From: Eledone cirrhosa
Taxonomy: Eukaryota
Assembly: GCA_964016885.1 (NCBI GenBank)
Contig: OZ024747.1
Coordinates: 25,730,001-25,794,000, forward strand
Direction of reading: 5' to 3'
DNA length: 64,000 bases
Shown here in pieces: positions 1 to 64,000 of the stretch. Every line of letters begins with the position of its first letter. Within the stretch, counting starts at the first letter, position 1. The position numbers were made by a program, and so were the translations under genes. The notes beneath the pieces were generated by a model. It was not told the origin of the DNA and made no database searches. It worked only from the letters and a program-made list of their open reading frames with translations.

Positions 1-2183
1 CCACTGTTGTCATTGAAATATGTATCACAACATTATCATTAAAGGACTTTAACATCGGAAACTACTTTGCATTTTCTTATTCTATATATATATATATATT
101 TCTCCCTCTACATCTCTGGAAGAAATCAACTCTCTTCACACCGAGAGAGGGGATGGATTCTGCCAGGTTTAAAGTGCCCAAGACATGCTATATGTTATGA
201 TGGCCCTCCTACAACTCCACCAGGATTCATGGAACAACACATATATACATCAAAGGATTAAAAATTTGCTGTCAGAAAGTAATCACAGAAAAGAAAACAA
301 AAAACAAGCAGAAAAAAGGCAGAATGTAGAAAACTAGGGTTGCTGGAGTTTTGTTCTAATAATATTTGAGACAAGCCACCAGACTCACAACATTATTTTG
401 GGTGATAGTGAGGTTAAGTTGCTAAGATAGGCAAGCACTTTCACCTAAGAAATGCTTAACAGTATTTGTTCTGGCTCTTTATGTTCTGAGTTCAAATCTT
501 TCCAGGGTCAATAAAATAAAGTACCAGTAAAAAACTGGGGTAAAATTGCTGGCCTTGTGTTTAAATTAGAAATTATCATTTATGTTATTGTATTTATATT
601 AGAGGAATATGTTTATTAAGTAAGTAATACAATAATATGTTGAAATCATAGAACCAAATTTTTAGCTCAAGGTTACAACTCAGAGATTTCTAAGCAGGTT
701 TTAATTTCTCATAGGTGGGAGTATATATCGAAAAAGAAACAATGCCAACAATGTTGAATGCACACACACACAGACATGCACAGACACAGACATGCACACA
801 CACAGACTTGAACACACACAGACATGCGCACGCACACACTCACAGATATACACACATCCATACAAATATGAGAACCCATACATACAGCCATACATACACA
901 CACATGCATCCCCATATTCACACTCCCTATACATAGAAGTACATTATATATGTTATCCAAAGGCCAGAGCGCTTAGCACCAGTGCACTGGTACTAAGCTC
1001 TACTGGCCTTGTAGTAGCTACTGTATTGTAGAGACTCATTTTTATTAACTGAGTCTTCCCCCAAACCTATTTTATGGTATCTAAATATAATATGTAATTT
1101 TTTCTCTTGTGACATTTTCCCCCATGACTTTTCCCCTTGGATTCAGCCAGTTTTTTCCTAATCCTTCTTCACCATGATATAATTCTTCCTTCTGGAATTA
1201 TTCCCTGTCAAAGGTTTGACATCTTTACAGAAGTTTAAGCTGAATAACAACAACAACATCCATCTTACAAGGTCATGGACACTCAACTAAACCATTATAA
1301 ATGATATATAGTATATTTGAGACAATGTCAAGACATGTGGTCTCGTGGTTAAGGGTGTTAGGCTCCTGTTTCTAAAGTCAAGAGTTTGATTCCCAGTCTG
1401 GGCAATATATTGTGTTTTTGAGTTAGGCAATTTATTTTACATTGCTCCAGAGTACTCAGCTGGTAAAAAGGAGTTACTATGGCTTTGATGTTGTATTAGC
1501 ATTTGATTTTTCCTTGGACAACAGTATGATATGAATTCTGATAACATTTTTACCAAACTGTTTCGTCTTTTGCATTTACCAATGTCATATATAGTGTATA
1601 TATATATATAGGGTATGAATTGTGATGATACTGGTGCCAAACTGTATTGGTCATTGCTTTTCTCTTGGGCAACATTGGTGGTGTGGAGAGGGGAGACTGG
1701 CAAGCATGGATAACTGCTGATCTTCTACAAAACACTTTATCTGGGATCATGCCTTGGAGAGGAGCTTCCAGCTGCAAACCTATGGGCAACCACAATGGAT
1801 GCCGGCTCATAAACAAAAATATCTGAGACAATAAATCCAATATATCTATATTTATCTTAGACAGATGTGTTAAAATCATAAAATGATATTCTTCTATTCT
1901 TTCATTAGACTGTGGCCATGCTGGGGCACGACTTTGAAGGGATTAAATCTATTATATCAATCTCCTTACCTATATTTTCAAGTCTGGTACTTATTTTATA
2001 CATCTCCTTTTTTAAAACTGGTAAGTTATGTGATATAAACAAATAGTAAACATAAACACAGACATGGATACACACACACACACACATGTATATCATTATC
2101 ATCATCATTTATGTATGTTTTCCATGCTGGCATGTGTTGGACAGTTCGTCAGCATCTAAGACTTGTGCACACACACACTCACA

Positions 2184-2254
<71 letters not shown>

Positions 2255-2258
<4 letters not shown>

Positions 2259-2548
2259 ATATAATGTTAAAGATCAGGGAAAAGGAAAACATTTATGCTG
2301 ATCTAATGAGGAATCTGCAGATTCTCCACCCTAATTATACCTTTAGATTTATACCTGTCATCATTGGGGACCTCCAATGCGTTATTAACTGCCTCAGAAC
2401 AAATCTTGAGAAGGGGGGCTTACCCCCCCCCCCCCCACATACACACATACGAACAAAAAAATGTCTAGTTAAGATGTTGCTAGTACAGTCTATGTCTATT
2501 AATGGAACTGTAAAATTATGTAAATCTTTTCAGAAATTATGCATGTAA
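2255..2548 (+). mobile_element. C-terminal remnant of an RLE-type (R4/Dong-like) non-LTR retrotransposon
   Basis: REKENIYADL..LQIL.P...FRFIPVIIG.L...GTVKLCKSF pattern of a restriction-like endonuclease tail. Confidence 0.55.
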
Positions 2549-2798
2549 TGACTGTATATACACCTGTATAGATACAGAAACATATGCATGAGTACACATA
2601 TAACTAAAAAATATTTCTGCTCATGTTATAACCATACACGAGTTGAACATCTTTTTTTAGGTGAAACATGTGTTCTGAAGTATGGTTTTGTAATTGTGAA
2701 ATTAAATCTATACCCAACTCTTCATTTGGACTGAGTGCTCTGCCAACTTTGGATATAGCCTTTTTATTTTTCACTACACTATATATATATATATATAC

Positions 2799-2829
<31 letters not shown>

Positions 2830-5800
2830 GTTATAGGGAATGATCACAGCATATTCTATATTTTTATGAGATTGGCACCTTCCAGCCCTTTTAAAGTCGA
2901 GCACTCTTCAGTCAATAGGATTTTAAACCAATACTGAACATGGATAAATACCCTTTGGATTACTCTATCAAGAATATCCCAACACCTTCTAACATTTTCT
3001 ACACGAAAATGCTGATAGACAAAGTAGAGAAGGTCGTTAAAAGAATGAGATGGAAAGCTTTGATTCTCGATGGACACTTTAACATGGACTCTACGGAACA
3101 TTTTGATATCAAAACTCATAAATACCCGCAAAGAGTAAAAGATATGACCGCTTTTGAACTAGACTTAGATAATCTAATCAACAATATCAATTTTCGTAAG
3201 TACTCTAACCCTTTTCAATCTAAACTATCTAATGATATTTCAATATTCAAATCTTCTAAAAATAAGTTCATTTTCTCCGACAAAACTAAAAACCTATACG
3301 AAGTTAATAATAATTTACACGACCAAATATTAATAGATAACATCACCTCTAAATACCAAATAGCTAATATAAACAATTAAAGAATTAGCTGTTTCTTTAA
3401 AAATAGATAATAGGACAGAACAACTTGCTAAACGTAATGAATATATCACCCTTAAAGATCACAAACCTGACTTAATTAATCGTCCTAGTTGTAGATTAAT
3501 CAACCCTGCTAAGACTGATATCGGTCTTGCCAGCAAAAAAATTTTAAATAATATAAACACACACATTAGAAGTAAGTCTAAATTACTCCAATGGATAAAT
3601 AGCTCTTCCGTAGTACATTGGTTTAATAAAATTAAAGATAAAAATAGTTCTAGATTCACCCAATTTGACATTGTAGATTTCTAACCATCTATCACTCAGA
3701 CTCTTTTAACGAAAGCTTTAAATTTCGCTAGAAAGTTTACCAATATCTCTGATATTGAAGAGAATGTCATCTTGCACGCTAGAAACACTCTACTCTTTAC
3801 TGATAATGACACTTGGGTAAAAATATCTAACCCAGAGAGCCCATTCGATGTCTCAATGGGCTCTTTTGATAGTGCTTATGTTTGTGATTTAGTCGGCCTA
3901 TTCCTCCTACACACACTTAAAGAAAAATTCCCTAACCATATTTTTGGGCTTTATCGCGACGATGGTCTAATACTTTCCCATACCACCATAGGCCATAAAT
4001 TAGATAGATTAAGGAAAGACTTAATAAAAACCTTTGCTAGTTTTAATCTTAAAATTGCTATTGACACTAACCTTTCCAATGTTAATTTCCTAGATATAAA
4101 CCTAGATTTGCCTACTGCTTCTTATAAACCATACCATAAACCTAATGAAAATTTAAAATATATAAATAAAGGCTCTTGCCATCCTCCTATAATTTTTAAA
4201 AATCTTATCCCTAATATTAGCCGTAGGATCTCCACCCTCTCTTCCTCAGAAGCTATTTTCAATAAGGCATCCCCCTACTATAATAAAGCCCTCCAAAATA
4301 GCGGATTTAGCGAACCGATTAAATACATACCCAACTATACTAACTCTTTTAAACATAAAAATAGGAAAAGAAAAAATAATCTGGTTCACACCCCTAGCAG
4401 TTACAATTAATGTAGGCAAAAAATTCCTAGAGCTCTTAGATAAACATTTCCCTAGAACACATAGATACTATAAGATCTTCAATAGAAACTGTGTCAAAAT
4501 TAGCTACAGTCCCCCTATTAAATCTTATATCATCAACAACAAATCACCTAGAGAACATCAAAATTGCTCCTGTAGAGTCAAAAGTGAATGCCCATTACAA
4601 GGTAAATGCAACACCAAAGCCATTGTATATGCGGCTAAAGTGACAACCATCAGCAACAACCAACCAGCCACCAGTGAACGATATGTGGGTATGACACAAG
4701 ACAAATTCAAAACGCGTTATTACTCACATGTCGCATCCTTTCGACATCCAGAAAAAAGATTCACAACAGCTCTGGCTAGCAGAATATGGGATTTGAAAGA
4801 CCAAGGTATCCAATATAAATTGGATTGGTCAATTTTGAACCAATCTAAAGAATATGCAAGAGGAACAAGAAAATGCACACTCTGCATACATGAAAAATAT
4901 TGGATTTTACAAAACCCTAAAATCACCAAAGGCCTGCCTAAATACAAAGACAGAAATTTTCACCAGTTGCCCACACATGAAATCACACTTGCTTTCCAGC
5001 TCATATAAACTTAACTCACTTTCAGATACTTATCCTCCATAGGCTCTTATTCTTCACTTAAATTGTTCTCTTTAAAGACTACTCTTTCTGATTTACTTTC
5101 TTTTTAACCTTATTATTAATTTTATTTTAATTTTTATTTTTACTTCACATCCACCAGTAACCCCCCCCCCTTTATTCTTCTATTCACTTACCTAATATCT
5201 TCACTTTCCACTTTTTACTTCCCTATTTTCTTTACTATCTGATTACCCTAGTCACTTGCGTTTTCCACTCCAGATATTTTCTGTTATTTCGCAGCCAATT
5301 TTATATTTTTATATTTGTACTCATATATTCATAAGGCTGCTTTACACCCTGTATCTATGTGTCTGAGCGTCTTTATGTGTGTATACGTTCTGTATATGTA
5401 CACGAACGCCTCCGTATGTGCGCGTGCGTGCGTGTATATATATGTGTATGTATGTGCGTTTTTATATCTGTGTTTTTACATCTATGTTTTTTACATTCTT
5501 ATTTTTATGTGTGTGCGTGTAAGCGGGTCAATGTACGTGAATATGTTTGTGTGTATGTGTGTATATATGTATTGTATGTATGGGCGTGTATGTGTGCGTG
5601 TATATATATATATATATATATATATAGTCGCGTACGTACGTGTGATTAGATATACATGGGGCGATATGTATGTATATATATATGTGCATCCTGTGTATGT
5701 ATGTACGCATGCATACGCTTTTGTCTGTACGTATTGCGTGTGTATTTATATATATTTTTATAGATGTGTTTTTTATAGATATAGATTATCATTTTCTTTT

Positions 5801-6181
5801 TCAACTCATATTATATCCGTATTTGTGGTTACATATACACAAATATACTTGCCCTCATATATGTACTTACGCACACATTTTCACCATACACACGCATTTG
5901 TACATACATACATATGTACATTTGTGAGTGTATATACATACATATACACACACCTAACTATATTTCCTTATATTTTTTTATATATTTTATATGTCTATTG
6001 CATTACTTTTATTTATATATATATATTTTTTTTTTGCATTTCTTGAGGAGACTTTCCAAATATTTCACTATGTTTTATATTGCCTTGTCCGACGAACGAA
6101 CGAGGACGTTTCTTTCGTATTCGTCTTATTCGGGAAACCTCTGGTAATGAGGTAATTATATTGTATTGTTTATTATACATT
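2830..6181 (+). mobile_element. Near full-length, decayed Penelope-like element (Naiad-like)
   Basis: Broken ORF 2940-5042: YSIKNIP..KRMRWKA, LKDHK, QFDIVDF, MGSFDSA, YRDDGL, NFLDI. Linker CSCRVKSECPLQGKC, then GIY-YIG IVY..YVGMT..FKTRYYSH..CTLCIHEK. Hammerhead at 6089-6154; (TA)n on both sides. Confidence 0.9.
6089..6154 (+). ncRNA. Hammerhead in the PLE 3' region (U4C variant, weak stem I)
   Basis: CCGACGA-ACGAA..TTCGG-GAAA-CCTC(TGGTAAT)GAGG-TA^. Confidence 0.6.
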
Positions 6182-6471
6182 ATATATATATATATATATA
6201 TATACATAAAAAGGAACGATCGACTTTCGTCAAATCGGACCGAGGGAACAATGTTTCCGTTGGTCTTTCCAATTGCTAATACTATCTATCGGTCGCAACT
6301 CCAGGTAGAAGGAGCAACGTGAAATAAAGTGTCTTGCTCAAGGACATAACTCATCACCTGGTCCAGCAATCGAACTCACAACCTTACGATTGCGAATCCA
6401 ATTCTCTAACCACTCAGCCACACGCCTTTAATATATATATATATTTTTTTGTGGTGGGGGGGGGGAGAATG

Positions 6472-6664
6472 TATGGCCATGACGGCAGAGCTCAAGCCGT
6501 TTCGACGGCTATTTCTGGACTAAAGCCTTTAATCCAGAAATAGCCGTCGAAACGGCTTCAGCTCTGCCGTCGGGGTCATACTTTTTCCTATTACCCACTC
6601 TGCTACCCTAAGTATTGAGTACTCTGGTGCGTTATGGTCCACCTGGTTCCTTAACACAACTCCG

Positions 6665-6665
<1 letters not shown>
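6472..6665 (+). mobile_element. Short foldback element with a hammerhead 3' half
   Basis: Palindrome 6472-6580; GAAAC-GGC..GCC-GTC^GGGG at 6549-6575; an 85-nt tail runs to (TA)n. Confidence 0.75.
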
Positions 6666-6731
<66 letters not shown>

Positions 6732-8127
6732 TATACACACACATATATATATATATATAAATATACACACACATACATATATACACACACATACATATAT
6801 ACACACACATATATGCATGCATACATATATATATGTATATACATACATGAATACATACTTACGTGCAAACATACACATATACATACACATACATATATGT
6901 ATACAATGATTGTAATTTTTTAAAATTTCAGTGATTAAATAATGAGAATTGAAAAAGAATAATATAAATACTAAAATGTTTACAGGCGGTTTTATTCTCG
7001 TCTACTTTTCTTGTTCAGTTTAGTTGTTTTATTCAACAATTAACTGAAAAACTTCACAAACGCCACTTTAATGTCGTCTGCTTTTTAGTCACGCGATGCT
7101 TACTCCCACTCATATTTTTCCTCTTACTCTCACCATCCCTCTGTCATCTGCCACCCCCAACTTACATCACTTACATATTATAACACTTTCTCTTTCACTT
7201 ACACACTCACTTCTCGTCTCTTTATAAATAATTCCTTCCCTTTCACTCTCTTTTCTCATATTCTATATAAGATTCTTTCTCCCCTACTCTTTCTTTTCTC
7301 CGTTCTCTGTACAATTGTTTCTCTTCCACCCTCTCTTCTGCTCCTCATTACTCACTTATTTCTCTTCTTCCTCTCTCTCTATATAATTCTTTCTCCCCCC
7401 TTCTCCCCTCTCTCTATATGTTTCTTTCCCCTCTGTATATTATATAAGATGTTTCAGCAGACGACAATTATTTGTGTGTGTGTGTGTGTGTGTGTGTGCT
7501 AATGTTCTAAAATGCCCTCTCTGTCAACGGTGTCGTCTATATTTCTCTTCCTCTCTGAATCTATCTATCTTTCTCCCACTCTCCGCTTTTTCTCTATCTA
7601 TCACTACACACACACACACATACAAATACACACACACATACACACATGTATGCACATACATTCACATGTGCACCCGTACACACACACACACGCACATACA
7701 TAGCTTTGTTAAATTTTAGTAGAGAAACTGAGTATTAATGATTCTGGCAGTAAAACAATGAGTTATGTACAATTGCACTACTAATATGTATAAACCGATA
7801 GCTCCTGTTAAAATCGTAGGGGTGTCGTAGTGAAATACGGCGCTTCTTGGATATTTTAGACGTGACAGTACCCATCCCCTCTCCATACAGCCGATTTCTT
7901 CAAGAGAAGGAGAGAAAATGAAAGAGAAGAAGTGCGAAAGAGACATAGTGCAAGAACCAACCCCGGTACTGAATAAGTACATTATTAATCGACCTCAAAA
8001 GGATGAAAAGAAAATTTTACCTCGGCGGGATTTGAAGTCAGAGCGGAGAGATCTGGAACGAATACTACAAAACATAGCATTCAATGTTCTAACGGCTTTG
8101 CCAATTCGCCGCCTCTTAACCACCACC

Positions 8128-8182
<55 letters not shown>

Positions 8183-8322
8183 ATAATAATAATAATAAAT
8201 AATAATAATAATAAATGGTTTCTAATTTAGAGATAAAACGAGCAATTTTGTGGGAAGTGGGGTTAATCGGTTATATCAACATCAGTACCAATATATTTAT
8301 AATTCTTATAGAATGAAAATAT

Positions 8323-8383
<61 letters not shown>

Positions 8384-8444
8384 CTTTACATAAATATTTC
8401 ATAGAAAAATGTAAAAATCAAAACGAAAGTCAACACTAAGTGTA

Positions 8445-8940
8445 TCAGTCAGTCACACACCACAAGGGGCATCGGAAACAGTTTTTGAGGTAAACCAAAA
8501 CACTCGCGGTATTACCGTGGATGATAGTGAGACTAAGGCACTGGATCAACAAAGTACCCTGACGGACATCACCTGGCACCTTTGTAAGGCGAGCCGCCAA
8601 AGATGACAAGAGCTTCGTTGTCAGCTTCCCAACTCCCCCAAACGTTTCGAACGCCACAGGCTGAAAAAAATAGTTTGCCGATAATTTTAGGATTTTATTC
8701 CGTTTGACTACAGAAGCAGTGGCCCTCCCATTTACCGCATCATCTAGGTTGTGGGAAGGAGCAAAATGATCTCTAACTGTGGTGTCCCTAATAAGACATC
8801 TACCTTTTATCCAATGACAAACGGTAAAACGATCTTGTCCCTTCTCATCAACCCTGGACAATCCAGCCGGTTCCAGAATTGAGGAGATATTTATCCGAGC
8901 CAGCGCTCACTTAATAATTAAGTTTTGTTCGGTATAACGA
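8445..8940 (-). mobile_element. CRE-like non-LTR retrotransposon RLE remnant
   Basis: HWIKG..LIRDTTVRD.FAPS, FQPVAFETFGGVG, QCLSLTIIHGN..SVL. Confidence 0.7.
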
Positions 8941-9024
8941 GCATAAGGCCAACATATATATGTATATTGATTGTAATGTCCATTTACTATAGGTTCACCA
9001 GAGTGAACACTCTATCACAACAGA

Positions 9025-9109
9025 AGTCCGACGAGCTTTTGATTCTAGAATCAGGCTAAATCGATACAGATCAGACTTTGAATCGATCAATAGCGAAACG
9101 CGCGTCATT
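9025..9109 (+). ncRNA. Minimal type I hammerhead (U4C core variant)
   Basis: AGT-CCGACGA-GCT..AGC-GAAA-CGCGCG-TC^ATT, palindromic stem III. Confidence 0.7.
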
Positions 9110-9150
9110 ACTCAATAAACGTAATGAAGATATAACAAATCGTCCTTTTC

Positions 9151-9206
<56 letters not shown>

Positions 9207-9329
9207 GAGGATCCGCTAAGGTGAAACAATTGTTCTCGGTGAACTAACTGTTGTGTAACCACTTCTACCTAACTCGTCTCCTTGGACTGAGTGCTCTACC
9301 ACTACGGATATTACCTTCCAGAGTTCCAC

Positions 9330-9403
<74 letters not shown>

Positions 9404-10166
9404 ATGTGTGTGTGTGTGTGTATATATGTGTATATATATATGTATATATATATATACATATAAATATAAATTCAGCAAGAATCGCATTTCGGCGGGTAGA
9501 AAAAAACGAAACGTAACGCAAATTCCGAGTCATGCTGGCAAACGCTCGATGGGCTAAACAAGACCAGAGCAATAAACATAGGTTATAAAGGCCATACAAA
9601 CTGAGAAGGCGGTCAAAGAGCCATTAACCACATAAGCCAAAAAACAAGTCAAGCTAAACAGGTCAGACAAAATAAATGACATATTCATATATATATATAT
9701 GTGACACCTAAATCAATAATACTGTCTGCTTAAAACAATAAGCTTTTGGTATAATGATCGAACGAGGAATATCACGTTATCAACAGATATTTTGTTCTGC
9801 GCCAGTGTTGTGGATGACACAGTGTTTTGTAAAAGCTCATGCGTAACTCACAGGGAAAAAACCCCAGATTTTAGCAAATGAATTCAGTATGTGTAAATCC
9901 AAGCAACAGATTGCATAAATAGCACAGATCGAATATTTTAATTTACGTGCGTTTCATCCTTAGTAAGCTTAATATTAGGATTCTTAATATCAGAATTACA
10001 TAAGATATACTTATCTTAAACGTGCTATAATGTACAAAGATAAGAGGTGGTTTTGTTTACATTTAAAATCAGAAGATTACTCATTATATGCAAACACATG
10101 TACACAACAAGAACATTAACTCTCTTTGCAATATTGAAGTCGTTAAGAGTTACGCCCCTTCAATAG

Positions 10167-10176
10167 CAAGATGGCG
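10167..10176 (+). promoter_or_regulatory. YY1-like CAAGATGGCG motif overlapping the start codon
   Basis: Partial match to AAGATGGCGGC, common at starts of housekeeping genes; the region is locally CpG-richer. Confidence 0.4.
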
Positions 10177-10261
10177 ATCGCTTATAAACCATACCGTTAT
10201 ATAAAGCACCTTTTCTCCTCTCATGGGTTGTTTAACCTACGTCAAATCCGATATTGCTCAG
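10171..10261 (+). CDS. SUGCT: SUGCT exon 1, probable mitochondrial transit peptide
   Basis: [30 protein letters not shown]: basic, no acidic residues, ends R-Y-C-S. Phase-1 donor G|GTATTA matches the phase of exon 2. Not supported by homology, so less certain. Confidence 0.75.
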
Positions 10262-13185
10262 GTATTATACATCGACATTTATTCCCTTCTTTTGTTTGAC
10301 AAAAAGGTATATATATATATATATATTGTATCTTCTCGACTTTAGACGTAACGCACGATTACGTTGCAGGTTATTTATATTTCGCCGGAGAATTGAGTCC
10401 GGTCGAGAAATGTTTCACGTTGTTTCTTTTAACTCATTGTAAATCTCAACATTTTTATACTATAACTATATTTGTTTGTGTCGTGTATATTAGACATCCG
10501 TCAGTTACGACGATCAGCATTACAGAACAGCTTACTCGTGAAGTTAATGTGTCTAAGCCTTTCACAGACACGTGTACTCTTGACATAGCTCTCAGGGAAA
10601 TTCAGCATGACACAATGCTTGACCACACTGCCATTTAAATTACAGGCACGGTCCATCTTGTATTGTAGTCTAAGTGGCCGAGAATTTCATACATGTATCC
10701 TCTCAGTGGGATTCGGGATGTCACTGTGTAATAAAACCGATCCTTTGAATTATAGGTACAATTAATTTTCCCAGACGAATGGACTAGAATAGCGTGAAAT
10801 AAAGTGTTCTGTTTAAAGACACAACGTATAGTTGAGAATTGAATTCAAGACTTTACCATCGTGAACTGAACACTCTACCCACATGGGTGGATTGGCAGTA
10901 TCGGTAGAGGGTCGGACGCCATGCTTTGACACATTGAGTTACGACCCTTGCCCTTCTGAGTTTAAATCCCGCCGAGGTTAACTTTGCCTTTCATCCTTAC
11001 GGGGGGGGGGGTTTGATAAAATAAAGTACCAGTAATGTACTAGGTAATTGCTGGCCTTGTGCCAATAGTAGAAACCATTATTATCAATTTGGTGGATTAG
11101 CAATATTGTTAGAAGGTCGGACGCCATACTTTGCAGCATGGAGTTACGGACCTTTACAATCTGAGTTCAAATCCCGCCGAGGTTAACTTTGCCTTTCATC
11201 CTTACAGTGTCGATAAAATAAAGTACCAGTCACGCACTGGAGTCGATTTAATTGACTTTTCCCTCCCCCAATATACTGACCTGTGCCTACACTAGAAACC
11301 ATTATTATCAAGGGCGGTAGAGTGGTGGATTGGCAGTATCGGTAGAGGTGTCGGACACCATGCTTTGCAGTACAGAGTTACGGCCTTTTATGATCTGAGT
11401 TCAAATCACGCCGAGGTTAACTTTACCTTTCATCCTTACGGAGTCGATAAAATAAAGTACCAGTAATGCACTGGGATAATTGCTGGCCTTTTGCCAAAAG
11501 TAGAAACAATTATTATCAATTTGGTGTTGAAGCTATTCTACTTTATTTATACATTGTATATATGAAAGGACCCATAACTCCCGAGGGAGTCGTAGGATTC
11601 GCCGTATTGACAAACAGCGCTTCTAGGGCATTTAAAAAACCTGGTGGAGCTCATCTCCAGCAAATTTCTTCTTGAGAAGGATAGAGAGTGAGAGAATTGA
11701 AGCGAGAAAGAGATGTAAGAGAATCGACCCCAGTACTAGACTAGTACTATTTTTATCGACCTTGAATGTATGAAAGGTGAAGTTGACGTCGTCGGGATTT
11801 GAACTCAGAGAGCCAAAATGAACACCACAAAGCACTATATCCGTCGTTCTAACGATTCTGTCAATTCGCCGCCTATTACATTAGGGGTATAAATAAAATA
11901 GTCTTGAGCGTCTCACAATCTAATTTGGCGTACATAATAAAATGAAAATGAACGGCACTTGATTGATCTGTATATGTAATTTCCGAGTGATTTATTAGGA
12001 ATAGAAAAGGAAATATCACATGCTTGGACATCACTTTATCCCTTTCCAGCATATCTGCAGTAAATTTGAGAATGATTTATTAGTAAATGAAAATATTAAA
12101 TAAAAATTAAATTATGTTTGATAATAAATGAATAAAATTTAAAAGAAAATTATTTTAATTGATTTAAATGGATATAAAATGAAATTATTGTTCGAAAATA
12201 TTCGTAAACGAAATAACTGTTTCTACTTTTGGCACAAGGCCAGCAATAACCCAGTGCATTACTGGTACTTTATTTTATCGACCCGTAAGGATGAAAGGCA
12301 AAGTTAACCTCGACGGGATTTGAACTCAGATCGTAATGGGACGTAACTATGCTGGAAAGCATGGCGTCCGACCTTCTACCGATACTAACGCCATGTAACT
12401 TCAATTCCTTACAAATCTACATCATTGTACATAAAAAAACGAATCAAGTATAGCCAGTATATTATTAGTTTACATACAAGTCAAACAATGAATACAGGCA
12501 CTTATTTGATAGATATGGAATGTTGTTCAATAAAATCTATAGAAAAATAAAGCAGAATTGGAAAGGACTAAATTCTAGTTAATATTTCAGCTCTTACTGA
12601 ATTCACTGAACGCTATAACAATTTAATGGCGTAGGGTGAGGGCCATATGTGGTCACTCGACGTGCTAGAAATAGCAGTCAAATCTCCCTCAAATTCCATA
12701 TCTACCGGTTTTAATGTGGACACATTCGACAATGTGGTCATGAATACATAATCTCTAACGAAACAGCCACCTCGTGAAATTTACGTGCAAATATCCTCCC
12801 TTATACTGTCACGTTGCTCAAGCCCACAGAAGCCTGCAGAATATGAGTACCAGCAGTAGCTGGAGGGTTAACTCTGCGATGTACTGGCGTACCCTCCAGG
12901 GTGAAATCTTGTATTCTCAGTCACTTAACGCCAATGGAACCGGGTAAGCTCTGACCTTTTGAGCCTCCATGTTTGGAATATACTTTTAATTAAGTTTAGC
13001 CACTCACTCCCGACAGGTAAGGGAAATTAAACGGTTTAAATTGAAAATATAAGGGAAGTAACTGTAAACATTAGCAATATCTTATTTGCCAAAGTTCGAT
13101 AACCTCTTCCCTGTTGAAATTTTTTTTATTGTTTACAGAAATTCTTAGGCTATTTTCTATAGCTTCGAAAACTAACACACACACA

Positions 13186-13271
<86 letters not shown>

Positions 13272-14970
13272 TATAAACGTGAGGACGGAATAGACAAAAA
13301 AACTAACTATATATTCTTCAAAGTCCCGGCTGAAATACATGTACGGTCTACTTGACACGCTTCCAAACAATTTTCATCGACACCAGTTTCACTCACAGTG
13401 TTTGGATCAATTTGAAGCTATGGCAAATCACATGGAACCAAGATGTCACGCAGCGGAATCAAACCCGGGATCTCGATTACTGAACTAACTTCATAACGAT
13501 TCAGTCATGAACAGAGCTACGTAGTAATATGATACAAAGTATGGTAAAAACAGAGAAAAACCTCATCTGCAAATCTTATTGGAACAAATAACAAATTCGA
13601 GAAAGGAGCCCAGCGAGGTGGTGTGGCTGTTTCAGCGGCTGTCGCTGGCCATTGTCCACGGGAATGCTTTTGCGGTTTTGTCCTAGGGGCGTAGCCACAA
13701 TAAAGCCGCGCAATAGGCCTAGAGCCGTTCACTCACCCCATTATTCTGTGACACTAGAGCCCTTGCCTTTCCCTTCCTTTTCCGTTTTCATAACCACAAA
13801 AGGTACTTGAATATTCAATGTAACTCTACATTGTGTAGTGAGTACTATTTTTATTTGCTTATATATGTTCAATGTTTACATCTGTCTTATAATTTATACG
13901 CATCTTTAAGTTTTACTTTCCTTCTGAATATAGCCCACGTCTAATGTAGTCACCTCATTTCACAAATATTATCTCCCCTAGGCAATTATTAACAGGGGAA
14001 ATAACTGTTGCCGTCATATTATTTGAATGTACACATAAGCACGTTAAAGCATACGAATAGCGCGCTCACACACACACACACACACATATCGAGCAATGGC
14101 ATTAGTTGGAATGAATTCCGTACAGGGTAGACCACGTGAGGGTCGCCATCTCCCCCTCCAAATATCTTGGTGTAACATTGGACTGTATCCTGACCTACCG
14201 AGAGTACATAAAGAGGGTTGCCGGAAAGCTCAAGACCAGGATTAATATCATCCGTAAGTTATCAGGAAACAACTGGGGGTCTGATACACACACACTGAAC
14301 TGCATGCTTAACACTTGCATACTCAGTCGCAGAGTACTGTTCTGGTCTGGACAGGGAGCTGCCATGCCAAGCAATTTGACACCACCCTCAACTCGACAAT
14401 TAGAATAGTGTCTGGTACAGAGAAATCTACACCTATGCAGTCGCTGTCTATCCTTTCTCATATAGCTCCTTTTCACATGCGGTGTTAGGAGATGATCTGC
14501 GACTTTTCCATCCATGCCTGACTTTTCCATCCATGAAGACCTGGAAAACCTTCCCAACATGTGCTTGAAAGCACACAAACCACTCTGGGAATCAATGAAA
14601 ACCCTTCGAGACAATAACTATTATTTGAAGGAAGAGTAGCAAAGCTAATGGAATGAGTCAAAATTTATCAACTAAGACCTCGTCAACCCAGTTAGCTTTG
14701 CCTTTCCTTGAAAGCAATGGGTGCCCTTAATCAGATCCGCACAACCCATGCCAGGACAGCCCATTATCTCCATCGATGGAAAATTAGACAGCCCAGCATG
14801 TGAGTGCGGAGACCCTGACCAGACAATACTGCATATGGTTCAGGATTACCCCTTCAGACGTTTTCCTGGTGGACTGAATACAATCCATAATGCTGCAAAT
14901 GATGCCTTGGTCTGGCTCACCAATCTCAATCTGTCTCTCTAAGCATTTAGCATATGTCATATGACAAGAA

Positions 14971-15059
<89 letters not shown>

Positions 15060-18000
15060 AGTTTGCTGCCCTCCTCTTCTTACCTAGTGACACAATAAAT
15101 GAATCCTTGGTTCCGGAGAGGGACCTCATTAAATTTGGAAGGGAATGCCCACAAACAATCCAAGTAGATAGCGTATATGTCTTATGCAAAGACGACAACA
15201 ACACATACCTGGGGAAATAGATATATATTCCTTACACAACCCTACTCAACAACTAAATACAACAAATGTAAACTATCAAAACCGCCCCAGGAAAAATGCA
15301 GTTACTCAATAAAATTAAAGCCCACTCATGTTTGGAACCCACTAATTTTCATAACAATAACTGAGTGATTATAATAAGCATTTTCTCTCTCTCTCTCACT
15401 GTGTCCATGTGATGGTACATGGCTTAGTTGTTTGAGTATTTTGGTTTACTATCACAAGTTCAAGAGTTGAATTCTTGGCTGCACACACACACATATATAT
15501 AATACCTTTACCCTACATATAATAATAATAATATACCTTGTGGTATTTGTTTATGGTCTTCATATTCTATTTTCAAATCTTACCATGTTCAACTTTGCTA
15601 TTCATATTTCCGCAGTTGATAAAATAAAGTATAAGTCAATACTTGGGTCAATTTAACCAACAGTGGTGCTCTCCACATAAGCTTTGGGCTTTCCTTAAAG
15701 GCCCCACTCGGTCACGAATGACCATGGTTTTGCACCTAGAAAGTTTCCCTCCAAGGCACAAGCCTGGGCAAAGTTTGTTTTGTGGAAGACCAGTAGTCGC
15801 CTATGCATACCAGTATCCCCTCTCCACACCACCGATGTCTAAGGGAAAGGCAATGACTGATACAGCTTGGCACCAGTGACATCGCAACTCATTTCTACAG
15901 CTGAGTAAACTGGAGCAACGTGAAATAAAGTGCCTTACTCAAGGACACAACGCATCACCCGATCCAAGAGTCAAACTCATAACCTCTCAATTGCAAGCCC
16001 AATGCTCTAACCACTAAGCCTTTGGGCTTATATAAGAAATTATTAGGGTCATGGATTAGCAGAGTTGTTAGAGCGTTAGATAAAATGCTTTGTGGTATAC
16101 CTTCTGTCATTTTAGTTTGCCTTTCATCTTTAAAAGCTTGATAAACTAAAGCAACGGTCGCCAATCTTTTGGACCTCACAGACCACTAAATTCATAATTT
16201 TAAATCCCGTAGATCACTAATATGAATTTTTTTTAAAAAGATAAATACATTTGTAAAATAATGATCAGAAAACTTCCATTTTATTAATATGAAATGCACC
16301 TATTAAATATAAAAAATTCTAAATCCTTATTTAATTATAACAAAATTATGGATGCCTATGTAATCATAACAAAATCTTTAAAGTAAATAATGTCCAAATT
16401 TTTCTGCAGGCCACCAAAATTTTCTCTCGGACCACCGGTTGGTGACCGCTGAACTAAAGTATCAGTCAAGTACTAGGGCCAATTAAATTGACCTTCACCT
16501 ACACTGCAAAAATTGTTGACCTTGTGACTAAATTAGAAATTATTATTTCTTTTAGTGAGAGGGTGGCAGATGGGTAAAAGCTTTGCAGCATTTAGTTAGA
16601 TTCTGAGTTCAAATATTGCAAATGTCAGCTTTGCTTTCCATCCTTCTTGGCACGATAAAATAAGTACCAGTAAAGTACTGGAGTCAATTTAATCAACATT
16701 CTCTTCCTCCCATATTACTGGCCTTATGCCTAAATTAAAAACATATTTCTGTTAGTGGGAGTCATCTATTATTATCTTTGGAAACAAGTTACAGTGTGTC
16801 CTATTACTAAAAGAGATGATTATTTAAACCCAGTTAACTAGCAACAGACTAACCAGCCAACCAAACATCCTCACTTGTGACATCTCACATCTCAAAGTTA
16901 ATGGAAACATCTGTCAACCATCACATCCTTCAACACCTTGAGTCTCTCTTTCTTCTGATTCTATCTGAAGATTTTATGTTAATACTGTGCAATACTCAGC
17001 TACTTATAATATAATTTAATGATCAAACAACTGTAACATTTGTTCATTGAAATTGACTGGAGTGTTCATCATGCACACACAAACATACACACAGACACAG
17101 ACACATCTGTGTGTGTGTGTTTATATATATATATATATAACTGAACAAAAAGGAAAAACGAACAGAGATATATATATATGTGTTCAAATCGTAATGGACC
17201 AAAATCGCAGAGCTCCAACCAGACAGAGAGTAACCTGGTGGTGGAACAGCACAGTAGATAAGGCTATTAGAGACAAAAGACTAGCATGGAAGGCTTGGAA
17301 AAAGGGTGGGAGTAGGGAAGAATATACAGCCACTAAGAGAGAAGCTAGACGTCAGGTGTACTTAGCACGCAGGGAGGCAGAGAGTAGGAGGTTTGCCAAT
17401 GTTCTGCGACGGGAAGATCAGAGGCGTGCGGTGTTCCACATTGCAAGGCAGTGTGTCAATGCAAATCAGGATGTTGTTGGAGATAAATGTGTCCGGGATG
17501 ATGCCGGTGTACTTAGTGTCACGAATGATCAGAAAAAGGAGGCCTGGAAATGTCATTATGAGAGACTGATGAATGTGGAGAACGAATGCGAGAGAGAGAA
17601 ATTACCCTTGGTAGATCCGACAGAGGGACCAGCTATTGAGATTGACGAATATAGGGTCCAAGAGGCGATTAGGGAAATGAAAAATGGTAAGGCGGCCGGA
17701 CCATTGGGAATAGTTGCTGAGATGCTGAAGGCATCAGGGGACGTAGGCACTAAACTGGTTGCACGCATCATCATGGTGGTGTCATACCCAAAGACTGGTG
17801 CAGCAGTATTCTCATAAATTGCTACAAAGGTAAAGGGGATGCTTTGGAGAGGAGCAATTATAGGGGTATAAAACTGATAGATCAGGTTATGAAAGTGGCA
17901 GAAAGGATTTTAGCACAACTAATTAGAGAAAGGGTCAAACTAGATGAGATGCAGTTTGGTTTTGTGCCTGGGAAGAGTACAACAGATGCCCTCTTCTTGG

Positions 18001-20557
18001 TGAGACAAATGCAAGAGAGGTTCTTAGAGAAGAATAAGTCACTATACTTAGCCTTTGTTGACCTAGAGAAGGCCTTTGATAGGGTACCCCGATCTGTCAT
18101 CTGGTGGTCCCTAAGGAAGCTAGGTGTTGAGGAATGGCTTGTGAGGACAGTGCAAACTTTGTACAGAGGTACTCTCAGTAAAGTCAGGGTAGGAATGGAG
18201 TTTAGTGAGGAATTCCAGATACAAGTAGGAGTACATCAGGGCTCGGTCCTCAGCCCGCTCCTGTTCATTATAGTCCTCCAAGCCATAACAGAGGAGTTTA
18301 AGACTGGCTGTCCATGGGAACTTCTCTATGCTGACGATCTGGTTCTTATAGCAGAATCAGTAGAGGAGCTAGAGAATAAATTCTGGCTATGGAAACAGCA
18401 GTTGGAAGCAAGAGGACTGAGAGTGAATCTAGCCAAGACAAAAGTGTTGATGAGTAGAAAAAAAGGACAAAACCCTGATTCCGTCAGGGAAATGGCCATG
18501 TTCGATATGCAGAAAAGGAACTGGCATAAATTCTATAAAATGCACACAATGCAGATCCTGGGTACACAAGAGATGTAGCGGGATAGCAGGCAAACTAACA
18601 GGTAGGGAGAAATATGTATGCAGTAGATGTACAGGGAAATTAGACAGTAGAAGTCGCACTGATAGACACATTTTTCAAATGCAAGAGGGCGCTATAGAAG
18701 TGGTGGATAGCTTCCGGTACCTAGGAGATCAGATTAGCATGGGAGGAGGGTGTTCCGAGGCCATAGTATCTAGAATAAGGACGGGTTGGAAGAAGTTTAG
18801 GGAGCTGCTTCCTCTGTTGATGAAGAAGGGTTTCTCCCTGTGTACGAAAGGCCGGTTGTATGATGCCTGTGTGAGGAGCGCGATGCTGCATGGTAGTGAG
18901 ACATGGGCAGCAACTGCAGGGGATATGCGACGGCTGGAGAGAAATGAGGCAAGCTTGCTCCATTGGATGTGCAGTGTAAATGTGCGTGAACGACCCAGCA
19001 TAAATGTGTTGAGAGAGAAACTGTGTCTGAGAGGGATAGAATGTAGTGTACGGGAGAGGAGACTGAGGTGGTATGGACATGTGATGCGCATGGAGGATGA
19101 CCGATGGGTGAAGAAGTGCCAGGAAATGCCAGTTGAAGGAAGACGTGGTAGAGGTAGACCACGAAAAACATGGGCGGAGGTGGTGAGAACAGACCTCAGA
19201 TCATTGAAGCTCACGGTGGAGATGACGAGGGACCGTGACGAGTGGAGAGATGCTGTGCTGAATAAGACCCGTCCCACCCTTGCAAGCAGGGAAAAGCGGA
19301 CGTAAAATGATGATGATGATGATGATAGTATATATATATATATATAGTATATATATATATAGTATATATATATATAGTATATATATATATATATATAGTA
19401 TATATATATATATATTGTAGGAATCCTATAATGAAACGAGACGTCCATCTGGGAAGAGATATATTCGATATGTCTCATATGAAATAATACAGCCAATTTT
19501 CCATGCAATACTTTTAGTTAGAACCCCGAACGCTTAATTAGGAATATAATCACTTATTTCCTAATGTTTGTTGAGTGAGTTCGAATTTGGCTGGAGTATC
19601 GCTAAAAAGCTTTCTCCGATATTGTATTTATTTATTTACTCTTGGTCCAACAGATTTGAAATTCCCGGTATAAGGTTAGCCTTTCTTTGTTTATTTTTTT
19701 ATATATGAATATTGATTGTTCCTTGTATCTCATTCTGTTATTTTGCCCGAGAAAATATTTGTGTGTCATCAAACGTTGTACACACATAGATATTTTTTCA
19801 ATTTCCAATTGAGTTCTAGCACGTGGCCTGAATTCCTTTTAGAGTTCATTGTCATGCGCATGTATTGTTTTTTTTTTTGCGGTAATTTACTTCCTCATTT
19901 TTGAATCAGTTTGAGCATTTCTTTAGAACTGCTGGACTGGCAACCTGACAGATACCTCAGGTACTGACGATGATTATCGCTAAATGCTGATGTTGATTAG
20001 ACTATCAATATTATTATTATTGGGGCACCCACTGATGAATTATAGGAGCCCACTTGAATATATATCTATTGATGGTATACAAGCTCCTACATAAATTGGT
20101 ATAATTTCACCAAAATTATAGGAATCCTATGATGAAACGAGACGTCCGTCTGGGAAGAGATATATTCGATATGTCCCATATGAAATAATACAGCCAATTT
20201 TCCACGCAATACTTTTAGTTAGCACCCCAAACGCTTAATTAGGAATATAATCACTTATTTCCTAATGTTTGTTGAGTGAGTTGGAATTTGGCCGGAGTAT
20301 CGCTAAAAAGCTTTCTCTGGTATTGTATTTATATATATATATATAGTTTTGATAGCGCTAGTCTGTAATTTAAATTCAGGAATTTTATATTCTTTGAATG
20401 AAAAGAACCTTCTGACGAGAATCTTTCTTTGCAACGAAGGCCGTATGGTCTCCGTTTTATTTTTGGGATTCGAAACCGATCGGTAAAGGTAACTATAGTA
20501 GGTAAAGTCAATTTTTTAAAATTTATTTTGAAACTTTTTCATTATTTGCTAAACCTT

Positions 20558-20593
<36 letters not shown>

Positions 20594-20803
20594 TATATAT
20601 ATATATATAGTATATATATATATATATAGTATATATATATATATATAGTATATATATATATATAGTATATATATATATATATAGTATATATATATATATA
20701 TATATATATAGTATATGACGGCTTGCACTCTGCCGTCGGGGTTAAACATTTTCCTATATATATAGTATATATATATATATATATAGTATATATACATATA
20801 TAG

Positions 20804-20874
<71 letters not shown>

Positions 20875-23800
20875 TGCCCCAGCATGGCCTCAGCCGGATG
20901 GCTGAAACAGGTAAAAGAGAGGTAAAAGAGTAATATATGATAGAATATATGATCCTACTTAGAAATCCGTATATTCTCTAAGCATCCCACCTATATCCCT
21001 TTTTTCTTACTCCTTTGTGTTCTATTCCATTCCCTGACTCTGACTGAGAGCCGAAACAAATACCCCAAAGCATTCAATCCGACATTCTAACAACTCTGCC
21101 AATTCACCACCTTCCTATATGCTATAATACAGCTTAATAATATTTTTTCCATTTACTTTATTCTTGACATTTAATATATTGAAACACGTGTAAGACTAAT
21201 AGAAATGTCTTGAAATCCTTCATAATTCTTGTACTTATTATTTGAATCTATCTTCCCTTAGACTCATACAATGTTCTGTATTTGCTTACACAAAGTTTTG
21301 ATTCCTGATTCCATATGAATTACACCTTGGATGAACTTATTTGTTCTATTTACTGATTGTAGAACCACATTGAGCTTAAAATTTCTTTGGCATGACATTA
21401 CCATTTTCACCTTTCAAAGGCTTACCTTTATTACATATTTTCACACACATATATATATAGAAACATGCATGTATACACATATATGAATTTTCTTTCTTTC
21501 TCTATTGTCAGAAAGAACTTTTCATCTACGCCTAAATATACCCAGATTTTAATACATTTATAAAGCTTTTCTGATGTACTACAGACAATCTCTGACATAG
21601 AATTAATACTCCTTGCAGCTGATAGGATAATTGAAAATAGATCAACACAAAATATAGTACCCAAAATTATCTCCACAATATCACTATCCATACTATACTA
21701 TACTAACCATAGTAATATTAGAAATAACACTATTAGGGAAAATACAATTGAGGTTACTAATATAACTGGACCTTGGGACAATACACAGGATACAGTTGGT
21801 AGCATGAATAAAGATATAACTGTATAGGCCTTAGAACTTAATATAGACAGAATTCTCCCCATATATATATAAATAAATTTGAATTTGTGCTCCAAAATAG
21901 CAATATACATATGAATGTACACATTATATAGTCAATAATATATGGGATGTTTATGAAAAACATTTTGAAGGACTTTTGCTATAAATTTTAAGATTGTGAC
22001 AAACGTCACATACCTAGCTTCAGCAAAATCAGTGGGAAGCAATCAATGATGCCACTCTTTCTTGTTTATAAGTGGTTATCAAGACTATATATCTCCTTGC
22101 TTCTGCAGAAGCTAAACTTAGCTGGGTTCTTATCAAGTTCTGCATATGTTTATGAGCTGATGAAACTCATTTGCATACAGAGCACTAGCTGGCCTGGCAT
22201 AAATAAAAATTTGCATTGGTGCTCCGAAATAGTGATATACATTTGAATGTATGTATTGTATATTTAATAATATATGGGATGTTTATAAAATCATCACAGA
22301 TATATATCATCTGCCTGCCACTCACCTTCTGGATTGTCTCTTTGTTGACCACTGGCTGTAGGTCCCTGTCCTCTGAGGTATATTTGCCCATCACTGTCTT
22401 TTACAGCATTTATCTGTTTTAATGGCTGAGTGATGAGTTTTCTCATTTTTATATGTATTCAAATACACTCTCGCTTCGTCTCGATCAGAGACAACATTGT
22501 TTTTTCATTTATATATATATATCATCATCATCATCATTTCATTTTACTTTCGCTTTTTCCCTGCTTGCAAGGGTGGGACGGGAACTGATTTTGGCTTGAT
22601 TTCTACAGCTGGATGCCCTTCCTAACACCAATCTCATTTACAGTGAGTGCTGGGTGCTTTTTTGCCGTGGCACCTCCACGACCACTTTGCAGTGGAATGA
22701 TAGGGACCCCAGTCCCTATCATCTCATTTCTACAGCTGAGTAAACTGGAGCAATGTGAAATAAAGTGTCTTGCTCAAGGAAACAACACATCACCTGGTCT
22801 GAGAATTGAACTCACAACCTTTCGATTGCAAGGCCAATGCTCTAACCACTAAGCCTCATACATCTATATACATATATATATATACACAGTACGTCCACTT
22901 TTTACATGAAGATATGTTTATGAATGCGGCACGTAAAGCAAATTCGAATAATTCAAGTTGCTTATTTATGATAAATAAAAGAATTAAAAACCACGTGTGT
23001 TATAGCGCATTATTCGTGTAAATAGTTAATAATATTTTTTCAAGATGCCTTAAAGCAAATTTGTGTACTTCAAGTTCATGTAAAAAGTGAACTGACTATA
23101 TATATATATGTATGTATGTATATATTATATGTATAGATATATATATATATGTGTGTGTGTTTTTAAATATTTATTTTACAGAGAACAGTCATCCCCCTAG
23201 ACAGTGCCGTCAACAGTTTCTCTCAGGTGTGAGAATAGTTGACTTAACAAGGTAACTACATTCTTCTTTCACTGTAAACACCTGGTAGTTTTAGTGTTGG
23301 AGCAATACTGAATACATCAATTCTAAATTAACCCCTTAATTGCCATATTTCTGGTGAGATATGTTGCATATGTTTTCTGATTATTTGAAAATAATAAAAA
23401 AATAATTTGGAGGGATTTAAAAAATAAGTAATTTTGTTGTTAGCCTTTAAAATCCTATACCACATGAAATCACATTAGCAAATATTCTGGAGAAGTACGA
23501 AAGGACACTGTAACTGCATCACATTTAAAACTTAGTCTTTACTCTAATATTACAAATTTGCACACCAATCTGTTCATTAGTAAATATACTATAAACATTT
23601 CAATTAACAAACCCATTTTCAGATATTTTCTGCTAAAGGATGTTAACAGATGATAATGCTGCACTTTTTCACAAGGTTTTATTCCCTAGTAAAGATATAA
23701 TATTGTTGTAAGCTGGTGTTTGGAACAAAATATTCTGAGAAAAAAAAGTATAATGGGCAGTTTTAATTTTGGGCAAATGCATTTGATGTTCAGCAAGTGG

Positions 23801-25575
23801 GATTGCCCCTGTGCAAAGCCTTTCCTCACTTAAAAAAGCTTCAAGCACAGGTATAGCTTGATATTTTTTGTGATATTTTTTGTGATGCATAGAATTGCTG
23901 GCCATAGGCAAGTCCCTAGCAGGACTAAAAAGCCACGTCTGTGATGCTCATGTTTAAGTATCAAGCGATGGCATTACTCGAAATCAAGTTGTAGCCATCA
24001 TCATGTATGTATAAATGTATGTGCATGTGTTGGTGTGTGGATGTGTATGCATGAGATTGTGCTTTTGAAAACCAGTATCAAATTTTTAGTATGAATGTGA
24101 GTGTTTATGTATATGTGTGTATGGTTGTATGTATGTTTGTGTGATTGTGTATGTGTGTCTGTTTGTGTATGTGTGTATTTGTGTGACTGTATGTGTGTCT
24201 GTTTGTATATGTGTGTGACTGTGTATATGTGTGTTTGTGTGACTCAGTATGTCTTTGTGTGACTACATTGTGTGTCCCTATAGTTGTATGCATAGGAGGG
24301 TTGTGGCCTAGTGGTTAGGGATACTTAACCTAAGGTGGAGAGTTCTACTCCCAGTGGTGCATTGTGTCCTTGAACAAGACACTTTATTTCTTGTTGCACT
24401 TGTTGTACATATGATTCAAAGTGTCAGCCTTATCATACACTGTGTCATGCTGAATCTCGCTGAGAGCTATGCTAAGTGTATATGTGTCTGTGGAATGCTC
24501 AGCATCTTTCATCATTATCTTCATGAGCAGGGTATTCCATTGGTTGAACAACTGAAACACCTACCTTTGGAACAGAGGGATGTCTAACACACACACATGC
24601 ACTCACACACACACACATGCGTGCACCCGCACTCACACAGACAGACAGACACACATACACAAACACACACACACATGCACTCACACACACAGACAAACAC
24701 ACACATCACACACAAACACACGCGCACACTCACACACACATGCACACAAACACACCACATCAAACACAGACACACATCACACTCACACATATTCACACCC
24801 ACCCACGACACATGTAAGGTAGCAGTGTTGTGAAGGAGGGTGATATGGTGTGAAGGCAAGTGAAGGGGAGGAAGGAGATGCTGACATTTGAGATGAGAAG
24901 ATGGGAGAATATCAATTATGATATTAACAATTGAAGTTTGACCTTTGACCTTCTCGGAGCCCAATATCGAGTTGACATTCATTGTCCATCTGACAGAAAC
25001 AGTTAAAACAGATATTTGACTCTGTGTCTGTATGTGCATGTGTGTGTGTGTGTGTGTCTGTGTCTATCTGTCTGTGTGTGTGTCTGTGTGTGTGTTATAT
25101 TCTTGGTGCATATGTGACTAGCATTTGGGTGGTGTTTGTAATTGGTAACTTTGTGCATGCATGTGTGTGTATTGTGTGTGTGTGTATGTGTGTGTGGTAT
25201 GTGTGTGTGTATGCATGTGCTTGTGGGTATGTGTGTGTATGCATGTGTGTGTGGTATGTGTGTGTGCGTGTTTGGTGTGTGTATGTGTGTGTGTGTGTGC
25301 ATAGGTTTGTGTGTGTGTGTATGCATGTATGCATGTGCTTGTGGGTATATGTGTGTGTGTGCATAGGTTTGTGTGTATGCATGTATGCATGTGCTTGTGG
25401 GTATATGTGTGTGTGCAGTGTGTTTGTATATGTATGATGCTTAGTATATGTATATGTGTGTGATATTTGGTATGTATATCTGACTGAGTGTATATATGTG
25501 TGCAATGCTTGGTTTGCATATGTATATGTATGTGATGTTTGGTATATATATATATAAATATATATATATACATAT

Positions 25576-25637
<62 letters not shown>

Positions 25638-28496
25638 CTGATGCTTGATATGTATGTATGTATGTGTGTGTGATGGTTGGAATCTATAAGTGTGTGTTTG
25701 TGTGTATATGTATATATGTATGTGTGTATATGTATGTGAGTATTAGTATGTATGTGTGTATATGTGTGTGAGGTTTAGTATGTATATGTATGTGATGCTT
25801 CTTATGTATATGTGTACATGCATGAGATGTTTGATATATATGTCTATATATATGATGTTCGATATGTATGTGTGATACTTTGTCTCTCTCACTCTTCAAG
25901 GCCTTCCCTATTATGTCATTTGGTCTCTCAGAGTGTTGTTATTATGACAAAAAGCACCCAGTCCACCCTGTAAGGTAACTGTATAGAGGCCAAGACAAAA
26001 ATTACCCAATCCACACTATAAGGTGGTCATACTGACAAATTTAGTAGCACCGCGTTGTCTGCTAATTCCAGCTAACTGATCCTCAACCACTTGACACCAC
26101 TTCCAACTTGGCTGTGCATGTCAATCCTATTCATGAAGATTAAAAACTGCAGAGGTTACAATATGATAAATTCTTCATTATTTCCAAATTGAATTGAAGC
26201 ATATTGGCAGCGTCATTTATTAGAAATATGGTATCAAAATGGTTAATAGGAGTGATTTTTGCTCCTGTGATGATAAAAATGAAATTCTTGGGGGTGAAAG
26301 TGAAAGATAATTTAATTGAGGTGGCAGGAACAACAAATATATTCATGCACTGATTAAAACAAATTAAATTATTTTCAAATTGCTCATCAATAGCTTTGAA
26401 ACATGTTTTAGAGTTTGTATAATGTGTTGTGTGGAATTGACCAGTGGGAAATTCAATGGGGCAGGGATGGATGTTTGGCATTCAGAACACTCTCCCGCAC
26501 TTTAAAGGTGGTTACACATTCATGCACTACTCAGTTCTTGTATGTGTATGAAGTATAAGTGGGTTTTATTTTTGTCTTATTATTCATTAATCATTGTTAT
26601 TTCTTTGAGTACTGCCGTGCTTCTTAATTTTTACACTTGTTCCTTGATTGAAGTATAGAGACAATGGCTTCTCTAGTCACTTCTCTACTCACTTAATTGA
26701 ATCACTCAATTACTTTTTGTACTTTATACTTCTTAACATTATAATAGAGTTTCAAATGTTAAAAAAAACAATAAAGAAATTCATAGGTAAGCAATGCTAA
26801 CACATGTATATGATGCAAGACAGGCCTAGTCCTCAAGAATGAAGCTGCTTAAAATTAGTCTTCTGCTGCTAAGATGGTGATAGGATTATTATGTTTAGAA
26901 TGGTTTTAGTATGTTTTAGCTACTGAAATAGCACCATTAATTGTTTTAATTAAAAAAGTGTCCTGATGATTTACATGATTGTGATGAAATGACAACTTGT
27001 ATAATTAGCATCCTAATGGTCTCTAATTATGGCCCAAAGCTAGCAGTTTGGTAGAAGGGGAAAATTTAATTAAATCAATCCCAGTACGTGGTTGGAGCTA
27101 TATTTTATTGGCTTCTGATGGATGAAGGGCAAAATTGACCTTGATGAGTGTCCAAGGCTCATTAGTAATGTAAAGTGGAAAAAATGGTATTATTGTTTGG
27201 CAGTATCGGTAGAGGGTCGGACGCCATGCTTTCCAGCATAGTTACGTCCCTTTACGATCTGACTTCAAATCCCGCCGAGGTTGACTTTGCCTTTCATCCT
27301 TACGGGGTCGATAAAATAAAGTACCAGTAATGCACTGGGTAATTGCTGGTCCTGAGCCTAAAGTAGAAACAATTATTGTTATTATTATAATTATTTGAAA
27401 TTTTCTTTGAATTCTTCTTTCTCATATCATGCTGAGTGTCAATCTGACACATGAGGCAAATTTTGGTAATACACACATTTTACAATCAATTGCCGTACAA
27501 ATGATGTCATAAGGGCATAAAGAAAGTAAATGTCCTTCTCAGGACATGGACTGTGCCAGTGAGCACTATTTTCTGTATCTTGCAGAGATGGCTTTCCAGG
27601 TATCTGGTCCAAATATTTTTCAGTTTCCTTTTTTATCCTTCCAAGTGCACCTATTATCACTGGTATTGTACAGGCCTTAAGATGCCACATTCTCTTAATT
27701 TCAATTGTCAGATCTTTATATTAACTGACCTTTCGGAACTCTTTTGAGGAGATGTTACAATCTGATTAACATTATTGTTAATTGTTTAATCACGGTGACT
27801 TGGCAGTATCGGTAGAGGGTCGGACGCCATGCTTTGACGCATAGAGTTACGTCTGTTGCCCTTCTGAGTTCAAATCCCGCCGAGGTTAACTTTGCCTTTC
27901 ATCCTTGCGGGGTCGATAAAATAAAGTACCAGTAATGTACTGGGTAATTGTTGGCTTTGTGCCAATAGTAGGAACAATTATTGTTAATTGTTTTTGTTAT
28001 TGTGTATTTTTACTCGATTTTATTGTAAACTCCACTGTCCCTGTCTTTGTATTATTCCCTATATGTTGGCCCTTGTGACCAATAAATGAAACCATCTAAT
28101 AATAATTGTTTTTAGTATAGGCACAAGGCCAGTAATTAGGGGGGAGGGGAAAGTCGATTAAATCAACCCCAGTATGTTACTGGTGCTTTATTTTATCGAT
28201 CCCGTAAGGATGGAAGGCAAAGCTAACCTCGGCGGGATTTGAACTCGGACCGTAAAGGGCCGTAACTCTGTGCTGCAAAGCATGGTGTCCGTCGCTCTAC
28301 CGATACTACCAATCCACTGCCCTCCACCGTTTATAATAATAATAATTGTTTCTACTTTTTGCACAAGGCCAGCAATTATCCCAGTGTATTACTGGTACTT
28401 TATTTTATCGACCCCGTAAGGATGAAAGGCAAAGTTAACCTCGACGGGATTTGAACTCAGACTATAAAGCGCCCGATACTGCCAATCCACCGCCTT

Positions 28497-28531
<35 letters not shown>

Positions 28532-31500
28532 AAATTATTGTGTACAGTGCTCAGGTGCACTACAACTCATGTTGGTATTGGTAGTAGTGGTGGTTGTTGG
28601 TGTGATGTTGGGGGTGTATCAGTGGTAGTGGTTGTAGTGGGGGTGGTGATGGTTGTGGTAGTGGTGATAGTTGTAGTAGCAATGGTGATGGTGGTGGTGG
28701 TGATTGTAATAGGGGTGTTTGTTGTAGTAGCTATGAAGGTGTGGTAGTGGTGATGGTTGTGATACTACCCCACCTATCACCACTACCACAACCAACACCA
28801 CTTCTACAACAAACGCTACTACTACAACCATCACTACCACAACCAACACCACTACTACAACCATCACTACCACAACCAACACCACTACTACAACCATCAC
28901 TACCACAACCACAACCAACACCACTACTACAACCAACACCACTACTACAACCATCACCACTACTACTACCCTCACTACCACTACTACAACCACAACCGCT
29001 ACTACAACAACACTACTACGAAGACCGTAAAGGACCGTAACTCTGTGCTGCAAAGCATGGTCTCTGGTGCTCTACTGATACTGTCAACTATTATTAATAT
29101 TATTATATAAGGGCGGTGGATTGGCAGTATCGGTAGAGAGTTGGACGCCATGCTTTCCAGCATAGTTACGTCCCTTTATGGTCTGAGTTCAAATCCCACC
29201 GAGGTTGACTTTGCCTTTCATCCTTACGGGGTCGATAAAATAAAGTACCAGTAATGCACTGTGTAATTGCTGGCCTTGTGCCAAAAGTAGAAACAATTAT
29301 TAATATTATTGTGGGGGATTGGCAGAATCATGAAAGCATCATACAAAATGCTTTGTAGTATTTAGTTACAGCATTGTATGTATTTAGTTCAAATCTTACT
29401 ATGGTCAACTTTGCCTTTTGTGTTGATAACATAGAGTACCAATCAAGTACTGGGTCAATTTAATTGACTTTTCCCTAAAATTGCTGGCTTATGCCTAAAT
29501 TAGAAACCCTTATTGTTGTTATTTAGAATCCTGGCTGGGCCTTACTGTACAATGATTCTAGCAGACATGGGAGCAGAAGTAATTAAAGTCGAGAGACCAG
29601 GTAAGTTTTTTTGCATTTGGCCTTTTTTGTTTCTTTGTACTATTAGTGTATATGTGTGTTTTTGAATATGTGTTTGTGTGAGTGTGTATGTGTGTTTTTA
29701 TATGTGTGTGGATGCATTGCTGAATGGTTAAGAAGTTCACCTTGCAATGATAAGGTCCTAGATTAGATACCATTGTGTGTCATCTTTGACAATTGTTATT
29801 TACTATAGCCTCAGATTGACTCAAATCTTGTGAGGGAAATTGGTCAGACAGAAACTGTATAGAAGCCCATTAAATGGATTATGCTTGTATTTCAAAATGC
29901 CACCCATATCATGCTCTGTGTCATGATGAATCTCCTGAGAATTCCATTATGGGAACACATGACTATGATTTCGATAAAATAAAGTACCAGTGAAGTATTG
30001 GGCTGATTCAATTACTTTCTTTTTCAATCTAAAATTGCTGTCCTTGTGTCTAAATTATAATCCATTATTGTTATTATTATTATTAGAGTGTAGGACACCA
30101 TGCTTTGCAGCATATAATTACGTCCCTTTACATTCTGAGGTTAAATCCCACCGAGGTTAGCTTTGCCTTTCATCATTACAGGGTTGATAAAATAAAGTAC
30201 CTGTACTGCACTGGGGTCGATACAATTGACTTTCTTCTCCCCCAAATGGTCTTGTGCCTAAATCAGAAATAATAACAACAATAATAATATTTCTAGTTTT
30301 GGCACAAGGCCAGCAATTACCCCAGTGTATTACTGGTACTTTATTTTATCGATCCCGTAAGGACACAAAGTCAACCTCGGCGGGATTTGAACTCAGATCG
30401 TAAAGGGACGTAACTATGCTGGAGAGCATGGCCAGTATGTTACTGGTACTTTATTTTATCGACCCTGTAAGGATGAAAGGCAAAGTTAACCTCGGCGGAA
30501 TTTGAACTCAGAATGCAAAGGGCCATAACTCTATGCTACGAAGCTTGGTGTCTGATGCTCTACCGACACTGCCAATTCACTGCCCAAACAACAATAATAA
30601 TAATAATAATTATTATTGTTGTTATTATTATCATCGCGTCTATTATTTCCAGGTTGTGGAGATGACACACGGTCATGGGGTCCACCATTTCGGAGTTCGG
30701 AGAGTACCTATTTCCTCTCAGTCAACCGGAATAAAAAGGTTAGTAATTCTGTGCTTTCTGTGTGTGTGTTGTGTGTGTGTGTGTGTGTCTTTGTGAATCT
30801 TTGTATCTATATCTCTCTCATTCTGCTTCTCCCCCCCTCTCTATATATATGTCTGTGTGTGTTGTGTGTGTGTCTTTGTGAATCTTTGTATCTATATCTC
30901 TCTCATTCTGCTTCTCCCCCCCTCTCTATATATATGTCTGTGTGTGTTGTGTGTGTGTCTTTGTGAATCTTTGTATCTATATCTCTCTCATCTGCTTATC
31001 TCCCCCCCCTCTCTATATATATGTCTGTGTGTGTTGTGTGTGTGTCTTTGTGAATCTTTGTATCTATATCTCTCTCATCTGCTTATCTCTCTCTCTCCCT
31101 CTCCTCCCCCCTCTTTATATTTATGTGTGCGTGTGTGAATGTGTTGCATTGTTTTTGTGAAATTTCCATCATTGTTTTTTTTTAATTTCCAGAGTATTGC
31201 TGTTGATATAAAGACACCCGAAGGAAGAGATTTAATCAGAAAGGTAGCGAGGTCTTTCATTCTATTTCTTTCTTTCCTTGGTTTTATATATGTATGCAGA
31301 CATGGGTTTAACCCTTTAACATTCATATTACTCTATATATACTATTATATTTTCATGGTAAAGGCTTTACCTCACATAATTATCTCACATAATATCGAAT
31401 CTGTGAGATTTTGAAAGTATTTATTTTGAGAACAATACCTTAACATCAGTTTGAGTGACCAGTTACAGCCAGTTTCAACAGAAAAAGGTAGAGAATTCTG

Positions 31501-34483
31501 GCCGGTTTGGGCCGGTTTGAACATTAAAGGGTTAAGAAGTTCACTTCACAATTATAAAGTCCCTAGTTCAATCTCACTGCATCATATCTTGGATAAATAT
31601 CATTCACCATAGATGCTGGTCAATCCGAGCCTTGTAAGTAAAATTGGTTAGATGGAAACTGGAAGCTTGTTGGATAGATGTTGCAGGTCATATTTTTCCA
31701 GCTGAGTAGACTGGAACAATCTGTAGTAAAGTGTCTTGCTCAACAACACAGCACGGGAACTGAACTCATGACTATACAATTGTGAGCTCAACATTTTAAT
31801 TACTATGCTATGTGTCTTCAAATGTAATAGACTTACTGGCAACATTAACAGGTGATGGTGTTTGCACTGATATCATGATGGTAGTGGTGGTGTTAGTGGT
31901 AATAGTGGGAAGTATTATTCAGTTTTAATGATTTTGTTTAATTTGCAAGGAAATTAAATATAAATTAAATATAAATATCAAATATAAATCATATCAAATA
32001 TTTTAAATGAGCAAAAGGTGTACTTTCTCACCTCCTCTATGGCAACTCTGTGAACATATTTCACCTGCCATTATTCTCTCCATACATGATACTCTCTCCA
32101 AATCCTATATACATGTACAGTTGCATACACATATTTACACTCACTGACACCTATACTGATGCATGCATATGTATATGCTTGCTCATAAACAATAATATAT
32201 CATCATTATCATCACTAGCATAGTCGTCGTCATCTTCATCATCATCATAATTTAACTTTTTCCTACTAGCATATATATTTATATATATACTAGTATATAC
32301 ACACTGCACACATGCATACATGGTGTGGTACACAAATGACAATATCATATGAATGACGAACTATTAGTGAACTAAAAGAAAAAATCTGAGCATAAGAGGG
32401 ATTAGATGCAAGGTACAAGAAAGATGACTGTGCTGGTATGGGCATGTAATGCATATGAAGGATGACAGCTGCATAAAAAAATGCAGGGTTCTGAAAGTTA
32501 GAGGTATTTGCAGAAGAGGTAGACAAAGACATCTTGGGATGAAGCGTTATAATATCTTTACTAGTGGATAGATCCTTGTAAAATGTTAAGTAAACTAAAA
32601 TGATTTCAATATTTAATGTAATGTAATGTAGTCATAGTGTTCGTTTGTACTTTTCAAGGTAGTCTTGCTAATGCTGTTTCATGTGGTTTGTTAATCCAAC
32701 TGTTTGACATTGTGAAAATTTTCAATAAACTAAAGTAAATATTTAATGTGGTTTAGACATAATGCTGTTTTGTACTTGCCAAGGTCTTGTTATTGTTGCT
32801 TCATATAGCTTGTTAATTCAAATGTTTTTACTAGTGGACAGATTGTTGTGAACATTTTCAGAAAACTAAAGTAAAAGCTTCAATATTTAACCCTTTAGCA
32901 TTTACATTACTCTATATTTACTATTGTATTTTCAGCATAAAAGAACATACTTATCTCACATAATATCGAATTTATGAGATTTTGATATTATTTATTTTGA
33001 GAATAATACCTTAACATAAATATGAGCAGTAGGTTATGGCCAGTTTCAACAGAAAGAGGTGAGAGAATTCTGGCCAGATACGGCCGGTTTAAATGCTAGA
33101 GGGTTAATGTGATATAGTCCTAGTGTTGTTTTCTACTTTTCAATAATATCTTGGCTATGAAGTTTCATGTGTTACAGGTTGTTACTAGTTAAAGTAAGAA
33201 ATTACATCTTCACAATAAAATATAGCTTTTTATTTTTTCTACCAGCTTTGCCAGACCAGTGATGTCTTGATAGAAAACTATCTGCCTGGGAAACTAACTG
33301 AATTAGGTCTTGGTTATTCAGACATGGCTAAATTAGCTCCACATCTTGTCTACTGTTCCATTACAGGTAAGTAAAGGTGGATGGCTTGGTGGTTAGGGTG
33401 TTCACCTTATACTTGTAAGGTTGTGAGTTTGATTTCTGGTGGTGTATTACGTCAGGCATTTTATTTCATGCTACCCCAGTCCACTCAGATGGAAAAAAAT
33501 TAGCTGTACCTGCAATTCAAAGGGCTGGTCTTGTCACACACTGTCACACTGAATCTCCCTGAGAATTGCATTAAGAGTACATATGACAGTTGAATGCTCA
33601 ATCACTTTCACTTTCATTTCATGATCAAGCTGTACCATTGATCACACAATTAGAATATTTGTTTTCAAAACCAATGGAAATCTAACACACACACGGAGAA
33701 ACTGACAGACAGAGGTGAAGTTTTTGGATTTTAGATGACTCAGTGTTGTCTTAGAGCTTTGGATATTTTGTTAGACAAATCTTCCTCATCTTGTCTACTT
33801 TAACATAGCCGTATCTGGCCAGAATTTTTTCACTTCTTTCTGTTCAAACCAGCTGTAACTAGCTGCTCATATTGATGTTAAGGTATTGTTCTCAAAATAA
33901 ATAATATCAAAATCTTACAGATTCGATATTATGTGAGATAATTATGTAAGTTAAAGTCTTTACCACAAAAATACAATAGTATATATAGAATAATGTAAAT
34001 GCTAGAGGGTTAACACAGATGATCTTTCTTCTAGCTGACTAAACTTAGTCTTGTATTTTCAGATACAGTAAAGATAGCCATTCACCACCACCATCCTCAT
34101 TTTCCATCCATTTTCCATGCTGGCACATGTTGGGGTTGTATGAGATGACATTGTCCAAGACAAAATGGGTTGGGGAATCATGTCTTGCTTACATGTTCCA
34201 TTTTTTTGGATAGTTTCTACTTTGCAGAGAGGAGTAGATGCATTTTATTTTGCCACAAACCAATATATCTAAAAAGTCTTAAGTCTGTTTTCAGCCAGAA
34301 GGCTCATTTGGCCAGTGCTTATCCTGGTTTCATGCCGTGAAGTGACTGAGAGTACAAGACTCCCCCCTGGACAGGACGCCAGTCCATTGCAGGGTTAAAC
34401 CCCCACCTATTGCTGGTACTCATTTTCAGCTGAGTATACTGGAGCAATGTGAAATGAAGTGTTTTGCTCAAGGCCACGTGCCT

Positions 34484-34533
<50 letters not shown>

Positions 34534-37500
34534 CTATCTAACTTGTCTAGTTGTATGACTATCAATTTAGTCATTGAGCTATCTATCTACTTATTACTTA
34601 ACTCTTAACATCATGTAAGGATTTAGAAGAAAAATAATAATTCAAATGTTTATAGTGTCATGCTAAGATTATTTCATGTGGTTTGTTAATTGAAATGTTT
34701 ATAGTATATAAACTGGTGGACAGATCATTGTGAATATTTGCAGTAATACAGTAAAGACTTTGCTTTTTAATGTGATGCAGTCAGAGTGGTGTTTTTTTTT
34801 ACTTTTCAAAAATGTCTTATTAATGGGATTTCATGAGGTACTGGATGTTAAGAGCTAATGTCCAGTTAATGTCCATTCATAGATTGTAACATCAGCTCAG
34901 CCAGTTATTTATTTCACATGTGGTCAGTGTCTGACTGATATTCTACTTTTCTGTCTTCAGGGTATGGTCAATCTGGTCCTTATGCCACAAGACCTGGGTA
35001 TGATATCATTGTCGCTGGACTTGGCGGGTTAATAAATGCAACAGGACCAAAGGTAAGATATAATAATCTATTCTTTTTAAATAATTTTTTTCTTTGCTCC
35101 ATTGGTGTTTCCATTGCTGATACTATCTTTTGGTTGCAAATCTTGGCAAAAGGAGACAATATTTAAACTTAGAATTCACAGAGCTAGATCAGTTACTACA
35201 AAGCATACATTCTGACTTGTAATAATTCCATAATCCACTGCCCCTGGACTGTTACTTTATCAATCGACCCTGAAAGAATGAAAGCCAAAATTGACCTCAA
35301 TGAAAATTGATCTTAGAAGGCATTCATTATGAACAAATACCAAGGCATTTAATCCACCGATCTCAAAACAATTCGACATCTATTTGCTTCAAGTTAGAAT
35401 TAATGTTCTGTTCTATTAACAATGATCAATTTATTTGCACTCACTCCCCCAATATGTTACTAGTATTTATTTATCTAAAGAGATAAAGTGAAGAAGTTTA
35501 AATTTAATTCTAAACTGTTTTGTATATTGTTCTTTAGACTCTGTGTCAACTCCTTGGATATTTCTTATATAGGTACATGGCCAGAAATATTTTGAGGGCA
35601 AGGAACATTTGATTATATAAACTCCTCCAGTATTTAACTGGTACTTACTTTTTGTGTCTATTTCGACCCATAACTCATGAGGAAATCATAGGGGTGCTGT
35701 GGTGAACTCAACTGAGAAGGAAAGAGAATGATAGAATAGTAATATCAAAGTTAGTTATATTACTAAATCACTCCAAATGTTTTTGATTATTTTTGAAATT
35801 ATTTGAAAATCATAGGCAGTTTCTTTCATCAGAAATATAGTATCAAAGGGGAAAAGGGTTAAATAATAAAGCAATATATTATATGAAGTTGTTATCTTGT
35901 ATTTTTCCTAAAGGGTGGTGAACCATGTAAGGTAGGAGTGGCCATGACAGATCTATCTACAGGACTGTATGCCCATGGGGCTATCTTAGCGGCTCTTCTC
36001 ACACGACAGAAAACAGGAAAGGGCCAGTATATTGATTGCAACTTACTCTCAACTCAGGTAAGTTAATTACTATATTTGATAGTAAAAGCATTTAACTTAG
36101 GGTTAGGGTGTTCACCTTATAATTGTAAGGTCATGAGTTTGATTCCTGGCAAGACACTTTATTTTATGTTGCTCCAGTCTATTCAGTTGGCAAAAATGTA
36201 GTATGTGTATTTCAAAGAACCAACTTTGTCACACATTGTGTTGTGCTGAATCTCCCTTAGAACTGTGGAATGCTCAGCCACTTGAACATAGGCAGTTCTA
36301 TTGATCTTTATTGTTAACTATTACACACTCTTATTATTTCCTACACTTATTGATGTTCATCACTCTTTCTCCCTCCCATTACTCCCCTTTCTATCACTCT
36401 GCCATCTCCACCATGGCATTCATTATGTTTTTCTATTCAATATCCTTGTCAACAACCAACATATAGCTGTCTAACAGCATCTCTCTTCCATTACACACTC
36501 TTCTATTACTCGTTGCCCTTGTTATTTTGCTTTTCCCATCATGCTCACTCTTCTATCAACCTCTCAATATCATTTTCTCCCCTTCATCACTCTCTCTATT
36601 ATTTATCATCTTGAATTTATTGCCTTAAATATTAAATAATTAATTTGCACTTAACTTTCTTAGCAACCATGAAATCGCTGAGTGTGGTACCCTGACAAAA
36701 GTTTAATTCAGGTCAATGAGTGTTAGGTATAATGGTCTTCTCTTAACTAGGAACTTTTGTAGTTGTCTCACTGGGAACAGAGCATTGGCCATATTTCGTC
36801 TTGATACAATCCTGGACTGCATTTTATCTCCTCTGTTTTATTTTTGCTTTTCCATGCTTGCATGGTTTGGGCATTTAAGCTTAATCTTAATTAGTTGCGT
36901 TATGTCTCATACTTGTATTTCTATAACTTGTTCCATCAGTTGGATGTATTTGTAATTGCTTCCTTCTAAAGCATAACCCCTACCTTTATAGCAGTTGATG
37001 ATATGGTTATGCTAGTCACCTTCTTGAGCTACCTGACTCTGATCGACTCTCTTATAAAACATAAAACAACAGCACCAACATTGCCATGTTATTTGATCAT
37101 TGCTCTATTTTTACTTTCATTCTCTCTCCTTACCACTAGGTGGCATCATTAGTCAACCTTGCCTCCAACTATCTGAATGCAGGCCTAGACACAACTCGAC
37201 ATGGCACAGCACACCAAAGTATAGTACCGTATCAAGTAAGTAAATTTCTCCTCTAGAATAGTGTAGTTATTGAACAGGAATATGATATAAAGAGGATTGC
37301 TGTTGAATAAATGTACCAGATACACATCAAAAACAGAATTTGAAAAGTAAAACATTATAAAGAGAAAAATTAAAAGTTAAAATTATCCAACCCTCCACAT
37401 ATACATCGTTCATACAACCAATGAATCATAGAGGATGATGGGAATAGAGCCAGTGATGAATGTTCTGCAGAGAAATTGAATGAAATGGTTCGGACATGTG

Positions 37501-39248
37501 CTGATGAAGGATGAAAGTGACTAGAGGAGAGGAATAGAACCAGTGACTAAAGTTGCGAACATACATGGAATGAGATGGTTGGGTCATGTGTTGAGGAAGT
37601 ATGAAAATGACTGGGTAAGAGAAATAGAACCAGTGATGAATATTATGAAGAAAAATGGAATGAGATGTTTAGATCATGTATTGAGGAAGTATGAAGGTAA
37701 CTGGGTGATAGGAATAGAACCAGTGGAATGAGGTGAAAGTGACTGAGTGAGTGGAGTGGTGGAAATGAATGTAGAAGGAAGTAGAGGAAGGGGAAAATGA
37801 AGAAAAACCTGACTAAAGATGATGGGGAAGAAATGAAAGCCAGATATAAGGAGGGGATATAGCCAATAGGGTAAAGTGGAGAAATTTGTCATAGGGCCTG
37901 CAAAGCTAAACCCTGCTTTAATAGAAAAAATGGCCTTGACTTTTTTTTATAGCAATCCAGACAAAAATAGCTCTGGTTCTATGAAACAAAACCTCACATT
38001 TAAAAGGGTTCTTATTAAATTAAAATCTTCCAACATAATTATATATAAGAAAAAATTCTTAAGCTATTATGTTAGTAATGAAATAATTACCAGTCTGGCC
38101 ACAACTGGCTCTGCTTCTACGAAAAAACTCAGACATTTTAAATGGCTCCTATTTAAATTTCAATCTTTCGAGTAAATTTTATATAGGAAACATAAGTTAC
38201 TAATAATAGTACTGAAATAATGAATAATTTTCATAAATCCCTCAAAATTATTAATTAATTAAAATAGAGTGTATTCCATTAGAAATACAGACATGAAATG
38301 GTTAACATACTTGTTGTTTCCTCCACATATTCACCACATCCCTCCCAGGCTCTATCATATTTACATTGCTATCTAATTCTTCTCATTTTGCTCACTCTGA
38401 TCTGATCTAGGCATTTACAACATCTGATGGCTACCTGCTGGTTGGTGCTAACAATGACAATCAATTCAAGGTTCTATGTAAGGTAAGTTGAAATACACAC
38501 ACATATATATATTTATATATATGCAAAAGTTCTATTTAAAATTGTTGGGATACAGCAAGTAAATATTTTATAACTGATATAAAGCACTCGACAAGTTTTT
38601 GGAGTAGATATACGATATTAAATAAATGGAAACTATATTTATAAAACCATATTTATTTCATTATACATATTTCAGGGATACCAAATTAAAATATGGTATG
38701 CCTTCATCAGACAAAATACAATATATAAACAGTTTTATAAATAATTTTGACGTACCCTATTAAATGCAACCATTATTTTTGGAAGCTGTCTGGATAGTGA
38801 GATGTTTATAATTATTTTATTAGTTATAGTGTTAAACACAGTTAGAAAAAGACGGAGATACATTTCTCTCTCTCTGATATTTCTCCAGGTTTTCTTTTTC
38901 TCTCTCTCCTTCTTTTTCTCTCTCTCCGTTTTTTCTTTCTCTGTCTTTTTCTAACTGTGCTTAACACTATAACTAATAAAATAATTACAAACATCTCACT
39001 ATCCAGACAGCTTCCAAAAATAATGGTTGCATTTAATAGGGTACGTCAACATTATTTATAAAACTGTTTATATATTGTATTTTGTCTGATGAAGGCATAC
39101 CATATTTTAATTTGGTATCCCTGAAATATGTATAATGAAATAAATATGGTTTTATAAATATAGTTTCCATTTATTTAATATCGTATATTTATATATATAT
39201 ATTTATATATATATATTTATATATCTATATAAATATATATATATTTAT

Positions 39249-39286
<38 letters not shown>

Positions 39287-42282
39287 TTAATACAATAACA
39301 GAGATAGCTTAAAGCTAAACTCTGACTGGTAACCATCTCACTCAACAAACATTAGGTTATATGTTGGTATAAACCCAATTTAAGTGTTGGGGTGATAACT
39401 ATATGTATTTTGTGGAAAGCCAGTTGTATTATTTTCTGAGATATAATTAAAGTTAAAATATATCTCTCTTTCCAAACAATTGTTTCATTATAAGTTTTCT
39501 ACAAATTGGGAGAATGTTTCCAGTTTATGTAGAAGCCTAACATATATTCATGTAAGAATATATTTAGGTGGGCGCTTATAAATCTTCAGTGGAAGCCCAT
39601 TAAACTTTGATATAAGAAAAATTCTTACCGCAGTTAAAAATCGTGTCTGCTAAGCTGCTCCCTCATGCATCGAATGACCGCCATATTTATATATAATTAG
39701 TTTTTTCAAAAAACATTATCAATCCAACGTGTTAAGAACTCAATTGAAATTAAAAAAATAAATGTATGCGTGTATTAATTACACACACTTATAGATATTT
39801 TCTTAGGCTAAAAACAGAAGTCGTACCTGAATAACAAACCGCATCTCATAACCGTAGTAAATACGGAAAGTTACGCTTTAAAGGGCAATTGGGAATGTAA
39901 ATCTCTGGCCGAATTAAGAGTAAAATATTAAATACATGCGGGTTAATTAGTTATTTCAAAACTAATATCAAATAAGAATATATTTAGGTGGGCGCTTATA
40001 AATCTTCAGTGGAAGCCCATTAAACTTTGATATAAGAAAAATTCTTACCGCAGTTAAAAATCGTGTCTGCTAAGCTGCTCCCTCACGCATCGAATGACCG
40101 CCATATATATATATATATATTTTCAACACAGTTGAAAATTGCAAACTTGACTGCCACGACACAATATGAACCTGAAGATTGCGAAAGCATGAAATTACTT
40201 GTTCAATTAACATTTAACATTTAATATTCTACCATACTATTTCATTCTAATACCATTATAAATTTTAAAGGATTGTAAATAAAACGAATAAATCAGACAA
40301 AGTTGGAATTCCTTTTATTAATATATATATATATATTTATATCATCATCATCATCGTTTCATGTCCATATTCCACGCTTGCATGGGTTTGGACGGGAGTT
40401 TTTCCACTTGAGGCAAGAGTGGTTGTCTTGCTCGCATAGGACTGTCTGGCGGGTTTTCTACGGCTGGATGCCCTTCCTAACACCAACCACGTTTACAGTG
40501 TGGACTGGGAGGTTTTTACCATGTTACCTACACGGCCACATTACAGCGTGGACTGTGTTTTTTTTTGTCATGACACCTACACGACCTCATTTGTTTCGGA
40601 CTGGATGTTGTGGTACCAACATAACTTTACATTGAAAGGGGTGGTGTGGATGGGGTGGGGGTAGTAGGACGGGGGTGTATTTTTGTTAGAGGTGCCTACT
40701 GACTGTAGTAGGTTTCACTTTGTACTTAGGTAAGGCGGGTCATCTGTATTACTGTGTAGCGCCAAAGAACTCGGTCCAGTGACATTGTCTTGGAGAGGTG
40801 TAAGTGTGTGAGGTCGGAATTTATCAAGTCGTCCCAGGTTTTTCTGGGTCTGCCTACTCCGTGGCTAATGTCTATTTTTATTGCCCTGCACTTTTTTATA
40901 CAGCTGTCGTCTTTCATGCGCATCACGTGACCATACCAACGTAGTCTTCTCTCGAGTAAACAACATCTGATCCCTCTTATTTCTAATTTTTCCCTTAGTT
41001 TGTTTATGCTTTGCCGTTCACGTATATTACTATTACACATCCGGCGGAGCATGCAAGCTTCATTCCTCTCCAATCTGCGTATATCCTCTGCACACAATGC
41101 CCAGGTCTCACTGCCATGTAATATTTCTGTTCATATGCAGGCATCATACAGCCTGCCTTTCATTTTTAGAGAGAACCCTTTAGCGGCTAATAGTGGTATA
41201 AGCTCTCTGAACTTTTTCCATCCAGTTCTGACTCTAGCTACTGTACTTTCAGAGCACCCTCCCTCACTTCTGATTTTGTCACCCAGGTAACGGAAGCTGT
41301 CCTCTATTTCTATAGAACCATCTGTGCAATGGAATGAGCTAGTATTTTGTGGGCACTTGCTGCTACTTATTGCACCTGAGCACCGGCCACATGTAAAATC
41401 TATGTTCTTAGTTAGCTTACCTGTGATCTCACTACATCTTTTATGCACCCATACTTTGCATTTGGGATATAAAATGGAGTTTCTACCTACTCCTTTCCTA
41501 CACACTGAGCATGGCCATTTACCGGATGGGACGGTGCCCTATTTTCCTTCCTACAAACTAGAACTTTAGTCTTAGACAGGTTAATTTTAAGGCCTTTTGA
41601 TTCTAGGCCATGCTTCCATGTTTGGAATTTCTTCTCTAGTTCGGCCATTAATTCAGCTATGAGCGTTAGATCATCATCTGCGTATAAGAGTTCCCATGGG
41701 CAGCCGGTCTTGAACTCCACTGTTATAGCCTGAAGAGCAATAATAAATAGTAGGGGGCTAAGAACGGAGCCCTGATGAACACCACATATACATAAACTAA
41801 ACAGAGCCATAGATATATATATGTGGTTTTGGTAACCATTCACGATTTGACTCAATGACGAATTAATTAATTAAATAATCGACAATCAGAGCAATATACA
41901 AGAAAGTATGTCCATAGAATCATTTGATAAAATATATACAGTATTTCCTCTCCCAATCAGCATAATCAACCACACAAAAGTCAATTAAACAAGGCTATAA
42001 GATTAAAAGGCAGGCACCTATGAAGAAACAATAGATAAATAAACGATGGCTATTTTATTCGCGATCAACAGCCACAGAATATTTACCTAGTATTTCTAAT
42101 AGCCCGTGGAAATCGATTAGATATATAGCCAATCCATACACAATTAGGTACAAAATAAAAGTTAGAAGAAAAAATGTACATTATAGCCTTGTTTAATTGA
42201 TTTTTGTCTGGTTGATTATGCTGATTGCGAGAGGAAATACTGTATATATTTTATCAAATGATTCTATGGACGTATTTTCTTG

Positions 42283-42320
<38 letters not shown>

Positions 42321-42560
42321 TATAGCAGTAATAAACGATATATATATATATATATAAATATATAGCAGTAATAAACGAAGCTAAATTTTAATCATTTGAC
42401 TTTTATTTAACTTTATTTTACACTACTCCGGAGTAACCAAACCAACCTGCGCACTTCGTCGAGTGCTCCAGCCTGCATACTGAGGTGTTGGTATACAACC
42501 AACATAAACTCAAAATCTATATATAAATATATATATATATATATATAAATATATAAATAT

Positions 42561-42611
<51 letters not shown>

Positions 42612-45328
42612 AAAATATATATATATATATATATAGTATTAGTTATACTATTTATGGTTATGTAAATACAAAACCTTATGCAGTTATAAGTATTTTTTAT
42701 ACACACCCTAAATAGTGGTAGGCAGTAATCTATTACTACCTTATTACCAGTAAGTTAAGTAGCTCAATGTAAAAACATCAGATGATTTACAGAGCAGTTA
42801 TATGAAATATAAGAATCAAAGAACTGTTCAAAACATTATTGTGCTTACAGCTGTTTCCTCCAAACCGAGGTTTGGATTCTTCGGAGCAATTTATTAATGA
42901 ATGGACAGTTATATGACCTCCTTTTCAGCCAAGAGACATACCGATACATATGCAAACATTGTGGGTCAACATTCATTACAGAATTTAGAGTGGCAGTACA
43001 CACTTCGAGATTACATTTATATTAAGAGGTACAATCAAAAATCAAAAATACAGGTTAAAATACAACGTGAAGATAAGCGGTTATATAGTGCAAATGTTAT
43101 ATGTGTGGCAAGCATGTGCGTCTTGTTTATATAGTGTGGCAGAGAGATATGTGTGGTAGAGGCACTTAGGTAGGTAAACAAGAGTGTTAGGTTGGTAGAT
43201 CTGGTGGCAAATTCTTTATATGATTGATATAGTCCGTGTGTGGAGAAATGTTATAAGCATTAAAAATAGTGCAAGCATTAAAAGTGTTAAAAGTATTGGA
43301 GATGCACAGCGAAGGGATGTCAAGTATTTCATGTACTTCGACATTTTCATGGTCAGGGGAGTGTATTTTTCGATTATATGCCCCTCACATAATCCACGAC
43401 AATTCGATATTGAGCGTTTGACAATCCAGTTAGAGAATCGTAGTCTGATGTTCTTTAGTTCAAAACAGGAGGCTGTTACGTTTCGAGAAACGACATTGAA
43501 TACCACCCGGAAGTGTGTGTGTGGCTAAGGGGAGTTAATGCATGCGGGGAGGTAACTCCGGGGTTTCTATACCTAGCTATTAAAATGTGTCACAATATAG
43601 ACCCTAATTTCTATGGTGATGCGCATCCTCCAAAAAATTTTTAAAGCATAAAGTGTATTAACTATAGAGTAGTTTAATTAAGTTATGCTGAAGGTGTTCA
43701 TATTATTATGGTGGATTAACCCCCATCGTAAGGTGCCACAAATGGATATTATAGATGATGAGCGAGGATTCTAAATTAATGATCTCTGTGGTTGTAGTCT
43801 ACTCATAGGACCAGGCGCGGTGATTGCAGGATTGCTTCAGGACCCAATGATCTCTGGTAAGTTCTGGGTCATCGCTTGCTACATTGGATGTCGAAAGATA
43901 ATCATCTCCAGGCCGGCCAGAGGTCAATCCGCAGTCCTCACGACCCCTCTCTGACCGCCAGATCATCCATATATGTACAACCCGCACGCCAGTTGCAATG
44001 CATTCATTCTCTGCACTCAGCATCCTGGTCCTACTGCTCAACTGCGTTACTAGATTAAATCGTTTTTCATCTGTCTATATATAAATATATATATATATTT
44101 ATATATATATACATATACACACACACACACACACATAGTGTATGTGATTAAGACACCTTATTCTACATTGCTCCAGTCAACTCAGCTGTTAAAAAGGAGT
44201 TAGGTATGTAATTCAATGAGCCAGCCTTGTCACATACTGTGTCACATACTGTGTCACATACTGTGTCACATACTGTGTCACATACTGTGTCACATACTGT
44301 GTCACATACTGTGTCACATACTGTGTCACATACTGTGTCACATACTGTGTCACATACGGTGTCACATACTGTGTCACATTGAATCTCCTTGATAGTCGTT
44401 GTTTGAACCAACAGAGGTAACACATGCAACACTGTACATGAGTATATGTGTGTGTCTGTGTGTCCATGTATGTGAGTGTCCATGTGCATATGTATGTATG
44501 CATGTAAATGTGCATGTGCATATATGTGCATGTGTTTGTGCATGTATATGCATGTGTGTGTCTTCATGTCTAAGTGTGAGTGTATGCATGTGTATGTTTG
44601 CGCATGTATATGTATGTGCATGTGTATGTATGTTCATGTGTGTGTGTGTGTGTGTGTGTGTGGGTATGTGTGTGTGTACATGTGTATGTGTGGGTATATG
44701 TGTGTGTGTGTGTGTGTGCGTATGTGTATTTGTGCATGCGTGTGTGTATGGTGTGCATGTATTTCTGCATGTGTTTATATTATGTGTTTATAATACATGA
44801 TACCGACTACTTTTGTGCTAACATGTAAGCTTCTTCTGAGATAAATCTGTGATTTCGTTTCAATTCTCTGAAATATTACATTAAATTCTCCACAGGAATG
44901 ATTCTCAGTATTTGTTTAAGAAGAATGTTGAATTATTTATGTATTGCAAGTCTTGTCATGTCGGGCTGACCTCATCTTCTCACCATCATCATATCTTCTC
45001 ATCTTCCTATCACATCCTCTTTCATTTTGTATTCTCTTAACAAATCTAATCCTCAAATTTGAATAAACCAATATATACATGCTTCAATTGCTGCACGTGT
45101 TTCTGTTCCACCCTTTTCTGTCATCAGTTGTATTTTACTTGACTTATTCAACTATTATTTATAGTTATCTTCATTGTGGTGGCTTCCCTAAAAAGCAAAT
45201 ATATTTTCAAGTGCACATGTATATATATATATATATATAATATATATATATTATATTTTAATCTATCTATCTATATATATATATTATATTTTAATCTATC
45301 TATCTATCTATATATATATATTATATTT

Positions 45329-45359
<31 letters not shown>

Positions 45360-46111
45360 AATATATATATATATATATCATCATCATCGTCATTTTACAT
45401 CCGCTTTTCCTTATATTATATTATATGTGTGTATATATATATATGTGTGTGTGTATATTATATTATATGTATATATATTATATTATATATATATATGTAT
45501 ATTATATTATATATATATATGTATATTATATTATATATATATGTATATTATATGTATATTATATATGTATATTATATATATATGTATATTATATATATAT
45601 GTATATTATATGTATATTATATAATATATATATTATATTATATATATATATGTATATTATATGTATATTATATAATATATATATTATATTATATATATAT
45701 ATGTATATTATATTATATTATATATATATATTATATTATATTACTTTCATCCTTATGGGATCGATAAAATAAAGTACCAGTGATGCACTGGGTAATTGCT
45801 GGCCTTGTGCGTAAAGTAGAAACAATTATATTATATATATATATTATATTATATATATAATATAATATATATATATTATATTATATATATATATTATACA
45901 TATATATTATATTATATATATTATATTATATATATATATTATATTATATATATATATTATATTATATATAATATATATATATTACGGAGGTCGATAAAAT
46001 AAAGTACCAGTAATGCACTGGGTAATTGCTGGCCTTGTGCCTAAAGTAGAAACAATTATATATATATATATATATTATATATATATATATATATATTATA
46101 TAATATTATAT

Positions 46112-46147
<36 letters not shown>

Positions 46148-46312
46148 ATATTATATTATATATATATTATATTATATATATATATATTATATTATATATA
46201 TATTATTATATATATATATAATTATATTATATATATATATATATATATATTATAATATTATATATTATAATTATATATATATATATTATATATTATATAT
46301 ATATTATATTAT

Positions 46313-46389
<77 letters not shown>

Positions 46390-46446
46390 TATTATATATA
46401 TATATTATATATATATAATATAATATATATATATATATAATATAAT

Positions 46447-46488
<42 letters not shown>

Positions 46489-46519
46489 ATATATATATTA
46501 TATTATATAATATAATATA

Positions 46520-46569
<50 letters not shown>

Positions 46570-46928
46570 TATATATATAATATATTATATATATATATAT
46601 TATATTATATATATATATATTATATATAATATATATATATATATATTATATATATATATATATTATATATATATTATATATAATTATATATATAAACAAA
46701 GAAAGTGTGGTAAGGAAGCGGGTGGACCATAACGCACCAGAGTACTCAATACTTGGGTAGTAGAGTGGGTAATAGGAAAATGTTCAAGAGAGATAGGGTC
46801 TTGAACATTTTCCTATTCCAACTCTACTACCCAAAGTGTTGAGTACTCTGGTGCGTTATGGTCCACCCGGTTCCTTACCACACATTCTTCGTTATATATA
46901 TATATATATATACACACATATATATGTA

Positions 46929-46960
<32 letters not shown>

Positions 46961-47149
46961 TCCCTCTCTCTCTATATATATATATATATAAATTAATAAA
47001 AACAATGAATAAAAACAAAGAACAAGTTCCTTATATTAAAAAATTCATCATTTTACGATCGTTTCTTGGATATATATGTGTGTGTTGGTATGTATATCAT
47101 ATAGATCTATGTAAAAATATTACAAACTATATATATGTTGTCTTCAGAA

Positions 47150-47181
<32 letters not shown>

Positions 47182-47226
47182 AGATCAAAAGATGGTTAAA
47201 AGAGTTCCATAAAACTCACCTCCTAC

Positions 47227-47285
<59 letters not shown>

Positions 47286-49524
47286 GTTGTATCAGTCATT
47301 GGGTATGGCCCCATCCTATATTACTTGATTGACTATGTGGGCGACTAGTTCAACTCCTACTTCCCCAGATTCCTATTCCACCTATCCCTTTGTCATTACC
47401 TTCCCATCTATGTTGCTTGCCTGTGAGAAGTCTTGCAGAGCTTCCTCACCAATATAATTTTTTTTCCATGGAGTATTTTTTAAGGAGATTCTGTTTTTCT
47501 TTTCTGTCAGGTGCTAGAAGCTGAGGATCTTAACCAAGATGTTAGATTCCAAAGCAACAAGAACAGAGTCACTAATCGGGATATTCTTGTCAAAAGACTT
47601 TCAGAAATGTAAGTAGTAATGCTTGTCTTGATTGATGACTGCGCTGGTATATTTTTTCTTTAAGTTTCCCTCTAATCATTCAAACTGATCTACAGAGTTC
47701 TACTCTAGAATTCTCTCTCTCATCTATCTGTTCAAACTGGCTGCTCATACTGATGTTAAGGTATTGTTCTCAAAATAAATAATATGAAAATCTCATAGAT
47801 TCTATGTTATGTGAGATAATTATGTGAGGTAAAGCCTTTACCATGAAAATATAATAATAAATGTAGAGTAATGTAAATGCTAAAGAGTTATGCTTGAATA
47901 AACTAATAGTTATGTTAGTACAGGTTATGTAATCATACTCATCATGGGGTTCTTTCTCGAGGCATTGTTTTATGGTTGGATGTTCTTTCACGTGGCAATC
48001 CATTTAGTTACCTCATACATGTAGAGATATAGTGTACTTTATTTTAAACCAGATATACATAGTATGAAAGTGACTGGATGAGAGGGGTGTGGAAAGAAGT
48101 AGAAGAAGAGGAAGACTGAAAAAGATGGCCAGGGGTTGATGAAATGGAGGGATGCAAAGGATAAGGCAAAATAGAAATGCTTGTCATGGGGAGAATGGCT
48201 TTAAAATGAATATTGTGTTAGAATAGTCATAATTTGAACTTGAAATTTTAAGTAGTCATACATTTGTTGTTGTTTTTGTTGTTTAGCTCCAGTTTCCATC
48301 TATCAAATATTATTCATGTAATATGGTAGATGACACTTTCTTAAGAAGCCAGCAGTCGGATTGAACTCAGAACCACATGGTTGTGAAGCAAACTTCTTAA
48401 CTAGAGCCATGCTAACACTCCAATTACAAAATGTTTTCTTTATATTCTGACAGAAAAAGGAAATATTATGGTTTTACATTATGAAACCTAACTTATGTTA
48501 AGTTTCATAATGTAAAACCAGCTGATATGTTTTGTATATCAAAAGCAGCACTGTATTAAGTCTTTTACAAAAGCTGGAAAGGCACTCAGACATTGTGTTT
48601 TTAAATATATATACTATTCTTTGGTGTCTAAGGACACATTTTCACCACCAAAATCTGGCATCGAAATCCTACCAAATCAAAAATATTAAATACTATGATT
48701 ATTTTTTCCAATTTCTTTTCTCCAAAATGAGAATGCAACATATATTTCCCCAATTATGGTAGATCATAATATGGAAGTAGAATTAGTTTGCAGTATGTAT
48801 TAAACTAAAGACTGGTTTTCTTTTATCTAACAGTTTTTCAAAGGAAAGTACTGAATTTTGGCTGGAGAAGATGGAGGGTTGTAACTTCTCTTATGGTCCA
48901 ATAAATAATCTAAACCAGGTGTTTAAGGACCAACAGGTCAGTAACATGTGAATATATTTTATTGTTAGATCTGAGGAACAGGGTCACACTTAAGATCCTG
49001 TACCACATGAAATCTCATTAACAAGATATTCTTGAAAAGTATAAACTAGCAGTATGATTGCTTCACATTAAAATATTAATAATAACATTTTTATAACTAT
49101 CTGTCTACCTGTAAAACTACTATAAACATTTGACTTAAACTCGTTTTTAGATATTTTTGCTGAATTAATTCTATTGTTACTTTTTCTTATTTCAAAGGTG
49201 AAAGCTTGTGGATTAATTCAGGAAATTGACCATCCTTCTATTGGGAAAATTCGCTTGCCTGGTAAGCCCACCATATCTATTGAGACTTTTCTTTTATTCA
49301 AATGAAAGTTTGATATAAATATTTAACATATTTTGTGTTTCATTCCAGCTCCAGCAGTACAATATAATTCTGAAGAAGATGAACTTGATAAACCAATAGC
49401 CCCTCCTCTTTTAGGACAGCATACAAAAGAGATCTTGAGAAACATTTTACATATCAGCCAGGAAAATATCGAGAGTTTACGATCTAGAGGGATCGTGGAA
49501 TGTGCTGCTTCGATGGTTAAATAA
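10171..49524 (+). CDS. SUGCT: Succinate--hydroxymethylglutarate CoA-transferase (CaiB/BaiF class III CoA-transferase), 14 coding exons, 445 aa
   Basis: Exons 10171-10261, 23182-23251, 29527-29600, 30653-30738, 31193-31243, 33246-33366, 34961-35052, 35914-36057, 37140-37235, 38411-38482, 47511-47608, 48834-48936, 49198-49261, 49349-49524 join in frame (1338 nt), all GT-AG. Family motifs [54 protein letters not shown] (catalytic Asp), PPLLGQHT. Confidence 0.95.
10884..12385. mobile_element. Cluster of about 190-bp tRNA-derived SINEs (three + copies, one - copy)
   Basis: TGGCAGTATCGG A box, GAGTTCAAATCCC B box, GCCTTTCATCCTTACGGGGTCGATAAAATAAAGTACCAG core. Confidence 0.85.
13599..13686 (+). mobile_element. 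Second CRE-like C-terminal remnant
   Basis: Reads [20 protein letters not shown], the same terminal motif as 8445-8940. Confidence 0.55.
14130..14945 (+). mobile_element. Decayed Ingi/Vingi-like LINE 3' part
   Basis: [20 protein letters not shown] and a C-terminal CECG..QT..H zinc-knuckle remnant. Confidence 0.7.
16152..16451 (+). mobile_element. hAT (Charlie-like) MITE inserted in a SINE
   Basis: TIRs CAACGGTCGCCAA / TTGGTGACCGCTG; perfect 8-bp TSD AACTAAAG at 16144-16151 and 16452-16459. Confidence 0.85.
17209..19327 (+). mobile_element. 5'-truncated RTE-clade LINE with frameshifts
   Basis: [41 protein letters not shown], Cys-rich insert, [17 protein letters not shown]; (GAT)n tail 19308-19327. 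Confidence 0.95.
19417..20330 (+). mobile_element. Non-coding retrozyme-like element, about 700-bp unit with a 210-bp terminal direct repeat
   Basis: 19418-19630 is repeated at 20119-20330; hammerhead at 20028-20154; TA-rich tracts on both sides. Confidence 0.75.
20028..20154 (+). ncRNA. Type I hammerhead ribozyme with a branched stem II
   Basis: CCCA-CTGATGA-ATTATAGGA..TCCTATGAT-GAAA-CG(AGACGTC)CG-TC^TGGG. Confidence 0.85.
20407..20490 (+). ncRNA. Type I hammerhead ribozyme
   Basis: ACCTT-CTGACGA-GAATCT..GGATTC-GAAA-CC(GATC)GG-TA^AAGGT, inside a 210-bp insert bounded by (TA)n. Confidence 0.88.
22523..22860 (-). mobile_element. tRNA-derived SINE with an RTE-derived 3' tail
   Basis: A/B-box-like head near 22790-22860; tail matches the RTE end at 19269-19320, including (GAT)n. 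Confidence 0.7.
23182..23251 (+). CDS. SUGCT: SUGCT exon 2
   Basis: ttttacag acceptor; [23 protein letters not shown]; gtaact donor. Confidence 0.9.
27540..27760 (-). mobile_element. R4/Dong-like RLE C-terminal remnant
   Basis: MWHLK...[20 protein letters not shown]. Confidence 0.65.
28570..29020. repeat. (GTG/GTA)n tract followed by its (CAC/TAC)n complement
   Basis: Direct reading; explains the poly-Val and poly-Pro ORFs. Confidence 0.85.
29527..29600 (+). CDS. SUGCT: SUGCT exon 3
   Basis: [25 protein letters not shown]; ag acceptor, gtaagt donor. Confidence 0.95.
30653..30738 (+). CDS. SUGCT: SUGCT exon 4
   Basis: [28 protein letters not shown]; cag acceptor, gttagt donor. Confidence 0.95.
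30745..31140 (+). repeat. About 85-bp tandem repeat x4 filling intron 4
   Basis: Recurring TCTTTGTGAATCTTTGTATCTATATCTCTCTCA unit. Confidence 0.9.
31193..31243 (+). CDS. SUGCT: SUGCT exon 5
   Basis: [17 protein letters not shown]; cag acceptor, gtagcg donor. Confidence 0.93.
31312..31531 (+). mobile_element. piggyBac-type MITE; more copies at 32891-33103 (+), about 33797-34009 (-) and about 47666-47890 (-)
   Basis: TTAA-CCCTTTAACATT...ACATTAAAGGG-TTAA, with a shared internal sequence. Confidence 0.8.
33246..33366 (+). CDS. SUGCT: SUGCT exon 6
   Basis: [41 protein letters not shown]; cag acceptor, gtaagt donor. Confidence 0.95.
34961..35052 (+). CDS. SUGCT: SUGCT exon 7
   Basis: [30 protein letters not shown]; cag acceptor, gtaaga donor. 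Confidence 0.95.
35914..36057 (+). CDS. SUGCT: SUGCT exon 8 (catalytic Asp)
   Basis: [48 protein letters not shown]; aag acceptor, gtaagt donor. Confidence 0.95.
37140..37235 (+). CDS. SUGCT: SUGCT exon 9
   Basis: [32 protein letters not shown]; tag acceptor, gtaagt donor. Confidence 0.95.
37430..37850 (+). mobile_element. Old RTE 3' remnant with internal tandem duplications
   Basis: Repeated [15 protein letters not shown] segments, then a GRG..KT-like motif. Confidence 0.55.
38411..38482 (+). CDS. SUGCT: SUGCT exon 10
   Basis: [24 protein letters not shown]; tag acceptor, gtaagt donor. Confidence 0.95.
38523..39187. mobile_element. (TA)n-flanked foldback element with arms of about 250 bp
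   Basis: 38609-38858 is the reverse complement of 38939-39187; each arm holds a hammerhead core. Confidence 0.85.
39083..39137 (+). ncRNA. Minimal hammerhead; mirror copy on the minus strand at 38659-38713
   Basis: TGT-CTGATGA-AGGCATACCA..TGGTATCCCT-GAAA-TATGTA-TA^ATG. Confidence 0.6.
39289..40103 (-). mobile_element. Retrozyme-like element related to 19417-20330
   Basis: Shared blocks (CCTAATGTTTGTTGAGTGAG, AATAATAC, CACCCCAA); 130-bp direct repeat at 39553 and 39973; (TA)n on both sides. Confidence 0.75.
39470..39594 (-). ncRNA. Type I hammerhead with a branched stem II
   Basis: Minus strand TTCCA-CTGAAGA-TTTATAAG..CTTATAAT-GAAA-CAATTG-TT^TGGAA. Confidence 0.8.
40167..40205 (+). ncRNA. 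Minimal hammerhead with a degenerate stem III
   Basis: TGAAC-CTGAAGA-TTGC(GAAA)GCAT-GAAA-TTACTT^GTTCA; 5-bp stem I. Confidence 0.55.
40341..41790 (-). mobile_element. 5'-truncated RTE LINE
   Basis: [31 protein letters not shown]; (TGA)n tail at 40341-40354. Confidence 0.92.
41822..42284. mobile_element. (TA)n-flanked foldback element with arms of about 105 bp
   Basis: 41897-42000 is the reverse complement of 42181-42284. Confidence 0.75.
42842..42888 (-). ncRNA. Minimal hammerhead (U4C variant)
   Basis: Minus strand TGCT-CCGAAGA-ATCCAAACC..GGTTTGGAG-GAAA-CAGCTG-TA^AGCA. Confidence 0.75.
44229..44378 (+). repeat. 12-bp minisatellite (TGTCACATACTG) x about 12, inside a SINE
   Basis: Direct reading. 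Confidence 0.95.
45360..46694. repeat. Long degenerate (TA)n/(TATTA)n tract with two SINE tail fragments
   Basis: Direct reading. Confidence 0.9.
46695..46893. mobile_element. Head-to-head pair of 3' ends of the 6472-6665 family
   Basis: Imperfect inverted arms of about 94 bp containing GAGTACTCTGGTGCGTTATGGTCCACC; (TA)n on both sides. Confidence 0.8.
47511..47608 (+). CDS. SUGCT: SUGCT exon 11
   Basis: [32 protein letters not shown]; cag acceptor, gtaagt donor. Confidence 0.93.
48834..48936 (+). CDS. SUGCT: SUGCT exon 12
   Basis: [34 protein letters not shown]; cag acceptor, gtcagt donor. Confidence 0.93.
49198..49261 (+). CDS. SUGCT: SUGCT exon 13
   Basis: [21 protein letters not shown]; aag acceptor, gtaagc donor. 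Confidence 0.93.
49349..49524 (+). CDS. SUGCT: SUGCT exon 14 (stop codon)
   Basis: [57 protein letters not shown]. Confidence 0.93.
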
Positions 49525-49551
49525 CATTTAGAGATTAGATTATGTCTAAAC

Positions 49552-49825
49552 CAGTACTTCCCAGCCTTTTTACTATTAAGGACATCTTTTATTTAAATGA
49601 ACATCCCTATTGATATCCCATTACAATTACTCCCCTCCCAGATTGTTATACAGTGAAAATAACAACCAAAAGAGAGAAATGTTTCTTGTATACTTAGAGA
49701 AGAATAGATACCCAATGATTTGTGTATATTATGTTTGTAACGAAGTACTTCAAAATTTGAATTTAGCTCCTAAAACTACCTTTTCAAACCCCAAAGGTCC
49801 ATGGACACCAGGTTGGGAACCACTG
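49552..49825 (+). mobile_element. Old hAT/Charlie-like MITE in the SUGCT 3' UTR region
   Basis: CAGTACTTCCCAGCCT / AGGTTGGGAACCACTG; degenerate TSD GTCTAAAC / GTCTTAAG. Confidence 0.65.
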
Positions 49826-50231
49826 GTCTTAAGAATAGATTATATCCCAATAAGTGTGCTCATATGACTAGAGATTGACCTGGATTTAGAATCTTATATT
49901 TGTTTGTATAGAACTCTGAATATAGAATTTTGGTACAATCCTTTTTTTTACTTTGTGTATAATTCTGGTCAATAGTATAATAATCAGAATATGATATATG
50001 GAAAGATAAACTGAAGATGCCCCAATGATAAATGGAGAGACCAGATGTTAAAATGGTTACAATGTCAAACATGGCAGATAATGAATTAATGGAAGAAATA
50101 TGTTCATGATGTTTCATATTCTGTTGTAAATGGAAATAATGATTAAAAAAAAAAAAAAAAAAGATCTAGCCGTAAGCTTAGCTCTTTCTACATATTTAGA
50201 TCTTCTGTGATATGTAAATAATCTTTGTATA

Positions 50232-50310
50232 CAGGGTGTCCCTCAAAACTGTATACACATATTTATTAGAATGCTGTTGAAGTGTGTATTCATTTTTTTG
50301 GGACACCCTG
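50232..50310. mobile_element. 79-bp Tc1/mariner-type MITE
   Basis: TA-CAGGGTGTCCC...GGGACACCCTG-TA. Confidence 0.8.
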
Positions 50311-50476
50311 TATTTACTCAAAAGCATACCAAAATATGAAATGTATGACCAAGGCATGGTTTCCAAACAATCAATCTTTTCTCATACTGTGACAACCCTG
50401 CCAACCCATGCTAGCAAGGAACATTAATTTAATAATGATTATACTGATGAGGATGATACTATATGATTACTTTTAC

Positions 50477-50482
50477 AATAAA
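50477..50482 (+). promoter_or_regulatory. Candidate SUGCT polyadenylation signal
   Basis: AATAAA about 950 nt after the stop, followed by T/GT-rich sequence. Confidence 0.35.
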
Positions 50483-52104
50483 ATTTAATGAATATTATTT
50501 CGAGCTTTAAAAATTCAACATTTCTTTGATTTTCCACTGAGTTTGTGTCATTTTCTCTATATTCTTCATGGTTGAGATATGTAGACTATGTTGAAACAAT
50601 AGCATTATTATTTTGCTCTTTAACTATTTTCAATCATTAGATTGCAACCATGATGGGGCAATTAAGTACTTTGTTTTATAAGCTTGGTTCTTATTTCATA
50701 AATAATTTTTGTCGAACTGCTAAGTTATGGGACATAAACACAAACACATTCATATATATATCATCATCATCGTTTAACGTCTATCTTCCACGCTAGTATA
50801 TACACATATATATGATAGGCTTCTGCACAGTTTCCATCTACCAAATTCTGCTCACAAGGTATGGGTCAACTCAATGATATAGTAGAAGACACTTGCCCAA
50901 GGTAGTGTACAATGGAGATGAATCTGAAACCAAGTGGTTGCAAAGTGAACTCCTTAACCCAACATTGTTATTTTATTATTAAAAAAAAATGATATTGTGA
51001 TGACGCCACAGTATAATGCACATATTACACTTCATAAAGCGGTAGTTTTAACGCCATCATAAAATGCATGCAGAACATTCTGTAAAGTAGTAATGTCGGT
51101 GCCATGATGAAATGCACATAGTACACTCTGTAAGGTAGTTGGCATTAGGAAGAGTATCCAGCTGTAGAAACCATACCAAAAATGGAACATATGAGCAAGA
51201 CAGGGTTCTCACAATCTTGTCCACGTTTAGTAGCCATGAAGCCTCCTATGAAATGCAACCTCATAGGGGCCTGCTAAACCTACATAGGTGTGAGATGTAA
51301 ATTCCATTTCAGTTCATTGTCTATCTGGAAACTGAAGGATCATAACAATCTGGGATTACATGTCTGTCTGTCTGTCTCCATCTCTCTTTCTTTCACACAC
51401 ATACACACACCTGAGAGAGAGAGAGAGAGAGAATTCCAGTGGACTTCAACCAGGCCTTTAACTTAGAAATAAATGAACACATTGTTGCTGGGAGATATAG
51501 TCTGGCTGAATGATTGAATCATAATATATATTTAGAACACACACACACACAACCATCTTTGCACAATCACCTTTACATACACACATCTTTACACACACAC
51601 ACACACACACTGAAATCTTTGGAGATAACAACAACATTGAGCACGTTATTAATTCACATATTTTCAAACGAAGAGAAAATCTTTTAAAATCAACAGTCAA
51701 TATTCAGAGTGTCACTAAGAGTTTCTTTATAGCTTCTAAACTTCACAATAGCTGTTAGTTTAAATCTGCTCAATTTCACAATAGATTAAGAATTTTTACA
51801 TCTATTAACTTTTGTTGTCTGTTTTACGTTTCCAATTAAATCTTCAGATATATTTACTCTGCTTCACAGAACCACAATTCAATATTTTCAATCAAAAATA
51901 AATATGTTGGCAACAATAGTATATGTAGAGGAATTGTTTTTATTATGGCGACCAGTTTTCTATCAGTATAATATATTATTTTGATGTTAACTGAATGTAT
52001 GATGGCGGTATTTTAAGTATATGTATATATATACTTAAAATACCACCATCATACATTTAGTTAACATCATGATGTTAACTGAACATATGATGGTGGTATT
52101 TTAA

Positions 52105-52145
<41 letters not shown>

Positions 52146-52154
<9 letters not shown>

Positions 52155-55100
52155 AGATCAAAAGATGGTTAAAAGAGTTCCATGTATTTTATTATGCGCA
52201 TTTCAAAAACAAATATCATCATGCAATAACATTTGCGTTTTCGTCAGATAAAATAGAGAGACATGATATGAAGGTTAAAACACACTTGTGAATAGTTGAA
52301 TAGTGCAGTTTTAAATCAACATATGAAAAGTAGTTTTAGATTGATGTGTAATATTGGGGAAACATTTTTTGAGGGGGGGGGGGGAGGTTGGAAAGGATGA
52401 AAAAGAGGGGGAGATGAGAGTAAAAAGTGGAGGGGGAGGAGTATAATGAGGAAGGATGAGATAGGAGGAGAGATGGGTGATAGAGAGAGAGAGAGATAGC
52501 TTTTATAACTGAGAAAAATATATTGTTTTACATAGAGAGGTTGAAAAACCGTTGGAAGATAATATATAAATTAAAATAATTTGAAAATTAACGAAGAGAA
52601 AAATTTAGAATAATGTTAAATTAAGGTTTGTATATTTAAGGGTTTAATAATATGTGCGAGGAAAAGAAATTATTAATATGTATTAAGAATAATATTTAAG
52701 GGTTTAATATGTGCGATGGAAAGAAATTGTTGATATGTATTATTAAAAAAAATATAAAAATATAGCAATAGTAATGTAAGTAAGGATATATTGTGAAAGA
52801 AGTAGATTGGATGAATAAGTGTAATATGTATAAGTTAGATGAGCATAAAAGGGAGAAAAAAATAATGAATTGAGGATGAATAATCTAACGTCAAAAAAAA
52901 TGTTTATGTTTACGAAGAATTTTTTCAAGGTGATATAAAGTAAGAATATATTGTGCTGTGTAATAATTGTTTCTAAGTTAGGCACAATTATATTTGAGAA
53001 GTATCTAGGAAGAAAAGGTACAGATTAGGGGTTAGAAATTAAAAGAAAAAGAAAAAAAAAGAAAAGAAAAAAGGAAAAAAGAAAGAGAGGGAAGTGATAA
53101 ATAGGAGTGATATAGAATGAGTAACTAGTATTATATAATGTATAATAAATAACATTGAAATAAGGTAGAAAGATGGGTATATTTTTAAAGAAATATATAT
53201 GTATATATATATATATATATGCCTTTGAGAAAAGGATTTTAAATTGATAAAGTATTAGATATTAGCTGTATACTTTATGGAATGTTCTGTGGAATTTATG
53301 CAATCAGAGAGAAAACAAGTCAGTGCGTCTATTTATTATAGAATCTAAATTAGATATAATGGTAAATTTTTCACATAAACAGAGATTGCATGTCTTGGAT
53401 AGAGAATTGTTCAAGTATGTAGAAGCAGAACAAACCTTCTTCCAAGAGATGTTATAGTTAATATTTTTATCTTTCAAGGACCATATGAGTTCTGAGAGTG
53501 CCGTGTTGGTTCTTTTAAGTTGGTATTTAAAAGACGAATGATGATTATAAAGACGAGCTTTAAAGGAGATGGAAGTGGAGCCAAAATAGGTAAAGGAATT
53601 GGTGTCAGTTATAACTTTACATTCGTAGATTCTTTACAAGACAATGGTTGTTGAGAGGACATTTATTTTTAACAGGGCAATTGCAATTGCGATTAGAGAG
53701 ATTAACAGAGTTATTAACAAGTGACCTAGTGTTATCTATAGAAGGGATTGGATTGGAGAAGTTATTTACGATAGGAATAATAGTTTCTTGATTTAGAATG
53801 GGATTAAGAACATTTAGCGAAGTTGCGTTTGACGTTGTATTTGGGTTTGCAGAAATTAGCCTAGAGTTAACAAAGCTTCTGAGATTATGTCAAAACTTGA
53901 CATCGGAAAAAAGACCGAACCATTCCTCCCGAGGATAAATCTCAAGGATCACAAAAACAATTTTCGTACTGAACTACCTGTTAGACTAATCGCCCCCTCT
54001 AAATCAGATCTGGGGGTTGTTAGCAAAGCCATCTTGGATAGAATTATCCCACAGGTTCGTTCTAACTGCTCTTCTTTGAACTTAAATTTATGGTTTGGTA
54101 CTTCTGAAGTGATTGGCTGGTTCAACAAATTGAATAAGAAAAATAAACAAAAATTTATTCAATTTGATATTGCCAGCTACTATTCTTCTATTTCGCCCTC
54201 ACTTCTCAACAATGCTCTATCTTTCGCTGACAAATATTCAGACAAAACCACAGATGAACTTCACATCATTCTCACCGCACGTAAAACCATCCTAGAGTTC
54301 AACAATGAATATTGGACCAGAGCTGATACCTCTAACACTTTGACATCACAATGGGAGCATCCGATTCATCCCCATTGACAGATTTAATTGGTATCTTTAT
54401 TTTGAACTCTTTGAATCGGAAAATTCCTCAACTTCGATGGAATTTATCGTGACGATGGACTCTTTACTATCTTAAATTGCAACATAGTTAACCTTAATAT
54501 TATTAAGAACAATATACGTAATCTCTTTAACCAACATAACTTAAAAATTGAATTTGATAACAGCATCAAACTAGCTAATTTCTTGGATGTATCTCTTAAT
54601 CTTGACACTGGCCTATATTACCCTTACCATAAAAACAATGAGAACCTAAATTATGTTAATTTTAAATCTAACCACCCCACTAATATTAAGAATGTTATAG
54701 TTAGTAATATTGGAAAAAGAATATCTAACCTATCTTCTAATAAAAACATCTTTGATGCTAACGCCAATTACTATAATAACGCGCTTTCTAAAGCCGGTTA
54801 TCCTGATAAAATCAAATATAGTAACGAAACAAATTCTAGAAGATCTTACAGTAAAATAATTAATCATGATCATTCCAATAACTTTAATAAAAGACCTAGA
54901 TACAAAAACATAATCTGGTATAATGCTTCTTTCTCCATCTCTATTAATAATAATATTCCTAAATTATTCTTTAGTGCCTTAAATAAATGCTTCCCTCCCT
55001 CACATATCTATAGTAAAATATTTAACAAACACACTATAAAATTTTCCTATTCGACCTCCTCCAACATCTCCAACATTATCTCTAAACACAACAATACTAA

Positions 55101-56956
55101 ATACTAAATCTCTTCCTTCCAACACTGAATATCATAATAATAGTAATAGTACTCCCGACGTCATTGTAAACTCTAGGCTAATTTCTGCAAACCCAAATAC
55201 AACGTCAAACGCAACTTCGCTAAATGTTCTTAATCCCATTCTAAATCAAGAAACTATTATTCCTATCGTAAATAACTTCTCCAATCCAATCCCTTCTATA
55301 GATAACACTAGGTCACTTGTTAATAACTCTGTTAATCTCTCTAATCGCAATTGCAATTGCCCTGTTAAAAATAAATGTCCTCTCAATAACCATTGTCTTG
55401 AAAAGAATCTACGAATGTAAAGTTATAACTGACACCAATTCCTTTACCTATTTTGGCTCCACTTCCATCTCCTTTAAAGCTCGTCTTTATAATCATCATT
55501 CGTCTTTTAAATACCAACTTAAAAGAACCAACACGGCACTCTCAGAACTCATATGGTCCTTGAAAGATAAAAATATTAACTATAACATCTCTTGGAAGAA
55601 GGTTTGTTCTGCTTCTACATACTTGAACAATTCTCTATCCAAGACATGCAATCTCTGTTTATGAGAAAAATTTACCATTATATCTAATTTAGATTCTATA
55701 ATAAATAGACGCACTGACTTGTTTTCTCTCTGCTTGCATAAATTCCACAGAACATTCCATAAAGTATACAGCTAATATCTAATACTTTATCAATTTAAAA
55801 TCCCTTTCTCAAAGGCACATATATATATATATATATACATATATATTTCTTTAAAAATATACCCATCTTTCTACCTTATTTCAATGTTATTTATTATACA
55901 TTATATAATACTAGTTACTCATTCTATATCACTCCTATTTATCACTTCCCTCTCTTTCTTTTTTCCTTTTTTCTTTTCTTTTTTTTTCTTTTTCTTTTAA
56001 TTTCTAACCCCTAATCTGTACCTTTTCTTCCTAGATACTTCTCAATTATCATTGTGCCTAACTTAGAAACAATTATTACACAGCACAATATATTCTTACT
56101 TTATATCACCTTGAAAAAATCCTTCGTAAACATAAACATTTTTTTTGACGTTAGATTATTCATCCTCAATTCATTATTTTTTTCTCCCTTTTATGCTCAT
56201 CTAACTTATACATATTACACTTATTCATCCAATCTACTTCTTTCACAATATATCCTTACTTACATTACTATTGCTATATTTTTATATTTTTTTTAATAAT
56301 ACATATCAACAATTTCTTTCCATCGCACATATTAAACCCTTAAATATTATTCTTAATACATATTAATAATTTCTTTTCCTCGCACATATTATTAAACCCT
56401 TAAATATACAAACCTTAATTTAACATTATTCTAAATTTTTCTCTTCGTTAATTTTCAAATTATTTTAATTTATATATTATCTTCCAACGGTTTTTCAACC
56501 TCTCTATGTAAAACAATATATTTTTCTCAGTTATAAAAGCTATCTCTCTCTCTCTATCACCCATCTCTCCTCCTATCTCATCCTTCCTCATTATACTCCT
56601 CCCCCTCCACTTTTTACTCTCATCTCCCCCTCTTTTTCACCCCCCTCCCTCAAAAAATGTTTCCCCAATATCACACATCAATCTAAAACTACTTTTCATA
56701 TGTTGATTTAAAACTGCACTATTCACAAGTGTGTTTTAACCTTCATATCATGTCTCCCTATTTTATCTGACTAAAACGCAAATGTTATTGCATGATGATA
56801 TTTGTTTTTGAAATGCGCATAATAAAATACATGGAACTCTTTTAACCATCTTTTGATCTTATATATTATTTATACTCCAGTCCTACAAACTGTAGAGTGC
56901 TACTTATCCGATATCTGCATTGCTTTATTGTACTACAATAAAACTCACCCCCTACA
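52146..56956 (+). mobile_element. 5'-truncated Penelope-like element with a 1.7-kb inverted copy of its 3' part
   Basis: Body 53874-56956: LKDHK, QFDIASYY, YRDDGL, FLDVSL, CNCPVKNKCPLNNHC, IYECKV..YFGST..FKARLYNH..CNLC. 52146-53873 is the near-identical reverse complement of 55164-56869. (TA)n on both sides. Confidence 0.92.
52186..52254 (-). ncRNA. PLE hammerhead with an intact core; the twin at 56760-56828 (+) has CTGACTA
   Basis: ATTTTAT-CTGACGA-AAACGCAAATG..TATTTGTTTTT-GAAA-TGCGCA-TA^ATAAAAT; 7-bp stem I. Confidence 0.8.
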
Positions 56957-57043
56957 TATATATATATATCGTGTAACCCATGCTAGTATGGAAGATAGAT
57001 GCTAAACGATGATGATGATTATATATATGATATATATATGTGT

Positions 57044-57102
<59 letters not shown>

Positions 57103-57104
<2 letters not shown>

Positions 57105-57472
57105 CAGAGTGTTGTAGTTTGTTTGCAGCATTCTGGAATAGGAAATACAAATTTAAATAAGTTTAAAAGCCCTACAATGTAAAAATACCCTGAAGGACAG
57201 AAATCATTGGTCAGCAGTCACTAAAGAGAAATGGAAAGTTGTGCTAGACACAGTCATGACTGTGTGTTGGAATAATTCACTTCGAAACCAAATTGCTGTT
57301 AAAATAGTTGAATGCCGACAATGACAACACCTCACAACTTTCCATTTCTCTTTAGTGACTGCTGTCCAATGATTTCCGTCCTTAAGGGTATTTTTACATT
57401 GTAGGGCTTTTAAACTTATTTAAATTTGTATTTCCTATTCCACAATGCTTCAAACAAACTACAACACTCTGT

Positions 57473-57474
<2 letters not shown>
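57103..57474. mobile_element. Symmetric foldback/MITE with TIRs of about 140 bp, in a (TA)n tract
   Basis: 57103-57244 is the reverse complement of about 57333-57474. Confidence 0.8.
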
Positions 57475-57516
<42 letters not shown>

Positions 57517-58139
57517 CCCTTTTCTTACCATATGTCAAATAAAAGACACTGCCTATGATTTTCAAATAATTTTGAAAATAATAAAGAATCTGAAGAGATT
57601 TACCGTATTTCCCGGCGTCGAAGAAGCTACCTTTTTCTTAAAGTAAGTCTCAAAAATCTTCCATGCATCCTGGAGGCCGAAGGTTGTTTATTATTTTTTT
57701 TCAAATTCAAAGGGTGGTGGATTGGCAGTATCGGTAGAGGGTCGGACGCCATGCTTTCCAGCATAGTTACGTCCCTTTACGATCTGAGTTCAAATCCCGC
57801 CGAGGTTGACTTTGCCTTTCATCCTTACGGGGTCGATAAAATAAAGTACCAGTAATGCACTGGGTAATTGCTGGCCTTGTGCCTAAAGTAGAAACAATTA
57901 TTTTTTTTCAAATTTTTGGTTGTCAAAATTAGGGTGCGTCCTCGAGGACGAAGCGTCTTTAGCGCCGGGAAAGACGGTATTTACATAAATAACTTTCTCG
58001 TTGTTAAGTTGGTATCTGAAGTGTAACTTAACAATTCTTACATAAAATTTTGCTGGAAGGTTTTTTTTAGATAAATATAAACATATTAAAACACACAGTA
58101 CTGTATCATAGAATGAAAGGCAGTTTGGCATCAAAAGGG
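57517..58139 (+). mobile_element. Nest: piggyBac-type MITE containing a pogo/Tc1-type MITE (57603-57977) containing a SINE (57711-57900)
   Basis: TTAA-CCCTTT..AAAGGG-TTAA; TA-CCGTATTTCCCGGCG..CGCCGGGAAAGACGG-TA; [24 protein letters not shown]. Confidence 0.8.
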
Positions 58140-58679
58140 TTAAAAAACAATTTGAGATAGAAAAAGGACAATGAGTGTTACAGTTAAACTGTAACCATCG
58201 TTGTATACTCTTTTGAAATGCACTTCTTTATTGTACAGCAATTCCTCGTTTATCGGCCTCCCACACTTACCACTGTTTTCGTCTGTATAATATCTCCAGT
58301 TGCCCTCTCTGCCACACCAGGATAACTTGAACTTCAAAGCATTTTTATCCAATATTCTAATGATTCTGCAATTCCGTCATTCTTGTCAATGTTAATAATA
58401 ATGGTTTCTGATTTAGACACAATGCCAGTAATTTTTGGTGTCAGAGAAAGTTGATTAAATTAACCCCAGTGCATTACTGGTACTTTATTTTATCGACTCC
58501 GTAAGGTTGAAAGGCAAAGCTAACCTTGGCAGGATTAGAACTCAGAACGTAAAGGGCCGTAACTCTATGTGGTGAATATTGTGTCCGACGCTTTACCGAT
58601 ACTGCCAATCCACCACCCTATGTTAATGATAATTAATCATTATCGTTGTTTGTTACCGATAGATCGATACTGCAGAAGG

Positions 58680-60088
<1,409 letters not shown>

Positions 60089-60168
60089 TACACATATACA
60101 CATATATATATACATATACACATATATATATATACATATATATATACACACATATATATATATATATA

Positions 60169-60245
<77 letters not shown>

Positions 60246-60400
60246 GTAGTAGATTGACCTCCCTGCCCCTGCCTTCTATCTTTGCACACGGCACTGGACA
60301 GAATTGCTTCTACATCATTCATTCTCATCTCGGGAACAATTTTGAATAGCGCCAGTTCGTAATTCGAACTCGGGAATTTTATATTCTCCGAGTGAAAAGA

Positions 60401-60486
60401 ACCTTCTGACGAGAGTTTATCTTTTCAATGGAGGCCCGCAAGGACAATCCATTTATTTTTGAGACTCGAAACCGTTCGGTAAAAGT
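60401..60486 (+). ncRNA. Type I hammerhead, homolog of 20407-20490
   Basis: ACCTT-CTGACGA-GAGTTT..AGACTC-GAAA-CC(GTTC)GG-TA^AAAGT. Confidence 0.8.
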
Positions 60487-60565
60487 AACCATAGTAAGTA
60501 CAGTGAATTTTTTGAAATTTATTTTAAAACTTTTTCTTATTTTCTAAACCTTAATTATATATATA

Positions 60566-61450
60566 TTATCATCGTAGTGGACTATTGTATGCGCCTTGCA
60601 CTGGAGAAACACCAGGACTCTGGCTTTACTGTAGCACCGGCTCAGAGCAGGAGAGTTGGGGCGAAAAAGGTATCGGATGCTGAATTTGCCGACGACATAG
60701 TTTTGGTGACAAATACAGTGAAGGAGGCAGAGGATTTGATGCGGGAGGTTGAGACTGTGTCGATGAGTGTGGGGCTGAGAATGAATGAGACTAAAACAAA
60801 ATATCTGGTAGAGAATGTTGAGAAGCCAGAGGGGATCACTAATGTAGGCGGGAAGCCGCTGGAATTGGTTGAGGACTTCCTGTATTTGGGAGCAAAGATT
60901 GGGAATACGGAAGATGATGTGGTTGAGAGGAAGAGCAAGGCCTGGGCGGCGTGCCACAGCTTGAGATCGGTGTGGAAGTCGGACCTTCGTAGAGACCTGA
61001 AAATCCGCCTCTTCATTGCTGTAGTGGAGTCTGTGCTGCTGTATGGGTCTGAGACTTGGACACTGACCAAGAGACTCACTCAGATGGTGGATGGGTGCTA
61101 CACGAGAATGCTGAGGATGGCTCTGAACATTAATCAGTATACACTGAGGATGAAAAACTCAGAGCTGTATGGGAGCCTCCCAAAAGTCAGCTCAAAAGTG
61201 ACACAGAGGAGACTGAGGTTGGCTGGACATGCTCACCGACATCCAGAGTTGACATTGCACTCAGTGCTCCTTTGGGAGCCCCTACATGGACACACTGGAA
61301 GAGGAAGACCAAGGTTAACATATGTTGATGCCCTAAGGACAGACACTGGTCTGTTGGAGACGCAGGACATGGCAGCGATAATGAGGGACAGAGACCGCTG
61401 GAGAGAACTCGTCCATGGATCTCGGGAATTTTACCCGCCTTAGATAGAGA
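60566..61450 (+). mobile_element. 5'-truncated RTE-clade LINE with an open 3' ORF
   Basis: EFADDIVL, DFLYLG, LLYGSETWTL, RLRLAGH, GRGRP; stop at 61443. Confidence 0.9.
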
Positions 61451-61577
61451 TATATATATATATACTTACACGTATACATACATAGATACTTACATTTAAG
61501 TAACTGCCGTACTAAGAGTGAGAAATGAAATTTCGTTTCATTCTATTCCATCTATATATATATATATATATACATAC

Positions 61578-61713
<136 letters not shown>

Positions 61714-62031
61714 TATATATATAGATGGAATAGAATGAAACGAAATTTCATTTCTCACTCTTAGTACGGCAGTTACTTAAATGTAAGTATGTATACGTAC
61801 ATACATATATGTATACAGACGTACAGTAGTATGTATATATATATACATACATGCACACATATATATATGCACGTATCGGTTTACCGAACATTTATTATAA
61901 TGCTCGGTTTGTTTGTAAACAAACAAACAGCCCGAATTACGCCGTACAGTGTTTAGAACACACGCTTTGTCCGTTCCCATGTCGATTCAATTTGGATTGC
62001 CTCGGAAACATAACCTTATTATGTAACAAGC

Positions 62032-62102
62032 TGTCTGATGATGTCACGGCACTGGGCGCACCGAACCGTGTGGCCACTGTTGTCATTGAAATATGTATCG
62101 CA
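62032..62102 (+). ncRNA. Minimal hammerhead; its 3' half recurs at 1-30
   Basis: TGT-CTGATGA-..-GAAA-TATGTA-TC^GCA. Confidence 0.55.
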
Positions 62103-62230
62103 CCATTATTATTAAAGGACTTTAACATCTGAAATTACTTCGCTTTCTTATTCGATATATACTCCGTCACTCCTATGTGGAAAAAGTACGTTGAGTGCTT
62201 GAATTGAATTGCATCAATATTTACCTTAAG

Positions 62231-62311
<81 letters not shown>

Positions 62312-63332
62312 GCTATATAAACCATATATGTGTGTATATGTATATATACACACTCTTGATGTGAAACTCATCAACCTGATCATTCTGCTGAAAACATTTG
62401 TCTTACCACATGCAATTGCAAGATTATTTCGAGACTTACTGTAGTGGCTTCTAGAAGAATATAGAATATTTACAGAAAACAGAAATACTACTACTAACTT
62501 TTCCTTCTTTGTTATTTATTTATTAAGTCAGGAGGAAGGGGCACTGTTTATGGTCTTTGCAGATCCTCCAAGACAGAATTCTCACGATTTTGAAAAAGCC
62601 AGATAAAACCACGGAGAGTTTTTTTTTAATATCCGTATATTAATAACATGTTATTCACCAGAGAATGCAGTGTCCTTCATATTTAGCATATGTCATTAGA
62701 TCTATTATTACTACCACTCATTCATTTATTTCACATATATTCGTGTATACATCCAAGTTACAAACATTTACATGGCTTCTAGCAATGGACGTTTTCCTGA
62801 CAAAATAAATACCCGCCAAAATTTAGATACACTCTTCTTATTACTTACCATCTTTGAAGAATATATTTATTTCCAATTTTCACGGGGTCAGCTAAATGTT
62901 GTGACAGAGACTCACATTGACCCTTTTTGTTCATGTTGTTCCATAGCAGAGCTCTTCCTTTTCGTGGACGTACCCATATTCCTAATTCTAAGATGATATG
63001 TAAAAGGAAGAAAATATAAATTAGTTGTTTCTCTATATGACCAAGATAACCACAACGGCGATGGGGACGATGGTAATGGAGACGACCAGTCCACCGACGA
63101 CGACGACGGCGGCGGCGGTGGTAGTGGTTTCTAGTTTAGGCACTAGGTCAACAATTTTTTGTGGGAGGTAAGTGAAAAGTCGATTATACGGGATTCAGGT
63201 CTTTGTGAGAGAGTAAAGGGAGTCGTAGGGTCACCGTTCTGACATACAGCGTATCTTGAATTTAAAAAAAAAAACCAAGTGGGACCCTTTCCTCTCCAGC
63301 TTGTAACATAGCCGATTTCTTGGAAAGAGATA

Positions 63333-63961
63333 GAGGATGAATCGACCCCAGTACTTTATCAAGGATGAATCAACCCCAGTACTTTATCTATCAAGGATGA
63401 ATCAACCCCAGTATTTTATCTAACAAGGATGAATCAACCCCAGTACTTTATCTAACAAGGATGAATCAACCCAGTACTTTATCTATCAAGGATGAATCAA
63501 CATCAGTACTTTATCTATCAAGGATGAATCAACCCCAGTACTTTATCTATCAAGGATGAATCAACCCCAGTACTTTATCTATCAAGGATGAATCAACCCC
63601 AGTACTTTATCTATCAAGGATGAATCAACCCCAGTACTTTATCTATCAAGGATGAATCAACCCCAGTACTTTATCTATCAAGGATGAATCAACCCAGTAC
63701 TTTATCAAGGATGAATCAACCCCAGTACTTTATCTATCAAGGATGAATCAACCCCAGTACTTTATCTATCAAGGATGAATCAACCCCAGTACTTTATCTA
63801 TCAAGGATGAATCAACCCAGTACTTTATCTATCAAGGATGAATCAACCCCAGTACTTTATCTATCGAGGATGAATCAACCCCAGTACTTTATCTATCGAG
63901 GATGAATCAACCCCAGTACTTTATCTATCAAGGATGAATCAACCCCAATACTTTATCTATC
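63333..63961 (+). repeat. 32-bp minisatellite x about 20
   Basis: Unit AAGGATGAATCAACCCCAGTACTTTATCTATC. Confidence 0.95.
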
Positions 63962-64000
63962 GAACCCAGAGGGGTGACCACGGTAAGATTTGAACGCAAA

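Follow-up and report, generated by a model that had tools for sequence, protein, structure and literature searches.

Penelope-like elements (PLEs) of the Hydra clade insert into (TA)n tracts and carry hammerhead ribozymes (Craig et al., 2021; PMC8557442), although insertion into (TA)n is not unique to this clade and is common to the Naiads (PMC8557442). The standard partial tandem of a PLE consists of a full downstream copy and a 5'-truncated upstream copy (PMC2377424). For a Poseidon PLE studied in vitro, an internal start of reverse transcription, the use of uncleaved RNA and a need of the hammerhead for the protein have been reported (PMC11167929). The choice of the internal start site by PLEs and the function of their hammerheads have been posed as open questions (PMC8557442, PMC11167929). 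Animal retrozymes, which also carry hammerheads, are now assigned to non-autonomous PLEs (bioRxiv 10.64898/2026.07.22.740005; PMC7229834). Because a short non-autonomous element retains nothing but cis-acting RNA parts, it shows which parts these are.

We analyzed a 64,000-nucleotide stretch of the Eledone cirrhosa genome (contig OZ024747.1, positions 25,730,001 to 25,794,000; the window), which is AT-rich and contains many microsatellites and decayed retroelements. On its plus strand, at 19417–20330, lies an element that we call E1, with (TA)n tracts at either side (Table 1). The period of E1 is 701: at this offset 191 of 200 positions match, compared with 46–61 at the 10 other offsets tried. 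E1 is a 1.30-mer, in which the 5' copy (19417–19629) differs from 20118–20330 at 11 of 213 nt, a divergence of ~5%. The 5' copy begins within the 3' strand of hairpin 2 of the ribozyme and lacks CUGAUGA as well as the 5' strands of stems I and II. An earlier note on this DNA had described a non-coding unit of about 700 bp that starts inside the ribozyme and runs through it again, and the period, the 213-nt copy and the lack of an ORF remnant bear out that description. A diverged relative, E2, ends at the base homologous to the E1 end, before (TA)n; over the ribozyme and the 3' part, the two differ at 97 of 310 aligned positions (~69% identity).

Table 1. Features of E1, its flanks and its relative E2 (positions in the window).
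Position	Strand	Feature
19329..19416	.	5' flanking (TA)n tract; immediately follows the 3' tail of a LINE-type RT element
19417..19629	+	Pseudo-LTR, a 5'-truncated 3'-end copy; holds the 3' domain and, before it, only the 3' half of the hammerhead, in which a stem III pair is broken at 19447
19630..20330	+	Complete non-coding 701-nt unit (E1)
19749..19799	+	Long hairpin in the E1 body, formed by E2 too; 3 of 18 consensus pairs changed on both sides
19809..19817	+	TTGAGTTCT, kept in E2; possibly a second Hydra-type motif (by-eye reading)
20023..20026	+	GGGC, 5' arm of the predicted pseudoknot, adjoins stem I
20028..20154	+	Type I hammerhead: stem I 20028-31/20151-54, core 20032-38, GAAA 20134-37, predicted cleavage after 20150
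20039..20133	+	Branched domain II, 95 nt: basal stem 20039-47/20125-33, linker 20048-52, hairpin 1 20053-83, hairpin 2 20086-122
20048..20051	+	GCCC linker, 3' arm of the predicted pseudoknot
20137..20149	+	Stem III: 12-nt palindrome plus one extra A (E2: 8-nt palindrome); can pair as a dimer
20187..20329	+	Structured 3' domain, closing stem ends at the E1 3' end; covaries with E2
20223..20278	+	Bulged stem-loop, Hydra-clade type (CACCC..inner stem..TT GAGTG); GAG ends 53 nt before (TA)n
20331..20345	.	(TA)n, 3' flank
39289..39972	-	E2, a diverged relative with the same body, hammerhead and 3' domain; its 3' end at (TA)n is homologous
39470-39594	-	E2 hammerhead: core CTGAAGA (39589), U.U at the stem II base, GUU site
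39973..40104	-	Second copy of E2 sequence, 132 nt, 1 difference, stops inside hairpin 1

Both E1 and E2 lie at (TA)n, as Hydra-clade PLEs do, and E1 combines a full downstream copy with a 5'-truncated upstream copy. It is also a non-coding, low-GC, structured unit with a type I hammerhead, as retrozymes are. An autonomous PLE or other coding element at the locus was rejected, since E1 and E2 contain no RT or endonuclease ORF and none of RWK, DKT, CxCX5C or GIY-YIG; a six-frame comparison of both with a Hydra-clade PLE profile found no protein remnant (best E 0.2). We consider it probable that E1 is a copy of a non-autonomous, non-coding, retrozyme-like derivative of a Hydra-clade PLE. From this anatomy we infer the following route of mobilization. 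Transcription would give an RNA longer than one unit. The RT-endonuclease of an autonomous Hydra PLE would bind the structured 3' domain, with the bulged GAG stem-loop as the probable site, nick (TA)n and start reverse transcription inside the RNA, ~50 nt 3' of the GAG motif. Copying would then run backward across the hammerhead (uncut or re-ligated) and on through the body into the upstream repeat, with the RT dropping off inside the ribozyme, and the product would be a unit plus a 5'-truncated pseudo-LTR, i.e. a 1.3-mer. Within this element, loop II of the hammerhead would have grown into a multiloop with two hairpins, and a GCCC-GGGC pairing would supply the contact that links stem I to stem II and keep GGGC off the stem I strand. 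A Naiad partner was ranked below a Hydra-clade one, as Naiads lack canonical hammerheads. BLAST of E1 and E2 against the two PLEs of the window gave no match and therefore does not single out a partner PLE.

The earlier note had read the 1.3-mer as the expected outcome of copying a circular or tandem RNA. The partial tandem is real, but the 1.3-mer needs no circle, because a full copy plus a 5'-truncated copy is the normal partial tandem of a PLE; a circle would give the same product. It is in our judgment unlikely that E1 is a true non-LTR retrozyme, with genomic tandems cut to 701-nt monomers that are circularized and E1 representing 1.3 RT turns of such a circle. Both E1 copies do run through the cleavage site, and the unit size falls within the reported 51–972 bp (bioRxiv 10.64898/2026.07.22.740005). 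The cleavage-to-cleavage monomer folds well as a circle (z -5.4); whole-unit folding of E1 gives z -4 to -5.6, values equalled by 2 of 13 control stretches, and that of E2 only -1.5. Circles have been shown for coral, mussel and axolotl retrozymes (PMC7229834), and this reading does not exclude the PLE derivative that we prefer, as the same PLE enzyme would do the copying. However, the E1 locus holds only one complete ribozyme, a linear read-through template gives the same product, minimal PLE-type hammerheads are reported to cleave poorly (PMC4209133), and only 1 of 9 Xenopus dimers was cleaved (bioRxiv 10.64898/2026.07.22.740005). Neither is the extra piece at E2 what a circle would yield. 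This 132-nt piece is a template jump or a local duplication, not a copy of the 3' end, and because it was not copied from the 3' end, E2 does not show a junction of the E1 type.

In its workings E1 resembles a non-autonomous PLE. Like the animal non-LTR retrozymes (Cervera and de la Pena, 2020; PMC7229834; Li, Clavereau and Pollet, 2026; bioRxiv 10.64898/2026.07.22.740005), E1 is non-coding, of low GC content and equipped with a type I hammerhead, and it shares with them a unit of several hundred nucleotides and the proposed PLE origin and PLE-driven mobility. In contrast to them, E1 is not a full tandem, and its hammerhead is of the PLE type rather than a canonical loop1-loop2 ribozyme. Two consecutive complete units, by which retrozymes were recognized in the 2026 study, are not present at the E1 locus, where the 5' copy lacks CUGAUGA. 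The term "retrozyme-like" used in the earlier note therefore applies loosely, in that animal retrozymes are proposed to be non-autonomous PLE derivatives, but there is one complete ribozyme only. The Hydra-type stem-loop, the fixed 3' end and the pairing partner of the linker go beyond the description in that note. We also doubt the more elaborate proposal that the family is a circular RNA of 700 nt which parasitizes Hydra-clade PLEs and contains two new RNA modules, the branched hammerhead and the GAG stem-loop. As part of that doubtful proposal, the first module would present the pseudoknot arm on the branched domain II and thereby make a sluggish PLE ribozyme switchable or active as a monomer.

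The junction between the two copies bears on another explanation, in which no non-autonomous family exists and E1 is the 5'-truncated 3' UTR end of an autonomous PLE, joined via TGTATTT microhomology to a re-primed short cDNA. We regard this as improbable. The junction lies exactly at the fixed 3' end; the 3' end of another subfamily runs 4 nt on into junction-like letters (TGTATTTATTT); no ORF remnant is left in E1; and the E1 body begins with features like those of a PLE 5' UTR, namely a possible second motif and a possible 3' splice site. In favor of a truncated PLE, an AT-rich 3' UTR of 1 kb precedes the hammerhead of a Hydra PLE in the window, and the two E1 copies are 5% divergent. E2 moreover shows what can be read as a template jump, and 35 nt of different sequence lie upstream of its counterpart of the E1 junction. 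A 79-nt intron may extend over the pseudo-LTR junction (19575–19653): the 5' copy contains GTGAGT, and the body has a pyrimidine tract with CAG; both candidate motifs are kept in E2, and the intron reading is speculative. A like placement of an intron across the pseudo-LTR junction is found in Penelope (75-nt intron) and Chlamys-3.

E1 belongs to a repeat family that is represented by 1338–1508 contigs per run in three runs of one sample. Loose ends of the contigs fall at the same 3' end as that of E1, and the hammerhead sits in a terminal repeat with a fixed 3' end. Gap-free contigs carrying 14–21 other letters span 20032–20182. The 3' domain has a far higher summed contig depth than the body, but other subfamilies map there and depth cannot rank the parts. 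The end-to-start joint of the E1 unit is not among the contig joints listed; such contigs speak to presence, not absence, and we do not take this as evidence against tandems. Exact-pattern scans gave 0 matches in metagenome, viral and prokaryote genome contigs, and a protein scan of viral contigs detected no relative.

The E1 hammerhead has a 4-bp stem I (CCCA/TGGG), CTGATGA at 20032, a 9-bp basal stem II, GAAAC at 20134 and, ending at 20150, GUC, with the predicted cut after it. E1 and E2 both show the type I arrangement of a CUGANGA and GAAA core, an NUH site (GUC in E1, GUU in E2) and three helices, open at stem I. A scan of the window returned 7 hammerhead candidates, compared with 0 in each of 10 shuffles under a slightly stricter filter (stem II of at least 4, stem I of at least 5). 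Rfam models gave no match at the gathering threshold. The minimal PLE hammerheads of Cervera and de la Pena (2014; PMC4209133) resemble that of E1 in a stem I of 4–5 bp, a stem II of 7–9 bp, a palindromic stem III and a poorly defined loop 1; E1 and E2 differ from them in a multibranched loop II of 77–80 nt, a predicted flank-linker pseudoknot and the absence of the G10.1-C11.1 pair. We view the E1 ribozyme as a PLE-type type I hammerhead with a short stem I and a palindromic stem III, likely assisted by dimerization or protein.

The likeness to Hydra-clade PLEs (Craig et al., 2021; PMC8557442) extends to the (TA)n targets, the partial tandem with a pseudo-LTR and a type I hammerhead near the 3' end with a palindromic stem III. 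Hammerheads of this clade commonly have U.U at the stem II base, and GUU sites occur; E2 has both. In the present analysis, a GAG stem-loop ~50 nt from the end is likewise common to these PLEs and to E1 and E2. In contrast to the PLEs, E1 has no ORF and its domain II is branched and 95–96 nt long in the two copies, whereas loop 2 of Hydra PLE hammerheads is given as 3–10 nt (table S2 of PMC8557442). Our own comparison set comprised 77 related Hydra-type loci from metagenome contigs (L001–L077), 21 of which yielded 24 sense-strand hammerheads; in these, domain II is a single hairpin of 12–25 nt. No DNA-level similarity linked E1 or E2 to any Hydra PLE locus compared (best E 0.04).

Domain II folds as a basal stem and two hairpins, 95 nt long in E1 and 96 in E2. 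Both hairpins and the GCCCAC linker lie where the earlier note had placed them, and its claim that the relative keeps the two hairpins was confirmed by the common fold. Compared with 200 shuffles, folding z of the branch is -3.8 in E1 and -4.0 in E2. The minimum-energy domain II of E2 is the basal stem plus two hairpins; for E1 as sequenced, an alternative fold is 1.5 kcal/mol better than the branched one. With the family-majority letters G at 20118 and A at 20131, which mend two weak pairs of the E1 copy, the branch becomes the E1 minimum (-26.9 kcal/mol). These letters occur in nearly all of the contig depth (three runs, one sample), and the 5' copy of E1 has them too. Because they restore the branch as the minimum, we take E1 to be a slightly decayed copy from a family with the branched fold.

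Covariation between E1 and E2 was then considered pair by pair. Over stems I and II and the two hairpins, 14 of 23 pairs are identical, 5 show two-sided compensatory changes, 1 is compatible and 3 are broken in one copy. When stem III and the pseudoknot are added, 6 of 31 pairs are two-sided, a count reached in 7 of 500 shuffles and compared with 0–1 in slid controls; the counts come from two full copies, with the helices hand-drawn with both copies in view. The compensatory changes sit at junction-proximal pairs, and the linker and CT spacer are conserved between E1 and E2; the upper halves of the two hairpins differ between them in sequence and length. Among the 40 variants listed of 83 in the family, 19 were checked; pairing is kept or restored by every one of the 7 that lie in named helices. 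Run on E1 plus E2, RNAalifold recovered the 3' domain, the pseudoknot helix and a portion of hairpin 1, but not the hammerhead fold of the 5' half. The two-copy covariation provides good support for the branch, short of proof.

The large branched arm appears to have been kept by selection. The earlier note had proposed a selected branched domain of about 95 nt; its conserved fold and compensatory changes stand, and they come from two full copies and per-site variants rather than from a formal statistic. It is conceivable, although we lean somewhat against it, that loop II is tolerant and that the two hairpins in it are neutral insertions, kept only because they fold clear of the core and serving no specific role. 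Domain II is variously enlarged in other hammerheads of the window (20, 30, 36 and 53 nt), the upper hairpin halves have diverged as noted above, and PLE hammerheads are reported to vary widely (PMC4209133). E1 lies at the far end of this size series in its host, and its hairpins may simply be tolerated. The near-constant length of 95–96 nt, the conserved linker and CT spacer and the junction-proximal compensatory changes argue against neutrality, as do the gap-free contigs with 14–21 other letters, which cover 20032–20182. Neutrality bears on what the branch does rather than on what the element is, and it does not conflict with E1 being a Hydra-clade PLE derivative.

The conserved GCCC(A) linker is complementary to GGGC just 5' of stem I (4 pairs in E1, 5 in E2). 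Flanks drawn at random from the window do no worse than these arms in 125 of 20,000 cases for E1 and 17 of 20,000 for E2. Since all 4 pairs are invariant between E1 and E2, the pseudoknot draws its support from this complementarity and not from covariation. If the pseudoknot is left out, the same GGGG of E1 would form a hairpin with the stem I strand, and the active fold lies 3.9–6.6 kcal/mol above the minimum. With moderate confidence, we predict that the linker pairs with the flank as a pseudoknot between stems I and II. A helix linking these stems has been reported in ~40% of hammerheads of all three types (PMC3088659). The pseudoknot-stabilized hammerheads of Perreault et al. (2011; PMC3088659) are alike in the short helix that joins stems I and II; E1 differs in that its predicted 3' arm is part of a multiloop linker beside two hairpins. 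No such pseudoknot was found in the 24 hammerheads from 21 of the 77 Hydra-type loci.

The last 145 nt of E1 make up a domain that shows covariation with E2 and is closed by a stem ending at the terminus. Within it lies the bulged GAG stem-loop, which we compared with Hydra-type loci. Within 130 nt upstream of the ORF, the motif GCTC..YY-GAGCACT occurs in 37 of 50 such loci, compared with 4 of 262 ORF-internal windows. It is often present twice in the 5' UTR of Hydra PLEs, at about -85 and -25, and again 310–560 nt downstream of the ORF. Where a locus has copies both upstream and downstream, the sequence common to them ends 36–51 nt past the motif in 6 of 8 cases and after 6–7 nt in the other 2 (of 40 loci with room, 16 had a downstream motif and 11 of these an upstream copy; 3 whose match ran to the contig end were left out).

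The window contains two decayed PLE ORFs (2919–5008 and 53860–55700) with RWK, DKT and CxCX5C, whose clade assignment rests on motifs and our own Hydra-clade profile, Pfam having given no family; by eye, a window ORF resembles Hydra-1_Obim in the supplement of PMC8557442. The ORF at 53860–55700 is followed by a hammerhead, the bulged stem-loop motif and (TA)n, 58 nt past the motif; the corresponding distance is 53 nt in E1 and 54 in E2. The E1 motif departs from the consensus in a C.A mismatch in the outer stem, in GAGTGAG and in a 44-nt interior. A relaxed motif is matched by E1 and E2, and by 5 and 6 of 1000 shuffles of their 3' segments. Nine of its 16 matches in the window lie 35–65 nt before (TA)4, compared with 745 of 20,000 random positions, the relaxed pattern and the 35–65 nt range having been set after the data were seen. 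We propose the bulged GAG stem-loop as a candidate RT recognition element in the Hydra clade. By a small margin, we also favor the broader proposal that PLE proteins bind such a stem-loop throughout the clade and that reverse transcription starts at a set distance (~35–60 nt) downstream. With the stem-loop and its roughly fixed distance from the 3' end, it becomes possible to test directly how templates are recognized in the Hydra clade.

The decayed elements around these ORFs lie at 2700–5100 (+) and 52155–56960. The first has a (TA)n tract between two 5' UTR motifs, and a long inverted copy, truncated at its 5' end, precedes the second. ACTC..YY-GAGT[GA]CT is also found at the ends of other short elements (2733, 6617, 42461, 46841, 56895 and 62193 on the plus strand; 46747 and 38589 on the minus strand), 44–72 nt before (TA)n, and these may be read as further clients of Hydra-type PLE proteins.

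Neither the branched domain II nor the GAG stem-loop was found described in the literature searched; Lunse et al. (2017), a catalogue of PLE hammerhead variants, may cover the former. The element class is already known; what is new here is probably a branched, probably pseudoknotted hammerhead in a non-autonomous Hydra-clade PLE derivative. Its domain II indicates how much structure the loop II of a natural hammerhead can carry. Short-loop descriptor searches and Rfam would miss such ribozymes, as Rfam did here, and therefore their number is probably underestimated.

Several other elements lie near E1 and E2. A second hammerhead family adjoins E1 at 20346–20560 (+; hammerhead at 20412) and recurs at 60340–60560 (+; hammerhead at ~60400). 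It has a domain II of 53–55 nt, a palindromic stem III and a covarying stem II, together with a conserved AAAGA/TCTTT match that may form a pseudoknot. Beside E2, an inverted pair of a hammerhead-bearing PLE end (38500–38860, minus strand, and 38938–39191, plus strand; 98% identical) has a domain II of 30 nt. Hammerhead-like motifs with a CCGA core variant occur at 42846–42890 (-) and ~6085–6150 (+). LINE-type RT remnants were seen at 17023–19326 (+), 40726–41870 (-) and 60463–61443 (+), the first of which has a terminal (GAT)n tail continuing into the (TA)n tract that holds E1. A very abundant SINE-like repeat of ~190 nt and longer is present in both orientations, at 10886–12386, 27197–30614 and 57708–58640 among other places.
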